NCBI GenBank assembly: GCA_041308485.1
Contig: JBFZBL010000092.1
Coordinates: forward strand, 1-42,316
Direction: 5' to 3'
Source of the DNA: Phycisphaerae bacterium
GTDB lineage: Bacteria; Planctomycetota; Phycisphaerae; Sedimentisphaerales; Anaerobacaceae
DNA: 42,316 bases
In this document: in pieces, positions 1 to 42,316 of the stretch
How positions within the stretch are numbered: the first letter of the stretch is position 1
Layout: each line of letters starts with the position of its first letter
The notes under the pieces: generated by a model
The model's input: the letters and a program-made list of their open reading frames with translations, nothing else
Told to the model about the DNA's origin: nothing
Database searches by the model: none
Program-made: the position numbers and the translations under genes

Positions 1-525
1 AATCTGGACCCGAACCGTTTCGCAGCCTGGGGGCCGTCGGCGGGTGGTCACCTCGTTGCACTTCTTGGCACAACCGGCGATGTGAATGAATTTGATGTTG
101 GGGAAAATCTGACGGTATCCAGCAGGGTGCAGGCGGTGGTGGATTATTTTGGGCCGACTGATTTACTTCAAATGGATGAGCATCGTCTTCCCGATGGAAT
201 GGTTCATAATACTGCTGATTCGCCGGAGTCAAAGCTGATCGGCGGCCCTGTTCAAGAAAACAGAGAAAAGGCTGCCAAGGCAAATCCGATTACTTACATC
301 ACAAAAGATGACCCGCCTTTTTTGATTATTCACGGAGATAAGGACCCGCTCGTGCCGCATCATCAAAGTGAAATCTTAGAGGCCGCTTTGAAAAAAGCAG
401 GTGTCCCTGTAACATTATATACTGTAAAAGGCGGCGGCCACGGCGGCTTCAGAGACCCGAATGTGCCGAGGTTGACAAAAGAGTTCTTCGAAAAGAACCT
501 GAAAAACAAACATCAGGTTCAGTGA
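1..525 (+). CDS. alpha/beta-hydrolase fold esterase/peptidase, C-terminal part (5' end lies outside the window)
   Basis: Frame 1 is open from base 1 and reads NRFAAWGPSAGGHLVALLG, a G-x-S-x-G nucleophile elbow upstream of the listed ORF start at 82. HGDKDPLVP (acid) and GGGHGG (His) follow in the usual Ser-Asp-His order. Stop at 523-525. Confidence 0.75.
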   Translation, partial: NLDPNRFAAWGPSAGGHLVALLGTTGDVNEFDVGENLTVSSRVQAVVDYFGPTDLLQMDEHRLPDGMVHNTADSPESKLIGGPVQENREKAAKANPITYITKDDPPFLIIHGDKDPLVPHHQSEILEAALKKAGVPVTLYTVKGGGHGGFRDPNVPRLTKEFFEKNLKNKHQVQ

Positions 526-536
526 AATCCGTGTAA

Positions 537-1847
537 TCAGCGGCTAAGTGTTTTGTGCGTGAATTTTTTTTTGCCTTCTGCGTAGTCGGCGACGATTTGG
601 CCTGAGCCAAGGAGTTTCCATTTGTAAATCAGAAGTCCTTCGAGGCCTACGGGGCCGCGGGCGTGGATTTTTGTTGTGCTGATGCCGACTTCCGCGCCTA
701 AGCCATATCTGTAGCCATCGCTGAAACGCGTGCTGCAATTCCAGAACACACCTGCGGAATCAACCAAGTCGAGGAACTTTTCAGCGGTCGCCTTATCCTG
801 TGTAACAATCGCATCGGTATGATGCGAGCCATAATGGTTTATGTGTTCGATGGCCTCATCGACACCATCGACGATTTTTATCGACAGAATGTAATCGAGA
901 TATTCGGTTGACCAGTCCTTTTCGGTGGCGGGTTTGATTTTGATTATTGCCCTTGTTTTCTTACAGCCGCGAAGCTCAACATTCTTTGCGTCGAAAACGG
1001 CTTTTACCTTTGGCAAAAACTCTTTCGCGATTTTACTGTCAACAAGAAGTGTCTCGGTGGCATTGCAGACAGCTACATACTGGCACTTAGAATCGACGGC
1101 GATTTTGACCGCCATATCGATATTTGCCTGACCATCGACATAGACGTGGCAGATACCTTCCGCGTGACCAAGGACGGGTATATTAGTATGGTTCATTATG
1201 TAGCGGACGAATTCATTCGAGCCGCGGGGAATGACCAGGGCAATATAATCATCCTGCTTGAGCATCTCAGCAACGTGCTGTCGGGTTTCTAAAAGTTGAA
1301 TCCACCCATCAGGTATTCCTTCTGAACGCTGTCCGCTGTCCGCTGAACGCTGGCACGTCGCTTCAGCAATTATCTTTGCCAGAATTTTATTTGTATTGGC
1401 TGCTTCGCTGCCTCCTTTGAGGAGGACTGCGTTGCCGCTTTTGAGGCACAGCGTTGAAATCTGGACAAGGGCATCGGGTCTTGATTCGAATACGACGCCG
1501 ATGACGCCGATGGGGCAACTGACTTTGTAGAGGTTGAGACCTTCGTCGAGTTCGGTTGCAGAAAGTGTTTTGCCTACGGGGTCAACGAGAGCGATTAAGC
1601 TTTCGATGCCGGCGCAGACATCCGCGATTTTGCCCTCGTCGAATTTCAATCGCTTGAGAAGGGGACTCGCTAATTTGTTTTTCTCTGCAATTCTCAAATC
1701 TTTTTGATTGGCAGCGATGATTTCATCTTTTCGATTTTTCAGTGCCTCGGCGATTTGTTTAAGCGCAGAATTTTTGATATCGGTTTTTACAGCCGATAAC
1801 AGTATCGCTGCCGATTTCGCTTTTTTAGCTTTTTCCGCTATACCCAT
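537..1847 (-). CDS. proA: gamma-glutamyl phosphate reductase (glutamate-5-semialdehyde dehydrogenase)
   Basis: 436-aa ORF with a ProA-like aldehyde-dehydrogenase layout (KNxALxxIAxxL..., CPIGVIGVVFESRP, LLKGGSEA, VIPRGSNEFV, HYGSHHTDAIVT). Carries an extra segment TCQRSADSGQRSE encoded by a heptamer array. Confidence 0.9.
   Translation of the reverse strand: MGIAEKAKKAKSAAILLSAVKTDIKNSALKQIAEALKNRKDEIIAANQKDLRIAEKNKLASPLLKRLKFDEGKIADVCAGIESLIALVDPVGKTLSATELDEGLNLYKVSCPIGVIGVVFESRPDALVQISTLCLKSGNAVLLKGGSEAANTNKILAKIIAEATCQRSADSGQRSEGIPDGWIQLLETRQHVAEMLKQDDYIALVIPRGSNEFVRYIMNHTNIPVLGHAEGICHVYVDGQANIDMAVKIAVDSKCQYVAVCNATETLLVDSKIAKEFLPKVKAVFDAKNVELRGCKKTRAIIKIKPATEKDWSTEYLDYILSIKIVDGVDEAIEHINHYGSHHTDAIVTQDKATAEKFLDLVDSAGVFWNCSTRFSDGYRYGLGAEVGISTTKIHARGPVGLEGLLIYKWKLLGSGQIVADYAEGKKKFTHKTLSR
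1322..1356. repeat. heptanucleotide-periodic array inside proA (CTGAACG CTGTCCG CTGTCCG CTGAACG CTGGCAC)
   Basis: Five consecutive 7-nt units read directly. The unit family (CGCTGNN in another phase) recurs at 25751-25771. Confidence 0.8.
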
Positions 1848-1922
1848 AAAATCAAGCCACAGATTACACAGATTTCACTGTTTTTTTAGTTTTACCTTTT
1901 AGTGTATTCTTGGTAAAATTAT

Positions 1923-1957
1923 AAATCGAAAATAGAAAATAATAAATAGAAAATAAC
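1923..1957. repeat. heptanucleotide-periodic array, AAATNGA/AAATAAN units, intergenic
   Basis: AAATCGA AAATAGA AAATAAT AAATAGA AAATAAC, five 7-nt units directly 5' of tRNA-Gly(TCC). Confidence 0.7.
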
Positions 1958-1961
1958 AACT

Positions 1962-2032
1962 GCGGGTGTAGCTTAGTGGTAAAGCTCCAGCCTTCCAAGC
2001 TGGTTATGTGGGTCCGATTCCCATCACCCGCT
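1962..2032 (+). tRNA. tRNA-Gly (anticodon TCC)
   Basis: Cloverleaf by eye: acceptor GCGGGTG/CACCCGC, D arm GCTT..AAGC, anticodon stem CCAGC/GCTGG with loop CTTCCAA, T arm GTGGG-TCCGATT-CCCAT, discriminator T. No encoded CCA. Confidence 0.9.
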
Positions 2033-2038
2033 TTTCCA

Positions 2039-2073
2039 GAGGACGGATGACAGAAGACAGATGACGGTTATGG
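2039..2073. repeat. heptanucleotide-periodic array, GANGACN units, intergenic
   Basis: GAGGACG GATGACA GAAGACA GATGACG GTTATGG, starting 7 nt after the tRNA-Gly 3' end. Confidence 0.7.
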
Positions 2074-2262
2074 TTCTCTTCTGCTCTCTGTACAAATGCG
2101 AAAAGGCAAACCGCAAGTTGCCGGTCAACGGGGAAAAAGTTTAAAATATCAAAAATTTTTCACGTCCGCTAAAATCGCAAGACTCTTCTAAACGGCTGTC
2201 TTTGTTTGAGTTAAGGTTTGAAGGGGGCAAGTCCCATAAATATTTTGAGAATATTTGTTAAA

Positions 2263-2361
2263 AAGTGGAGTTTACTATTGACGAAGTGGTAAGAAGTGGC
2301 GATAATTCCCAATAAGTGGTTGTCAGGTGGCGACAAGTGTAAGACAAGTGGAGACAAGTGA
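2263..2361 (+). promoter_or_regulatory. array of eight AAGTGG-type direct repeats (candidate MraZ boxes) immediately upstream of mraZ
   Basis: GTGG/GTGT/GTGA cores start at 2265, 2286, 2296, 2316, 2327, 2337, 2348 and 2358. The intervals are 21, 10, 20, 11, 10, 11 and 10 nt, so the sites are in helical phase. Seven of the eight are preceded by AA. The last box abuts the ATG at 2362. Confidence 0.6.
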
Positions 2362-2841
2362 ATGCTTTTGTTAACAGGAGAGTACGAACATACCATTGAC
2401 GAGAAGGGCAGAGTGCTGGTCTCCAACAAGCTCCGCAATCAAATCGACACCAAAGAGCACGGCAGCGATTTTTATCTCGTCGTTGGGGCAAACGGCATAT
2501 TGTCCTTGTATCCGGAAAAGTGCTTTCAGCTTATGACGCTTGCGATGGCACAGAAAAACACCGCCCCGGATGAAATCATTGCGTTCGAGCGAATGAACTT
2601 CGCTTTGGCAGGGAAGGTCGAGTTAGATAGCCAGGGACGGCTTTTATTAAATGAAAAACTGCGCAAGAGAGCAGGTTTAAAAGATAACGTGACATTAGTA
2701 GGGGTGCGAGACCACATCGAGCTTTGGAACACGCAGGACTGGGAACAGTATCTTTCGGACAATATGGCCCAGTACCAGAAGCGCGTGGCCCAGGCCCGGC
2801 AGGAGGTTTTGCAAAAGCAGAGTCAGGATTTAGAGGGGTGA
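2362..2841 (+). CDS. mraZ: transcriptional regulator MraZ
   Basis: N-terminus LLTGEYEHTIDEKGRVLVSNKLR and second half KVELDSQGRLLLNEKLRKRAGL...VTLVGVRDHIELW show the duplicated SpoVT/AbrB-like MraZ halves. It is the first gene of a dcw-type cluster. Confidence 0.9.
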   Translation: MLLLTGEYEHTIDEKGRVLVSNKLRNQIDTKEHGSDFYLVVGANGILSLYPEKCFQLMTLAMAQKNTAPDEIIAFERMNFALAGKVELDSQGRLLLNEKLRKRAGLKDNVTLVGVRDHIELWNTQDWEQYLSDNMAQYQKRVAQARQEVLQKQSQDLEG

Positions 2842-2852
2842 AAGGAGTCGCT

Positions 2853-3059
2853 ATGTTAGAATTGTATCCGGATCATTGTGAAGTCGTAACAAACAGCTTG
2901 AATAGCACAAGGGCAATCGACGAGCAGACGTTTGCCTCAGTGGAAGTGCTTAATGACCGGCTGGAGAGGGTGAAAAAGCTCGGCGGCAGATTCGCAAGCG
3001 TTGCCTTTTCGCCCGCGGCAGAGCATCTAAGGAAGCTATCCAGCAAATTAGCGGTTTGA
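2853..3059 (+). CDS. hypothetical 68-aa protein between mraZ and rsmH
   Basis: The ATG at 2853 is preceded by AAAGGAG (2841-2847) with a 5-nt spacer. The stop at 3057-3059 lies 1 nt before the rsmH start. No recognisable motif. The listed ORF 2724..3059 extends upstream into mraZ and is probably too long. Confidence 0.5.
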   Translation: MLELYPDHCEVVTNSLNSTRAIDEQTFASVEVLNDRLERVKKLGGRFASVAFSPAAEHLRKLSSKLAV

Positions 3060-3060
3060 A

Positions 3061-3975
3061 TTGTGGCGTTTAAAAGTGGATGGTTCGGCGACGGAACATA
3101 TACCGGTTCTTGCTGAAGTGCTTGTTGAGCAGATAAAGCTGCCGCAGGATGCGGTGGTGGTCGATGCGACCATAGGACAAGGAGGTCATAGCTTACTGTT
3201 CGGCAAAAGATTGGGCCCCAAGGGAGCTATAATCGGCCTGGATGTTGATACAAACGCTATCCGAAGGGCCCAATCTATTTTAGAGGGGCTTCAATGCAGG
3301 GTGATTCTGATAAATTCCAATTTTTCCGAAATAGCGGACGCGGTGCACGGACAGGGGATTGAAAAAGTCGATTTCATACTGGCGGATTTGGGTGTTTGTT
3401 CGGCGCAGCTGGAGGATGACAGGATGGGTTTGAGTTTTCAGCGGAATATGCCGCTGGACATGCGTTTGGATAAAAGATTGAAAACGACTGCTGCCGATAT
3501 AATCAACGGAGCAAATGAGAAAACGCTCGCGGATTTGATATACAGGTTCGGTGAAGAAAGGGCATCGAGGCGGATAGCGAGGTTTATAGTCGAGCGACGT
3601 CATCGTGAGCCGATTACAACGACGGGTCAGCTTGCCGCGATAGTATCGAGCGCTATGGGAAAAGGCGGACAATGGTCTAAGATTCATCCCTCGACCAGGA
3701 CCTTTCAGGCGCTGCGAATAGCGGTCAACAATGAGCTGGAAAACCTCGAAACGCTGCTCGGTTCGGCGCCGGCTCTGCTTGGACAAAATGGCTACATAGC
3801 GGTCATAAGTTTTCACAGTCTGGAAGACCGGATAGTGAAAACGAATTTTAAGGAAAACGAGGGCAAGGAGATTTATCAAATTGTCACAAAAAGACCGATA
3901 ACACCTTTACGTTCTGAAGTTTTGAGTAATCGACGTGCAAGGAGCGCGAAGCTGAGAATAGCGCAGAAAATTTAA
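3061..3975 (+). CDS. rsmH: 16S rRNA (cytosine1402-N4)-methyltransferase
   Basis: HIPVL...VVDATIGQGGHS, DLGVCSAQLED, GLSFQ, TFQALRIAVNNELENL, ISFHSLEDRIVK and SAKLR are typical RsmH/MraW blocks. TTG start at 3061; the GTG at 3076 is an alternative. Confidence 0.9.
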   Translation: MWRLKVDGSATEHIPVLAEVLVEQIKLPQDAVVVDATIGQGGHSLLFGKRLGPKGAIIGLDVDTNAIRRAQSILEGLQCRVILINSNFSEIADAVHGQGIEKVDFILADLGVCSAQLEDDRMGLSFQRNMPLDMRLDKRLKTTAADIINGANEKTLADLIYRFGEERASRRIARFIVERRHREPITTTGQLAAIVSSAMGKGGQWSKIHPSTRTFQALRIAVNNELENLETLLGSAPALLGQNGYIAVISFHSLEDRIVKTNFKENEGKEIYQIVTKRPITPLRSEVLSNRRARSAKLRIAQKI

Positions 3976-4008
3976 TGGAATAACGGAATAGTTGAAGGGA
4001 AGCTGAAC

Positions 4009-4914
4009 ATGACATCGGACGCGAAAATTGGGTTGTTGCTGGGACTGGTATTCATATTTGTTATCGCATTCATAATTAACGGCCTGCCTGGCCTTCATCA
4101 GAAAGATGACAGCAATAAGCTTACGACCAATATGGTCGGGCTGGAAAGCAATCCGTCCGGAATAGGGGCCAACGAGCGAAAGGTGCAGATGGTTCTCGAG
4201 CAGCCCGCCGCTGGTGCTGTGGGTGGTGTGCAATCACCTGAGGTAACACCGGCCGCTGCGGAATCCGAGCAGTATGGTCTTTCGCCTGCTCAGCCGACTC
4301 CGGGCAGCGTTGGAGTTGCGCCTGCGGAAATGACTCCGGCCGTATCGATAGACCTGACTGTTTCCGCCCCGGCGCAGGATGCCCCCGCGGTTAATGCGCA
4401 GCCAACGGCGGCGCCTGAGCCGGCGAAGGTGTATGTGGTTCAATCGGGCGACAGCATCAGCGGAATCGCCAAGAAAGTTTACGGGGTCAAGGAAGGCATG
4501 AAGCAAAAAAATATAGAAGCTATATTCGCTGCCAATCGCAAAACGCTTGCCTCGATTGATTCACTTCAGGTCGGCCAGAAACTGACAATACCACTGCTGC
4601 CGGGCTCAACCGCCGCGCCGGCAACGCCTGCCGAGGTTCTTACGGACAAGAATTTCACAAAGGTGGAATCGACCGCTGGGCAGCATTCTACGGCCAATAC
4701 CAGTAAGCCGGCATCAGCGCCAAAGACCGAGAAGCCAGCGGCAAAGGCCGGAAGCGTTTATGTTGTGAAAGAAGGCGACAGTTTATGGAAGATTGCGGCC
4801 ACGCAGCTCGGCGACGGCAATCGTTATAAGGATATAGTCAAACTGAACAGCGATGTTTTGTCCAGTGAGGATGATATCGCGGTTGGAATGCAGTTGAAGA
4901 TGCCGGCCAAATAG
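4009..4914 (+). CDS. membrane-anchored protein with two LysM peptidoglycan-binding domains
   Basis: N-terminal TM segment (IGLLLGLVFIFVIAFIINGL) and a Pro/Ala-rich linker. Two LysM-like units follow: VYVVQSGDSISGIAKKVYG...LQVGQKLTIP and VYVVKEGDSLWKIAATQLG...IAVGMQLKMP. Confidence 0.8.
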   Translation: MTSDAKIGLLLGLVFIFVIAFIINGLPGLHQKDDSNKLTTNMVGLESNPSGIGANERKVQMVLEQPAAGAVGGVQSPEVTPAAAESEQYGLSPAQPTPGSVGVAPAEMTPAVSIDLTVSAPAQDAPAVNAQPTAAPEPAKVYVVQSGDSISGIAKKVYGVKEGMKQKNIEAIFAANRKTLASIDSLQVGQKLTIPLLPGSTAAPATPAEVLTDKNFTKVESTAGQHSTANTSKPASAPKTEKPAAKAGSVYVVKEGDSLWKIAATQLGDGNRYKDIVKLNSDVLSSEDDIAVGMQLKMPAK

Positions 4915-4931
4915 TCCGGGCCGGCTGCTTT

Positions 4932-5198
4932 GTGGTTACTACACGGTTTATGCGGTTGGGGTTTCGTCTTGTTTTTGTTGCGTTCTACTTCACTTCGGTG
5001 ATGCTGTTCGCCGCTTCACTTCGTAACGCCAATGACAGGGTATTTTACAAAATCTGCGCCGCGCGTGTGTCCCAGAGCCGGCTCAAACAGCAGCTTGCGG
5101 CCAAACAATTGCGGCTGGAAGGTCTGATTAACCCGGCAAGCGTTTCTCAGCAGGTTAATCAGCAGGTAAATCAGCAGGTTAAGCCGGTTAAGAAGTAA
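4932..5198 (+). CDS. FtsL-like small bitopic membrane protein (assigned by position and architecture only)
   Basis: 88 aa with one TM (FRLVFVAFYFTSVMLFAA) followed by a short coiled-coil-like stretch. It sits directly upstream of the class B PBP, as ftsL does in dcw clusters. No sequence motif supports the call. Start uncertain (GTG 4932 or ATG 4950). Confidence 0.45.
   Translation: MVTTRFMRLGFRLVFVAFYFTSVMLFAASLRNANDRVFYKICAARVSQSRLKQQLAAKQLRLEGLINPASVSQQVNQQVNQQVKPVKK
5148..5192 (+). repeat. 12-nt tandem repeat (CAGCAGGTTAAT x3 plus a partial unit) encoding QQVN QQVN QQVK
   Basis: CAGCAGGTTAAT / CAGCAGGTAAAT / CAGCAGGTTAAG / CCGGTTAAG read directly at the 3' end of the FtsL-like ORF. Confidence 0.8.
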
Positions 5199-5219
5199 AC
5201 GGGATTTTTCGAATACAGG

Positions 5220-6977
5220 GTGTTTCGTTCAATGGGTATCAAGCTTCGGTTATCGAGCGGTCGTGTCACTATCTGGCTGTTTGCGGCTTTGATAGCTGCT
5301 TTTGCTGCACTGGCATCTCGATGTTTTTATCTGCAGTATTTCAGAAACGAACACTATACCGGCTTATCATCAAGGCAGCAGCAAACTGTCGCCACTATAT
5401 CACCTCAGCGTGGCGCGATTCTTGATTGCCGGGGAAGGGTGCTGGCCGCCAGCGAGGAAACCCAGACGGTTTTCGCCGAGCCGAGAGTTCTTGATGACCC
5501 GAAGGAAACCGCCAGTAAGCTGGCGGATGTTCTGAATATTGGCGCTCATATTATCTGTAAGAGTATTACTGACAGCGCAAATCCCGGTTTTGCCAAAATC
5601 GAAGTTGGTGTTGATACCAACCAGGCGATTGCGGCCCGCAAGATTCACGGCGTCGGGATACAATCCGACTGGGAACGTCGCTATCCAATGGGGCCGCTTG
5701 CGACTCATATTGTTGGATTCACAAGCGCAGACAACCGGGGTCTTGAGGGCGTGGAGCTTGCGTACAACAAGGACCTCGCAGGTTCGGCGGGGCGCAATAT
5801 TTTTATCGCCGACGCGTTCCGCAGACCAATCCGGCTGAGAGAACACGAAGCCGATGTTACAGACGGAGTCGGAATCATCCTGACCATCGACGCGACGATA
5901 CAGCAGTTTACACGTGAGGCACTTTTAGAGCAGTATAAAAATTACCACGCCGAATCGGCGATAGCCATAGTGGCTGAGCCGAAATCGGGCGCTATTCTGG
6001 CTATGGTGTCTCTGCCCGATTATGACCCTGCCAATTTCAATACAGCCGATGCCAACTCGCTTCGCAACCGCGTGATAACCGACCAGTTTGAGCCGGGCAG
6101 TTTGATAAAGCCGATGGTTATGGGGGCCGCCGTCGAGGACGGAATCGTAAGCTTGAAGGAAAAGATATTCTGCGAAAACGGCAACTACTGTGGCAAGGGG
6201 TTCGGCTGCATCAGCGAATATAAAAACGGTTTCGGCTACCTGACGCCGCGGGAGATTCTGGTCAATTCGAGCAATATAGGAATGGCGAAGGTCGGCCAGA
6301 AAATGGGCAAGGAGAAGATTTACCAGGCACTCAGGAATTTCGGTTTCGGCAAAGAGACGGGGATTGATTTGCCGGGTGAGGTTTCGGGATTACTCTGGCC
6401 TCCGCAGAAGTGGACCGGCTACAGCGTTACGCGAATACCTTTCGGACAGGAGATAACCGTTACGGCAATACAGCTTGTTCGGGCCTTCTGCATAATTGCC
6501 AACGGCGGGCATCCGGTTAATATGCACGTGGTTAAAGCTGTTGTTGACAACGAGGGCACTATCGTGAAGCTGACACAGGCGCCGCCGCCGCTGGCGTATT
6601 GTATTGACCCCGGGGTCGCCAAATGGCTTGTTACGGATGCTATGGTGGGCGTGGTCAACGAGGGGACGGGCAAAAGAGCGAAGCTGAAAAAATGGCAGGT
6701 GTTCGGCAAGTCGGGCACCGCCAATATCGCCAAGGCCGGCGAAAGGGGCTACGCCGAGCACCAGTATATCGCGTCATTTATCGCGGGTGCGCCGGCTGAA
6801 GACCCGCAGATTCTCGTTCTTGTCTCGGTTCGCAGGCCTGATATGACATTAGGCAAGGGCTACACGGGCGGAGCAATCTCAGCGCCGGTCGCAGGAAAAA
6901 TCATCGAGAAAACGCTCACATACCTTGAAAACAGCCGCCGGCCGGATTCGCAGAAGGCCCTTCTGGCGGCTAAATAA
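5220..6977 (+). CDS. ftsI: class B penicillin-binding protein, FtsI/PBP3-like D,D-transpeptidase
   Basis: N-terminal TM and PBP dimerisation region, then transpeptidase motifs S-L-I-K (FEPGSLIKP), S-S-N (VNSSNIG) and K-S-G-T (FGKSGTA). dcw position after rsmH and the ftsL-like gene. Start GTG 5220 or ATG 5232. Confidence 0.85.
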   Translation: MFRSMGIKLRLSSGRVTIWLFAALIAAFAALASRCFYLQYFRNEHYTGLSSRQQQTVATISPQRGAILDCRGRVLAASEETQTVFAEPRVLDDPKETASKLADVLNIGAHIICKSITDSANPGFAKIEVGVDTNQAIAARKIHGVGIQSDWERRYPMGPLATHIVGFTSADNRGLEGVELAYNKDLAGSAGRNIFIADAFRRPIRLREHEADVTDGVGIILTIDATIQQFTREALLEQYKNYHAESAIAIVAEPKSGAILAMVSLPDYDPANFNTADANSLRNRVITDQFEPGSLIKPMVMGAAVEDGIVSLKEKIFCENGNYCGKGFGCISEYKNGFGYLTPREILVNSSNIGMAKVGQKMGKEKIYQALRNFGFGKETGIDLPGEVSGLLWPPQKWTGYSVTRIPFGQEITVTAIQLVRAFCIIANGGHPVNMHVVKAVVDNEGTIVKLTQAPPPLAYCIDPGVAKWLVTDAMVGVVNEGTGKRAKLKKWQVFGKSGTANIAKAGERGYAEHQYIASFIAGAPAEDPQILVLVSVRRPDMTLGKGYTGGAISAPVAGKIIEKTLTYLENSRRPDSQKALLAAK

Positions 6978-6986
6978 TTTTCCTAT

Positions 6987-7736
6987 TTATGGGCCTGCGG
7001 TCCATCGCAATTTATTGACGTCTTCGGTTGGGACAAAGTCAGTATGACCGTCGCAGAATAAAATGTTACATCCATCCCCCCGATGATTTTCTGTCGTCAA
7101 CAGTTCCGGTCCTCCCGATTGGTTCCATCCCGGTTTAGATTCGAACAGCAAAACCATATCGGGCGGTGCGTTGGCGCCCAACTTCTCAATATTCTTGTTC
7201 ATAGCGTAACTCGAAGGTCCCTTTTGGTCACGCTTACAGCGGAAATTTTTTTGATTAAGTTTGGGGTTGTATTTGATAAGTAAATCGCACCATTTATCTG
7301 ACGCAGGATATTGCCCCTTGTTATTATCCGCATACATTCTTGTTGCGGCGCCGAGCTGTTTTAAATTAATCATGCATGTAATTCGTGGTATTACAAAGGG
7401 AGCTCTTGCTATTGCTGGCATCAAAATTAATATAGCCAGCATCAGTTCTATCGCCGAGATAGATATTCCCGTTATCGCGAGGCCTTTTCCTTTTAGTTTG
7501 CCTTGGCTATAATTGATTGTGGATAGGGCGGAAAGGCCGAATAGTATCGCCAATGGGGCGGTTATAAAAAGAGTGCAAACCCCAAAAATGCCCAATACCA
7601 GTGAAGCTATTGCCATGCCACTTGTTTTTGCGTCAGACATGGCAATTACTTTTGCCGAGCCTGCCAGAATTAAATTGCAGTTTCGGCACGCTTGTGCCCC
7701 CTCGGTATTTTCCACTCCGCATTTCGGACAAAACAT
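6987..7736 (-). CDS. zinc-ribbon / double-TM / DUF1559 (H-X9-DG-like) fusion protein
   Basis: N-terminus MFCPKCGVENTEGAQACRNCN (CxxC...CxxC). Two hydrophobic segments resemble DUF4190. The C-terminus has INLKQLGAATRMYADNNKGQYP and ENHRGDGCNILFCDGHTDFV, typical of PVC-group DUF1559 proteins, but without the usual prepilin N-terminus. SD AAGGA lies 7 nt upstream. Confidence 0.7.
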   Translation of the reverse strand: MFCPKCGVENTEGAQACRNCNLILAGSAKVIAMSDAKTSGMAIASLVLGIFGVCTLFITAPLAILFGLSALSTINYSQGKLKGKGLAITGISISAIELMLAILILMPAIARAPFVIPRITCMINLKQLGAATRMYADNNKGQYPASDKWCDLLIKYNPKLNQKNFRCKRDQKGPSSYAMNKNIEKLGANAPPDMVLLFESKPGWNQSGGPELLTTENHRGDGCNILFCDGHTDFVPTEDVNKLRWTAGP

Positions 7737-7762
7737 AAAATTATCCTTTTGTTATTTTATGT

Positions 7763-9910
7763 TCACCTTCCTACGTAACCTGCTTCGGCGCAGAACAGCA
7801 GGATGTCCCTTCCCAATGGTGCGGCGTCGGATGAACCCGCCTGGCCTCCCTCGACGAGGACGGCGACCGCGATTATTCTTCCTTTACTGTCTTTGGCAAA
7901 GCCGCCAAACCAGGCGTGTTCGGGCTGTGTTGTTGAGCCGGTCTTGCCGTATAGCCGTATTCCCCGCGAAGAGAAATTTCCTAACGCCTGCGCAAATTCC
8001 CTGTTGGCGGTTCCGCCCGATTCTTCCACGACGGCGTGCATTCCCTCATAAACGGTTGCCAGTGTTACAGGGGAGATATTCAGGTTGACCGGCGCCGGTT
8101 TTGGCGCACAGGGGTCGGCTATAAGTCGGGGCGGGAGATAAATGCCGCCTCTGGCTAAGCAGGCCATCGCGTTCGCCACCTGTAAAGGTGTTGCCCTGAG
8201 GTTGCCCTGTCCAATTCCGAACCACCGTTCTTCGCCTGGCAGAAGTGCGGGCAATTGCTCAAAACTTGTAATCGTGTCTTTTGCGGGAGTGTTGGCGATT
8301 TGTCCCTGTACCTGTCTGAAATTTCTCGATGCTTGATGCTCGATACTCGATACTCGATTTTCGATGCTCGATGTGTGTTCGTCATTGTTATCGATTATCG
8401 AAGGAAGGGCGAGTCGGCCGTAGCCGAATCTAAAAAGCCAGCTTTGCAGGACGAGGGGGTCGAGACGGTCGGCCAGGTGTGAAAAATATATGTTGCAGCT
8501 TCCCTTTATGGCGTTGCGGGCGGTGTTCGACCATAAAGTATCATGTCCCACGTGGCTTCTTAAAAATATGAGGCAATTAGGCCAGCCCTGCGGCGCCCTG
8601 TGCGAAGGGCAGTTTATCACTTCGCCGGCGTTAATTTTGCCGGATTCCATTCCAGCGGTCAGTATCAGGGGTTTTATAACTGAGCCGGGCGGGTAATGCA
8701 TATTTATGGCACGATTGCGCAGCGGCTCGCAGGGGTCGCTGACGAGCGCGCCGTAGGTCTGCCTGACAAGGTTCAAATCGTAATCGGGCAGCGAGACGAG
8801 GGCGAGGATATCGCCTGAGCCGACGTCGATAACCACGGCGGCGGAAGGGGACTTGCAGATGTGATTCAGGGAGCAGTCGGTTATGCGCTGCTCAATTTTC
8901 TTTTGCAGCTCGATATCGATTGTCAGGCGGATGTCCTGGCCGAACTGCGCATCTGTTTGCCGGACGAGGTTTTTGTCTATGTCGAAGACGACCTCGCCAC
9001 GTTTACCGCGGAGAATCTGCTCGCAGACGTATTCGACGCCGTCTTCCCGTCCACAAAGCTCATCATCAAGGTAACTGACTAAACTGTCGTCGGCGAAGAG
9101 GTCTTTATCCTGCCGGCTTGGCGGGCCTACCCAGCCGATTGTCTGTGAGGCCGCAGAGCCGAAGGGATATACGCGCTGGCCCTTCGCTATGACCTCGACG
9201 CCGGTGACGTTGAGGAATTCAACTCTGGCGGCGAACACGGCGTCCTCCGATTTCAATTCTACGACGGGCTGTGTTTTTTTAAGCTCGGCGAGGTCGTCCA
9301 CTTTGTTTATCAGCAGAAGGCGGTCGCACGGGTCAGGGAATTTTTTTTCAAAATCGGCAATCGCCTCGGAGAGGGGGACGTTACTGAGATTGCGGTCATA
9401 TTTTTTCAATATATCGGCGCCGGGGGTGTTTCTGGCCCAGGCGAAAAACGTTCTGAGGTTCCAGATTTTGTCGTTTATTTTTTGAAGCCGAAGCACTACT
9501 TCCTCGCGTGACATGCCGAATTGCACGCATTTGCTGATTAGCAGGTCAAGGTCTTCCTGCCGGTCGGCGAATTCCTGCTGCAGGGGCGATATGTTGGCGT
9601 CGGGGTCTTTCGATTTGACCCGAAGAGACAGTGCCTGGAGGACGCGTTCGTCGAGAAATCGGCTTAGTTCATAGTTTATCGCCAGCCAGAACCTCGGCTC
9701 GTCGGCGGCGAGGACCTGTCCTTTTCTATCGAGAATTCTCCCCCGCATTGTTCTGACCTGCTGGAGGGAGCCCGCCTGAATGCGCAATTGCGCGACCTGT
9801 TCCCTGTAAAAGGAGGTCGAGAGCAGCTGCATATCCGCGAGTCGAAAGACGCATAGGCCGAGCAAAACGGCCCCTGCGATTACCAGAATGGTGATTCTTT
9901 TTTTATACAT
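7763..9910 (-). CDS. mrdA: penicillin-binding protein 2 (elongasome D,D-transpeptidase)
   Basis: 715 aa with an N-terminal TM and motifs S-V-I-K (PPGSVIKP), S-C-N (KGSCNIY) and K-T-G-S (YGKTGST). Directly downstream of mreB-mreC-mreD. Contains a low-complexity insert encoded by heptamer repeats. Confidence 0.85.
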   Translation of the reverse strand: MYKKRITILVIAGAVLLGLCVFRLADMQLLSTSFYREQVAQLRIQAGSLQQVRTMRGRILDRKGQVLAADEPRFWLAINYELSRFLDERVLQALSLRVKSKDPDANISPLQQEFADRQEDLDLLISKCVQFGMSREEVVLRLQKINDKIWNLRTFFAWARNTPGADILKKYDRNLSNVPLSEAIADFEKKFPDPCDRLLLINKVDDLAELKKTQPVVELKSEDAVFAARVEFLNVTGVEVIAKGQRVYPFGSAASQTIGWVGPPSRQDKDLFADDSLVSYLDDELCGREDGVEYVCEQILRGKRGEVVFDIDKNLVRQTDAQFGQDIRLTIDIELQKKIEQRITDCSLNHICKSPSAAVVIDVGSGDILALVSLPDYDLNLVRQTYGALVSDPCEPLRNRAINMHYPPGSVIKPLILTAGMESGKINAGEVINCPSHRAPQGWPNCLIFLRSHVGHDTLWSNTARNAIKGSCNIYFSHLADRLDPLVLQSWLFRFGYGRLALPSIIDNNDEHTSSIENRVSSIEHQASRNFRQVQGQIANTPAKDTITSFEQLPALLPGEERWFGIGQGNLRATPLQVANAMACLARGGIYLPPRLIADPCAPKPAPVNLNISPVTLATVYEGMHAVVEESGGTANREFAQALGNFSSRGIRLYGKTGSTTQPEHAWFGGFAKDSKGRIIAVAVLVEGGQAGSSDAAPLGRDILLFCAEAGYVGR
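8324..8401. repeat. heptanucleotide-periodic array inside mrdA: NNTCGAT x7, then TTATCGA x2
   Basis: TCTCGAT GCTTGAT GCTCGAT ACTCGAT ACTCGAT TTTCGAT GCTCGAT (8324-8372), and TTATCGA TTATCGA (8388-8401). This segment encodes IIDNNDEHTSSIENRVSSIEHQASRN. Confidence 0.85.
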
Positions 9911-9949
9911 AGCTGATGTTTAAAGCGCGTCGAGAGATTTACCGGCTAA

Positions 9950-10450
9950 TTATCTTCGTCCGCGGCGCCGAGTTTTTATACGCATCAGCCAGTCCAAAAG
10001 CAAGAACAAAACAGGGCCCAGCACCGCTGAATAAATCGATGTTCCCAATAATGCGCCAAAGCCTGCCGGCCTGGATTGGCCCGCTATTCGTGCCAGCAGC
10101 CAGGCGAGATATCCTGCGGCCAGCGCGACGACAAATATGGTAATCGCCTCGTGCGGCACTTTTTTAATACTTACAATCCGGTGCAGATACGACAGGGCGG
10201 TTCCAAACAGTCCGAAACTGATTATAAACGGCCCCATAGAGAAACCGCTGGCGGCAATATCGGCCGCGAAACCAAGGACAAACGAGGTGATAATCGCCTC
10301 GAATTCGTTGCATCGTACCGCGAAAAAAACCATGGCAATCAGGAGCAGGTCAGGCGTGACACGCAGGTTTGTTACCGCGATTGTGTCAATCCAGCGTGCC
10401 TGTAAAAAGGCGGCAATCAGAAGCAGTACCGCAAATCGCGGCCAATTCAT
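9950..10450 (-). CDS. mreD: rod shape-determining protein MreD
   Basis: 166-aa polytopic membrane protein located between mreC and mrdA. SD GGAGGAG upstream. Called mainly from position and hydrophobicity. Confidence 0.7.
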   Translation of the reverse strand: MNWPRFAVLLLIAAFLQARWIDTIAVTNLRVTPDLLLIAMVFFAVRCNEFEAIITSFVLGFAADIAASGFSMGPFIISFGLFGTALSYLHRIVSIKKVPHEAITIFVVALAAGYLAWLLARIAGQSRPAGFGALLGTSIYSAVLGPVLFLLLDWLMRIKTRRRGRR

Positions 10451-10510
10451 TTTACTCCTCCGTGGCGATATAAAGGGAACAAATAGCTGGCGGTGAGGTG
10501 AGCTGCATAT

Positions 10511-11362
10511 TTATTTCCCGCCGGATGTTTTGGTGTTCTCGGCCCGATTCAAATTGCCTGAGCTCTGCGGGTTCATTATTATGACCGCCACGTTGTTCAG
10601 TTTTGTAATATCACAGCTCGGCTTGACGGTGATATCCCACAGAGCCGGGTTTTTGCTGTCTCTTTTGCACTGCTGCACCTCGCCGACAATCATAGCCGAG
10701 TCCATGTATCCCGGTTTTTTGCGGAGCATGACCGGCGAGCCGATTTTTATCTGGTGTTTGGCGGGGACCATTTTTATTTTTGCCGTATTATTTCCATTGC
10801 CCTGCATCAGCATATTTATTTCAACATCGGGCATGTTTACCTGGGCCACCGACGCCGAATCAGTGAAGAGCCGGACTTTGGCCGTGCGGGGATAGAGGTC
10901 GGATATAGTCCCGATGACGCTGTTGTCGCCTATGACAAACATATCCTTGCAGACGCCGTCGTCTTTTCCACGATTTATGATAAACTCGCTTCGCTGCCCC
11001 GAAGCCGGGGAGATGATAATATCCGCGGGCACTAATTTAGCCCCCTCAAGACCGCGCAATCTTGTCCTAACGCCCGACAACTGCTGAATAGCCTGATTCT
11101 TCTGGCGGAGTTCCTCTTCGAGGTTTGCGATGTAGTTTTGATACTGCGATTCTTTTCTGCTGAAATCATCCTTGAGCGGAAGCTCGGTTTTGGCTGAAAG
11201 GGGCACGTGTCTTGCCGCACTGAGAGGCCGATGAAAAAAGCGGGCGAAGGCAAACTGGAGTCTGCTTGTAACAGCAAGAGGGGAGAAAAGCAGGATAAGT
11301 CCGGCCAGCATAAACCAGGCGAACAACATCCTACTGGTAATTCTGATTCGCTTCCGTGCCAT
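10511..11362 (-). CDS. mreC: rod shape-determining protein MreC
   Basis: N-terminal TM, a coiled-coil (YQNYIANLEEELRQKNQAIQQL), then beta-barrel segments with NRGKDDGVCKDMFVIG and GSPVML motifs. Directly downstream of mreB. Confidence 0.8.
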   Translation of the reverse strand: MARKRIRITSRMLFAWFMLAGLILLFSPLAVTSRLQFAFARFFHRPLSAARHVPLSAKTELPLKDDFSRKESQYQNYIANLEEELRQKNQAIQQLSGVRTRLRGLEGAKLVPADIIISPASGQRSEFIINRGKDDGVCKDMFVIGDNSVIGTISDLYPRTAKVRLFTDSASVAQVNMPDVEINMLMQGNGNNTAKIKMVPAKHQIKIGSPVMLRKKPGYMDSAMIVGEVQQCKRDSKNPALWDITVKPSCDITKLNNVAVIIMNPQSSGNLNRAENTKTSGGK

Positions 11363-11404
11363 AACCGCAATGTAAAATTCTGGTTACCTCGGCATCCTGT
11401 GCCG

Positions 11405-12460
11405 TTACCAGCCGGAGTCGGAATGCTCCATTGTGTCCTTCCACAACTCCAGATTCTCGAGGTAAACGCTCGTGCCTCGCGCCACCGCAGTCAGCGGGTC
11501 ATCGACGCGGATAACTTTAAGGCCCGTCGCGTTTGCCAGCACCGTGTCCATTCCCCGCAAAAGCGAGCCGCCGCCGCAGATGTGAATTCCGTTATCTATA
11601 AGGTCTGCGGCCAGTTCTGGGTCTGCTTTTTCGAGGGTCCTCGTTACGGCGTCAATAATGGACGCCACCGGCTCTTTCAAGGCCTCGCGGATTTCTTCGC
11701 TTGTGATGACAATTTTCCTCGGAAGTCCTGAAATGGTGTCTCGTCCTGAAACCTCCATAGTCAGCTCTTCTTCAAGTGGGACGGCTGAGCCGATTTGTAT
11801 TTTTACTTTTTCCGCTCTGGGTTCGCCGACGAGCAGGTTGTATGTTCGTTTGAGGTGATTGATGACGGCCTCATCCATATCATCGCCGCCTACGCGAATT
11901 GATTCACAGGTGGCGATATCGGCCAGACTCATTATTGCGATTTCGGTAGTGCCGCCGCCGACATCGACAATCATCGAGGCGGTCGGGTCGGTAATCGGAA
12001 GCCCCGCGCCTATTCCAGCTGCCATTGGCTCGTCAACAAGATACACTTTTCGCGCGCCGGCGCGCTCTGCGCTGTCGATAACGGCTCTTCGCTCGACGGC
12101 AGTAATTCCGCTGGGGACGGCGATAACGACGCGAGGATTTACGAAACCTCTTCTGCCATGAACCTTGTGGATAAAGTAGCTCAGCATCGCTTCGGTGATT
12201 TCGAAGTCGCTGATTACGCCATCTTTGAGGGGACGAATTGCGCTGATTGATCCGGGGGTTTTGCCTAACATTTCGCGAGCGACAAGTCCGACAGCTTCGC
12301 CGTTGTTGAGGACCTGGTTGGTTCCTTTTCGGACCGCGACGACCGAGGGCTCATTGAGAACTATACCCTTGCCTCGGACACAAACCAGCGTATTACAGGT
12401 ACCGAGGTCGATACCCATATCCATGCTGAACCTGCCTAATATCGTGTCCAGAAGCTTCAT
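11405..12460 (-). CDS. mreB: rod shape-determining actin homologue MreB
   Basis: MGIDLGTCNTLV (phosphate-1), VIAVPSGITAVERRAV, DEPMAAGIGAG, IVDVGGGTTEIA and ICGGGSLLRGMD are canonical MreB/actin-fold blocks. Confidence 0.95.
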   Translation of the reverse strand: MKLLDTILGRFSMDMGIDLGTCNTLVCVRGKGIVLNEPSVVAVRKGTNQVLNNGEAVGLVAREMLGKTPGSISAIRPLKDGVISDFEITEAMLSYFIHKVHGRRGFVNPRVVIAVPSGITAVERRAVIDSAERAGARKVYLVDEPMAAGIGAGLPITDPTASMIVDVGGGTTEIAIMSLADIATCESIRVGGDDMDEAVINHLKRTYNLLVGEPRAEKVKIQIGSAVPLEEELTMEVSGRDTISGLPRKIVITSEEIREALKEPVASIIDAVTRTLEKADPELAADLIDNGIHICGGGSLLRGMDTVLANATGLKVIRVDDPLTAVARGTSVYLENLELWKDTMEHSDSGW

Positions 12461-12543
12461 CGATTCCGTTCTCTACATATAAAAATACCCGGTTGCCCGG
12501 GCATATTCTATCGCATCCTGCGGGCGTACTCAACAAGGAAATT

Positions 12544-12702
12544 TTATGGAATTTTAAACAATGTTTCGTAGATGAAATAGCACTTAACGGCGACAAAGGC
12601 GGCAGTGGCCAGTACAACGCCGAACGCTACCGCCAGCAGGGCGGTATAAAGATTGCTCATAGCCGCTGGTTTTGGGCTGCGTATTTGTGCTTCAGGACTC
12701 AT
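12544..12702 (-). CDS. hypothetical 52-aa single-TM micro-protein (below the ORF-track length cut-off)
   Basis: Hand translation gives MSPEAQIRSPKPAAMSNLYTALLAVAFGVVLATAAFVAVKCYFIYETLFKIP*. GAGGA sits 6 nt upstream of the ATG at 12702. Same strand as the flanking coiled-coil gene and mreB. A CCCGG-TTGC-CCGGG hairpin lies at 12488-12501, downstream of the stop. Confidence 0.45.
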   Translation of the reverse strand: MSPEAQIRSPKPAAMSNLYTALLAVAFGVVLATAAFVAVKCYFIYETLFKIP

Positions 12703-12744
12703 ATTTCATCCTCGATAAACTTATCTTAAATCCGGTGCTTGGGC

Positions 12745-13620
12745 CTACAGGTTAGTCACGGCGCTATCGCCGACTTTCGGCCCGCCCGTGGCGGACTGTA
12801 CCAGTTCAAGAACGCCTACGGCCTTGTCGGTATCCACATCAACAATGAGAACGTCGCAGACAAACTCGCTGCCTCGTGTAACGTGGAATTTCATTCCTTC
12901 TCTTACGCCGTCCGCCGAGCCGATTGATATCGTGGCCAGCGAGTTCTTTATGTCAACCTCGGAAATCAACGCCTTGAGGTCTAACGCCGCGGTGGAGGTC
13001 TGGGCGGGGAGCGCATATCCCTTTTCCTGTGTGACCGGGGCGGCTGCCGCGGCAACCTTGCCGCCTGTCTTCATCAGCAACTGGTTCTGCAAATCCGCCT
13101 TTTCTTCAATGAGCCGGCGTTTCTCCGCCTCAGCCGCTTCTATTACCGCCGTCTTTTCGACGAGTGCGGCACTGGTCTGCTCAAGCTCCTTGTTTAGCTT
13201 TATCTGCTCGGCCTTCAACTGCTTGACGTCTTCCTGTGCGGTGGTGAGCAGCTGTATCTGTTTTTCAGTGGTTGCCTGGAAGTCCTTAGTGATGCTTGCC
13301 CAGCCATTGACTCTTTCGAGAAGCTCTGCCCTTTCTCTTTCGATGTTGTTAATCTTCGTCTGGAGTTCGTCAGCCCTGGTTTTCAGTGTTGCGAGCTGGC
13401 TGTTCAGCGCCTTCTCAAGGTCGTCTTTCTGCTGAATCTTTTCCTTGAGCTGATTACTGAGGCTTTCCTTTTCTTGTTCGAGTGAGTCACGCTCTGAATT
13501 AAGCTGGGCATATTTTTGTTTGTAGTTGTCCGCGTTGGCCACATATGTTACGACGATACCGCACAGAAAAATTACGGATATGGTCAGCAGGACTATGAGT
13601 ATCTTAGTAAGATTGCTCAA
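12745..13620 (-). CDS. membrane-anchored long coiled-coil protein with a small C-terminal beta-domain
   Basis: TTG start with AAAGGAG 6 nt upstream. N-terminal TM (ILIVLLTISVIFLCGIVVTYV) and about 170 aa of heptad-rich E/K/Q/L sequence. After an Ala-rich linker comes the C-terminal ISIGSADGVREGMKFHVTRG...VLIVDVD, which resembles the G-x-x-DGV-x-x-GM beta-barrel motif of MreC. Confidence 0.7.
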   Translation of the reverse strand: MSNLTKILIVLLTISVIFLCGIVVTYVANADNYKQKYAQLNSERDSLEQEKESLSNQLKEKIQQKDDLEKALNSQLATLKTRADELQTKINNIERERAELLERVNGWASITKDFQATTEKQIQLLTTAQEDVKQLKAEQIKLNKELEQTSAALVEKTAVIEAAEAEKRRLIEEKADLQNQLLMKTGGKVAAAAAPVTQEKGYALPAQTSTAALDLKALISEVDIKNSLATISIGSADGVREGMKFHVTRGSEFVCDVLIVDVDTDKAVGVLELVQSATGGPKVGDSAVTNL

Positions 13621-13662
13621 GATTAGCTCCTTTCACCAATTTACTATTATAATGTGGAGGGG

Positions 13663-13728
13663 ATTATACCCTGTCCCCCGATATCTTAGCAACACCCTTA
13701 TTTTACGATTTTAGCACGTTTAGGTCAA
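13663..13728 (-). promoter_or_regulatory. two tandem sigma70-like promoters upstream of the coiled-coil gene / mre operon
   Basis: Read on the minus strand: TTGACC (13723-13728), 17 nt, TAAAAT (13700-13705); and TTGCTA (13687-13692), 18 nt, TATAAT (13663-13668). Motif match only. Confidence 0.45.
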
Positions 13729-13772
13729 GTTAATTTTGTTAAAATGGGGTATTTGTAGCCCAACCACTTTGC

Positions 13773-14801
13773 TCACCGTCCTATATTATTGGCAGAAGTA
13801 TATTGTAAGGTCGCCTTAGCTGCGGCAAGCCTGGTAAACTGAAACTCGCTTTTTAGTAATTCCGGGAGGAAGTTTTTAAGGGTTGGCGTCCTGATTTGGC
13901 CTATTGCAAGGGCCGCCAGCGTCTGTATGCGTGCCCTTGTTTCATTGTCCTGTGCGCTGGCTATATCTTTTGTAAGGGCATTGATGATGACTTTTTCGCC
14001 CGCGGTATCGCCCAGGTTGCCAAGCTGTTCTGCCGCCACGAGACGTACCTCCGTCAGGTCGTCTTTGAGCATTGTTGCAATAGAGTCTTTTGCCTGGGGT
14101 GTTCCCAGCGCCCCCATTGCCCGGATGCCGCAAACCCGGTCATCGGCGTATGCGCTTATCAGCATTGCCCAGAGTTTTTGATAGATTTTGTTGTCGCCAA
14201 GCCGGGCAATGGCCTCAATCGAGCTTAATATGACTTTTTCATCGGAGGTGTTATCTCTCATGGTCTCGTAGAGTATGGGCAAAGCCCGCCTGGGCGATTC
14301 GCCTGATTTACCTAACAGGAAGGCGGCGTTTGCTCTGACACTTTGGTCGTTACTTTTTATGGATGTGTAGATAGTCGCAAGCCCGCTTTTGTAACCAAGT
14401 TTATAAGCAGCATAGGCGGCGGCGATTTTGACGTTTTCGTTATCGTCTTTGAGCAATCGGGTGATGTCGCCGCGTGCCTTAGAGTATCCGGTGTCACCTG
14501 TCGCGACTGCGGCTGCAAACTTAACCGGCACAGACTCGTCTTTGAGCAGCTGCTGTACTGCCGGCATAAACTTGTCTGCCTGGCTTGTCGGAACGGCGGC
14601 AGCCATTTCGATGGCATTGGTTCTGACCTGCGGGCTGCTATTAGCAAGGGCCTGCTGGATTATCTGTGTCGCCTGAGCTTCAAGTTCGCTGCTTACGGGG
14701 CCGCCGGCTGCGTTCTGCTTTACGGGACCGGTTTGGCAGCCGCAAAGAGCAATCAGCGAGAATATGAAACAGGTGAAAACGATTCTATTTTTTATCATCA
14801 T
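13773..14801 (-). CDS. HEAT/PBS-lyase-type repeat protein, probable lipoprotein
   Basis: Signal peptide ending SLIALCGC. Repeated helical units of about 31 aa follow (VRTNAIEMAA, VPVKFAAAVATG, VKIAAAYAAYKLG, VRANAAFLLGK, VRLVAAEQLGNLG, TRLAAAKA). Confidence 0.7.
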   Translation of the reverse strand: MMIKNRIVFTCFIFSLIALCGCQTGPVKQNAAGGPVSSELEAQATQIIQQALANSSPQVRTNAIEMAAAVPTSQADKFMPAVQQLLKDESVPVKFAAAVATGDTGYSKARGDITRLLKDDNENVKIAAAYAAYKLGYKSGLATIYTSIKSNDQSVRANAAFLLGKSGESPRRALPILYETMRDNTSDEKVILSSIEAIARLGDNKIYQKLWAMLISAYADDRVCGIRAMGALGTPQAKDSIATMLKDDLTEVRLVAAEQLGNLGDTAGEKVIINALTKDIASAQDNETRARIQTLAALAIGQIRTPTLKNFLPELLKSEFQFTRLAAAKATLQYTSANNIGR

Positions 14802-16575
14802 TTATTTTACTCCCTTTTTCGCCTTGGGTTCGTCGTTTAAGGAAGAATCGCTCAGCAATTTGCGCTATTATGATTACAACTACACTCAACTGACAAGCGA
14901 AATCCAGCAACTGGCCGTGTTTGCTGAAAAAAGTAGTCCTCGTGTCGATGGGTACGGTGTCCGCAAACCAGCCCTCAACGCCCTTGCGGTCGAATGCCTT
15001 TCGCGGCAGGTTTCCCGCGGCGTAGCCGTCCTTAATCTGGCCAAGCGTGTCAATCATACAACTGATTCCCGTGTTGACGCTTCGCAGCACGGCTAATCTG
15101 TTCTCTACCGCCCGAAATGCGCAAATCGCCGCGTGCTGTGAAAGCTCGGTTGCGGGCAGGACTTTGCCGTCTTCGAATCGCACAAACCACCCGTCATTGC
15201 TTATATTCACGAGCCAGTCGATTCGCCTGCTGCCTTTTTCATCCAGCGCAAATTTTCTCGCCATAAAAGGCACCGCATCCTCGTAGCAAATCATCACGCT
15301 GAATTTGTATGTGCGGTTGGCATCCTGCGGCTGCATTTCAAAGGCCGTATATTCCGTGCCCGGGTCAATCGTATAATCGAAATCGTAAGGCGACATTTTC
15401 AGGAACAGCTTGTGAATCAGCGGGATATTGGAGAAGGGCAGCATTTCGCCGAAGGGCACGAGATATATTTTGGAGTATTTTTGAGGCGACTGATTGCCGT
15501 CGGGCTTATACAAAAAAGCGGAGTTGAATTTTTGCGCCATGCGAATGTTGCCTGCGTCGTATCGAGGCGTGCCATCGTATGCCCCGACAAGAACATGCGC
15601 ACCTTTTTTGGCGTGCCCGCGGATGGTTTCATCGAAGGTTTTATAATAATGGTCATCAACCAGGAGGCGCAAGACCTGCCGGTTCAGTATTGCCTGCACC
15701 ATCGTTTCGGGCCAGACGACAAGTTTGGCCCCCGCAGTGATACACTGGTCGCTTTGCACCAGCAGCTCATCGAAAATTTGTTTTTCCGCGGCAAAGGATT
15801 TTTTGACGGATATGGGTATGTTCGTCTGAACCGCTGCAATCATAGGCCCGGGCGTGACTGTCGTATCGGACTGATTTATTCGCCAGTGTCCATACACGAG
15901 TGTGCCAACAACTACTGCGACTGTTACGATAATTGAGAATTTAGAATTAAGAATTAAGAAAGGCAGCCGAAGGCTCATTTGTTTCTTTTCTGAATTCTCA
16001 GTTTTCAATTCTAAATTTTTGGCACAAATTATTAATTGTGCAATTAACCCATTTACCATTCCCACCACAAACGAGACGCCCGCCGCGCCGAATATGTCGG
16101 CTATCTGGATTAAGGTGGTGTTGGTGAATTGGCTGTGAGCGAGATAGTTCCAGTAAAAGCCGCCCAGGAAAAGCCCCTGCATCTGCTCGATGCCTACGAC
16201 TGAGATGGGGACGGCGATAAAAAGCGGTATCTTTTTGTTTTTGCACCACCGCAAAGATAACACCAGTATAGGCCAGAGGAGGGCGGTATAAAGGCAAAAT
16301 GCGAGCCAGCCAATAACCGTTACGAAGCTCATCCAGTATATATTGCCGAGCCAGTAGCAGGTCGAGACGGCAAATGCGGTAAGATATAATCTCGATACTC
16401 GATGCTTGATACTCGATTCTCGTGATTCGGATAAGCAGACAAGAATAAAAGGCACATACGCCACCCACGCCAGCGGCCACCATCCAATCGGCTGCTGCGC
16501 CAGTGTCAGCATAACCGCCGTCGCGGCAAAAGCAGCTAAAAGACGCAAAATCCCTTTCGTGTTTTGAATACTCAA
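14785..16575 (-). CDS. lnt: apolipoprotein N-acyltransferase
   Basis: Polytopic N-terminal half and a C-terminal CN-hydrolase domain with LVVWPE (Glu), KIYLVPFGE (Lys) and VMICYE (Cys). TTG start at 16575 overlaps the methyltransferase stop by 4 nt; a later start cannot be excluded. Two repeat-encoded inserts lie in the membrane half. Confidence 0.85.
   Translation of the reverse strand: MSIQNTKGILRLLAAFAATAVMLTLAQQPIGWWPLAWVAYVPFILVCLSESRESSIKHRVSRLYLTAFAVSTCYWLGNIYWMSFVTVIGWLAFCLYTALLWPILVLSLRWCKNKKIPLFIAVPISVVGIEQMQGLFLGGFYWNYLAHSQFTNTTLIQIADIFGAAGVSFVVGMVNGLIAQLIICAKNLELKTENSEKKQMSLRLPFLILNSKFSIIVTVAVVVGTLVYGHWRINQSDTTVTPGPMIAAVQTNIPISVKKSFAAEKQIFDELLVQSDQCITAGAKLVVWPETMVQAILNRQVLRLLVDDHYYKTFDETIRGHAKKGAHVLVGAYDGTPRYDAGNIRMAQKFNSAFLYKPDGNQSPQKYSKIYLVPFGEMLPFSNIPLIHKLFLKMSPYDFDYTIDPGTEYTAFEMQPQDANRTYKFSVMICYEDAVPFMARKFALDEKGSRRIDWLVNISNDGWFVRFEDGKVLPATELSQHAAICAFRAVENRLAVLRSVNTGISCMIDTLGQIKDGYAAGNLPRKAFDRKGVEGWFADTVPIDTRTTFFSKHGQLLDFACQLSVVVIIIAQIAERFFLKRRTQGEKGSKINDDKK
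15930..16016. repeat. 87-nt inverted pair of heptamer arrays inside lnt (AATTNAG x4, 31-nt spacer, CTNAATT x4)
   Basis: AATTGAG AATTTAG AATTAAG AATTAAG (15930-15957) and CTGAATT CTCAGTT TTCAATT CTAAATT (15989-16016). The arms are 21/28 complementary. The spacer holds a small GCC-GAA-GGC hairpin. 87 nt equals 29 codons, encoding KNLELKTENSEKKQMSLRLPFLILNSKFS. Confidence 0.8.
16390..16431. repeat. heptanucleotide-periodic array inside lnt, NNTCGAT family
   Basis: TCTCGAT ACTCGAT GCTTGAT ACTCGAT TCTCGTG ATTCGGA. Same unit family and same strand orientation as the mrdA array. Encodes SESRESSIKHRVS. Confidence 0.8.
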
Positions 16576-17522
16576 TCCGTTATGCCCTTCAAAGCGGTCG
16601 CTATCTCCGCGGAGATATACTGTTTTTGATTGTTCATTCGGATGGCAAACTGGCCCGTGAACAGTTCCAGAAGGTCTTTGTTCGACAGGAGCTGTTTGGG
16701 TGAATATCCGATGTCCGGTATGAGCCGTTTTAATTCACGTATTTCGACGATATTCAGTTTGTGTTCTTTTTCCATTCTCGCTTGAGTATCGAGCTGAGCG
16801 AGACGCTGATTTGCTTTTTTAACATAATCCGCGGAGATTTCTATACCGACGTAGTTTCTGTGCAGTTTTTTTGCCGCTGCTGCCGTTGTACCTGAGCCGA
16901 CGAATGGGTCAAGAACACAGTCTCCCGCATTTGAGCTTGCCGCGATGATTCTCATAAGCAATTGTTCAGGCATCTGGCAGGGGTGCCAGCCGGTGCGTTC
17001 TTTGAATGTTCCGCACACCCGCGGGTCCTCCCATACGTCGTCGGGAATCTTGCCCGCGGGGTTGGCGCGTTTATCCGCATAAATCAACTGCCGGTCCGAT
17101 GGAACTCGCACTGCGAAATCGTTGAAAGCGAAATTTTTACTGTCATTGACAAAGTAAAATATATGCGTGTGTGAACGGGCGAACTTGTCTTTTGTCTGCT
17201 GGCCAAAGGTATAGTGCCATATTATCCAGTTGCGCATCACCAAACCCAGTTCATCTGCGATAACCTTTACATTCGCGGCGTAATCATCTCCTATGGCGAT
17301 GTAAAACGAACCGGCGGGCTTGAGCACTTTTTTGCAGGCGGCAATCCAGTCTTTTGTCCACGCGATGTAGTTATTTCGTTCGACTTTATCGTGGTATTTA
17401 TCGTATTTGTACCCGATATTGAAGGGGGGGTCTGCGAATATCAAGTCCACGAAGGGCTGGGCGATTTTGCCCAGTGTTTCGATACAGTCGCCGCAAATTA
17501 TCTTATTCAATAATTCCTGCAT
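16572..17522 (-). CDS. beta-class N6-adenine/N4-cytosine DNA methyltransferase, no cognate nuclease in the window
   Basis: Motif IV IFADPPFNIGY comes N-terminal to motif I VLDPFVGSGTTAAAA, the beta-class permutation of the N6_N4_Mtase family. A tail of about 80 aa follows the catalytic core. Confidence 0.85.
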   Translation of the reverse strand: MQELLNKIICGDCIETLGKIAQPFVDLIFADPPFNIGYKYDKYHDKVERNNYIAWTKDWIAACKKVLKPAGSFYIAIGDDYAANVKVIADELGLVMRNWIIWHYTFGQQTKDKFARSHTHIFYFVNDSKNFAFNDFAVRVPSDRQLIYADKRANPAGKIPDDVWEDPRVCGTFKERTGWHPCQMPEQLLMRIIAASSNAGDCVLDPFVGSGTTAAAAKKLHRNYVGIEISADYVKKANQRLAQLDTQARMEKEHKLNIVEIRELKRLIPDIGYSPKQLLSNKDLLELFTGQFAIRMNNQKQYISAEIATALKGITD

Positions 17523-17532
17523 ACCGGCATAT

Positions 17533-17574
17533 TTTAAGCTTAAAACTTAAAACTAAAAGCTAAAAACTTATGAC
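17533..17574. repeat. heptanucleotide-periodic array, TTAAAAC/TAAAAGC units, intergenic
   Basis: TTTAAGC TTAAAAC TTAAAAC TAAAAGC TAAAAAC TTATGAC, directly upstream of the methyltransferase start codon. Confidence 0.75.
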
Positions 17575-17686
17575 ATTATCGGCCTCAGATGAAAATTTGT
17601 GAAGTAAGGCCGGGAAAATCGTGAAAAAACGTCGTTAGAATTTTGGAATTGGCCATTTTAGTTTATAATTTATATGAGGGGACAAT

Positions 17687-18193
17687 ATGTTTCGCAGCAA
17701 CTCAAAGCATAAAACTTTACTCGCCATATTTAAGTCGAGTCGCAGCTCAAAATCGAAGGCCGGGATGACGCTGGTGGAGGTGATGATTGCCGTCGCGGTT
17801 GTCATCGTCGCCGCATTAGGCACGCTGTGTTATGAGTATCTTTGCATAGACCACGTCCGAGTCGCACGGGCTGAGTTGACTGCGACCCGCATCGGCCAGC
17901 TTCTCCTTGAGGACTGGAAAAGCGAAGGCGGCACTCTCGATTACAATCCCGAAGATCTGCATATGGGTTTCGAGCTGCCTGATGATTTGCCCACGAATTG
18001 TGTTACGGTCGTTGATGGTCTGCCTCTGCACATCAGTATGACTCATTCTGATGTTGACGCCGACGCATTTACGGGCGTCAAGCTCAGCGAGATAAGCGTT
18101 GTTGTCAGTTGGAAAAGGTATTTCGGAAACGGCGCACCGGAGGGTGATGACCCGCGGGTAGTTCTTACTACTTATGTCAGGCGTGACCAGTGA
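17687..18193 (+). CDS. prepilin-type N-terminal cleavage/methylation domain protein (pseudopilin-like)
   Basis: KAG/MTLVEVMIAVAVVIVAALG matches the G-[FM]-[ST]-L-x-E class III signal with a hydrophobic helix. SD GAGGGG lies upstream of the ATG. Confidence 0.75.
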   Translation: MFRSNSKHKTLLAIFKSSRSSKSKAGMTLVEVMIAVAVVIVAALGTLCYEYLCIDHVRVARAELTATRIGQLLLEDWKSEGGTLDYNPEDLHMGFELPDDLPTNCVTVVDGLPLHISMTHSDVDADAFTGVKLSEISVVVSWKRYFGNGAPEGDDPRVVLTTYVRRDQ

Positions 18194-18879
18194 GACAACA
18201 AATTATGAACAACGAGCGACAGACAACAAACTACGAGCATAAGATGAGAGCCGGCTTTAGCCTCATCGAACTTATCGTTGCGACAACCGCTTCGCTGATT
18301 CTTGTTCTCGTCGTTGGTACTCTGCTTGTCAGCGGTCAGCGAAGCTGGGCGAGGGCCTTCAGTTACTCATACGCCAAGCCCCAGATTGACGCCCTTGCGA
18401 GCACTATAACATTAGGTACCTTCGGCAGAAAAGCCAACAGGATGGATTACAAGCTCTATAAAATAGTTGGCAACGAGTTTGTTGTTGCTGTGCCGCAGGT
18501 TAATCCGGAGGAGGTCGTAACCGGGGAGGCAATTGAGTTTCATTACTGGGACGAAGACCTTGACGCTTCTGTTATGAAGACATCTATAACAGGCACGGCG
18601 TATGCGTTTTTCTATCTCGATGGCGACAAACTAATGCTCGACACGGGGCCGTTCCCGCCGGGGGGAGTTGACGCTGCCGGCCACCGCCTTGTGGGCGACA
18701 ATATAAGCACTATTACGCTTGCCGAAAATGTCACCGACCTTGAGTTCAGCCACACCACTCGCAACATGGAAGGCGACGGAAAAGGATGCATTCGTATGAA
18801 TATGACTATCGAGGGCGCTGACAGCAATACGCCGACAACCGTGACCGCTGCCACCCTGATGCGAAACACCTGGCCCTGA
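18190..18879 (+). CDS. prepilin-type N-terminal cleavage/methylation domain protein (pseudopilin-like)
   Basis: MRAG/FSLIELIVATTASLILVLVVG class III signal. The GTG at 18190 overlaps the upstream stop (GTGA). ATG 18205 and ATG 18244 are alternative starts. The leader NNERQTTNYEHK is encoded by a repeat. Confidence 0.75.
   Translation: MRQQIMNNERQTTNYEHKMRAGFSLIELIVATTASLILVLVVGTLLVSGQRSWARAFSYSYAKPQIDALASTITLGTFGRKANRMDYKLYKIVGNEFVVAVPQVNPEEVVTGEAIEFHYWDEDLDASVMKTSITGTAYAFFYLDGDKLMLDTGPFPPGGVDAAGHRLVGDNISTITLAENVTDLEFSHTTRNMEGDGKGCIRMNMTIEGADSNTPTTVTAATLMRNTWP
18192..18240. repeat. heptad-block duplication at the 5' end of the second pseudopilin gene
   Basis: GAGACAA CAAATTA TGAACAA CGAGCGA / CAGACAA CAAACTA CGAGCAT. 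A 21-nt motif is repeated with one extra 7-nt block in the first copy. Confidence 0.6.
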
Positions 18880-18884
18880 TATCG

Positions 18885-18919
18885 TATTAAGAATTGAGAA
18901 TTTGGGAATTTTAGAATGG
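18885..18919. repeat. heptanucleotide-periodic array, AATTNAG family, running into a start codon
   Basis: TATTAAG AATTGAG AATTTGG GAATTTT AGAATGG. The ATG of the 580-aa gene (18916) lies in the last unit. Confidence 0.7.
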
Positions 18920-20658
18920 AATACACAAACAAATCAAATGCTATTGCCGGGGTACGTTTCTGTGTTCGTCGGGCACAGAATGGTTTTGTCCTTCCTCTTA
19001 TAATTGTGGCCGTAATTATATTGGGGATTCTGGCGACGGGCCTCATAATGGTCGGATACGGCGTCCGGATGCAGGCCGTCAGGGCCAAATGCCAAACCGC
19101 CGCCCTGCTTGCCGCGGAGGCCGGCTACGAACAAGGAATCTTCTGGATGAGTGAGCAGCCCGATATCCTCGGCGCACTGCAGGACGCCCATTCCGGCGCG
19201 TCGGGGACTATTGAATTCGAGAGCGGCGATTGCAGTTATCAGGTTGACTTCGATGATTACATCGGCGCAAAACCCGTCTTCAGGATTACCTCAACCGGGA
19301 CAAGCGGAGTTGTTACGCGAGTCGTCGATGTTCAGGTTGTCCAGGAGGTAACCGGCTGGGTTATGGGTAAGTGCCGTATTCCCACAGGCCCGACTTCCAC
19401 CGGTCCTGTCAATTTTGCCAACGGCGAGATACTCGATATACCGATTCACATTAATAATCTTAAAGACAGCCCCGATGAGCGAGATATATACATAGTCGGC
19501 AGCCCGGAATTCAGGCAGAAAGTCGAAATGGGCGAATCGAGGGAAACATCAGGAGGCGCTGATAAATACGCTTCGGTAATGGGGCTTTTCAAGGATGGAA
19601 TTTATTTTGACCAGCCCAACGTGCGAATCACCAGTGCCGCCGCCGTCCAGAGCAAGGTCAATCGCTTCCGCGACAGCACTGATGCGCTCTTCAGGTTAAC
19701 ACCTGTAGGCACCGCCAATATAGGCACCGCTGCCACGAGACGAAATGCCGTCCAGCTCGAATTCTATATTGACACCAACAGCGGCAGCGAGGTTGGAATG
19801 GTGAGAATCACCAATAACTGCACAGTTAAAACGTCTCCGGGCAACACCTATGACTATAATATGATTTCCAGCGAAGGCGCAGGTATTTATCAGAAATACG
19901 GCATCTACGCCTGCCATTATGCGCCGAGTGCGCCTGCGCTTGTTTACCCGGTTACGGCTACTTACGTCACTCAGCATTTCGGCAGCAAAGAAAGCGACCC
20001 CGGCGGCCAAATCTTTGTTAACGGCAACGTCATAATCGGCGGCGACAGTGTTACCGACATCAATATGGTCGTAATGGGAAAGATGACGGTTGTAGCCACG
20101 GGCAATATCTGGATAGCCGATGCCATAACAGTTCACGGCGCAAGAGACGCGGCGACGGCTTTGCCCGCCGAGGGCAATCCCAATGTACTTGGTCTTATTG
20201 CGCAGGGAGTTGTCAAAATTGCGGACCCGGGTCTGTCGGCTGGTTGTCCCAACTCTGTTGATGACCGATTGTATCCCTCTGACCCCGCTAAAAAGCATTA
20301 CTATAAGCCGGTAGCCAACGCGGATGGCGCCGTGGTGAACAACCGCAAACTGCCTCATAATATGATTGTTGAAGCTGCCGTTACCGTCGGCGGAGGCGGA
20401 TGGGGCGCGGAAAACGTCAATAGTAACAGCACCGGCAGAAAAACAACGGGCCCTGGCAATAATGATTTCCTGGTTCTCAGGGGCTCGCTTTCCGAGTGCG
20501 TCAGGGGTATTGTTGGCCAGATCAACGCCAACGGTTATCTCAAGAAGTATTATCTTGACAAGCGATTGCTCGAAGGAATTCTCCCCGGTGATATATGGTT
20601 CGGCGGCAAATATGTCCCCGCTCCCGCCGGGTGGCACGATTATAAACCAGAAGAGTAA
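18916..20658 (+). CDS. large PilX-N-like pilus/pseudopilus-associated protein
   Basis: N-terminus NGFVLPLIIVAVIILGILATGLIMVGYGVRMQAVRAKCQTAALLAAEAGYEQGIFWM resembles the PilX N-terminal domain (G-x-x-L-P, hydrophobic helix, then an AEAG helix). The C-terminal 350 aa are rich in G/N/V beta-strand repeats (GNVIIGGDSV, GKMTVVATGNIWIADAI). Third gene of the pseudopilin set. Confidence 0.6.
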   Translation: MEYTNKSNAIAGVRFCVRRAQNGFVLPLIIVAVIILGILATGLIMVGYGVRMQAVRAKCQTAALLAAEAGYEQGIFWMSEQPDILGALQDAHSGASGTIEFESGDCSYQVDFDDYIGAKPVFRITSTGTSGVVTRVVDVQVVQEVTGWVMGKCRIPTGPTSTGPVNFANGEILDIPIHINNLKDSPDERDIYIVGSPEFRQKVEMGESRETSGGADKYASVMGLFKDGIYFDQPNVRITSAAAVQSKVNRFRDSTDALFRLTPVGTANIGTAATRRNAVQLEFYIDTNSGSEVGMVRITNNCTVKTSPGNTYDYNMISSEGAGIYQKYGIYACHYAPSAPALVYPVTATYVTQHFGSKESDPGGQIFVNGNVIIGGDSVTDINMVVMGKMTVVATGNIWIADAITVHGARDAATALPAEGNPNVLGLIAQGVVKIADPGLSAGCPNSVDDRLYPSDPAKKHYYKPVANADGAVVNNRKLPHNMIVEAAVTVGGGGWGAENVNSNSTGRKTTGPGNNDFLVLRGSLSECVRGIVGQINANGYLKKYYLDKRLLEGILPGDIWFGGKYVPAPAGWHDYKPEE

Positions 20659-20690
20659 TCAAAATCTGAAATTCTGAATTAGTGCGGTGA

Positions 20691-21347
20691 TTACTTTTTG
20701 CCTGCGGGCTGCGGCGGGCGAATGATGAATTGCTCGGTGAATATCATGCCCGACAGGTAATCGGTGAAAGTGACCTTAACGGTCAGAGGTTTATCGAACT
20801 TGTCAACGATCCCGGCCGCGTCAAAACTCAGCCGGTAGCTGCTCGAAAACATCCCGCCAAGCCATAGCTTCTTAATCTCATTCGGCTCAAGCTGCCACTG
20901 CGCCAAGCGGGCTTCATTTTCCTTTTTGTTCAGGTCCCACAGTTGAACCTCAATGGCTCCTCCCGCCTTTACGGCATCGCCAGTTTCGTCTATCGGCTCG
21001 ACGTAAACGACCAGCTTTTTCTTTCCGGCTGCAGTCGGGGTCTTGTCCTCTTCATAAAAGCTTGTGAACCTGCCGATTTTGACTGTTTTGATGTGGTATA
21101 TCGCGTCGGCCCTCTTGTCGGGGGGCAGTGTCGAAAGCGATTCCGCCTGTTTTTTGAGCCGGTCGTTTTCCGCTTTGATTTGTTCGAGCTGGTTTTGAAG
21201 GTCAGTTTTTTGCGAGGTAAGCTGCTGAGTCTGCTTTGAGGCTGCCGGCTTTCCACCTATCCGGGTCTCGCATCCAGGCGCGAATGCCAGAGATATGAAT
21301 ACACCAACGAACAATGAGCTACGAACCAAGAACATCATAATTCTCAA
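20691..21347 (-). CDS. hypothetical lipoprotein with a short coiled-coil
   Basis: Signal peptide with lipobox LAFAPGC. Next comes QQLTSQKTDLQNQLEQIKAENDRLKKQAESL, then a beta-rich domain. Starts 9 nt after the clpP stop. Confidence 0.65.
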   Translation of the reverse strand: MRIMMFLVRSSLFVGVFISLAFAPGCETRIGGKPAASKQTQQLTSQKTDLQNQLEQIKAENDRLKKQAESLSTLPPDKRADAIYHIKTVKIGRFTSFYEEDKTPTAAGKKKLVVYVEPIDETGDAVKAGGAIEVQLWDLNKKENEARLAQWQLEPNEIKKLWLGGMFSSSYRLSFDAAGIVDKFDKPLTVKVTFTDYLSGMIFTEQFIIRPPQPAGKK

Positions 21348-21359
21348 TTCTCAAATTAA
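21339..21359. repeat. AATTGAG-family heptamer units (read on the minus strand) between the clpP stop and the lipoprotein start
   Basis: The plus strand reads AATTCTC AATTCTC AAATTAA. The minus strand reads TTAATTT GAGAATT GAGAATT followed by ATG. Confidence 0.6.
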
Positions 21360-21988
21360 CTTTCTTTGTTCGACGCCTTGGCGATTTCCGGCGCCTTTTG
21401 GATTATTCTGTCCGCAAGCCCGTAGCTGATTGCCTCATCGGCGTCCAACCACAGGTTTCTGTCGCAGTCCTTCTCGATTTTTTCAGCGGTTTGCCCGGTG
21501 TGTTTGGCGAGAATGCTGTAGAGCCTGGCTCGCAGACGAAGTATTTCCTTGGCCTCAATTTCGAGGTCGGTGGCAGGCGCAATCAGTTCCCCCGAAATTA
21601 ACGGCTGATGAATGAGGACCCTGTTGTTGGCCAGCAGGAATCGTTTTCCCGTTTTGCCGCCGGCGAGCAATACGGCGGCCATACTCGCCGCCTGACCGAC
21701 GCAGTATGTCGCGACGTCGCAGCGAAGGAACTGCATCGTGTCGTATATCGCGAGTCCGGCCGTTATTGAGCCGCCCGGCGAGTTGATGTAAAGATGAATG
21801 TCCGTTTTTGTGTCCTCGTTGCTCAAAAACAGCAATTGTGCTATCACGAGGTTTGCGGCTGAATCATCAATCGGCCCGCTGATAAAGATGATTCTGTCTT
21901 TAAGCAGCCGCGAGTAAATGTCGTATGCCCGTTCGCCGCGGCCGGTCTTCTCGATTACTATGGGCACCAAATTCTGGTCAACTATCAT
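21356..21988 (-). CDS. clpP: ATP-dependent Clp protease proteolytic subunit
   Basis: [46 protein letters not shown] (Ser) and VLIHQP (His) are canonical ClpP blocks. Confidence 0.95.
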
Positions 21989-22011
21989 AGTTTCGCTTTC
22001 TTTAGTGGTTA

Positions 22012-22680
22012 TTATTTTTTGTCGACAGATTTTTTCTTATCTGATTCGTCAAGCTGGAGGACTTCGTCGATGAGGCCGTATTTAAGGGCCTCGTCGGCGG
22101 TCATGTACCTGTCTCTTTCGGTTTCGGCGATGATTTTTTCGACCGGCTGACCTGAGAGTTTGGCAAGCAGCTCATTGAGCATTTTCTTTGCCTTGAGGAT
22201 TTCTTCCGCCTGAATCTTTATGTCCGATGCCTGGCCGTAAACCTCGCCCCATGGCTGATGAAGCATAATTTTGGCGTGCGGCAGCGCGAACCGTTTTCCT
22301 TTTGTGCCGGCGGCGAGAACAATAGCACCGCCAGACTGCGCCCGGCCGATGCAGTAAGTCGCGATGGGCGAGCTGACAAACTGCATCGTGTCGTAAATCG
22401 CCATCGTGTCATCAACTGAGCCGCCCGGTGAGTTGACGTACAAGCTGATTTCGGTGTTGCGCTTCTGGTTGTCGAGGTAAAGGATTTTCATTATTACCTC
22501 GGTTGCCCTGGCGTAGTTGATTTCGCCGATGAGAAAGACGATGCGGTTTTCGAGCAGCATATCATCCAGGCTCATCTGGCGATATTGCTGGTAATGTCCG
22601 CCCGGCGGCCCATACTGGTCCTGATATGCCCCTTTTGGTTCGACTATCATACGTTTTTCTGGTCCCTTGCTGAACATCAA
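22012..22680 (-). CDS. clpP: ATP-dependent Clp protease proteolytic subunit, second paralog with an N-terminal extension
   Basis: [37 protein letters not shown] (Ser retained) and IMLHQP (His). About 35 extra N-terminal residues relative to the downstream paralog. Confidence 0.9.
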
Positions 22681-22747
22681 GTTTTTCCTTAATTAGTAGG
22701 GCGGGGTAAATCCCGCCGATTAAGGTGTTTATCGGATATTCTTACGT

Positions 22748-24256
22748 TCAGGTTTTCTTTTTTCGGGTCGGTGGTGCCGCCTTTTTCGCCGGTTTTTTCT
22801 CTGTGTGGGCTTTGGCTGTTTTGGCCGGCAGGTGTTTTGCCGGGATTTCGGCCTTTTTAGCCGGTTTATCGTGTGTTTTTTCGGCCGTTTTCTTGTGCTT
22901 TGGCGCCTCGATCTTGTGTTTTTCCGCTTTCGGCTCGACCTCGGTAATCTTTGCTGACTCGAGCAGTTTGTCTATGCACTTTTGTTCGCGGACCTGAAGC
23001 CTGAACTGTTCCAGTGACCCGTCCCGCTGCATTTCCTCTTTCATTCGCTCGGGGCGGACGTGTTTCTGGATGGCCAACTGGGCGATATGCCCGTTGACCT
23101 CCTCATCAGTTGTTTTGATTTCGAGCTTCTCTGCCACCTTGTCCATTATGAAGAACGCCTTGAGCTGTTCCTTTGCCTGCTGCTCGGTGTTTGCCTTCAA
23201 CTGCTCGATGTTTTTGTCAATCTGCTCTCTGTCGATACCCTGCATCATGAGGTTGATATACTGACGGCGCAGCATCGTGACGGCCTGGTCGGCGATAATG
23301 CCAACTGGCAGCTCGAAACTGATACTGTCGAGCAGGTATTTGTAAATCTGCTCGGCCATCTCTTGTTTCGCCTGACCTTCGAGCCGGCCCTGCAGCTTCT
23401 CCCGAATAGCCTTTCGTAGCTCTTCCTCATTGGCAACGCCGCATTTGCTTATTGTTTCCTGATTCAATTCGGCGGGCTTTAGCCACTTGATGTCCTTAAT
23501 TGTTATCTTGATATCGACCTTCTTGCCTCGCAGTTCCTCTCTGAAGAATGTCTTCGGCACTTCAACTTCTGCGGTCTTGACGTCTCCGGTTTTAGCGCCA
23601 ATCAGAATTTCGTCTAACTTTTCGACGGGCACGTCCGCCACAAAACCGTTGGCCCGTGCGTATATCTCGGTGTTATCGACTTTCTGCTCCTGCCCCTCGA
23701 TATTCAGCATAATGTCCGCGACGACCTGGTCTTCGTTCTCGACCTTTCCGCCTTCCTTCGGCGTCCACGTCCCCGCGTATTTGCAGAGCATCTCGATTTC
23801 CCTGTCGACGGTTCCTTCGGTTACCTCGTGTTTTGTCTTCTCGACGGCTATGCCTTCGAGTTTGGGCAGCTCGAACTCGGGCCGCACCTCAACCTCAAAC
23901 TCGAACTTCAGTGCGCCTTCCGCGGGCAATTCTATCTTCTCGTAATCAATCTCCGGCTCGCGCAAAACATCCAGCTTGCTTTCCTTTATCGCTGTGTCGC
24001 TCGCCTCGGCTAATATTTTCAGCTTTGTCTGCTCGCCGATTTCTTTGCCGAACCGTTTTTCCAGCAATCGTCTCGGCGCGCGACCTATCCTGAAACCCGG
24101 CACAAGCGCCTCTTTGCGCAGCGTCTCATACTGCGCGTCGGAGGCCTTTGTTATCGTCTCTCGAGGGACCTCGATGATGACCTTCTTTTTGCACGGGCCT
24201 GACTGTTCGATTTTTACGGTGTTCTTCGGGGTTGTTTCTTCGGTTTGCTCTGCCAT
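22748..24256 (-). CDS. tig: trigger factor with a Lys/Ala/Pro/His-rich C-terminal tail
   Basis: N-terminal ribosome-binding region with GFRIGRAP (the GFRxGxxP signature), then PPIase-like and C-terminal arm regions. Gene order is tig then clpP. The last 65 aa or so are KAEKHKIEAPKHKKTAEKTHDKPAKKAEIPAKHLPAKTAKAHTEKKPAKKAAPPTRKKKT. Confidence 0.9.
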   Translation of the reverse strand: MAEQTEETTPKNTVKIEQSGPCKKKVIIEVPRETITKASDAQYETLRKEALVPGFRIGRAPRRLLEKRFGKEIGEQTKLKILAEASDTAIKESKLDVLREPEIDYEKIELPAEGALKFEFEVEVRPEFELPKLEGIAVEKTKHEVTEGTVDREIEMLCKYAGTWTPKEGGKVENEDQVVADIMLNIEGQEQKVDNTEIYARANGFVADVPVEKLDEILIGAKTGDVKTAEVEVPKTFFREELRGKKVDIKITIKDIKWLKPAELNQETISKCGVANEEELRKAIREKLQGRLEGQAKQEMAEQIYKYLLDSISFELPVGIIADQAVTMLRRQYINLMMQGIDREQIDKNIEQLKANTEQQAKEQLKAFFIMDKVAEKLEIKTTDEEVNGHIAQLAIQKHVRPERMKEEMQRDGSLEQFRLQVREQKCIDKLLESAKITEVEPKAEKHKIEAPKHKKTAEKTHDKPAKKAEIPAKHLPAKTAKAHTEKKPAKKAAPPTRKKKT

Positions 24257-24421
24257 GTTTTTCTCCTATCGTACCGGGCCAACTCTCATACAAAATAAAA
24301 ATGGCGTTAGGAAACCTGATTCCCGCAGCCACATTTTTTTCATATTTCGTTGCCCAAACGCGTCGGCGACCAACGCCAAACTACTCATTTAGCCGGTAAC
24401 TCGCCGACACTATATATTCAA

Positions 24422-24493
24422 AGCGGGTGATGAGGCTCGAACTCACGACATCCACGTTGGCAACGTGACGCTCTACCACTGAGCTACACCCGC
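24422..24493 (-). tRNA. tRNA-Gly (anticodon GCC)
   Basis: The reverse complement reads GCGGGTG TA GCTC AGTGGT AGAGC G TCACG TTGCCAA CGTGG ATGTC GTGAG TTCGAGC CTCAT CACCCGC T. No encoded CCA. Confidence 0.9.
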
Positions 24494-24708
24494 ATATAAC
24501 TGGTTCCTATTATAATTACTATTATCGACTCCTTGCAAGCGGTTTTTTAACAAAAAAACCGACCTTCCCGCACTTTGCTTGCCTCTAAATGCCAAATTTG
24601 CCGTTCTAATCTGTTCTACGCTTTTCTTTTCTTCAGTATCAAACCGCCGCTTACAAACCAGCTTATAAACAAAATCTGAAAATAGCCCAAACCTACCCGA
24701 ATCTTCTA

Positions 24709-25164
24709 TCAGTAATTCGCTCGGTGGTTTGGCATAGTTATAATTACATTACTGATGATATAAACCAAGAACATACAAAGAACGCCAACACCAGAACTTA
24801 TATAGTACCATTCTCCCGAAATAGAAAAGAAACGAGAATAGACAAGGCCCCCATAAACCCAGCCGCAAACAGTAAGCAATGGGTACAAAGAAATGAGATA
24901 GAATGGTAAAAGCGGCACAAAAGAAAGTACCCAAACTAGGGATAACACTAATATCAGCCATAAACTACACGATAGAAATAGACCAACTCCAATAAGAAAG
25001 GGGATAATAATAAATCTTACAATCAGTATACATACAAAATACATAAATAGCTTGTCAGGTTCTTCCCATGGCGGAACAGCCGCTCGCTTTTGGTTATAAT
25101 AAATCTTAAGCGATTGTATGTTGCACAGCCCAAGAAGCGTTAAAAGAAAACCTATGGTTTGCAT
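24709..25164 (-). CDS. hypothetical polytopic membrane protein in an AT-rich islet
   Basis: 151 aa with 4-5 hydrophobic segments and no recognisable motif. The local sequence is visibly more AT-rich than its flanks. Confidence 0.55.
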   Translation of the reverse strand: MQTIGFLLTLLGLCNIQSLKIYYNQKRAAVPPWEEPDKLFMYFVCILIVRFIIIPFLIGVGLFLSCSLWLILVLSLVWVLSFVPLLPFYLISLYPLLTVCGWVYGGLVYSRFFSISGEWYYISSGVGVLCMFLVYIISNVIITMPNHRANY

Positions 25165-25170
25165 TTTATT

Positions 25171-25410
25171 CTACTCCTGAAAATAAAACGTAAATTGGTT
25201 ACAATTTAATAGTTTCAAGTTTTTTTCAAGGAAAAACTGTTTTCCAATTTTGTGTATTGGTGGCCAACGACCTTTATCAAAATCTACTTCCCACATTGGC
25301 AAATTGTTATCATTGGGCCTTTCGTGTAAAGCAATTCCGTTCTCGTTTTTATATACACTGTTCTTGCCAATATATTTTACTCTATCACCTGGTTTCATTT
25401 TCGTTTTCAT
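25171..25410 (-). CDS. hypothetical 79-aa soluble protein in an AT-rich islet
   Basis: The ORF ends 6 nt upstream of the membrane-protein ORF on the same strand. Lys/Asn-rich with no motif recognised and no clear SD. Confidence 0.45.
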   Translation of the reverse strand: MKTKMKPGDRVKYIGKNSVYKNENGIALHERPNDNNLPMWEVDFDKGRWPPIHKIGKQFFLEKNLKLLNCNQFTFYFQE

Positions 25411-25680
25411 ATAATTGTAACTATGGCATTAGGGCTGATAAAATCCGTCTCGCTTCTATGGCTATCGGCTAAAAATACCCTCTTGTTTATCTGCTTTTTT
25501 GCGGGCTTAGAGGGCTTTAAGGAACATTCATACCCAGAATCCTGTCCCTGTTTCGTTCTTGACCCTGCGGCGGTGAAGGATGGCCTGCCTTTTCGCCTGT
25601 CCCGCCTGCACTGAGTTTATCGAAGTGAGTACAATCGAGGGGCGTTCAAATTAACTCCGGCCCCAGTTTTTATTTTTTGT

Positions 25681-25771
25681 TTGGAAATTTGCGGTTTGGT
25701 AATTTGAATTTGTTTAGGATTTAGGGTTTAGTGCTTAGGATTTTGAACTACACGCTGCACGCTGTCCGCTG
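25681..25771. repeat. 91-nt phase-locked heptamer array made of three unit families
   Basis: Thirteen consecutive 7-nt units in one register. They read TTGGAAA TTTGCGG TTTGGTA ATTTGAA TTTGTTT, then AGGATTT AGGGTTT AGTGCTT AGGATTT, then TGAACTA, then CACGCTG CACGCTG TCCGCTG. A 14-nt duplication TGAGTTTATCGAAG / TGAGTACAATCGAG lies just upstream at 25603-25630. Confidence 0.8.
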
Positions 25772-25919
25772 CTTTATGTCAATTTGGGTAACTTGCCCTC
25801 CATTCGACACACACAAAAACGAGGGGCAAGTAGGGTCAAGTAGGGGCAACTAAAAACTTCCTTATAATAGCATTAGTATTTCTTGTTGAAAAATAGGCAA
25901 TTGTGATTTTTTTGGGGGC

Positions 25920-25947
25920 TTGCAAATATCTAACTTGAGTTTACTAT
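25920..25947 (+). promoter_or_regulatory. candidate sigma70-like promoter for pcm
   Basis: TTGCAA (25920-25925), 16 nt, TACTAT (25942-25947), about 50 nt upstream of the ATG. Motif match only. Confidence 0.3.
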
Positions 25948-25996
25948 TAACCTGTAGCAGTTATCTCAGCCCGAAATCAGGGCGCAGGTGGTAGAA

Positions 25997-26758
25997 ATGA
26001 CAAAGAGGGCGTATTTAACGTTTGCTTTGGTTGCTTTAATAAGGCCTGGGCAGATATTTTGCGCGGAGCCGAATGAAAAGCCATTGCGGTGCGACCATAA
26101 GCATCAGGCGTTCGGGGAGCGGACGGAAGAGCGCTACGCAATGGTCAGTGAACAAATTAAGGCGAGGGGCATCGAAGACGCGAATGTCTTGCGTGCGATG
26201 AGAACAGTGCCGAGGCATTTTTTCGTGCCTCCCTCAAAAGAGCAATTTGCCTATAACGACTTCCCCTTACCCATCGGTCAGGAGCAGACAATCAGCCAGC
26301 CATATATCGTGGGATTTATGACCGAGGCGCTGCAGTTGAAGCCCGATTCGAAAGTTTTAGAGATAGGGACGGGCTCTGGTTATCAGGCAGCCGTATGCGC
26401 GGAAATCGCGGCGGAGGTCTGGACGATTGAGATTATCGAAGCCCTTGCCAAATCGGCCCAGGCCCGGCTTAAAGAGCTTGGCTATAAAAACGTTTCTGTC
26501 AAAGTCGGAGACGGCTACTTCGGTTGGGAGGAAAAAGGCCCGTTTGACGCCATTATCGGCACGGCCGCAGCCGAAAAAATACCGCCTCCTCTGCTTGAGC
26601 AGTTAAAGCCGACAGGGCGATTGATTCTGCCTTACGAAAACGAGAGTGGTTTGCAATATCTGGTTCTGGTTACCAAGGATCCTAACGGCACAATCCATAA
26701 AGAGAATGTCCTGCCTGTTAGATTTGTTCCGATGACCGGCAAAGTAAAAGAACATTGA
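25997..26758 (+). CDS. pcm: protein-L-isoaspartate O-methyltransferase with an N-terminal signal-like segment
   Basis: VPRHFFVP, QTISQPYIVGFMTEAL, VLEIGTGSGYQAAV and GDGYFGW...PFDAIIGTAAAEKIPPPLLEQLKPTGRLILP are PIMT blocks. The ATG at 25997 has AGGTGG 5 nt upstream; the GTG at 25988 is the listed start. The hydrophobic N-terminus is AYLTFALVALIRPGQIFCAEP. Confidence 0.9.
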   Translation: MTKRAYLTFALVALIRPGQIFCAEPNEKPLRCDHKHQAFGERTEERYAMVSEQIKARGIEDANVLRAMRTVPRHFFVPPSKEQFAYNDFPLPIGQEQTISQPYIVGFMTEALQLKPDSKVLEIGTGSGYQAAVCAEIAAEVWTIEIIEALAKSAQARLKELGYKNVSVKVGDGYFGWEEKGPFDAIIGTAAAEKIPPPLLEQLKPTGRLILPYENESGLQYLVLVTKDPNGTIHKENVLPVRFVPMTGKVKEH

Positions 26759-26816
26759 TATGAAAGGTAAGGCAAAATAAGCCAAAGAAAAAGCGTATGA
26801 GGAAAGGAGATCATCA

Positions 26817-27323
26817 ATGACCGAGGACGTTGTCAATGCCAGGCAGTTCAATCTTTTGGACGAAAATGGCAAGGTCCGCGCCCGTCTGGGGATGCAGAAC
26901 GGGCCGAAGTTAGTTTTTTTCGACGAGGATGGAAAGAATCGTGCCGAATTGACCGTGTCAAAGGATGGGCCGAGGTTGGACTTTAGCGACGAGAATGGCA
27001 AACTCCGCGCCTATCTGCGTGTGTCAAATGACGGGCCGGTGTTGCTATTTGGCGACGAGAACAGCAAGCCCTGCGCCTATCTGCGCGTGCCAAAGGACGG
27101 GCCGAGGTTGGCCCTGTTCGACGCGAGTGGAAAGCCCCGCGCCTATCTGCGCGTGTCAAAGGAGGGGCCTGTGTTGGAACTGGGCGACGAGAAAGGACTA
27201 CGCGCCGGTCTTGGGGCCGCCCAAGTTACTTCAAAGGATGGAGTTGTTGTTACATATCCCGAATCTTCCCTGGTTCTGCTTGATCCAGACGGCAAGGTGC
27301 AATGGCAGGCCTTTGTCCGGTAG
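26817..27323 (+). CDS. hypothetical protein built from tandem 22-residue repeats (D-E-x-G-K-x-R-A-x-L-x-V-x-x-D-G-P-x-L-x-L-x)
   Basis: Repeat-initial Asp residues fall at positions 15, 36, 58, 80, 102 and 124, a period of 21-22 aa. SD GGAAAGGAG lies upstream. No signal peptide. Confidence 0.75.
   Translation: MTEDVVNARQFNLLDENGKVRARLGMQNGPKLVFFDEDGKNRAELTVSKDGPRLDFSDENGKLRAYLRVSNDGPVLLFGDENSKPCAYLRVPKDGPRLALFDASGKPRAYLRVSKEGPVLELGDEKGLRAGLGAAQVTSKDGVVVTYPESSLVLLDPDGKVQWQAFVR
26853..27221 (+). repeat. 66-nt tandem coding repeat, 5-6 copies
   Basis: The DNA motif GCGCCTATCTGCG(T/C)GTG(T/C)CAAA recurs with a 66-nt period (near 27005, 27071 and 27137). The protein-level repeat is listed above. 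Confidence 0.8.
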
Positions 27324-27393
27324 AAGTCGCTGATATTCTGTTAAGATTATTTCGAATTGAACGGACAGCTGAAAATGAGAAAATCCAACCTAG

Positions 27394-27527
27394 CGGAGCA
27401 GGAGGGCCCGCCTACGCTGGCGCTACGGCGGGTAAAATTCTCCTACGGACCAGGGGTTTGCGGTCCAAGGGACAGCGCAAACCCTTCGAATCCCCACGCA
27501 GCACAAGCAGTTGTGCTGCTCTGCTCC
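27394..27527 (-). other. tRNA-Ser-derived cloverleaf-like element (possible ncRNA, pseudo-tRNA or relic att duplication)
   Basis: On the minus strand it begins GGAGCAG, the same 7 nt as the tRNA-Ser 5' acceptor. It ends CCCTCCTGCTCCG, the same 13 nt as the tRNA-Ser 3' end. Between the two lie three perfect hairpins: 27498-27506/27511-27519 (9 bp), 27454-27462/27476-27484 (9 bp) and 27407-27412/27427-27432 (6 bp). Confidence 0.35.
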
Positions 27528-27547
27528 GTTGTTCGCAGAGCTCACAC

Positions 27548-27633
27548 CGGAGCAGGAGGGATTCGAACCCCCGATACCCAAAGGGTATAACGGTTTTCAA
27601 GACCGTCGCTTTCAGCCGCTCAGCCACTGCTCC
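27548..27633 (-). tRNA. tRNA-Ser (anticodon TGA)
   Basis: The reverse complement reads GGAGCAG TG GCTGAGCGGCTGAAAGC, anticodon arm ACGGT-CTTGAAA-ACCGT, long variable arm TATACCCTTTGGGTATC, T arm GGGGG-TTCGAAT-CCCTC, then CTGCTCC G. Confidence 0.9.
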
Positions 27634-27802
27634 ATAATACCCATATATTATACTCGGCTGTTTAATTTCGCCAGTCCATAAACTTCGTTTTTCTATTGCC
27701 GCACCGTCGGGTAAGTGAAAATTATTGTCACTTTGCCTCCTGGGCGGGTAAAATGGCGATTTGAAAAATAAGGTTAACAGCACTGAAATTAAGGATATTC
27801 AG

Positions 27803-30298
27803 ATGAAACTGAGCACGGCACTCCTTTTAGCTCTTTCGTTCATAGTCGGGTGTTCAGCTCCTTTTGCGACTAAAGAGAAAGCCGGAAACACTCTAAAGCT
27901 TAACACCCTCGACTACTTTGAGAGCCGCGGGCTTAATGTGTTCGCGTTCAGCAACTGGTATGACGTGAACTTTTTTGATGATTCCAAATTGAGCGGGATT
28001 GAAATTATTCATCACGGCGTTCGCACCGCGACAAATGGCGACGTCCGGCTCAGTCCGACCCCCGCGCAGTGGGATCCTACTCCCAAATTGGTCGAGCGCA
28101 AGGTGAATAAGGAAGAAAACAATATCGAAGCGGTCATGGCTTACCCTGACTATAACTTTGTTTATACAGTAAGAGCCGAGGCACGCGGCGGCGGAATACT
28201 TCTTAATGTCAATCTTGATAAACATATACCCAGTGAACTTGTCGGCCGTGCCGGATTTAACCTCGAATTTCTTCCTGCCGCTTATTTTGAAAAAACATAT
28301 CTGATGGATGGTAAACCCGGCGTTTTTCCGCTGTACCCCGGCGGGCCAATGGCAGTGGACAAGTCAGGAACAACAGAGCCCAAACCGATTGCTGTTGGGA
28401 AGCTACTGGTTCTTGCCCCCGAAGATCCGGCAAGACGGGTTACTATCATAGCCAGAACGGGAAAGCTTTTGCTGTTTGACGGCCGCAACAAGGCCCAAAA
28501 CGGCTGGTTTGTTGTTCGCACACTTATTCCGCAAGATGCGTCCGGCCCGGTTGTCGATTGGTTCATTACAGCCAATACCATTCCCAACTGGACGCGCACG
28601 CCGGTGATTGCGCATTCGCAGGTTGGTTATCATCCTAACCAGAAGAAAGCGGCGGTTATAGAATTAGATAAAAATGATAAACCTCTGCCCTCTTGTCGTT
28701 TGCTGCAAATTACAGGAGACGGCCGATTTGTTGAAAAATATAAGGGTCAGACGAAAAAGTGGGGCCGGTATCTCAGATATAATTATTTAACTTTTGATTT
28801 TACGCCGGTTAAAGAAAACGGCCTTTATGTAATTGAATACGGCGGCGTGCGAACAAAGCCGTTCAGAATTGCGCCGGATGTTTACGAGAATGCCTGGCAG
28901 CCGACGCTGGATGTGTTCTTCCCCGTCCAGATGGACCATATGTTTGTTAATGAAGCTTATCGCGTCTGGCACGGTGCAGCCCATCTCGATGATGCGCTGC
29001 AGGCGCCGGTAAATCACAAGCATTTTGATTTGTATGCCCAGGGGCCCTCGACTGATTCACCGTATCAGCCCGGAGAGCATATTCCGGGATTAAATGTCGG
29101 CGGCTGGTTCGACGCTGGTGATTTCGATATTCGTACCCAAACGCAGTACGCCGTGATTTTAGGTCTGGTTCAAACATGGGAAACCTTCAGCCCCAAAAGA
29201 GACGAGACCACCATCGACCAGCAGTACCGTTACGTTGATATTCATCATCCGGACGGCGTTCCCGATTTGCTTCAGCAAATCGAACACGGCACGCTGGCGC
29301 TGATTGCCCAGCACAGGGTTATCGGCCACGCCATACCCGGCATCATCGATTCCAATCTTTCGCAGTATACCCATCTCGGCGACGCTTTGACCGATACCGA
29401 CAACCTGATTTATAATCCCAAACTGCAGCCCCACGAATCCGACGGTTTCACAAGCGGCAATTTTGACGACCGATGGGCTTTCACAAGTAAGTCAACGCCG
29501 TTGAACTATGGCTCCATAGCGGCTTTAGCGGCTGCGAGCCGGGCTTTGCGGGGGTACAACGACAAGCTTGCTGATGAATGTCTGGAGACCGCCAAAAAAG
29601 TATGGCAGGAAGAGCATAGTCACGAACCGAACCTGTTCCGTTCGGGCAACACCACCGGCGGCCCGCTGGAAGCCGAGGAGCTTACGGCAGCGGTCGAGCT
29701 TTTGATATCAACCAAAGACGCCGAGTATGCGAAGAGAATAAACGAATTTTGGCCGACCATCGAAAAACAATTCGGCCGTTACGCCGCCCTGGCCGTGCAG
29801 GTAATACCATATATGGATGAGTCGTACTCGAAAAAATTAGAGCCGTTAGTCAGGGCTTACAAAGATGAACTCGATAAGTACGACCTGCAGAATCCTTTCG
29901 GTGTCCCCATTTCAACAGCCGGCTGGGCGGGAAGCGGCTGGGTCGTTCGTTTTGCAATTACCAATTATCTTCTGCACAAGGCCTTTCCCGAAATTATCGA
30001 CTCTGAATACACGTTCAGTGGCCTCAATTATATTTATGGCTGTCATCCCGATTCCGACATCTCATTTGTTTCGGCCGTTGGAACTTATTCGAAAAGAATC
30101 GCATACGGAAACAACCGTGCCGACTTTTCATTTATCGCGGGCGGCATTGTTCCGGGTGTTCTTATCATCAAGCCGGATTTCCCCGAAAACAAGGAGGACT
30201 GGCCTTTTCTGTGGGCGGAAAACGAATATGTCATCGGCGGGGCGGCCAGTTATATATTTCTCGTAAACGCCGCGAACGATTTGGTGAAAGGAAATTGA
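27803..30298 (+). CDS. glycoside hydrolase family 9-like lipoprotein with an N-terminal extension and an Ig-like (CelD_N-type) module
   Basis: The ATG at 27803 has AAGGA upstream and encodes MKLSTALLLALSFIVGC (lipobox). GH9 signature GGWFDAGDFD and C-terminal WAENEYVIGGAASYIF. An Ig-like segment GYHPNQKKAAVIELD...FRIAPDVY precedes the catalytic domain. The listed ORF start at 27761 is probably too early. Confidence 0.7.
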   Translation: MKLSTALLLALSFIVGCSAPFATKEKAGNTLKLNTLDYFESRGLNVFAFSNWYDVNFFDDSKLSGIEIIHHGVRTATNGDVRLSPTPAQWDPTPKLVERKVNKEENNIEAVMAYPDYNFVYTVRAEARGGGILLNVNLDKHIPSELVGRAGFNLEFLPAAYFEKTYLMDGKPGVFPLYPGGPMAVDKSGTTEPKPIAVGKLLVLAPEDPARRVTIIARTGKLLLFDGRNKAQNGWFVVRTLIPQDASGPVVDWFITANTIPNWTRTPVIAHSQVGYHPNQKKAAVIELDKNDKPLPSCRLLQITGDGRFVEKYKGQTKKWGRYLRYNYLTFDFTPVKENGLYVIEYGGVRTKPFRIAPDVYENAWQPTLDVFFPVQMDHMFVNEAYRVWHGAAHLDDALQAPVNHKHFDLYAQGPSTDSPYQPGEHIPGLNVGGWFDAGDFDIRTQTQYAVILGLVQTWETFSPKRDETTIDQQYRYVDIHHPDGVPDLLQQIEHGTLALIAQHRVIGHAIPGIIDSNLSQYTHLGDALTDTDNLIYNPKLQPHESDGFTSGNFDDRWAFTSKSTPLNYGSIAALAAASRALRGYNDKLADECLETAKKVWQEEHSHEPNLFRSGNTTGGPLEAEELTAAVELLISTKDAEYAKRINEFWPTIEKQFGRYAALAVQVIPYMDESYSKKLEPLVRAYKDELDKYDLQNPFGVPISTAGWAGSGWVVRFAITNYLLHKAFPEIIDSEYTFSGLNYIYGCHPDSDISFVSAVGTYSKRIAYGNNRADFSFIAGGIVPGVLIIKPDFPENKEDWPFLWAENEYVIGGAASYIFLVNAANDLVKGN

Positions 30299-30300
30299 TT

Positions 30301-31497
30301 ATGAAATTATGGCTTCTGCTTATAGTTGTCGTATTTGTGCTCTCAGCGTTTTCGTGCAAATCAATTTTCGCGGCGGCGGCGCTTCCGCCGGCGAATTATG
30401 ATGAGGCGAAAGTCCCCAGTTTTACGTTGCCCGACCCGCTTATTATGCTCAATGGGGACAAGGTCAAAGATGCTGATACATGGAAGCAGAAGCGTAGGCC
30501 CGAGATTCTCAAATTATTCGAAACCAATGTTTACGGCCGCACAATGATTGGCAGACCTGATGGTATGACCTGGAAAGTCATCGCGGAAAACCGCTCCGAT
30601 ATGAACGGCCTCGCTATAACCAAAACAGTAACAATTTATTTCACGGGCAAGGATGACGGCCCGAAGATGGACGTGAATATCGTTTTGCCAGCCAGCGCCG
30701 CTAAAAAACCGGTGCCGTTAGTTGCTATCGTAGAATGGGCTCCCCAAAAGCAGTGGCTTCTCGACCGCGGCTATGGTCTGGCGACGTTCGGTGCAGCGCA
30801 GATTGAGCCGGATATACAACATGGTTCTTATCAAAAGAGCATCCGCAAATTTTTTGCCAAACCCGACCAGAATGAACCCGGCCCGGACGAATGGGGCGCA
30901 ATAGGCGCCTGGGCTTGGGGTTTGAGCCGGGCGATGGATTATATCGTTACCGATAAGGATATCGACGCCAACAAGGTCTGTGTTTCGGGCTTTTCGCGTT
31001 TCGGCAAGACGGCGGTGTGGGCAGGCGCCCAGGACCAGCGATTCGCGATTATTTTCGCCGGTGAAGCGGGCTGCGGCGGGGCGGCTTTAGTCCGTCGCGG
31101 ATTCGGTGAAACGGTCAAGGTAATCAACATCAAGTTTCCTCACTGGTTTTGCGGAAATTTCAAAAGTTACGGCGATCGCGTAAATGACCTCCCCGTCGAC
31201 TGGCACATGCTCGTTGCCCTGATGGCTCCTCGTCCTATTTATATCGCGGCAGCCGAGCAGGATTTATGGGGCGACCCGAGAGGCTGTTTCCTCTCCGGCA
31301 AATACGCTGAGCCGGTCTATCAGCTATTCGGCAAAAAAGGTCTCGGCGTGGAAGATATGCCTCCGCTTGAAACACCGGTAGGCGACACAATTGGCTATCA
31401 TATTCGCAAAGGCAAGCATGCCTTAAACGAATACGACTGGGAGCAGTTCCTGAATTTCGCTGACAGGCACTTCGGAATCAAGACGATTAAAAAATAA
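30301..31497 (+). CDS. carbohydrate esterase family 15-like (glucuronoyl methylesterase-type) secreted protein
   Basis: The ATG at 30301 encodes a signal peptide MKLWLLLIVVVFVLSAFSC. VSGFSRFGKTAVWAG matches the CE15 G-C/F-S-R-x-G-K nucleophile motif. HIRKGKHALNEYDW gives the C-terminal His region. Starts 3 nt after the GH9 stop. Confidence 0.7.
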   Translation: MKLWLLLIVVVFVLSAFSCKSIFAAAALPPANYDEAKVPSFTLPDPLIMLNGDKVKDADTWKQKRRPEILKLFETNVYGRTMIGRPDGMTWKVIAENRSDMNGLAITKTVTIYFTGKDDGPKMDVNIVLPASAAKKPVPLVAIVEWAPQKQWLLDRGYGLATFGAAQIEPDIQHGSYQKSIRKFFAKPDQNEPGPDEWGAIGAWAWGLSRAMDYIVTDKDIDANKVCVSGFSRFGKTAVWAGAQDQRFAIIFAGEAGCGGAALVRRGFGETVKVINIKFPHWFCGNFKSYGDRVNDLPVDWHMLVALMAPRPIYIAAAEQDLWGDPRGCFLSGKYAEPVYQLFGKKGLGVEDMPPLETPVGDTIGYHIRKGKHALNEYDWEQFLNFADRHFGIKTIKK

Positions 31498-31660
31498 GCC
31501 CTGTTTTTAGCCTGTTCAGATAATAGTTGTTTTTGGGCGGCGGTTTCAGCGGTTAATTTTTTAATATTTTTTTTGGATTTTTCGAACTCTATAAATATCC
31601 CTTCGTATAAATCTCAGAAAAATAAAATTCATCACTCTCCTCCTTGAGAAAAAAATATGA

Positions 31661-31709
31661 GGAAGGGCGGCGAAAGCGAAACTAAGCCGCTCTTCCTTGT
31701 TTTGTATTT
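31661..31709 (+). other. 11-bp hairpin followed by a T-rich tract in a non-coding gap
   Basis: GGAAGGGCGGC (31661-31671) pairs with GCCGCTCTTCC (31686-31696) with one G-T pair and a 14-nt loop, followed by TTGTTTTGTATTT. Confidence 0.4.
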
Positions 31710-31827
31710 GCCAATACCATCAAAATCGCCCTAAAACCTTTGCCGCCGCAGGTGAACAGTCGTCAAATATCGGCGTATAAAAAAATGAAAAGGAATACGG
31801 ATATTTTCCTCCTCTTTTCAAATTACG

Positions 31828-31872
31828 GGAAGGCAGTGTAAAGGGAAATGAAGACGCCTTCCTCTTTTTTTA
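31828..31872 (+). terminator. terminator-like hairpin plus T7 tract
   Basis: GGAAGGC (31828-31834) pairs with GCCTTCC (31856-31862) across a 21-nt loop, then TCTTTTTTT. Confidence 0.4.
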
Positions 31873-31972
31873 TGCCGTCAAAAAAGTTTGAATATTTCGG
31901 AACCAGCCATTAGGGGACTGCGTATAGATAATAGAAAAGTAAGTCTTCTTCTCTTCTCAATACTCGTGGGGG

Positions 31973-32004
31973 GCGACGCCGGTGGTTATGGCGTCGCTTT
32001 TTTT
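31973..32004 (+). terminator. strong intrinsic terminator with no annotated upstream gene
   Basis: GCGACGCC (31973-31980) pairs with GGCGTCGC (31990-31997) across a 9-nt loop, followed by seven T (31998-32004). It lies 476 nt downstream of the CE15 stop. Confidence 0.6.
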
Positions 32005-32013
32005 GTTTCTGCT

Positions 32014-32078
32014 GATGATAAAAAAATACCCCGAAGTATGTCCTCCTCCATCGAAACTTTAGTGAGTAAACTTCGGGG
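32014..32078 (-). terminator. probable dnaA terminator
   Basis: On the minus strand CCCCGAAGT (32078-32070) pairs with ACTTCGGGG (32037-32029), followed by TATTTTTTT. The loop is long (32 nt). Confidence 0.45.
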
Positions 32079-32086
32079 TTAAACGT

Positions 32087-33556
32087 TTATTGTATGCTTT
32101 TTTCAAGCTGTTCGAGGATAGTCGCGGCGCCGGCGACGCGATTGCCGGTTGGACCCTGCCAGTTAAGCTGGGTATTGCCGGCTATTTGCTCCTCGACTTT
32201 TTTGCACGCCACCAGGACCGTCGCGTGGTTCTTATTGCCTAAAAGCCGGCCAATCTCCGATGATGACATTCGCGTATGCTTTCTCGCAAGATACATGCTG
32301 AAGTGTCTTGCCAGGGCGACGGTTCGGTCCTTTTTCGAAGAGTGGATTGCCGCGGACGTGATGCCGAAGAATGCGGCAACTGCCGATTCGATATCCGATA
32401 AATGCACGGTCGGGTCGCAGCGTTCGATGTGCTCGGTCAGCACTTCTTGCGCCATGCCCAGACTGATTTTGGTGTTCTGCAGCGACGCGAAGGCGACCAG
32501 TTTCAGTATCGCCCCCTGCAGCTCGCGTATGTTGCTGCGGAGGTGCTCGGCGACACAGCAGATTACCTCTTCCGGGACGTGTTTTTTCATCGTTTTGGCG
32601 TACTGTCTGCAAATCTCGCAGCGGGTCCTGAAATCCGGCTGTTCAATCTTTACCACCATCCCCGACACGAACCGGTTTATCAGTTTTTCTGAAATCTGGG
32701 TAATCATTTTCGGATGCGAGTCGGAGGCAAGTATCACCTGCCTGCCGGCCAAATCCAGCGCGTTATAAGAATGCAGGAATTCCTCCTGCGTTGCGGGCTT
32801 GCTGGCCAGGAAGTGAATGTCGTCAATAGCCAACAAATCCGTTTGTCGGATGCGACTGCGAAAAGCATCCAGCTTTCTCGTCTTCAAGGCCAGCACAAAT
32901 TGATTAGCAAAGTCTTCCGCCGACATATACAGCCAGTTGGCTGCCGGTCTGGTTCGACGCAGTTCCATGCATATCCCTTGCAGCAGATGCGTTTTGCCGA
33001 GGCCATACCCTCCGTGGAAGAACAGCGGATTGAAAGGGCTTTGCTTATCGTTGATAACCGCTTTCGCGGCGTTAAAGGCAAGTTCATTGGATTGGCCGAC
33101 TACGAAGGTGTCTAAGGAGAGCTTGAGACGCTGGCCTGCGGGAGCAAGCCTTTGCATCATCGGCGTTTCGATTCTGCCCGTGGCGGGCAAGGCGGCCCCT
33201 GCAGCGGCCGGTTTGGCCTGCCAGTCGAATGCCGCGGGTCTGTGGTTGTCGCAAAGCTGCGAGTCAACGGCGAAGCATACTTGGCAGTCGTTGCCCGCGA
33301 CGGCGCGGGCCGCCTCGGTAACTTGTGTGCTGAAATGGCTTTCGAGCCAGGTTGCTATGAATGGATTTATAACGCCAATTTTCAAGAGACCATCCGAAAG
33401 TGTCAGTCGTGTCGAGTTCTTAAACCATATTCGAAATTTTTGCTGCCCGATTTTTTCCGCGATAGCGTCGTTAATGGCGCTGACCGCGGATTCCGCCGAG
33501 CGGACTTCCACGCACTTAGTCGAAGTGCGGATGTCCTCCTTGACAATACCCTGCAT
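32087..33556 (-). CDS. dnaA: chromosomal replication initiator DnaA
   Basis: Domain I, an Ala/Pro-rich linker, an AAA+ domain with FFHGGYGLGKTHLL (Walker A) and LAIDDIHFL (Walker B), and the domain IV DNA-binding helix (ARHFSMYLARKHT...EIGRLLGNKNHATVLVACKKV). Confidence 0.95.
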   Translation of the reverse strand: MQGIVKEDIRTSTKCVEVRSAESAVSAINDAIAEKIGQQKFRIWFKNSTRLTLSDGLLKIGVINPFIATWLESHFSTQVTEAARAVAGNDCQVCFAVDSQLCDNHRPAAFDWQAKPAAAGAALPATGRIETPMMQRLAPAGQRLKLSLDTFVVGQSNELAFNAAKAVINDKQSPFNPLFFHGGYGLGKTHLLQGICMELRRTRPAANWLYMSAEDFANQFVLALKTRKLDAFRSRIRQTDLLAIDDIHFLASKPATQEEFLHSYNALDLAGRQVILASDSHPKMITQISEKLINRFVSGMVVKIEQPDFRTRCEICRQYAKTMKKHVPEEVICCVAEHLRSNIRELQGAILKLVAFASLQNTKISLGMAQEVLTEHIERCDPTVHLSDIESAVAAFFGITSAAIHSSKKDRTVALARHFSMYLARKHTRMSSSEIGRLLGNKNHATVLVACKKVEEQIAGNTQLNWQGPTGNRVAGAATILEQLEKSIQ

Positions 33557-33821
33557 TTTCGTTTCTCCGTGTCCGTTCTTCGCGGCTAAACTCCCGCACA
33601 GAACGGATTAAGCAGCCACTTGTTAAGTTTTTCTCGCGTCTCCATACGCTGGAAATCGCACTACGTTGCGCGGTTCAATTTTACTCACCGCTAACAGAAC
33701 AACCGCAATTATTAGTAGTATGCAAACTGAATCAATCGCGTTTCTTTAATTTTCTTTTCAACTTGTTCGATGTCCCGGCGGGCAATAGGGTTGCGACCGA
33801 AAAATTTTTACATTTAACAGC

Positions 33822-33864
33822 TTATGCACAACGTAAGTGCTTGTTGTGGAAAAGCAGTGGATTA
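33822..33864. promoter_or_regulatory. cluster of DnaA-box-like 9-mers upstream of dnaA
   Basis: TTATGCACA (33822-33830) fits TTATNCACA. TGTGGAAAA (33845-33853) has 1 mismatch to TGTGGATAA. AGTGGATTA (33856-33864) has 2 mismatches. The cluster lies in a 519-nt intergenic region with AT-rich stretches. Confidence 0.4.
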
Positions 33865-34075
33865 GGGTTTGATATTTTCTTCGACACGAAATCGCGCAAG
33901 AAAAGTTTATTCATCCGCGAAAAAAAGTTGACAGCGACTATTCGAGTTGCCAAGGGGGGATTTAAGCCCGGCAACAGTCAATTTACTGTTGTATTTTACC
34001 GTCTTATACTTGTAGAATTGCCACAGCTTCCATATTTGTAAACATAAAAGGAACCGGATTATCAGGGGCAGCCAA

Positions 34076-35023
34076 ATGAAACGGATTCTGGTAACAGGGG
34101 GAGCGGGCTTTATTGGTTCTCATCTCTGTGAGCGTCTGCTCAAAGATGGAAACGAGGTTCTTTGTGTTGATAACTATTTCACCGGCAGAAGAGAGAACGT
34201 CTCGGAACTCATTTGTAATCCGCGCTTTGAAGTTATGTGTCACGATGTAACGTTTCCTCTTTACGTGGAGACCGACGAGATATACAACCTTGCCTGTCCG
34301 GCTTCCCCGATTCATTACCAGCTCGACCCCGTTCAGACGACAAAAACAAGCGTCCATGGTGCAATCAATATGCTGGGACTTGCCAAGAGGTTAAAAGCGA
34401 AAATCTTCCAGGCATCCACGAGCGAGATTTACGGCGACCCCCAAATCCATCCGCAGACCGAGACATACTGGGGACATTCCAACCCAATAGGCCCGCGTTC
34501 CTGTTACGACGAAGGCAAAAGGTGCGCTGAGACACTGTTCTTCGATTATTATCGCCAGCACAAACTCCGCATAAAAGTCGCCCGCATCTTCAACACTTAT
34601 GGTCCTCGAATGCATGTTAACGATGGGCGGGTCGTTTCGAACTTTATCATTCAGGCCCTTAAGAATGAGCCTATCACCATTTATGGCGACGGCTCCCAGA
34701 CCCGTTCGTTTTGTTACGTAAGCGACCAGATTGACGCCTTCATCGGCCTTATGAACACCGCGGATGATTTTACCGGCCCCATTAACCTCGGCAATCCAGA
34801 GGAAATCACGATTCTTGAGCTGGCCCGGACAATAATCGACCTCACAGGTTCAAGCTCTTCATTAATCCATAAGGCACTGCCCTGCGATGACCCGAAGCAG
34901 CGATGTCCGGACATAAGCCTTGCCAAAGCCAAACTCGGCTGGCAGCCCGTTGTCGGCCTTCGTGAGGGTCTGAAGCGAACAATCGCATATTTTGACCGGC
35001 TGCTGGGCCAAAAAGGGCAGTGA
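34076..35023 (+). CDS. UDP-glucuronate decarboxylase (UDP-xylose synthase), SDR family
   Basis: [21 protein letters not shown] (Rossmann GxxGxxG), [32 protein letters not shown] (YxxxK) and [11 protein letters not shown] are typical UXS blocks. Confidence 0.9.
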
Positions 35024-35050
35024 GCAATAGTCCCAGAATAACCTGACCAG

Positions 35051-35090
35051 TCCTCAAAAAACTCGAAAAAACCCCAAAAATCCAAGAAAA
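35051..35090. promoter_or_regulatory. four A5-6 tracts phased at exactly 10 bp (intrinsic-bend / UP-element-like)
   Basis: CCTCAAAAAA CTCGAAAAAA CCCCAAAAAT CCAAGAAAAA, immediately upstream of a -35 element. Confidence 0.6.
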
Positions 35091-35094
35091 ACCT

Positions 35095-35123
35095 CTTTAC
35101 ACAGAGCTCGAAATATGGTATAT
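35095..35123 (+). promoter_or_regulatory. sigma70-like promoter for the PEP-CTERM gene array
   Basis: TTTACA (35095-35100), 17 nt, TATATT (35118-35123). It lies about 110 nt upstream of the first PEP-CTERM ATG. Confidence 0.5.
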
Positions 35124-35234
35124 TAGAAATACTTGGGGAAGGAATGAGCCATCTTTTCGTGGAAAGTATCTTTGTATTTGCAGCAGGGATCTTTTAACCA
35201 ATAACGGTTGTCGTTTATACGATAGGAGAAAAAG

Positions 35235-35933
35235 ATGCTCAGATTTTTGAGGAAATTTCGCAAAAGTTTCAAAACAGCATGCCTGACCGCGGCTCTGGCA
35301 ACATGCTGGCAGGTAGGGCAGCCGGCAAAAGCTGACTGGGGTGACTGGAATGAGGTTACTTTTAGGCTAACCGGAACGGTCACACCAACTCAACACAATG
35401 TCTCAAATTTGTATCTTCTCTATGGTTTGAATAATTCGTACGTACGAGAATTTTCTTATATAAGTCTCGGAAATTTCCCAGCCGGGGTCATTAGTAACTT
35501 ATCCATAGATATGACAGTGCCATATGATGAAAGCATCTTTGATAGTGATGACAAAAATGTGTATTGGGAAGCTGTAGGCCTTTATGGAGATATCAGCGGC
35601 GGGTACGACGACAAAAAAAATGGTGTGACATTAGGGATAAATGCCGCTGTAGGTGACCCATGGAGTTCACATACTTGGCGTGATGAAGGAGAGGTATTCA
35701 GCCGGCTTATAGATAACCAGGATTCTCATCAATGGGATAGTGGTTTTCATCCCTGGTATCCCATTGATTTCCAATATCATTCTTTCAATCTTACAATTAA
35801 CTTATTTGATTTTTCAAATGCCAGCTACAACGGGCAGGTTCAGTTAAATTTAGAGGTTGTACCTGAGCCGGTAACAATTATTCTGTTCGGGACAGGCGGA
35901 TTGATAGTTGCTGCCTTCCGCCGGCGGAGGTAG
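35235..35933 (+). CDS. PEP-CTERM sorting-domain protein, paralog 1
   Basis: Signal peptide MLRFLRKFRKSFKTACLTAALATCWQVGQPAKA. Conserved core AVGLYGDISGG...NGVTLG. C-terminal VPEPVTIILFGTGGLIVAAFRRRR (PEP motif, TM, Arg cluster). SD GGAG upstream. Confidence 0.85.
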   Translation: MLRFLRKFRKSFKTACLTAALATCWQVGQPAKADWGDWNEVTFRLTGTVTPTQHNVSNLYLLYGLNNSYVREFSYISLGNFPAGVISNLSIDMTVPYDESIFDSDDKNVYWEAVGLYGDISGGYDDKKNGVTLGINAAVGDPWSSHTWRDEGEVFSRLIDNQDSHQWDSGFHPWYPIDFQYHSFNLTINLFDFSNASYNGQVQLNLEVVPEPVTIILFGTGGLIVAAFRRRR

Positions 35934-35968
35934 CAATTATTGCTTTTTTTTGACAGAGGAGAAAAAAG

Positions 35969-36643
35969 GTGCTCAAGTTTCTGAGAAAGTTTCGAAAGAA
36001 GTTCAGGACGGCTTGCCTTACAGCAACGCTGGCAACCTGCTGGCAGGTGGGCGAGGCGGCAAAGGCAGATACGCCAAACTGGGGGGATGATATTACTATT
36101 AAATTTTCAGGAACTGTATCCCCGACGGTTAAAGACATATCCCATTTATTTCTTGTTTACGGAACAGGATATTCCTTCATTAATTTTGGTCCATGGAATA
36201 TAAAGCTCGGTGATTTCCCCGCAGGGCAGAGCATTTCTTTCTCAGTACAGGGGCCGGCAAGTTACGATTCTGATTTGTTTTGGATCGTTGCGGGTCTTTA
36301 TGGTGATATAAGCAGCGGCAGGTACATCGAAGGAGTTAATGGTGTTACTTTGGGGTTGGAGCCTGGTTCCACCATCGATGGCTGGATCTGGGACTGGAAA
36401 CTGACAGAGCAGGATGCATTTGATTACCTTTTAAATGATTCGCCGGGAAACGCTTTTTTGATATCGGCAATGCGGGAAGAGGTAGGCCTGGAGCTTACCA
36501 ACACAAGTAATTTGTTTAATTTCTCTGGTCTGACTTATAACGGACAAATCCAAATTCAAACTGAAATTGTTCCTGAGCCGGTAAGCATAATCTTGTTCGG
36601 GACAGGCGGATTGATAGTTACTCGCTTGCGCCGGCGGACATAG
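35969..36643 (+). CDS. PEP-CTERM sorting-domain protein, paralog 2
   Basis: GTG start after GAGGAGAAAAAAG. Same signal peptide family. C-terminal VPEPVSIILFGTGGLIVTRLRRRT. Confidence 0.85.
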   Translation: MLKFLRKFRKKFRTACLTATLATCWQVGEAAKADTPNWGDDITIKFSGTVSPTVKDISHLFLVYGTGYSFINFGPWNIKLGDFPAGQSISFSVQGPASYDSDLFWIVAGLYGDISSGRYIEGVNGVTLGLEPGSTIDGWIWDWKLTEQDAFDYLLNDSPGNAFLISAMREEVGLELTNTSNLFNFSGLTYNGQIQIQTEIVPEPVSIILFGTGGLIVTRLRRRT

Positions 36644-36676
36644 TGATTTTGCTGTTTTTGAGAGCGGAGAAAAAAG

Positions 36677-37369
36677 ATGCTCAAGTTTCTGAGAAAGTTT
36701 CGAAAGAAATTCAGGACGGCCTGTCTTACGGCAGCATTAGCAACCTGCTGGCAGGTAGGTCAGGCAGCAAAGGCGGATACGCCCAACTGGGGAGATGAGG
36801 TTACTCTTAAATTTACCGGGACAGTTTCACCTTCGACAAATGACTTGTCGCACCTGTTTCTTATCTATGGAACGGGTTACTCCGGTTTGACTTGGGGACC
36901 TTGGGTCGTAAAACTCGGCGACATTCCGGCCGGACAAGATGGCTCTTTTTCAGTGCAGGGGCCTGCGCTTTATCATGAAAGCTTATTTTGGGCTGTCGCA
37001 GGTCTTTATGGTGATGTCAGCGGCGGTCAATATATAGCTGGCACCAATGGTGTTACATTAGGCGTCGTTGGCGCAGTGGGTGACACATGGGCTTATCACT
37101 CTTATTGGGTCAGTGAAGAAGAAATGTTTGGCCATCTTCTAAATGACAACACAGCGGCATTGGCGAACGATGGCAACCTTCTTAGCTGGCCGCATATCGA
37201 GTGGTATTGCGGCCTTGAAACCAGCACATCGAGCGACTTGTTTGATTTTTCGCAGGCCAGTAATAACGGGCAGATGGAGATGACATCCCGGATTGTCCCT
37301 GAGCCGGTAAGCATTATCTTGTTCGGGACAGGCGGATTGATAGTTGCTGCCTTGCGCCGGCGGAGGTAG
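36677..37369 (+). CDS. PEP-CTERM sorting-domain protein, paralog 3
   Basis: ATG start after GGAGAAAAAAG. Same signal peptide family. C-terminal VPEPVSIILFGTGGLIVAALRRRR. Confidence 0.85.
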   Translation: MLKFLRKFRKKFRTACLTAALATCWQVGQAAKADTPNWGDEVTLKFTGTVSPSTNDLSHLFLIYGTGYSGLTWGPWVVKLGDIPAGQDGSFSVQGPALYHESLFWAVAGLYGDVSGGQYIAGTNGVTLGVVGAVGDTWAYHSYWVSEEEMFGHLLNDNTAALANDGNLLSWPHIEWYCGLETSTSSDLFDFSQASNNGQMEMTSRIVPEPVSIILFGTGGLIVAALRRRR

Positions 37370-37403
37370 CAATTATTGCTTTTTTTGGCAGAGGAGAAAA
37401 AAG

Positions 37404-38111
37404 GTGCTCAAGTTTCTGAGAAAGTTTCGAAAGAAGTTCAGGACGGCCTGTCTTACGGCGGCATTGGCAACCTGCTGGCAGGTAGGTCAGGCGGCAAATG
37501 CGGAGATTTCTTATCCCAGTTGGGGGGACGAGGTTGCTTTTAAGTTTACCGGAACGGTTTCACCTTCAACGAATAGCTTGTCTCATATGTTTCTTATTTA
37601 TGGGACAGGATCATCCGGCACAATAGATTTCCCTTTAGGTTTCATAGATCTCGGGAGTTTCGAAAAAGAACAGGTGACTTCATTTTCTGCCCTTGGAGAT
37701 GCTCATTACGCTGAATTTGTGTGGTGGTTCACAGCAGGACTATATGGTGACACAAGCAGCGGTCAATATATCCCAGGCACAAATGGTGTTACGCTTGGTA
37801 TATTGGCTTCGGTGGGGGATTCGTGGGATTTTCGAACACCGATTGTCGACGCTGAAACAACTGCCTTTGCATGCCTTTTGAATAATACGCCCGAAAACCT
37901 GACTATTTCGGATTACTGGGAACAAGGCTGGCACATAGATGAACCAGCTTATATGGTTCTAAATGCTTCGAGTGATTTATATGATTTTTCCACGGCTGTG
38001 AAAAATGGTCAAATGGAGTTTACCCTTGAGATTATCCCTGAGCCGGTAAGCATCGTCTTGTTCGGGACAGGCGGGATGATAGTAGTTGCTTTGCGACGCC
38101 GGAATCAGTAA
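37404..38111 (+). CDS. PEP-CTERM sorting-domain protein, paralog 4
   Basis: The GTG at 37404 after GAGGAGAAAAAAG aligns with the starts of paralogs 2 and 3. The listed ORF start at 37344 overlaps paralog 3. C-terminal IPEPVSIVLFGTGGMIVVALRRRNQ. Confidence 0.8.
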   Translation: MLKFLRKFRKKFRTACLTAALATCWQVGQAANAEISYPSWGDEVAFKFTGTVSPSTNSLSHMFLIYGTGSSGTIDFPLGFIDLGSFEKEQVTSFSALGDAHYAEFVWWFTAGLYGDTSSGQYIPGTNGVTLGILASVGDSWDFRTPIVDAETTAFACLLNNTPENLTISDYWEQGWHIDEPAYMVLNASSDLYDFSTAVKNGQMEFTLEIIPEPVSIVLFGTGGMIVVALRRRNQ

Positions 38112-38122
38112 AGTTTCCGTCG

Positions 38123-39289
38123 ATGAGCATAAGTTTTTGTTTAATTGCGCGAAACGAAGAGAAGAACCTCGAGCGGGTTCTAACTTCCATTAAGCCCGTC
38201 GCGGATGAAATCATTTTAACGGATACGGGCTCAACGGACGCGACAATTCAAATTGCCCAGAAATTCGGGGCTAAAATAAGTCATTTCGCATGGTGCGACG
38301 ACCTTAGTGCGGCAAGAAATTTCGGTTTTAAGCAGGCGACAGGCGACTGGATATTTTGGATTGACGCAGATGAGGAGTTTCTGGCTGAGTCGGCGGATGA
38401 GATTCGCCGCTGTTTGTCGCAGGATAATGTCTTTGCGTATCTTATCCTTCGGCAGGATTTGACTGACCTTGGCCGGCTTGATTTATACAGCGAGATGTGG
38501 CTGCCGCGTTTGTTTCGACGGCACAAGGAAATATTGCTTATCGGAAGGCATCATGAGCAGTTTAAGCCGTCTCTTGTTGAATTGGCCGAAAAGCAGGGGC
38601 AGGTTGTTGAAGGCAGCGCGATACGCATTCGACATTATGGTTTCGCGGGCCCTAAGAGGGCGGATAAATTTTCGCGGGACGTGAAATTGCTCGAACTGGA
38701 GTTGCAGGAGCGGCCCGGGCAGTTATATTATCAAATCGAACTTTATCGCACGCTTCTGCTTATGGGCGATAACCGCTGGCGGACGGTTTTTGCCGAGGCC
38801 GTCGAAAATCTGCGAAAATATATCGAAGAGGAGAATCCGCCGACGCCGCAGGTCGCCTTATTATTTGAAACATTGCTTCAATTGCCTCAAAACGAATTGC
38901 CTGCGGGATTTACCCAGGCTAAATTGCGGGAGCTTGTTGCGAGGTGGTTTCCGCGGTCGGCGCCTTTGTTATGGATACTCGCCAAGCAGGATTATGAGCA
39001 AAGCCGGTTCGGGGAAGCCGAAATGATTCTTCGTCAGTTGATACAAATGGGAAAAGACCGCACTTATGATCGCTCGGTCGGCTTTGACCCCCGCATACTC
39101 GCCGGGGAAGCCGAAATGAACCTTGCGGTATGTTTAATCCGGCAGGCCAGTATTATTGAGGCCACAAAAATTCTCGAGTCATTATCCGCAAGGAAAGAAT
39201 ATCATCTGGCGGCTGAGCAGAACTTAAACGCTATTAAACGGCTTCGAATGGGCTTTTCATCCAAAAGCCGACGCAGGCCCAGATACTAA
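38123..39289 (+). CDS. family 2 glycosyltransferase with a helical-repeat C-terminal half
   Basis: ISFCLIARNEEKNLERVL, ILTDTGSTDAT, DDLSAARNFG and WIFWIDADEEF (DxD-type) are GT2 blocks. The C-terminal 200 aa are helical and TPR-like. Confidence 0.75.
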   Translation: MSISFCLIARNEEKNLERVLTSIKPVADEIILTDTGSTDATIQIAQKFGAKISHFAWCDDLSAARNFGFKQATGDWIFWIDADEEFLAESADEIRRCLSQDNVFAYLILRQDLTDLGRLDLYSEMWLPRLFRRHKEILLIGRHHEQFKPSLVELAEKQGQVVEGSAIRIRHYGFAGPKRADKFSRDVKLLELELQERPGQLYYQIELYRTLLLMGDNRWRTVFAEAVENLRKYIEEENPPTPQVALLFETLLQLPQNELPAGFTQAKLRELVARWFPRSAPLLWILAKQDYEQSRFGEAEMILRQLIQMGKDRTYDRSVGFDPRILAGEAEMNLAVCLIRQASIIEATKILESLSARKEYHLAAEQNLNAIKRLRMGFSSKSRRRPRY

Positions 39290-39333
39290 TAAAAATGTGA
39301 AGCTGACACATTTTTGATTTGAGGAGAAAGCAG

Positions 39334-40017
39334 ATGGAATGGACGTGCAGGGACATAGCGAAAATGATAGACCACTCACTTTTGAAGCCGGAGATGACGG
39401 CTGATGACATCAGGAAGGGCTGCGATGTGGCGAAAAAATACGACGTGGCGACCGTTTGCTGCTCGCCCTGGGCGCTGCCTTTGGTGGCTATGCTGCTCAA
39501 AGGAACTGATATAAAGCCGACGACGGTGATTGGTTTTCCGCACGGGTACAACAAGACCGAAACAAAGGTCTTCGAGGCGGAACAGGCGATTAAAGACGGC
39601 GCACTTGAGCTTGATATGGTGCTCAATATCGGCAAACTCAAAAGCGGCGACTTCGATTATGTAAAAAATGATATTAAAGCCGTTGTCGATACCGCACACA
39701 AGAATAAGGTACTTGTGAAGGTCATACTTGAAAATTTCTACCTTACCGATGAGCAGAAGAAAACCGCGTGTCGGCTTTGCGAGGAAGCTGGCGCTGACTG
39801 GGTGAAGACATCGACGGGCTTTGCCGGCGGCGGGGCGACGATAGAGGATTTGAAACTAATGAGAAAGGCCGTATCGAAAAAGGTGCAGGTCAAGGCGGCA
39901 GGGGGCGTGCGAGACCTTGATATGGCTTTAAAAGTCCGCGAGGTCGGCTGCACTCGCTTCGGCGCAACCGCGACAGCAGCCATTATGGATGAATGCTTTA
40001 AAAAAAGGCAAAAGTAA
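39334..40017 (+). CDS. deoC: deoxyribose-phosphate aldolase
   Basis: The ATG at 39334 is preceded by [41 protein letters not shown] and DWVKTSTGF (Schiff-base Lys) are DeoC blocks. Confidence 0.85.
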
Positions 40018-40063
40018 AAAGGTAAAACAGAAGAAAAAAGAGTGCTCGGTTTTAAGGTGGAAT

Positions 40064-41212
40064 ATGAGCAAGATAAATGTTGGTGTTATAGGGACAGGAT
40101 TTATCGGCCCGGCACATATTGAAGCATTGAGGCGGCTTGGGACTGTAAATGTCGTTGCGCTGGCGGATGTCGATGAACAGACGGCTAAGGCAAAGGCGGC
40201 TGCGCTCGGCATCGAGATATACTACGGCGACTACAAGAAAATGCTTGCCAATGGGGACATCGGGTCGGTCCATATCTGCACGCCGAATAATCTGCACTAT
40301 CAGATGTCGAAAGAGGCGATTGAGGCGGGCAAGCACGTTGTTTGTGAAAAACCGCTGGCGATTTCTGCTGCCGAGGGAAATGAGCTTGTCAAACTGGCGG
40401 CAAAGAAGAAAGTTGTCAATGCGGTGCATTTTAATATCCGTTATTATCCTCTGATGCGCCAGGTCAGGATGATGGTGGAGAAGGGCGAGTTCGGCGAGAT
40501 TTTCGCCATTCACGGCTCATACCTTCAGGATTGGCTTTTTTACCCGACCGACTACAACTGGCGGCTCGAACCTGGTTTATCAGGCAGGTCGCGGGCGATA
40601 GCCGACGTCGGTTCGCACTGGATTGATTTGATCGAGTATGTGTCCGGGTTGAGAATCGTTGAGGTCTTTGCGGATTTCGCCACGTTCCATAAGACAAGAA
40701 AGAAACCGCTAAAACCAGTTGAGACATACGCCGGCAAAATCTTAAAGCCCGAGGACTACAAGGACGTTAAAATCAGCACGGAGGATTATGCAAGTGTGCT
40801 GCTGCGGTTTGACAATGATTCAAAAGGCGTATTGACGGTCAGTCAGGTCGCCGCGGGCAGGAAGAATCGGCTGTATTTTGAACTCGACGGCTCGAAGAAA
40901 GCGGCCGCGTGGGAATCGGAGAAGCCGAATCATTTGTGGATTGGCAGACGCGACGGCAGCAACGAGGAGCTGATGCGGGACCCGTCGCTTGTTTATCCTG
41001 AGGTTCGCGATATTATCAGTTTCCCCGGCGGACACAACGAAGGCTTTCCCGACACCTCAAAGCAGATGTTCAGAGAAATTTATGAGTATATCGCGACGGG
41101 CGATATGAAGGCCGTCCCCCGGTTCCCGACGTTTAAGGACGGCCTGCGAGAGCTTGTTTTGTGCGAAAAAATACTGGAAAGCGACAAGACGCAAAAGTGG
41201 ATTAAGGTTTGA
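40064..41212 (+). CDS. Gfo/Idh/MocA family NAD(P)-dependent oxidoreductase
   Basis: The ATG at 40064 (AAGGTGG upstream) encodes [22 protein letters not shown], a Rossmann N-terminus, followed by [10 protein letters not shown] and VVCEKPLA. The listed ORF start at 39989 overlaps deoC. Confidence 0.8.
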
Positions 41213-41230
41213 TTTCAGGAGAGGCCGACA

Positions 41231-42151
41231 ATGATAAAACTCGGATTTTTAAGCGTGATACTGGGCGAATTGTCATTTGAAGAGGTTATCGAATTCGCGG
41301 CCCAGAATGGTTTGGCCTGTGTTGAGATACCCTGCTGGCCTGCGGGCAAAGCCGAGCGGAAATATGCCGGCGTTTCACACATCGATGTTGCGGGACTGAC
41401 TGAAAAAAGGGCTGCGGAAATCAACAAAGTCCTCAGGAAAAAAAGTATGGCAATTTCGGGGCTGGGCTATTATCCAAATCCCCTCGACCAGGATGAAAGC
41501 AAATCGCAATTTTACATTGACCATTTGAAGAAGGTGATTACCGCGGCAGCAATGCTCGGCGTGCCGGTGATAAATACCTTTATCGGCAGGGACTCGAACA
41601 GAAATATCGAAGACAACTTTGCGAAGTTCAAAGAGATCTGGCCTGCGATTATCAAATTCGCCGAGCAGAAGAGGGTCAGGGTGGCAATCGAAAATTGCCC
41701 GATGTATTTCACAAATGACGAATGGCCGGGCGGAAAGAATCTTGCCAACACTCCTGCGATGTGGAGAAGAATGTTTGATGCGATTCCATCGAAGAATTTC
41801 GGCCTCAACTTTGACCCGTCGCATTTTGTCTGGCAGTTTATGGACCCGATCAAGGCGATTCATGAGTTCAAAGACCGCATTTTCCACGTCCATCTTAAGG
41901 ACGCCAAAATTCTGCGAGACAAACTCGACGAGGTAGGCATCCTCGCAACGCCATTACAATTTCATACGCCAAAACTTCCGGGGCTGGGGGACGTCAACTG
42001 GGGTGGATTTTTCTCTGCGCTTACTGACGTCGGCTACACCGGCTGCGCGGTAATAGAGGTCGAGGACCGCGCATTTGAAGGTTCGTTAGATACGCGAAAG
42101 ACGTCCATACTCCAAAGCCGTAATTTCCTCAGACAGTTCATCGCCGGATAA
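41231..42151 (+). CDS. sugar phosphate isomerase/epimerase (xylose isomerase-like TIM barrel)
   Basis: Length and blocks are typical of the AP_endonuc_2 family: [25 protein letters not shown] and VIEVED. Confidence 0.75.
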
Positions 42152-42172
42152 TTTTCCAAGGGTACGCTGTCT

Positions 42173-42316
42173 TCAGGATTTTATGCCCATTGATTTCATA
42201 ATAGGCAGGTTCTTGGAAATCAGCTTGTGTCGCTGCTGGACGCAGGCATAAGAGCGGCCGGCTTCGGGTGGTGTATTCAGAACATAATCCAGCATCAAAT
42301 CAACGGTCGTTTCCGC
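42173..42316 (-). CDS. 3' end of an unidentified gene (5' end outside the window)
   Basis: The minus strand reads through from the window edge: AETTVDLMLDYVLNTPPEAGRSYACVQQRHKLISKNLPIMKSMGIKS*. The stop is at 42173-42175. It is too short to identify. Confidence 0.3.
   Translation of the reverse strand, partial: AETTVDLMLDYVLNTPPEAGRSYACVQQRHKLISKNLPIMKSMGIKS

What the first reader, a model, noticed from the sequence alone, without database searches (positions are those of the whole stretch)
8324..8401. Degenerate heptanucleotide array (NNTCGAT x7) inside the intact ORF of PBP2
Seven consecutive 7-nt units (TCTCGAT GCTTGAT GCTCGAT ACTCGAT ACTCGAT TTTCGAT GCTCGAT), then TTATCGA x2, lie inside an intact 715-aa mrdA ORF. 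They encode a low-complexity segment (IIDNNDEHTSSIENRVSSIEHQASRN). As far as I recall, this has no counterpart in class B PBPs. A 7-nt period cannot arise from codon structure, so the segment looks like DNA-level repeat growth or insertion that was later tolerated in an essential elongasome enzyme. Heptanucleotide tandem repeats are known from cyanobacteria (STRR elements), but there they are mainly intergenic. I am not aware of a described equivalent in PVC bacteria or in core coding regions.
Basis: partly seen in the sequence, partly recalled or inferred. Interest (0 to 1): 0.7.

Follow-up and report, generated by a model that had tools for sequence, protein, structure and literature searches.

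The report
Seven-base microsatellite inside PBP2 loop
A short run of seven-base DNA repeats sits in frame inside a floppy surface loop of an essential cell-wall enzyme of a Sedimentisphaerales (Planctomycetota) bacterium. It is one local case of a lineage-wide excess of seven-base repeats, a curiosity of genome mutation rather than a new biological system.

Summary
TRF finds 7.0 copies of a 7-nt unit at window 8325-8373 (83% matches, score 63). On the coding (minus) strand the unit is ATCGAGN. Two TCGATAA units lie at 8388-8401. All sit inside an intact 715-aa PBP2/MrdA gene of a Sedimentisphaerales genome.

The array encodes T513-R529. These residues fall in a loop between the FGYG motif and a conserved R-D/N-F-R-Q motif of the transpeptidase domain. 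Across about 90 orthologues this loop varies in length and sequence. In the AlphaFold model it has pLDDT below 50.

It is not a one-off insert. Twenty-two of 89 distinct orthologous loops carry 7-nt arrays, mostly CGAGNNN-type units, in register with the conserved Arg codon. Loop lengths peak at 16, 23 and 30 aa, a step of three units. In 1.36 Mb of related DNA, period 7 dominates all tandem repeats (142 arrays against at most 35 for any other period). A second PBP2 loop and the lnt gene are also hot spots.

Best explanation: a slippage-driven heptanucleotide microsatellite, tolerated as a passenger peptide in a disordered loop. Heptanucleotide repeats, including coding ones, are already known in other bacteria. 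This is therefore a new member of a known kind, of moderate interest.

The parts
7763..9910 (-). Host gene: PBP2/MrdA, a class B penicillin-binding protein of 715 aa, intact ORF
   Evidence: ORF. (PBP_dimer 55-313, Transpeptidase 357-704). (best NCBIfam hit TIGR03423 pbp2_mrdA, 298 bits, below the 455-bit equivalog cut-off). (S410/K413, S471-C472-N473 and K656-T657-G658 invariant in 35 orthologues). (best structural matches are E. coli and Y. pestis PBP2). mreD (9950-10450), mreC (10511-11362) and mreB (11405-12460) lie directly upstream on the same strand.
8327..8416 (-). Hypervariable loop segment (residues R499-S528) between the FGYG motif and the conserved R-N-F-R-Q motif
   Evidence: Alignment of 120 homologues. 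The segment is 10-45 aa long in 89 distinct orthologues. It cannot be aligned at the DNA level with the closest relatives, although both flanks align well. Model pLDDT is below 50 for residues 502-533.
8324..8372 (-). Main heptanucleotide array, 7 units. Coding strand: ATCGAGC ATCGAAA ATCGAGT ATCGAGT ATCGAGC ATCAAGC ATCGAGA. Encodes T513-R529 (TSSIENRVSSIEHQASR).
8373..8387 (-). Non-repetitive 15-nt spacer (coding strand CAATGACGAACACAC) between the two unit blocks
8388..8401 (-). Two TCGATAA units (coding strand). Because the TCGA core is palindromic, they are at once a 5/7 direct match and a 12-13/14 inverted match to the main array.
   Evidence: (inverted repeat 8340-8352 / 8389-8401, 13 nt, 92% complementary). 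(RNA fold no more stable than shuffles, z = -0.52).
8312..8326 (-). Conserved anchor codons AGA AAT TTC AGA CAG (R529 N530 F531 R532 Q533), which abut the array. In the other array-bearing orthologues examined the array runs in phase into CGA-GAY-TTY here. In the window the junction reads CATCGAGAAATTTC instead of the typical CATCGAGATTTC, so the register is displaced by 2 nt.
   Evidence: R529, R532 and Q533 are invariant or nearly invariant.
16391..16424 (-). Second array of the same unit family (CACGAGA ATCGAGT ATCAAGC ATCGAGT ATCGAGA), inside lnt (apolipoprotein N-acyltransferase). Encodes SRESSIKHRVSR.
   Evidence: Orthologous lnt genes of L001, L006, L017 and L021 carry period-7 arrays at the same site.
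15931..16019 (-). Pair of period-7 arrays inside lnt that are inverted complements of each other (plus strand AATTAAG x4.3 and TTCTCAA x4.3)

Best explanation
The segment is a heptanucleotide microsatellite of the CGAGNNN / ATCGAGN unit family. It occupies a permissive, disordered surface loop of the PBP2 transpeptidase domain.

Inferred mechanism. Sedimentisphaerales genomes generate 7-nt tandem arrays at a high rate, most simply by replication slippage. A preference of slippage for 7-nt units has been proposed for bacteria in general. Inside a gene such arrays survive only in three circumstances: the unit has no stop codon in any phase; the protein tolerates extra residues; and the net length change keeps the frame, either by three units (21 nt, 7 aa) or by another number of units plus a small compensating indel.

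Seven and three share no common factor, so a 7-nt array encodes the same 7-aa peptide in all three frames (IEHRASS for ATCGAGC). The peptide is therefore a passenger of the DNA repeat and not a selected motif.

Shown. At this site the arrays of most orthologues run in phase into the conserved Arg-Asp codons (CGA GAY T). These codons themselves read as a near-perfect unit.

Inferred. The array was therefore seeded from, or is anchored on, those codons and grew upstream into the loop. It has since expanded, decayed and re-expanded in different lineages.

The window's copy is a moderately degenerate array (83% matches). Its register is displaced by 2 nt relative to the other lineages. This is consistent with a past change of unit number that was not a multiple of three and was repaired by a 2-nt indel at the junction (inference).
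For: Shown by tools:
- The array is real and far above chance.
- Period 7 dominates tandem repeats in 1.36 Mb of related genomes: 142 arrays against 10-35 each for periods 8-16 and 5 or fewer for longer periods, and none shorter than 7. Fifty kb of E. coli around mrdA has none at the same threshold, while the window has 5.
- Twenty-two of 89 distinct orthologous loop segments carry a period-7 array. Some are perfect: L027 CATCGAG x4, L060 x2.9, L079 ACGCAAT x4.4.
- Pooled lag-7/14/21 identity in the loop DNA is 0.35 against about 0.25 at other lags. Neither the conserved part of the loop nor the upstream coding DNA shows this.
- Loop lengths peak at 16, 23 and 30 aa.
- In array-bearing loops 112 of 200 CG dinucleotides lie in the phase of the conserved Arg codon. 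The last 'unit' is CGAGAYT, which is Arg-Asp plus one base.
- The window's sister clade keeps a relic of that phase (70 of 146 CG), although TRF no longer detects an array there.
- Site-2 arrays likewise end in phase with the conserved Ile-Asp codons ATCGAC.
- Array-coded residues lie in the model's low-confidence segment 502-533. Catalytic motifs are intact.
- All five unit variants of the main array are stop-free in every phase of the coding strand.

From the literature:
- Heptameric repeats are over-represented in many bacteria, and a polymerase-footprint slippage explanation has been proposed (PMC4692102).
Against: - No strain-level or read-level data were available. The closest relative in any collection is 89% identical, so ongoing copy-number change at this locus is inferred and not observed.
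- The same unit also forms long perfect intergenic arrays in unrelated genomes: L119 x14.9 and L118 x9.4. It also occurs in lnt and at PBP2 site 2. Local seeding from the Arg-Asp codons therefore cannot be the whole story.
- Thirty-seven per cent of arrays have an inverted-complement partner within 100 nt. Simple slippage does not predict this.
- Fifty of the array-less loops show no relic 7-nt phase. An ancient array can therefore not be told apart from repeated new origins.
- That the peptide is functionally neutral is inferred only from its variability and low pLDDT.
Confidence: 0.72

Rival explanations
1. Insertion or over-writing by a very small mobile or templated repeat element (like MITEs or cyanobacterial small dispersed repeats). 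On this reading the arrays are copied between loci rather than grown in place.
For: - The same unit family occurs at PBP2 site 1, PBP2 site 2 and lnt.
- Within one genome (L079) the same perfect ACGCAAT unit sits at both PBP2 sites.
- Pairs of units match within one mismatch 8-12% of the time, against 1.6% for random heptamers.
- Fifty-three of 142 arrays have an inverted-complement partner.
- The window segment replaces, rather than adds to, the relatives' segment of similar length.
Against: - No defined termini, target-site duplication or associated transposase gene was seen.
- Copy number is continuously variable.
- Arrays merge in phase with conserved host codons, which points to growth in place.
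- Unit sharing within a locus (12%) is barely higher than between genomes (8%).
- Unit composition bias was not controlled.
Confidence: 0.12
2. Phase-variable contingency locus. Slippage by one unit switches PBP2 off or on, as in neuO of E. coli K1.
For: A repeat whose unit length is not a multiple of three lies inside an ORF. The documented precedent is neuO, with AAGACTC repeats that are ON only when the repeat number is divisible by three (PMC13001214). Some orthologues carry long arrays, for example L065 site 2 at x13.4 and 90% matches.
Against: - The array is degenerate: 83% matches and a longest perfect run of 20 nt.
- The gene is the only mrdA-type PBP next to mreBCD and is presumably essential.
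- All 80 orthologues recovered with the loop have an ORF of at least 600 aa through it.
- The position is mid-domain, not at the 5' end.
Confidence: 0.05
3. A peptide repeat selected at the protein level (a heptad motif such as SSIExRx with a structural or binding role). On this reading the DNA periodicity is a by-product.
For: Similar peptides (SSIENRxSxIExR) recur in orthologues only 51-57% identical. A low-confidence helix is predicted at residues 516-526.
Against: - A 7-aa repeat needs only a 21-nt period. Here lag-7 and lag-14 identity are as high as lag-21 (0.54, 0.49, 0.44).
- Other lineages have unrelated peptides at the same place from other units (NTQYAIR, ATSNEQR, SSLVPRP) or nothing at all.
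- pLDDT is below 50.
- The closest relatives lack the motif.
Confidence: 0.05
4. A functional nucleic-acid element inside the coding region. Examples would be an mRNA hairpin formed by the TCGATAA units and the array, or a binding site for a regulator, as proposed for TAACTGA repeats.
For: An inverted repeat of 13 nt at 92% complementarity links the two blocks. Many arrays in the lineage come as inverted pairs. A post-transcriptional regulatory role has been proposed for other heptamer repeats (PMC4679880).
Against: The predicted fold of window 8310-8410 (minus strand) is no more stable than shuffles: -17.9 against a mean of -16.4 kcal/mol, z = -0.52. The complementarity follows from the palindromic TCGA core. 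Array presence, unit and length are not conserved among orthologues.
Confidence: 0.05
5. Assembly or sequencing artefact.
For: The source is a metagenome-assembled contig (one search lists a single NCBI contig of 42,316 bases).
Against: The array is 49 nt, shorter than a sequencing read. The ORF is intact. Equivalent arrays occur at the same site in more than 20 independent assemblies.
Confidence: 0.01

Closest known systems
Heptanucleotide simple-sequence repeats over-represented in bacterial genomes, including cyanobacterial STRR repeats (Calothrix/Nostoc) and GGGAATC / GGGGAYT repeats of Xanthomonas and Nostoc (PMC4692102)
   Same: Tandem 7-nt units. Several unit families per lineage. A strong excess of period 7 over other periods. 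Length and sequence vary between related species at the same locus. Occasional inverted pairs. Polymerase slippage has been proposed as the cause.
   Different: Those repeats are mainly intergenic and G-rich or lineage-specific in sequence. Here the host is Planctomycetota (Sedimentisphaerales), the unit is ATCGAGN, and the array lies in frame inside the catalytic domain of an essential enzyme, at a site that is a hot spot across the order.
neuO 5'-AAGACTC-3' heptanucleotide repeat of E. coli K1 (PMC13001214)
   Same: A 7-nt tandem repeat inside a coding sequence. It is translated into a 7-aa repeat. The frame is kept only when the repeat number changes by multiples of three.
   Different: In neuO the repeats are perfect, number 3-53, lie at the 5' end, and act as an ON/OFF switch in an accessory phage gene. 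Most sequenced alleles are out of frame. Here the repeat is short, degenerate and mid-gene in a housekeeping enzyme, and no out-of-frame orthologue was seen.
TAACTGA direct repeats of Beggiatoaceae, cyanobacteria and Bacteroidetes (PMC4679880)
   Same: Heptamer direct repeats of 2-6 copies scattered through a genome. A minority lie inside ORFs, where they encode a heptad peptide (LSVISYQ), mostly in peripheral, non-conserved parts of proteins.
   Different: That system has a single unit, mostly lies just upstream of start codons, and has stops in all frames in one orientation. A translational regulatory role was proposed for it. Here there are many unit types and no fixed position relative to start codons.
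Geobacter metallireducens GGGACCG x4 elements (PMC2700814)
   Same: [quoted passage not shown]
   Different: Those have a fixed copy number and a conserved 49-member family that can be aligned by BLAST, and are annotated as putative regulatory RNA elements. Here copy number and unit vary.
Microsatellite-derived low-complexity inserts in protein loops (general phenomenon; my own knowledge)
   Same: A DNA repeat expands in a region where the protein tolerates extra residues, giving lineage-specific disordered segments.
   Different: The usual cases have 3- or 6-nt units. A 7-nt unit forces 7-aa length steps and gives the same peptide in all three frames.

Membership tests
Bacterial heptanucleotide tandem repeat (SSR of unit 7) | Head-to-tail copies with a 7-nt period, at least 3 copies, above chance | tested here: met
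   TRF gives 7.0 copies, 83% matches, score 63. The best period-7 score in 100 shuffles was 36.
Bacterial heptanucleotide tandem repeat (SSR of unit 7) | Period 7 over-represented relative to other periods in the genome or lineage | tested here: met
   Window: 14 period-7 rows against a shuffle mean of 0.62. In 1.36 Mb of related loci: 142 arrays against at most 35 for any other period. The E. coli control has 0 at score >= 40. Only mrdA neighbourhoods were sampled, not whole genomes.
Bacterial heptanucleotide tandem repeat (SSR of unit 7) | Copy number differs between related genomes at the same locus | tested here: met
   Between species, copy number ranges from x2.9 to x7 at PBP2 site 1, with loop-length modes of 16, 23 and 30 aa. 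Variation between strains could not be tested.
Cyanobacterial STRR families, strictly defined | Unit sequence belongs to the described STRR units (recalled from memory: CCCCAGT, TTGGTCA, CAACAGT) and the host is a cyanobacterium | tested here: not met
   The unit is ATCGAGN. Names attached to homologues place the host in Sedimentisphaerales / Planctomycetota.
Phase-variable contingency locus (neuO type) | A long perfect repeat tract prone to slippage | tested here: not met
   Matches are 83% and the longest perfect run is 20 nt.
Phase-variable contingency locus (neuO type) | Out-of-frame alleles present among isolates or within populations | tested here: inconclusive
   All 80 orthologues recovered with the loop keep an ORF of at least 600 aa. 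These are consensus assemblies of different species, and no reads or near-identical strains were available.
PBP2 / MrdA (class B PBP of the elongasome) | Pedestal (PBP_dimer) plus transpeptidase domains with SxxK, SxN and KTG motifs | tested here: met
   Pfam domains. S410/K413, S471-C472-N473 and K656-T657-G658 are invariant. Foldseek top hits are E. coli and Y. pestis PBP2.
PBP2 / MrdA (class B PBP of the elongasome) | Score above the NCBIfam equivalog cut-off for pbp2_mrdA | tested here: not met
   TIGR03423 scores 298 bits against a cut-off of 455. It is still the best-scoring family. The mreB-mreC-mreD-mrdA gene order supports the assignment.
Miniature mobile element (MITE or small dispersed repeat) | Defined termini or inverted terminal repeats, target-site duplication, and near-identical copies dispersed in the genome | tested here: inconclusive
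   No boundaries other than the units themselves were found. The inverted match is explained by the palindromic TCGA core. Only two loci in 42 kb share the unit, and their sequences differ. The whole genome was not available.

The most novel reading that the evidence does not exclude
Sedimentisphaerales (and perhaps Phycisphaerae more widely) may have a lineage-specific process that makes 7-nt tandem arrays, often as adjacent inverted-complement pairs. On this reading the process repeatedly writes them into the same permissive loops of core envelope enzymes (two loops of PBP2, three sites of Lnt). The arrays would act as built-in length-variation modules that change proteins in 7-aa steps. The process would be something other than ordinary slippage, for example a templated or hairpin-mediated copying mechanism.
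Probability: 0.2. Interest if true: 0.65.

Novelty: new member of a known kind. Interest (0 to 1): 0.4.

Why it matters
- It gives a clean natural example of how a non-triplet microsatellite can live inside an essential gene. A 7-nt unit yields the same peptide in every frame, so only the junction has to be kept in frame, and protein length then moves in 7-aa steps.
- It extends the little-studied excess of heptanucleotide repeats in bacteria to Planctomycetota. It also shows that such repeats can persist, or recur, at the same loop across an entire order.
- For annotation, it explains odd low-complexity peptides (SSIEHRA, NTQYAIR, SSLVARD and the like) in proteins of this lineage. It also marks two PBP2 loops and several Lnt loops as tolerant of insertion.
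- It does not reveal a new biological system.

Tried and rejected
- Window-wide lag-7 autocorrelation shows no signal (0.2499). The excess is local, so this whole-window statistic is the wrong test.
- RNA hairpin between the TCGATAA units and the array: the fold is no better than shuffles (z = -0.52), so it was rejected as evidence of structure.
- Strain-level polymorphism: the window's own protein is not on record elsewhere. DNA for P0009, the 84%-identical relative with an intermediate loop (...ASRIEHRASRR), could not be retrieved.
- Relic periodicity in array-less loops: there is none by lag-7 identity (0.27). There is none by CG phase either, except in the window's sister clade.
- A perfect (SSIEHRA)x7 protein query against 5.8 billion proteins returned only about 30 short hypothetical ORFs. 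These are probably intergenic arrays called as genes, so the search did not reveal other host protein families.
- Single-linkage clustering of units at one mismatch or less joined 136 of 142 units into one cluster. This was uninformative.
- The distant loci L108-L116 were intended as a negative control. They turned out to hold their own heptamer pair, the same locus sampled three times. E. coli was used as the control instead.
Full report
**1. The observation**

The plus strand at 8324-8372 reads TCTCGAT GCTTGAT GCTCGAT ACTCGAT ACTCGAT TTTCGAT GCTCGAT. Positions 8388-8401 read TTATCGA TTATCGA, exactly as reported.

- Tandem Repeats Finder calls 8325-8373 as period 7, 7.0 copies, 83% matches, no indels, score 63.
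- In 100 dinucleotide-preserving shuffles of the window the best period-7 score was 36.
- A three-unit pattern (ATCGAGNATCGAGNATCGAG, up to 3 mismatches) matches 8 times in the window and never in 100 shuffles.
- The gene is on the minus strand. There the units read ATCGAGC ATCGAAA ATCGAGT ATCGAGT ATCGAGC ATCAAGC ATCGAGA.

**2. The host gene**

ORF 7763-9910 (minus strand, 715 aa) has Pfam PBP_dimer (55-313) and Transpeptidase (357-704) domains.

- Its best NCBIfam match is pbp2_mrdA, although below the equivalog cut-off (298 against 455 bits).
- mreD, mreC and mreB lie immediately upstream on the same strand. The same gene order is seen on a relative's contig.
- In an alignment of 35 orthologues the catalytic motifs S410-x-x-K413, S471-C-N473 and K656-T-G658 are invariant.
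- Foldseek places an AlphaFold model closest to E. coli and Yersinia PBP2.
- Source names on homologues, and the titles of the genome contigs, identify the lineage as Sedimentisphaerales (Phycisphaerae, Planctomycetota).

**3. Where the array sits in the protein**

The array encodes T513-R529. These residues lie within a segment (R499-S528) between the conserved FGYG motif and a conserved R-(D/N)-F-R-Q motif.

- In 120 homologues this segment cannot be aligned and varies in length. Across 89 distinct orthologous DNA segments it is 10-45 aa long.
- HMMER alignments to solved P. aeruginosa and E. coli PBP2 break exactly here, at query residues 501-557.
- In the model, residues 502-533 have pLDDT below 50, while the neighbouring catalytic core is mostly above 80.
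- So the array lies in a loop predicted with low confidence, between the SxN and KTG motifs. I could not compute its distance from the active site with the tools at hand.

**4. It is not a private insert**

I fetched 80 genome loci (51-87% aa identity) and 36 metagenome loci.

- Twenty-two of 89 distinct loop segments carry a TRF-detectable period-7 array in the same loop.
- The units are mostly one mutational family, CGAG[C/A/T]A[T/A/C]:
  - CATCGAG x4 at 100% in L027;
  - ATCGAGA x5.7 in L035 and L043;
  - ATCGAGT x5.7 in L041;
  - GCAACGA x6.1 in L029 and L042;
  - CGAGCCA x5.6 in L072.
- There are a few others, such as ACGCAAT x4.4 at 100% in L079.
- Lag-7, lag-14 and lag-21 identity in array-bearing segments is 0.54, 0.49 and 0.44, against about 0.2-0.28 at other lags. 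The conserved part of the same loop and the 300 nt of upstream coding DNA show nothing.
- Segment lengths peak at 16 (19 cases), 23 (10) and 30 aa (3). A further peak at 25 aa (17 cases) largely reflects the closely related sister clade. The 7-aa step equals three units, the smallest change in unit number that preserves the frame.

**5. Relation to the closest relatives**

On a neighbour-joining tree the window is sister to a clade (L001-L010, L021; 81-87% identity) that has no detectable array. ATCGAGN arrays occur in several distant clades.

- At the DNA level both flanks of the window align well with that sister clade.
- About 75 nt in between cannot be aligned: the window has 78 nt and the relatives 66 nt. 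The array is therefore a replacement and not a simple addition.
- When the loop DNA is cut into 7-mers counted back from the conserved Arg codon, the sister clade still has CG at the first position of many blocks (70 of 146 CG dinucleotides). This is a relic of a decayed array.
- These sister-clade sequences are closely related to one another, so that count is inflated by shared ancestry.
- The other 50 array-less loops show no such phase (p = 0.09).

**6. Register with conserved codons**

- In the array-bearing loops, 112 of 200 CG dinucleotides fall in the phase of the conserved Arg codon.
- In the array-bearing loci displayed, other than the window, each unit starts with CG in that phase. 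The conserved codons themselves (CGA GAY T, Arg-Asp plus one base) read as the last unit, for example ...CGAGCAT CGAGCAT CGAGATT TTAGGCA.
- The second hot spot behaves the same way. There the arrays end in phase with the conserved Ile-Asp codons ATCGAC of IDLNIS.
- I infer that the arrays were seeded from, or are anchored on, these codons and extended upstream into the permissive loop.
- The window is the exception. Its junction is CATCGAGAAATTTC where the typical form is CATCGAGATTTC, so its array is displaced by 2 nt.
- Because a 7-nt array gives the same heptad in every frame, such a shift changes nothing within the array. It only needs a compensating length change elsewhere.
- This fits a past change of unit number that was not a multiple of three, repaired by a 2-nt indel. 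That is an inference and was not shown.

**7. A lineage-wide property**

- The window has 14 period-7 TRF rows at score >= 30, against a mean of 0.62 (maximum 4) in shuffles.
- In 1.36 Mb (81 sources) there are 142 period-7 arrays at score >= 40. Periods 8-16 each have 10-35, and there are none below 7.
- Fifty-two of the 81 sources carry at least one, at about one per 10 kb in every identity band.
- Fifty kb of E. coli around mrdA has none at that threshold.
- With a crude longest-ORF gene map (coding fraction 87%), 80 arrays fall in ORFs, 52 are intergenic and 10 lie on a boundary. This is roughly a four- to five-fold higher density in intergenic DNA. Some of the 'coding' arrays at ORF starts are probably upstream of the true start codon.
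- Coding hot spots recur:
  - a second PBP2 loop, for example L065 CGAGAAT x13.4 encoding RIENRESSIENRASSIENRESSIENRESSID;
  - three sites in lnt, including the window's own 16391-16424 array of the same unit family, and the pair at 15931-16019.
- Only the neighbourhood of mrdA was sampled. No preference for envelope genes can be claimed.

**8. Inverted pairs**

Fifty-three of 142 arrays have, within 100 nt, an inverted-complement 14-mer matching at 12 of 14 or better. With shuffled flanks there were none (the flanks were shuffled by single nucleotides, a lenient control).

- Examples at the PBP2 loop are TCGTCCC x4.4 followed by CACGAGG (L065) and TCGTCCC followed by CGAGCCA (L072). Examples elsewhere are L047, L062, L063 and L072.
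- In the window the two TCGATAA units and the main array form a 13-nt, 92% inverted match. The TCGA core is itself a palindrome, and the RNA fold is no better than shuffles (z = -0.52).
- I therefore do not claim a structure here.
- Pairing is the feature that simple slippage explains least well. It is the main reason for keeping a templated or mobile-element rival alive.

**9. Comparison with what is known**

[quoted passage not shown] It mentions inverted pairs, variation between species at the same locus, and a polymerase-footprint slippage hypothesis (PMC4692102).
- Beggiatoaceae TAACTGA repeats include a minority inside ORFs, at the periphery of proteins (PMC4679880).
- Geobacter metallireducens has 49 four-unit GGGACCG elements within and between genes (PMC2700814).
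- neuO carries a translated AAGACTC repeat that is in frame only at multiples of three (PMC13001214).
- No paper in the library mentions Planctomycetes together with 'heptanucleotide'.
- The same ATCGAGC unit forms long perfect intergenic arrays in unrelated contigs: x14.9 upstream of mraZ in a 64% GC contig and x9.4 in a 40% GC contig.

**10. Verdict**

Its origin at the DNA level is supported.
- The idea of a unique lineage-specific insert is corrected. This is an old, or repeatedly re-seeded, microsatellite hot spot in a disordered loop, within a lineage rich in 7-nt repeats.
- Rivals, in decreasing order of likelihood:
  - a mobile or templated element, about 0.12;
  - phase variation, a selected peptide, or a nucleic-acid element, about 0.05 each;
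  - an artefact, about 0.01.
- It is a new member of a known kind.
- Interest is moderate. The frame logic, the phase-locking to conserved codons and the order-wide recurrence are neat, but no new type of system is implied.

Noticed in passing
window 16391-16424 (minus strand), inside lnt (14785-16575): A second ATCGAGN-type heptamer array (about 4.6 units) encodes SRESSIKHRVSR in a loop of apolipoprotein N-acyltransferase. Orthologous lnt genes in L001, L006, L017 and L021 carry period-7 arrays at the same site.
   Followed up: partly
window 15931-15960 and 15988-16019 (inside lnt): Two period-7 arrays 28 nt apart are inverted complements of each other (AATTAAG and TTCTCAA). They encode ...LILNSKFSI... 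and ...NLELKTENSEKK.... The same pair occurs in lnt of L002-L010, L017 and L020.
   Followed up: partly
L065 11796-11889; also L031, L037, L042, L056, L060, L075, L079, L080 (PBP2 residues about 590-640): Orthologues have a second heptamer-array hot spot in PBP2, just before the conserved IDLNIS motif. Arrays reach 13.4 units and end in phase with the Ile-Asp codons ATCGAC. The window has no array there (DPCAPKPAPVNLNIS).
   Followed up: partly
window 1915-1955, 2037-2065, 17539-17570, 25713-25772: Intergenic period-7 arrays with other, AT-richer units (AAATAGA, CAGATGA, CTTAAAA, TTTAGGA, CACGCTG). The first two lie upstream of the ORF 2362-2841, which I take to be mraZ from the syntenic contig. 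An unrelated contig (L119) has a perfect (ATCGAGC)x14.9 array upstream of its mraZ.
   Followed up: partly
L047 289-387, L062 594-679, L072 135-247, L063 2361-2430, L047 4777-4869: Adjacent array and inverted-array pairs lie at the 5' ends of ORFs. One arm would encode charged heptads (QKSEVRS) and the other hydrophobic heptads (LLSSVFC), which resembles a signal or anchor segment. It was not checked whether these are translated or lie upstream of the true start.
   Followed up: no
window 26954-27193 (inside ORF 26817-27323, plus strand): A 66-nt tandem repeat of 3.6 copies at 75% matches (also scored as 132 nt x1.8), that is about 22-aa repeats in a 168-aa ORF with no confident Pfam match.
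   Followed up: no
window 35235-40017: A row of similar-sized ORFs (about 224-255 aa). One has a weak PEP-CTERM match. The same 12-nt repeat AAGTTTCTGAAA (2.4 copies) occurs at 35975-36003 and 37410-37438, near the starts of two of them, which suggests a tandem paralogue family.
   Followed up: no
window 7763-9910, residues about 80-205 of PBP2: The Pfam PBP_dimer match spans 259 residues for 167 profile positions. The model shows a confident (pLDDT 85-92) helical insertion in the pedestal domain. This may be an order-specific elaboration of the region that in other bacteria contacts MreC and RodA.
   Followed up: no
window 16572-17522 (minus strand): An N6/N4 DNA methyltransferase gene (PF01555) lies directly upstream of lnt, with no restriction enzyme noticed nearby. 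The same neighbour is present on the contig of relative P0009. Any link to the TCGA / ATCGAT cores of the repeat units is pure speculation.
   Followed up: no
L109-L111 about 2884-2963 (34% GC, distant PBP at 28% identity): An unrelated AT-rich lineage has a TAATTTT x3.4 / TGAAAAT x3.4 inverted heptamer pair just downstream of its PBP gene. Paired heptamer arrays are therefore not confined to Sedimentisphaerales.
   Followed up: no

What the first reader, a model, noticed from the sequence alone, without database searches (positions are those of the whole stretch)
16390..16431. The same NNTCGAT heptamer family recurs inside lnt
TCTCGAT ACTCGAT GCTTGAT ACTCGAT TCTCGTG ATTCGGA sits in the N-terminal membrane half of Lnt and encodes SESRESSIKHRVS. 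This resembles SSIENRVSSIEHQAS in PBP2. Two unrelated genes carry the same unit family in the same orientation with the reading frame intact. That argues for a recurrent process (a mobile micro-element, templated insertion or repeat seeding) rather than a local slippage accident.
Basis: partly seen in the sequence, partly recalled or inferred. Interest (0 to 1): 0.65.

Follow-up and report, generated by a model that had tools for sequence, protein, structure and literature searches.

The report
In-frame heptamer repeat inside lnt
A short run of 7-base repeats has replaced part of a cytoplasmic loop of the essential enzyme Lnt in one Sedimentisphaerales lineage; it is one of many such 7-base arrays in these genomes, which survive inside genes only when they add multiples of 21 bases.

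Summary
Window 16390-16425 holds five NNNCGAG units on the lnt coding strand. PBP2/MrdA carries seven units of the same family at 8325-8373. Both are far above chance, and the lnt array recurs in independent assemblies.

The lnt array is derived, not ancestral. Most Lnt orthologues, including DNA about 95% identical with near-identical flanks, have 15 nt (ACAAAACCGTCTAAG) where the window has 36 nt. The net gain is 21 nt, or 7 aa.

Period 7 is the only enriched repeat period in the window and 28 orthologous loci: 50 arrays against 1.2 in shuffles. The same unit families recur at independent sites. (CTCGATN)3 also occurs in many phyla, with many hits in Planctomycetota and Acidobacteriota. Many arrays there form imperfect inverted pairs, some inside conserved genes.

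Best reading: a heptanucleotide simple-sequence-repeat family sitting as a passenger in permissive loops and filtered by reading frame. I found no fixed ends, no target duplication, no fixed orientation and no copy-number variation. A mobile micro-element is therefore not shown, but templated copying between arrays is not excluded. This is a new variant of a known kind, of moderate interest.

The parts
16390..16425 (-). Derived heptamer array in lnt. The coding strand reads TCACGAG AATCGAG TATCAAG CATCGAG TATCGAG A (36 nt), encoding S51-R62 (SRESSIKHRVSR). It replaces the 15 nt ACAAAACCGTCTAAG (TKPSK) of insert-free alleles, a net +21 nt / +7 aa.
   Evidence: independent contigs
16426..16431 (-). 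It is ancestral codons TCC GAA (S49 E50), present as TCT GAA in insert-free alleles, and is not part of the array.
14785..16575 (-). lnt (apolipoprotein N-acyltransferase). Site 1 is the TM2-TM3 loop and site 2 the TM6-TM7 loop. Both are indel hotspots.
15922..16026 (-). Second heptamer feature inside lnt (site 2). Two 40-nt arms (15922-15961 and 15987-16026) are made of AATTTAG-type and CTAAATT-type heptamers. They are 75% complementary, with a 25-nt spacer. They encode ...NLELKTENSEKK...FLILNSKFSI.
   Evidence: (z -2.19)
8325..8373 (-). Seven-unit array of the same family in PBP2/MrdA. The coding strand reads ATCGAGC ATCGAAA ATCGAGT ATCGAGT ATCGAGC ATCAAGC ATCGAGA, encoding SSIENRVSSIEHQASR in a variable loop after the SCN motif.
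8389..8402 (-). Two inverted units (TCGATAA TCGATAA on the coding strand) upstream of the PBP2 array. They form a short imperfect inverted partner.
7763..9910 (-). PBP2/MrdA-type transpeptidase. In relatives it lies downstream of mreB-mreC-mreD.
17539..17570 (.). Intergenic heptamer array (CTTAAAA / AAGTTTT type) 17-48 nt upstream of the DNA methylase start codon. It is orthologous across relatives, with a similar unit number but varying unit sequence.

Best explanation
The segment is a short, decayed heptanucleotide simple-sequence repeat of five NNNCGAG units. It belongs to a dispersed population of 7-nt tandem arrays that characterises this Sedimentisphaerales lineage and is also seen in other Planctomycetota, Acidobacteriota and further phyla.

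Shown:
- It is a derived replacement of 15 nt by 36 nt in the loop between the second and third predicted membrane helices of Lnt.
- It is carried by a few close relatives and absent from most.
- Period 7 alone is strongly enriched in the window and orthologous loci.
- The same few unit families recur at unrelated sites.
- All six heptamer-type alleles at this site add exactly 7 aa.

Inferred:
- Arrays arise by a 7-nt-biased duplication or slippage process acting on short seeds.
- In an essential gene, only products that add a multiple of 21 nt (three units), contain no stop codon and fall in a structurally tolerant loop survive.
- Alleles are then shuffled between strains by homologous recombination.
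- The inserted peptide has no function of its own. It is a tolerated passenger, as Rickettsia palindromic elements are thought to be.
- The match with PBP2 arises because the CTCGATN (CGAG-core) unit recurs in this lineage and is stop-free in all six frames. The two genes are not linked by a common insertion event.
For: - Derived state: the 24-aa empty form of the site is found from 88% down to 47% identical orthologues.
- Sharp boundary: L149 (filled) and L152/L003 (empty) are about 94-95% identical overall. They are 100% identical for about 75 nt downstream of the site, with 4 differences in the 30 nt upstream. The 36-nt and 15-nt segments themselves are unrelated.
- Period-7 enrichment: 50 arrays against 1.2 in shuffles in 336 kb, with every other period at 0-3. 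In the window alone, 3 against 0.
- Recurrent families: ACTCGAT/AGCATCG occurs at lnt site 1, lnt site 2, the PBP2 loop, the first codons of an ftsI-like PBP, and upstream of PBP2 in L022. The ACGAGCC family occurs at lnt site 1 and the PBP2 loop in other lineages.
- Frame quantisation: all six heptamer-type site-1 alleles are 31 aa against 24 aa. The commonest site-2 lengths are 37, 51 and 58 aa.
- Slippage footprint: long arrays elsewhere show contiguous blocks of variant units.
- Six-frame openness of CTCGATN.
- Loop location: low-confidence inter-helix loops at residues 51-56 and 193-209 in the AF2 model, and a gap opposite site 2 in E. coli Lnt.
- Heptamer over-representation and a polymerase-slippage proposal are in the literature (PMC4679880, PMC4692102, citing Mrazek 2007).
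Against: - No copy-number variation was seen. Orthologous arrays have the same unit number in relatives 85-95% identical. No indels appear in contigs of three runs, but depth was only 3-5x and contigs hide rare variants.
- The empty site has no evident heptamer seed. After removing 21 nt, only 6 of 15 positions match.
- Alleles placed as sisters on an unsupported NJ tree have the same length and the same CGAG cores but different 3-nt spacers in almost every unit: ATCGAG type against CACGAG type. Stepwise slippage does not readily explain that.
- Convergence on the same unit families at different sites is not predicted by purely local origin.
- About a quarter to a third of arrays have an inverted partner. 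Simple slippage does not produce that.
Confidence: 0.58

Rival explanations
1. Templated installation. Arrays would be copied into new sites from other arrays by short-patch ectopic gene conversion or template switching, or by an unrecognised micro mobile element whose arms are heptamer arrays. The lnt and PBP2 arrays would then be copies from a common pool rather than products of local expansion.
For: - The same two unit families appear at lnt site 1 and the PBP2 loop in different lineages.
- The array replaces unrelated sequence between near-identical flanks.
- Unit type switches at constant length between close alleles.
- L011 carries both array types side by side.
- Inverted partners are common: 19 of 50 arrays against 0 in the control, and 50 of 208 against 5.
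- (CTCGATN)n-loop-(NATCGAG)n hairpins lie inside conserved genes of other Planctomycetota, namely an oxidoreductase, PIG-L, MlaA and Psd. Their folding z-scores are -2.3 to -3.8.
Against: - There are no conserved ends, no target-site duplication, no fixed unit number and no associated gene.
- This array has no inverted partner and no fold (z +0.8 as RNA, -0.95 as DNA).
- Hairpin arms are systematically non-complementary at the seventh position. Arm-to-arm template switching would make them complementary there.
- The longest stretch shared by the lnt and PBP2 arrays is 13 nt, which is expected within one unit family.
- Variant blocks in long arrays indicate slippage.
- Sharp allele boundaries can also result from an old polymorphism in a recombining population.
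Confidence: 0.25
2. Functional element. The array would serve a purpose: a phase-variation switch (a change of one unit shifts the frame), an RNA or DNA structure or protein-binding array that regulates lnt and PBP2, or a selected peptide module in the loop.
For: - Arrays of 7-nt units shift the frame when one unit is gained or lost.
- Some related arrays sit directly 5' of start codons (L083, L148) or upstream of the methylase gene, where regulation is conceivable.
- CGAG cores are conserved while spacers vary.
Against: - lnt and mrdA are housekeeping genes, generally essential in Gram-negative bacteria (general knowledge).
- The tract is interrupted, with at most two near-identical adjacent units.
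- Unit number is fixed among relatives and no length variants were seen.
- Most orthologues lack the array.
- The array itself has no significant fold and there is no Rfam match.
- The peptide differs entirely between unit types at the same site.
Confidence: 0.07
3. Chance resemblance, or ancestral loop sequence that merely looks periodic.
For: Within the window alone, two of about 12 arrays sharing a 6-nt core has a probability of roughly 0.2 by my estimate.
Against: Searches give the statistics. Insert-free orthologues appear. The family recurs.
Confidence: 0.02

Closest known systems
Heptanucleotide long simple-sequence repeats of bacteria. These include Mrazek 2007 LSSRs, cyanobacterial STRR heptamers (Calothrix/Nostoc), GGGNATC repeats of Xanthomonas and Nostoc (PMC4692102), and TAACTGA repeats of Beggiatoaceae, Cyanobacteria and Bacteroidetes (PMC4679880).
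   Same: - Tandem 7-nt units in short arrays of 2 to about 20 copies.
- Dispersed over the genome, with period 7 specifically over-represented.
- The same unit is shared by phylogenetically scattered taxa.
- Different heptamer arrays are often adjacent.
- Mechanism unknown; polymerase slippage has been proposed.
   Different: - Those families are reported as mainly intergenic and under-represented in ORFs. Here arrays sit in frame inside lnt, mrdA and other conserved genes.
- The unit here is CTCGATN/CGAG-core.
- Many arrays here form imperfect inverted pairs.
- The host is Planctomycetota (Sedimentisphaerales). My full-text search for 'heptamer repeats' together with 'Planctomycetes' returned no paper.
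Rickettsia palindromic elements (RPEs; Ogata 2000, summarised in PMC10969869)
   Same: - Repeated DNA found in frame inside unrelated conserved genes.
- Translated as extra peptide at positions compatible with the protein fold.
- Related hairpin arrays in other Planctomycetota resemble this most closely.
   Different: - RPEs are about 100-150 bp with a family consensus.
- The array here is 36 nt, has no fixed consensus beyond a 4-6 nt core, is built of tandem heptamers, replaces sequence rather than inserting, and is not palindromic at this site.
Phase-variable contingency loci (for example tetranucleotide SSRs in Haemophilus, PMC2651432)
   Same: A simple-sequence repeat whose unit length is not a multiple of three lies inside an ORF, so a single-unit change would shift the frame.
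   Different: - The tract is imperfect and short.
- Its length is invariant among relatives.
- The host genes are housekeeping genes rather than surface or variable genes.
Very small dispersed repeats (SDRs, 21-27 nt) of Nostoc (Elhai 2008; recalled from my own knowledge, cited in PMC3116915)
   Same: Tiny repeats below 30 nt that appear at new sites, including within other repeats and genes, with no known transposase.
   Different: SDRs have a defined sequence and length. Here only the period and a short core are shared. This comparison was not tested.

Membership tests
Heptanucleotide simple-sequence repeat (LSSR/STRR-like) | Head-to-tail copies of a 7-nt unit, three or more copies | tested here: met
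   TRF reports period 7, 4.6 copies, 80% matches at 16391-16422, and 7.0 copies at 8325-8373.
Heptanucleotide simple-sequence repeat (LSSR/STRR-like) | Over-representation of period 7 relative to composition-matched chance, at many dispersed loci | tested here: met
   50 arrays against 1.2 in shuffles in 336 kb, other periods 0-3. Window alone. In 879 kb of other genomes there are 208 period-7 arrays in 84 unit classes. The loci are syntenic orthologues, so the counts are not independent.
Heptanucleotide simple-sequence repeat (LSSR/STRR-like) | Copy-number change between strains (slippage in action) | tested here: inconclusive
   The unit number is the same in orthologous arrays of relatives. 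No indels were seen in contigs of three runs at 3-5x depth. Contiguous variant blocks in long arrays of other genomes imply past slippage.
Heptanucleotide simple-sequence repeat (LSSR/STRR-like) | Predominantly intergenic location (as reported for the described families) | tested here: not met
   This array and the PBP2 array are coding. 39 of 50 arrays in the lineage lie in long open frames, against 83% of random positions; this sample is biased because it is centred on lnt. In other genomes the figure is 42% against 81%.
MITE / RPE-like mobile palindromic element | Family consensus with defined ends or terminal inverted repeats | tested here: not met
   Only the period and a 4-6 nt core are shared. 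Unit number and spacers vary. This array has no inverted arm.
MITE / RPE-like mobile palindromic element | Target-site duplication or clean insertion relative to the empty site | tested here: not met
   36 nt replace 15 unrelated nt between near-identical flanks, with no duplication.
MITE / RPE-like mobile palindromic element | In-frame presence in unrelated conserved genes at tolerant positions | tested here: met
   lnt loops and a PBP2 loop. An oxidoreductase, PIG-L, MlaA and Psd in other Planctomycetota.
Phase-variable contingency locus | Long perfect tract with length polymorphism that switches the frame | tested here: not met
   The tract is interrupted and its length is invariant.
Apolipoprotein N-acyltransferase (Lnt), the host gene | LNT_N membrane domain plus CN_hydrolase domain, and homology to solved Lnt | tested here: met
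   PF20154 at 2.7e-28 and PF00795 at 9.4e-12. Hits to 8q2p, 5n6h and others at E about 1e-13.

The most novel reading that the evidence does not exclude
CGAG-core heptamer arrays, often arranged as imperfect palindromes of the form (CTCGATN)n-loop-(NATCGAG)n, could be a previously undescribed class of tiny self-propagating or templated DNA element in Planctomycetota and Acidobacteriota. Such an element would be installed as a block into new sites, including in frame into essential genes such as lnt, mrdA, mlaA and psd. The lnt and PBP2 arrays of this window would be two of its copies.
Probability: 0.17. Interest if true: 0.75.

Novelty: new variant of a known kind. Interest (0 to 1): 0.45.

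Why it matters
Heptamer repeats are known to be over-represented in bacterial genomes, but the cause is unknown and they are described as mostly intergenic. This lineage gives a clean natural example of such arrays inside essential genes. They are quantised to 21 nt (7 aa) and confined to two cytoplasmic loops of Lnt and one loop of PBP2. Filled and empty alleles occur in backgrounds about 95% identical.

That makes two questions testable. First, how do 7-nt arrays arise: by slippage or by templated copying? Second, how much foreign peptide do these loops tolerate? The loops could also serve as permissive insertion sites for tags.

Practically, such arrays create 7-aa-periodic low-complexity segments and length polymorphism that can mislead orthologue alignment and gene trees in Planctomycetota MAGs.

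Tried and rejected
- **Secondary structure of the array itself.** The fold is no better than shuffles (RNA z +0.8, DNA z -0.95). A hairpin role at this site is rejected.
- **Rfam.** No family matches any array in the window or in eight hairpin loci.
- **Read-level polymorphism.** Only assembler contigs at 3-5x were available. No indels were seen, but the test is weak.
- **Shared CTTGAT/ATCAAG variant as evidence of common descent.** Rejected. It is a common variant in unrelated arrays across phyla, it sits in a different unit in the orthologous PBP2 array of L149, and it is a C-to-T change at the CpG.
- **Same orientation as evidence.** Rejected, because the family occurs in both orientations.
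- **Recombination import from a divergent donor as the sole cause of the filled allele.** There is no extended divergent tract around the win/L149 allele. One does flank the L150 allele, so recombination contributes but does not explain the origin.
- **Stop-codon filter as the reason for the unit family.** Half of all heptamers are open in six frames, so the filter is permissive and does not explain the family.
- **Orientation relative to replication.** GC skew over 42 kb is weakly positive and uninformative.
- **Link to the adjacent N6/N4 DNA methylase (TCGA or GANTC sites in the units).** Considered but not tested. Only some unit variants contain GANTC.
Full report
**1. The observation**

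Window 16390-16431 reads TCTCGAT ACTCGAT GCTTGAT ACTCGAT TCTCGTG ATTCGGA on the + strand. It lies inside the minus-strand ORF 14785..16575, which encodes ...VPFILVCLSESRESSIKHRVSRLYL....

The ORF is Lnt. It has Pfam LNT_N (2.7e-28) and CN_hydrolase (9.4e-12) domains. It matches solved Lnt structures at E about 1e-13. It also has hundreds of orthologues named apolipoprotein N-acyltransferase, the closest named ones from Sedimentisphaerales MAGs.

The second array, at 8325-8373, has seven units. It lies in the minus-strand ORF 7763..9910, which has PBP_dimer and Transpeptidase domains. In relatives this gene follows mreB-mreC-mreD, so it is PBP2/MrdA.

The arrays are well above chance:
- The pattern TCGATNN x3 with up to 2 mismatches gives 7 matches against 0.11 expected.
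- TRF reports both arrays.
- Period 7 is the only period with 4-copy arrays in the window, and shuffles give none.
- Contigs from three independent soil-metagenome runs reproduce the lnt array.

**2. It is derived, and smaller than described**

An alignment of 47 Lnt orthologues and a survey of 120 agree. The segment between the conserved AWVAYVPF and WLGNIYW motifs is 24 aa (…C-x-ETKPxKLYL…) in most sequences. This holds from 88% down to 47% identity.

The window, P0002 and P0005 have 31 aa (SESRESSIKHRVSRLYL). At the DNA level:
- The empty allele is GAA ACAAAACCGTCTAAG TTATAT.
- The window allele is GAA TCACGAG AATCGAG TATCAAG CATCGAG TATCGAG A TTATAT.

So 36 nt replace 15 nt, a net gain of 21 nt.

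L149 (filled) and L152/L003 (empty) are about 94-95% identical overall. They are 100% identical for about 75 nt downstream of the site, with 4 differences in the 30 nt upstream. The 36-nt and 15-nt segments themselves are unrelated. There is no target-site duplication.

**3. The site is a hotspot**

Other lineages carry other arrays at exactly this place:
- L150 has ACACGAG CCACGAG CAACGAG CCACGAG CGACGGG A. It has the same length and the same CGAG cores, but different 3-nt spacers.
- L015 has a CACGAG-type array.
- L011 has a CACGAG-type array, a 33-nt spacer and a window-type array.
- L004 has an inverted pair centred on CTCGAG.

All six heptamer-type alleles are +7 aa.

A second lnt hotspot lies before the last N-terminal membrane helix. 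In the window it carries two 40-nt arms of AATTTAG-type and CTAAATT-type heptamers (15922-15961 and 15987-16026). The commonest lengths at this site are 37, 51 and 58 aa, which differ by 14 and 21 aa. In distant relatives the same site holds other small palindromic repeat families.

On a neighbour-joining tree with the hotspots masked, filled and empty alleles are interleaved. This points to recombination or repeated gain and loss (the tree has no support values).

Both hotspots coincide with low-confidence inter-helix loops in the AF2 model: residues 51-56 and 193-209, in a model with mean pLDDT 65.5. Site 2 aligns to a gap in E. coli Lnt. By comparison with E. coli Lnt topology, both loops are probably cytoplasmic. 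That is an inference.

**4. The PBP2 array**

The window and L149 share seven ATCGAGN units plus two inverted TCGATAA units. They differ at 8 of 49 positions, which is about background divergence. L150, L153, L001 and L011 have a non-array loop of 45 aa. L003 has a CGAGCC-type inverted pair at the same place.

Both unit families therefore occur at both genes in different lineages.

**5. The wider population**

In the window plus 28 orthologous loci (336 kb), TRF finds 50 period-7 arrays of at least 3 copies, against 1.2 in shuffles. All other periods give 0-3. These counts are not independent, because the loci are syntenic orthologues.

The unit families recur:
- ACTCGAT/AGCATCG occurs at lnt site 1.
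- It occurs at lnt site 2 in L013 and L018, in the opposite orientation.
- It occurs in the PBP2 loop.
- It forms the first codons of an ftsI-like PBP in L002 and L011.
- It occurs as an inverted pair upstream of PBP2 in L022.

About 17 hits would be expected by chance in the whole collection (my calculation for uniform base composition). By my count of the listed rows, roughly 30% of hits are in Planctomycetota and 20% in Acidobacteriota. The same 120 loci hold about 100 further heptamer arrays of about 80 other unit classes.

Inverted partners within 80 nt are common: 19 of 50 arrays against 0 in the control, and 50 of 208 against 5. In other Planctomycetota, (CTCGATN)n-loop-(NATCGAG)n hairpins lie:
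- inside an FMN/pyridine-nucleotide oxidoreductase, a PIG-L deacetylase, MlaA and Psd;
- directly 5' of start codons.

Their folding z-scores are -2.3 to -3.8, with a periodic mismatch at the seventh position. The lnt array of this window has no partner and no fold.

**6. Mechanism**

Shown:
- a derived, frame-preserving replacement in a tolerant loop;
- period-7-specific enrichment;
- recurrent unit families;
- alleles shuffled among close backgrounds.

Inferred: a 7-nt-biased duplication or slippage process generates arrays. Such a process was proposed by Mrazek 2007, as cited in PMC4679880 and PMC4692102. Selection in essential genes then keeps only stop-free products that are multiples of 21 nt and lie in loops. 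The peptide is a passenger.

Against a purely local origin:
- there is no seed in the empty site;
- the unit type switches at constant length;
- different sites converge on the same families;
- inverted partners are frequent.

Against a discrete mobile element:
- there are no defined ends, no duplication, no fixed length and no fixed orientation;
- there is no associated gene;
- variant blocks in long arrays are typical of slippage;
- hairpin arms are non-complementary at the seventh position.

Copy number looks stable among relatives, and no variants were seen at low depth. Present-day activity is therefore not demonstrated for either mechanism.

**7. Comparison and verdict**

The closest known kind is the heptanucleotide long SSR. 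Examples are STRR, GGGNATC and TAACTGA repeats, which are described as mainly intergenic (PMC4692102, PMC4679880). In its effect on proteins, the array resembles Rickettsia palindromic elements (PMC10969869). My full-text search for 'heptamer repeats' together with 'Planctomycetes' returned no paper.

I rate this a new variant of a known kind. Interest is moderate. The more novel reading, a templated micro-element, remains possible at roughly one in six.

Noticed in passing
window 1915-1955, 1962-2032, 2037-2065: A tRNA gene (Rfam, 70.9 bits) is bracketed on both sides by heptamer arrays: AAATAGA type on the 5' side and CAGATGA type on the 3' side.
   Followed up: no
window 16572-17522 (minus); L149-L153: An N6_N4 DNA methylase gene overlaps the lnt start by 4 nt and is syntenic in many relatives. 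In other relatives the slot between clpP and lnt holds different methylases together with GIY-YIG, HNH/AP2 or TIR-domain genes. The slot therefore looks like a small variable, defence-like islet. Some heptamer variants contain GANTC or TCGA sites. No link was tested.
   Followed up: partly
window 26954-27193: A 66/132-nt tandem repeat (3.6 copies, 75-81% matches) lies inside ORF 26817-27323.
   Followed up: no
window 35235-40017: A run of about 230-aa ORFs looks like tandem paralogues. The same 29-nt AAGTTTCTGAAA-type repeat occurs at 35975 and 37410.
   Followed up: no
window 25713-25772: Two adjacent intergenic heptamer arrays. One has AAATCCT/AAACCCT units that resemble the plant-type telomere repeat, probably by coincidence.
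   Followed up: no
Lnt site 2 in P0108, P0110, P0113, P0115-P0117: Distant Lnt orthologues carry at the same loop an in-frame segment ...SCHPERSEGS...RFFASLRMT.... It looks like the translation of a different, widespread GC-rich palindromic repeat. The loop therefore appears to collect several repeat families.
   Followed up: no
L035 5784-5834, L111 2979-3036, L083 342-395 and similar: In (CTCGATN)n-(NATCGAG)n hairpins, the two arms use different bases at the seventh position. The stems are therefore 6-bp blocks separated by a regular single mismatch.
   Followed up: partly
L009, L010, L023, about 30-85 nt upstream of the methylase start: The intergenic AAGTTTT-type heptamer array is split by a segment of about 50 nt (gccccctgcttaaaaccccc...gagggcaagc) that is absent from other relatives. 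A second small element appears to have landed inside the array.
   Followed up: no
Lnt site 2, 37-aa alleles (L149, L150, L152, L003): Even the short allele, ...VRRPWFVVRN... (GTTCGTC GGCCATG GTTCGTT GTTCGCA), looks heptamer-derived (GTTCGTN). The same unit forms an array in a 217-220 aa gene upstream (L003 8286, L006 5199, L012 7338).
   Followed up: partly

What the first reader, a model, noticed from the sequence alone, without database searches (positions are those of the whole stretch)
15930..16016. 87-nt inverted pair of AATTNAG heptamer arrays (potential long hairpin) embedded in lnt
Four AATTNAG units, a 31-nt spacer with its own GCC-GAA-GGC mini-hairpin, then four CTNAATT units. The arms are 21/28 complementary. 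The total is 87 nt, exactly 29 codons, so Lnt stays open and gains KNLELKTENSEKKQMSLRLPFLILNSKFS. The shape resembles a MITE or REP-like palindromic element, but it is built from 7-nt units and sits inside an essential envelope gene. It could also form a strong mRNA structure in the middle of the gene.
Basis: partly seen in the sequence, partly recalled or inferred. Interest (0 to 1): 0.65.

Follow-up and report, generated by a model that had tools for sequence, protein, structure and literature searches.

The report
Palindromic heptamer repeat translated inside lnt
An 87-base palindrome made of 7-base repeat units sits in frame inside the lipoprotein-maturation gene lnt of a peat/sediment planctomycete; it is one copy of a 7-base repeat class that is abundant across this bacterial order and repeatedly rebuilds the same protein loops, not a stand-alone regulatory hairpin.

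Summary
At 15931-16017 there are four AATTNAG units, a 31-nt centre and four CTNAATT units. This is 87 nt, or 29 codons (Lnt residues 187-215).

It is not unique to this site. Period-7 arrays are about 30-fold enriched over shuffles in 1.29 Mb (this window and 80 related loci). lnt carries a second array (16391-16422), and the nearby PBP2 gene carries a third (8325-8373).

The TM6-TM7 loop of Lnt is a hot spot. 19 of 93 distinct loop sequences are heptamer-built, from at least eight different unit families, and several are inverted pairs. Near-identical lnt genes (93% nt) carry entirely different loop alleles.

The hairpin is weak here (RNA z -1.4 to -2.3). It is not preserved in all orthologues and shows no compensatory changes. 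Two arm mismatches are forced, because a perfect palindrome would create stop codons.

The arms stay 82-96% identical between genes only 58-73% identical, while the centre is hypervariable. What maintains the arms is unexplained.

Best reading: an STRR-like heptanucleotide microsatellite palindrome, translated as an extension of a tolerant loop. It is a new variant of a known kind and of moderate interest.

The parts
14785..16575 (-). lnt (apolipoprotein N-acyltransferase), 596-aa ORF that hosts the element
   Evidence: ORF. Pfam LNT_N (residues 20-177) and CN_hydrolase (246-514). PDB Lnt chains match; WPE, K..LVPFGE and ICYE align to the E. coli catalytic motifs. Metatranscriptome contigs are identical over 15083-15325 and 16373-16601.
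15990..16017 (-). 5' (left) arm on the coding strand: AATTTAG AATTGAA AACTGAG AATTCAG, encoding NLELKTENS(E)
   Evidence: The AF2 model continues the TM6 helix through it (H164-194).
15959..15989 (-). 31-nt centre, encoding (E)KKQMSLRLP; hypervariable among orthologues
   Evidence: Centre columns are invariant at 0.25/0.12/0.00 of codon positions 1/2/3, against 0.66/0.77/0.26 in the rest of the gene. Centre length also varies. pLDDT is below 50 for residues 193-209.
15931..15958 (-). 3' (right) arm on the coding strand: CTTAATT CTTAATT CTAAATT CTCAATT, encoding (F)LILNSKFSI, leading into TM7
   Evidence: It is the most conserved part: 23-27 of 28 nt identical to orthologues whose genes are 58-88% identical. 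AF2 helix 204-239.
16391..16422 (-). Second in-frame heptamer array in lnt (CTCGATA x4.6 on the + strand; peptide ESRESSIKHRVSR) in the TM2-TM3 loop, +7 aa (21 nt) over the 8-aa baseline
   Evidence: Present in an exact RNA contig.
8325..8403 (-). In-frame CTCGATG x7 array plus a short inverted TATCGAT TATCGAA, inside the PBP2-type transpeptidase gene 7763..9910. It replaces an unrelated ~70-nt segment seen in relatives.
18885..18917 (+). Intergenic AATTNAG-family array that fills the spacer between two pilin-like ORFs
   Evidence: conserved in L086/L087.
21336..21356 (-). AATTGAG-family array immediately upstream of the ORF 20691..21347 start
17539..17570 (.). Intergenic CTTAAAA x4.6 array between the methyltransferase gene and the next gene
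25713..25772 (.). Two adjacent intergenic heptamer arrays (TTTAGGA x4.4, CACGCTG x3)
2037..2065 (.). CAGAAGA-family array directly after tRNA-Gly (1962-2032). An A-rich period-7/21 array at 1915-1955 lies before the tRNA.

Best explanation
The element is a palindromic heptanucleotide microsatellite: two inverted arrays of one 7-nt unit family around a short centre. It belongs to an STRR-like class of period-7 arrays that is abundant in Sedimentisphaerales genomes.

Shown:
- It is translated in frame. Three 7-nt units make one 7-residue peptide period.
- It forms a 29-residue addition between TM6 and TM7 of Lnt. The charged left arm prolongs TM6, the hydrophobic right arm prolongs TM7, and the centre is the turn.
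- Because 87 nt is an odd number of codons, the two arms are read as codon-for-codon antisense partners. The variable 'N' position of the units is set so that the TAA/TGA antisense partners of TTA/TCA never arise.

Inferred:
- Arrays arise and change by replication slippage and template switching. A snap-back (intra-strand) switch would make the inverted arm. Microhomology-seeded copying from other arrays of the same family would explain why families recur.
- Selection keeps only stop-free, 3n-length versions in loops that tolerate extra residues.
- Homologous recombination among close relatives shuffles whole loop alleles.
- The RNA/DNA hairpin is a by-product, not the selected function.
For: Lineage-wide class:
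- In 1.29 Mb (window plus 80 related loci), arrays of at least 2.8 copies number 118 at period 7, against 0-28 at periods 5-12 and 3.6 in block shuffles.
- Unit families recur between loci: 410 close pairs against 163 +/- 11 in composition-matched shuffles.
- 32 of 118 arrays have an inverted partner within 160 nt.

Hot spot and tolerance:
- 19 of 93 distinct TM6-7 loop DNAs have a strong period-7 run, against 2 at any other period and 1 of 303 control segments.
- The unit families there include AATTNAG, GTTCATT, CAGAAGA, CGTCGTG/ACGCAAT, ACGCTTC, CTCGATR, CGTCCAT and CGAATAT. Several are inverted pairs.
- The loop aligns to a gap between TM6 and TM7 of E. coli Lnt.
- The AF2 model gives helix, low-confidence turn, helix.

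Unit-wise change: loop alleles of 84, 126 and 147 nt differ by multiples of 21 nt.

Local proto-repeat expansion: 'ELILDAR' is encoded by 2-3 CTYGATR units and is expanded to 4-5 units in L029, L093 and L098.

Frame logic: a perfect palindrome built from either arm contains two stops. Exactly those two pairs are unpaired in all 11 orthologues.

Hairpin not selected:
- z ranges from -4.75 to about 0 among orthologues.
- There are 0 compensatory pairs, and all 500 shuffles do at least as well.
- There is no Rfam match.

Recombination:
- L001 and L002 lnt are 93% identical overall, and 97-100% in many windows, but 25-27% at the loop.
- Loop alleles are interleaved on the tree.
- Centre types are discordant with gene relatedness.

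No mobile-element genes were found among the 20 ORFs scanned between 537 and 31497, which carry housekeeping domains: mreB, mreC, PBPs, clpP, tig.
Against: - The arms are much better conserved than a neutral microsatellite should be. The right arm is 27/28 identical to L100 although the genes are 58% nt and 48% aa identical, and 25-26/28 at 66-73% gene identity. L100's nearest relatives lack the element. This needs homogenisation, selection on the DNA, or transfer, and none of these is demonstrated.
- The arrays are imperfect, which should damp slippage.
- No unit-number polymorphism could be observed in reads, because coverage is about 3x and only contigs are kept.
- Within the close clade, the excess conservation of synonymous sites in the arms is not significant (4/10 vs 61/262, p = 0.26).
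- Slippage and snap-back are inferred from anatomy only.
Confidence: 0.6

Rival explanations
1. It is a small non-autonomous mobile element (MITE/REPIN-like) whose terminal inverted repeats are heptamer arrays. It inserts with site preference and has entered this lnt loop more than once.
For: - Palindromic anatomy with conserved arms and a variable centre.
- The same arm sequence sits at the same site in L100, whose closest relatives lack it.
- Presence and absence are interleaved among 83-91% identical genes.
- L062 has heptamer arms around an 85-nt structured core, z -5.1.
- A Logan contig carries the same arm with a different flank.
- REP-like elements do land inside heptamer arrays, as in L092.
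Against: - No target-site duplication was seen at the boundaries I inspected.
- No conserved core: the centre is the least conserved part.
- No second full-length copy in about 1.6 Mb of related sequence; other AATT arrays are single-armed with unrelated flanks.
- 86 of 118 arrays have no inverted partner.
- The arrays replace sequence rather than simply insert.
- No transposase was found among the ORFs scanned near lnt (537-31497).
Confidence: 0.2
2. The inverted arms form a functional hairpin in the lnt mRNA (processing site, translational pause, stability element) or a DNA cruciform, and selection on that structure keeps the arms.
For: - Some orthologues fold far better than shuffles: L085 z -4.7, L089 z -4.75, L084 z -3.8.
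- L089 is within two substitutions of the maximum complementarity that an open frame allows: 24/28 with two forced mismatches.
- The arms are conserved beyond the gene average at large divergence.
Against: - In the window, z is only -1.4 to -2.3.
- L003 and L005 fold no better than shuffles, and L007 and L100 have one arm only.
- 0 of 32 pairs show a compensatory change, variation only breaks pairs, and all 500 shuffles do as well.
- No Rfam family matches.
- Close relatives function with a completely different, non-palindromic loop allele.
- The RNA contigs give no sign of processing, but the data are thin.
Confidence: 0.07
3. The encoded peptide is the selected feature: a helical-hairpin extension of TM6/TM7 on the cytoplasmic face of Lnt with a function of its own. 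The DNA repeat is only how it arose.
For: - The peptides NLEFRIENSEK and F(L/S)ILNS(K/Q)FSI recur in 27 of 113 homologues down to about 54% identity.
- Length is strictly 49 aa in the close clade.
- A helical prediction flanks a disordered turn.
- The N positions are tuned to keep the frame open.
Against: - Genes 93% identical carry an unrelated 28-aa loop, and most of the order has a different 33-aa loop.
- Between distant copies the arms are more alike in DNA (0.82-0.96) than expected from their amino-acid identity. This is the opposite of what protein-level selection predicts.
- Many unrelated repeat-derived peptides occupy the same loop.
Confidence: 0.1
4. It is a contingency (phase-variation) locus: gain or loss of one 7-nt unit shifts the frame and switches Lnt off and on.
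For: A unit length not divisible by 3 inside a coding region is the classical set-up. Heptanucleotide contingency repeats exist in other bacteria (paper titles returned by search).
Against: - All orthologues recovered are in frame, and their length differences are multiples of 21 nt.
- The units are imperfect.
- The host is a conserved lipoprotein-maturation gene in a conserved housekeeping neighbourhood.
- No frameshifted contig was seen.
Confidence: 0.03

Closest known systems
Heptameric SSRs of Xanthomonas (GGGAATC) and Nostoc (GGGGAYT), including convergent inverted pairs (Rehm et al. 2015, PMC4692102)
   Same: - Tandem 7-nt units with one degenerate position.
- A strong genome-wide excess of period 7 over neighbouring periods.
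- Copies at conserved positions whose length and sequence vary between relatives.
- Frequent pairs of arrays on opposite strands close together (70-75 pairs per Xanthomonas genome).
   Different: - Those arrays are G-rich, quadruplex-prone and 89-93% intergenic. Here there are many unit families, mostly not G-rich.
- A large share here lies inside long ORFs: 72 of 118 well inside stop-to-stop ORFs of at least 150 aa.
- They recur in frame at the same loops of conserved enzymes.
- The lineage here is Planctomycetota.
Cyanobacterial STRR heptanucleotide repeats (Mazel et al. 1990) and the small dispersed repeats nested in heptamer arrays (Elhai et al. 2008, PMC2527708). Both are cited from memory; neither paper was readable here.
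   Same: - Several heptamer families are dispersed through a genome and shared among related genomes.
- Other small repeat elements are found inserted inside heptamer arrays, as in L092.
   Different: STRRs are described as intergenic. In-frame palindromic pairs in essential genes are not, to my knowledge, part of that description.
Long SSRs of 5-11 nt units in large non-pathogen genomes (Mrazek et al. 2007, as summarised in PMC4692102)
   Same: Period-7 over-representation. The proposed cause is polymerase slippage, with a general tendency of such arrays to expand rather than a specific function.
   Different: That work does not explain inverted pairing, recurrence of a few unit families, or conservation of arms across deep divergence.
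REPINs / REP elements and MITEs (Bertels & Rainey 2011, PMC3116915)
   Same: About 90 nt in size, with two inverted repeats around a short spacer that can form a hairpin. High copy number of the repeat unit.
   Different: - The arms are tandem heptamers, not 20-40-nt imperfect palindromes with a GTAG/CGTC head.
- The element is intragenic and translated.
- There is no conserved core.
- No RAYT or transposase is known.
Tandem repeats of Borg elements that create new disordered protein regions (Schoelmerich et al. 2023, PMC9879509; abstract seen)
   Same: Rapidly evolving, independently arising tandem nucleotide repeats that are kept in frame and add low-complexity segments to proteins.
   Different: According to my recollection of the paper, Borg coding repeats have unit lengths divisible by 3. 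Here the unit is 7 nt, so three units make a 7-residue period, and the arrays come as palindromes.

Membership tests
Heptanucleotide SSR / STRR-like arrays | Head-to-tail tandem copies of a 7-nt unit | tested here: met
   TRF finds period 7 with 4.3 copies on each arm. The units are read directly from the sequence.
Heptanucleotide SSR / STRR-like arrays | Genome-wide excess of period 7 over other periods and over chance | tested here: met
   118 arrays at period 7 against 0-28 at periods 5-12 and 3.6 in shuffles. The window alone has 7 of 11 arrays at period 7.
Heptanucleotide SSR / STRR-like arrays | The same unit families dispersed at unrelated loci and shared among related genomes | tested here: met
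   The AATTNAG family is found at 18885 and 21336 and in L007, L048, L100/L106 and an RNA contig. CGAGTAT, CAGAAGA and ACGCAAT recur in many loci. The pair statistic is 410 against 163.
Heptanucleotide SSR / STRR-like arrays | Length change in whole units between relatives or within populations (slippage) | tested here: inconclusive
   Between species, loop alleles differ by 21, 42 and 63 nt. Within the population this could not be tested: about 3x contigs only.
Heptanucleotide SSR / STRR-like arrays | Predominantly intergenic location (as described for Xanthomonas and Nostoc) | tested here: not met
   72 of 118 arrays lie well inside stop-to-stop ORFs of at least 150 aa. Arrays are still depleted relative to the 90% of bases in such ORFs. 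Some of these are probably upstream of the true start codons.
MITE | Terminal inverted repeats | tested here: met
   Inverted arms of 28-40 nt at 75-83% complementarity.
MITE | Target-site duplication flanking the element | tested here: not met
   No direct repeat was seen at the boundaries when filled and alternative alleles were inspected by eye. The flanks themselves differ between alleles.
MITE | Multiple full-length copies with a homologous internal sequence at unrelated sites | tested here: not met
   There are none in the window or in about 1.6 Mb of related loci. The centre is hypervariable even between orthologues. Whole genomes were not available.
MITE | A related autonomous element or transposase in the genome | not testable with these tools
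   Only 42 kb of this genome is held. Pfam found no transposase among the 20 ORFs scanned between 537 and 31497.
REP / REPIN | 20-40-nt imperfect palindromic REP unit with a conserved GTAG/CGTC head, extragenic, arranged as an inverted doublet | tested here: not met
   The arms are tandem heptamers with no internal palindrome or GTAG/CGTC head, and the element is intragenic. Only the doublet-hairpin shape is shared.
REP / REPIN | Cognate RAYT (HUH tyrosine transposase) gene | not testable with these tools
   No whole genome is available.
Structured cis-regulatory RNA | Match to a curated RNA family | tested here: not met
   Rfam 15 gives no match at E <= 1 in 15000-17800.
Structured cis-regulatory RNA | Folding energy clearly better than shuffles, and preserved in orthologues | tested here: inconclusive
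   The window gives z -1.4 (111 nt) and -2.3 (93 nt). Orthologues range from -4.75 to +0.4.
Structured cis-regulatory RNA | Compensatory base changes that maintain pairs | tested here: not met
   0 of 32 pairs show changes on both sides in 11 orthologues. 15 pairs vary only by breaking. The observed values do not exceed the shuffles. Power is low because the arms vary little.
Apolipoprotein N-acyltransferase (Lnt), the host gene | LNT_N membrane domain plus a CN_hydrolase domain with the E-K-C triad motifs | tested here: met
   Both Pfam domains score above their cut-offs. WPE, K-x-x-LVPFGE and ICYE align with E. coli Lnt.

The most novel reading that the evidence does not exclude
Sedimentisphaerales (Phycisphaerae) may carry an actively maintained class of palindromic heptamer-array elements. 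A dedicated process, such as a protein that recognises the 7-nt unit or a templated copying mechanism, would write and homogenise a small set of unit families. It would repeatedly place them in the same surface loops of envelope-biogenesis enzymes (Lnt TM2-3 and TM6-7 loops, a PBP2 loop), producing cassette-like hypervariable protein segments. The evidence that does not exclude this: the arms are 82-96% identical between genes that are 58-73% identical, the centres are hypervariable, the same arm occurs at the same site in a lineage whose nearest relatives lack it, and at least eight unit families alternate at one site.
Probability: 0.2. Interest if true: 0.75.

Novelty: new variant of a known kind. 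Interest (0 to 1): 0.5.

Why it matters
Heptanucleotide arrays have been known in cyanobacteria since 1990 and in Xanthomonas since 2015. They remain without an accepted origin or function, and they are described as essentially intergenic.

Here the same kind of sequence is found in an unrelated phylum. It is translated inside conserved, normally invariant envelope enzymes. It appears at recurrent hot spots, with filled, alternative and baseline alleles all available among close relatives.

This gives a natural series for asking several questions:
- How do such arrays are born, invert and turn over?
- How much foreign low-complexity peptide can a membrane enzyme loop tolerate?
- Is the 7-nt unit maintained by slippage alone, or by something that recognises it?

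There is also a practical point. These arrays will cause local misalignment, spurious 'insertions' and assembly breaks in Planctomycetota MAGs.

Tried and rejected
- Rfam scan of 15000-17800: no match.
- DNA read layout: only about 3x Logan contigs. It confirms the sequence but cannot show unit-number polymorphism.
- RNA layout: lnt is transcribed, but nothing covers 15961-16372 and no ends or joints were seen.
- Covariation on 11 orthologous 87-nt elements: no signal, with low power.
- Synonymous-site test within the close clade: the arms have more invariant codons than the rest of the gene (4/10 vs 61/262), but this is not significant, p = 0.26.
- AF2 model of Lnt: only moderate quality (pLDDT 61.6), so I used it for secondary structure around the insert only and ran no fold search.
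- Single-linkage clustering of unit families chained almost everything together and was uninformative. I used the pair statistic instead.
- My first regex-anchored loop extraction missed many loci. I replaced it with an alignment-based extraction.
- Literature: Elhai 2008, Mrazek 2007 and Mazel 1990 are not held. A search for heptamer repeats in Sedimentisphaerales found nothing relevant.
- I rejected the centre's GCC-GAA-GGC mini-hairpin as a feature, because it is not conserved in orthologues.
- I rejected an assembly artefact, because of the independent assemblies and the RNA contig.
- I considered a link to the adjacent N6/N4 DNA methyltransferase (the units contain AATT and GAATTC). The synteny is conserved, but I had no way to test the link, so I did not pursue it.
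Full report
**What is there.**
The + strand at 15931-16017 reads four AATTNAG units, a 31-nt centre and four CTNAATT units, 87 nt in all. This is one base to the right of the coordinates given. In full register the arms are 22/28 complementary. The repeat tool reports 40-nt arms at 75% and 23-nt sub-arms at 83%. The two-unit pattern occurs 9 times in the window against 0.34 expected, and 0 of 100 shuffles reach 9.

The element lies in a 596-aa ORF on the - strand (14785..16575) with LNT_N and CN_hydrolase domains. The ORF aligns with solved Lnt structures, including the WPE, K-LVPFGE and ICYE motifs. The element begins on a codon boundary and encodes residues 187-215, NLELKTENSEKKQMSLRLPFLILNSKFSI. 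An independent assembly of a public soil metagenome run reproduces 15896-16130 exactly. Metatranscriptome contigs are identical to other parts of the gene.

**It is not a singleton.**
TRF finds many period-7 arrays in the window. One is a second array inside lnt (16391-16422, peptide ESRESSIKHRVSR). Another is inside a PBP2-type transpeptidase gene (8325-8373, peptide TSSIENRVSSIEHQAS). Intergenic arrays lie at 17539, 18885, 21336 and 25713, and on both sides of a tRNA-Gly.

Names attached to the closest Lnt homologues place the organism in Sedimentisphaerales (Planctomycetota, Phycisphaerae). In 1.29 Mb (the window plus 80 related genome loci) there are 118 arrays of at least 2.8 copies at period 7. 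Periods 5-12 have 0-28 each, and block shuffles give 3.6. A limited set of unit families recurs in many genomes: CGAGTAT/CTCGATA, CAGAAGA, AATTCTA, ACGCAAT, AAACTCA and CGAGCCA (pair statistic 410 against 163 +/- 11). About a quarter of the arrays (32 of 118) have an inverted partner within 160 nt.

**The site is a hot spot.**
Between the conserved anchors ..NGLx and YGxWR.., most of the order has a 33-aa loop (..KNIFKISNLIKTA..). The window's clade has 49 aa, built from the AATTNAG palindrome. An alternative allele has 28 aa (VRRPWFVVRN) and is itself made of degenerate GTTCNTN heptamers; these are clean GTTCATT x5 in L008.

Other lineages have different sequences at the same place:
- CAGAAGA x6 directly abutting TCCTCTG x5 (L017, L097).
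- CGTCGTG x3 with GCAATAC x4 (L023).
- ACGCTTC (L079, L080).
- CGTCCAT (L048).
- CGAATAT arms around an 85-nt core (L062).
- Expanded CTCGATR (L029, L093, L098).
- Translations of REP-like elements.

Of 93 distinct loop DNAs, 19 contain a strong period-7 run and 2 a run of any other period. Control segments of the same genes give 1 of 303. The TM2-TM3 loop behaves the same way: an 8-aa baseline, with inserts of +7 to +25 aa made of CTCGATA, CTCGTGA/CGAGCGA or other elements. A loop of PBP2 ending ..RQA does too.

The Lnt insert falls in a gap between TM6 and TM7 of E. coli Lnt. From the known E. coli topology, both Lnt loops are cytoplasmic; this is an inference. A moderate-quality AF2 model (pLDDT 61.6) predicts helix 164-194, a low-confidence turn at 195-203 and helix 204-239. 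The two arms therefore prolong TM6 and TM7.

**Turnover.**
Lnt genes that are 93% identical in DNA (97-100% in many 60-nt windows) are only 25-27% identical across the loop (L001 vs L002). The AATT and short alleles are interleaved on a tree of the loop-masked protein. Centre types do not follow gene relatedness. Homologous recombination of loop alleles among close relatives is the simplest explanation.

The palindrome occurs in 27 of 113 close homologues, down to about 54% identity. It appears with one or both arms and with centres of different length. Allele lengths of 84, 126 and 147 nt differ by multiples of 21 nt, which is three units.

One case is harder to explain. L100 is 48% aa and 58% nt identical to the window's Lnt. 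It carries CTCAATTCTTAATTCTAAATTCTCAATT (27/28 identical to the window's arm) plus AATTCAGAAAA at the same site. Its nearest relatives have baseline or other loops.

**Reading-frame logic.**
Because the element is 29 codons long, codon i and codon 30-i are antisense partners. A perfect palindrome built from either arm would contain TAA and TGA, the antisense of TTA and TCA. Exactly those two pairs (alignment columns 5-83 and 26-62) are unpaired in all 11 orthologues. The best-preserved copy, L089, has 24/28 complementarity. That is two substitutions away from the maximum an open frame allows. The 'N' of the units is therefore largely explained by stop avoidance. A pure AATTTAG, AATTAAG or AATTGAG array would close the frame within three units, as the sequence shows directly.

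**Is the hairpin functional?**
- In the window, the RNA MFE is -18.4 kcal/mol with z -1.40, and 21 of 200 shuffles fold as well. The 93-nt core gives z -2.3. DNA gives z -2.57.
- Orthologues range from z -4.75 (L089) and -4.7 (L085) to -0.8 (L003, L005), and to about 0 for the one-armed copies.
- On 11 orthologous elements, 80.7% of cells pair, but no pair shows a compensatory change. Variation only breaks pairs, and all 500 shuffles do as well.
- No Rfam family matches.

I conclude that pairing is a consequence of the palindromic origin, not demonstrably a selected feature. The test has little power, because the arms hardly vary.

**What remains unexplained.**
The arms are more conserved than the gene: 26/28 on each arm at 73% gene identity (L111), 25/28 and 24/28 at 66% (L110), and 27/28 at 58% (L100). 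The centre is far less conserved than the gene. Within the close clade, the excess of invariant synonymous codons in the arms is not significant (p = 0.26).

Several things would each produce conserved arms with a free centre:
- Concerted evolution of units by slippage or gene conversion, including with other arrays of the family.
- Selection on the DNA.
- Terminal repeats of a mobile element.

I could not separate these.

**Most likely mechanism.**
Shown:
- The element is a translated, in-frame, palindromic member of a lineage-wide heptanucleotide array class.
- It sits at a loop that tolerates, and repeatedly acquires, such arrays.

Inferred:
- Arrays arise by slippage from proto-repeats. 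The 'ELILDAR' codons are 2-3 CTYGATR units that are expanded in three lineages.
- The inverted arm arises by a snap-back template switch, which leaves the local sequence as the unconstrained centre.
- The same families recur because existing arrays serve as ectopic templates.
- Selection passes only stop-free 3n versions in tolerant loops.
- Recombination spreads alleles.

**Comparison with known systems.**
The closest described systems are the heptameric SSRs of Xanthomonas and Nostoc. They show the same period-7 excess, a degenerate unit position and many convergent inverted pairs, but they are G-rich and 89-93% intergenic (PMC4692102). Cyanobacterial STRRs are also close; I cite them from memory because the papers were not readable here. 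It is not a REP/REPIN or a MITE by their defining features (see the membership table). I found no description of heptamer arrays in Planctomycetota.

**Verdict.**
This is a new variant of a known kind and of moderate interest. Its MITE/REP and 'strong mRNA structure' readings are only partly supported.

Noticed in passing
window 8325-8403 (gene 7763..9910, - strand): A PBP2-type transpeptidase carries an in-frame CTCGATG x7 array plus a short inverted partner, inside its transpeptidase domain at about residues 513-540. The same site (ending ..[DN][FL]RQ[AV]) holds other heptamer arrays in L014, L015, L033, L036, L046, L050, L052, L056 (13 units) and L057. L001, L003, L004 and L023 have an unrelated ~70-nt segment there.
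   Followed up: partly
window 16391-16422: A second heptamer array (CTCGATA family) lies in lnt, in the TM2-TM3 loop. It adds +21 nt over the 8-aa baseline. Relatives carry CTCGTGA/CGAGCGA inverted arrays or a 'TFTAENAESAEKK' element at the same site. The array is present in an exact metatranscriptome contig.
   Followed up: partly
L029, L056, L093, L098 and many other loci, Lnt end of TM6: The conserved peptide ELILDAR is encoded by TTGATAC TYGATGC TCG, which is 2-3 units of the CTYGATR family. It is expanded to 4-5 units in three lineages. This looks like a coding proto-repeat seeding an array.
   Followed up: partly
L092 4598-4705; L024, L035, L052; L030: Other small repeat elements occupy the same Lnt loop. 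A REP-like GCCTGTCCCGAGCGAGGTCGAGGGG sits in the middle of a GTTCATT array (L092). Translations such as SMGGSLKSEGFGDG and HPFDKLRAGSE are typical of dispersed repeats.
   Followed up: no
window 1915-1955 and 2037-2065, around tRNA-Gly(tcc) 1962-2032: The tRNA gene is bracketed by an A-rich period-7/21 array upstream and a CAGAAGA-family array immediately downstream.
   Followed up: no
window 21336-21356 and the start of ORF 20691..21347: An AATTGAG array lies just upstream of a gene whose N-terminus (MFLVRSSLFV) is itself encoded by GTTCNTN heptamers. That is the same family that makes the 'short' Lnt loop allele.
   Followed up: no
run X4, 188-nt Logan contig laid on window 15988-16020; run X21 RNA contig on 15927-15960: Other molecules in the same samples carry AATT-family arms with unrelated flanks. 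One has a centre containing GCCGAAGG, like the window's centre. They could be another allele, an orthologue or a second locus.
   Followed up: no
window 26954-27193 (ORF 26817..27323): A 66/132-nt tandem repeat encodes about 22-residue repeats (..DENGKxRAYLRVSKDGPxL..) in a small protein with no family assigned here.
   Followed up: no
window 16572-17522 and L110-L114: An N6/N4 DNA methyltransferase gene overlaps the lnt start by 4 nt. The order methyltransferase-lnt-HEAT-repeat protein is conserved in all orthologous loci fetched. The heptamer units contain AATT and GAATTC, but no link was tested.
   Followed up: no
window 35235-37369: Three tandem paralogous ORFs of about 230 aa share a 12-nt repeat motif (AAGTTTCTGAAA at 35975 and 37410).
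   Followed up: no
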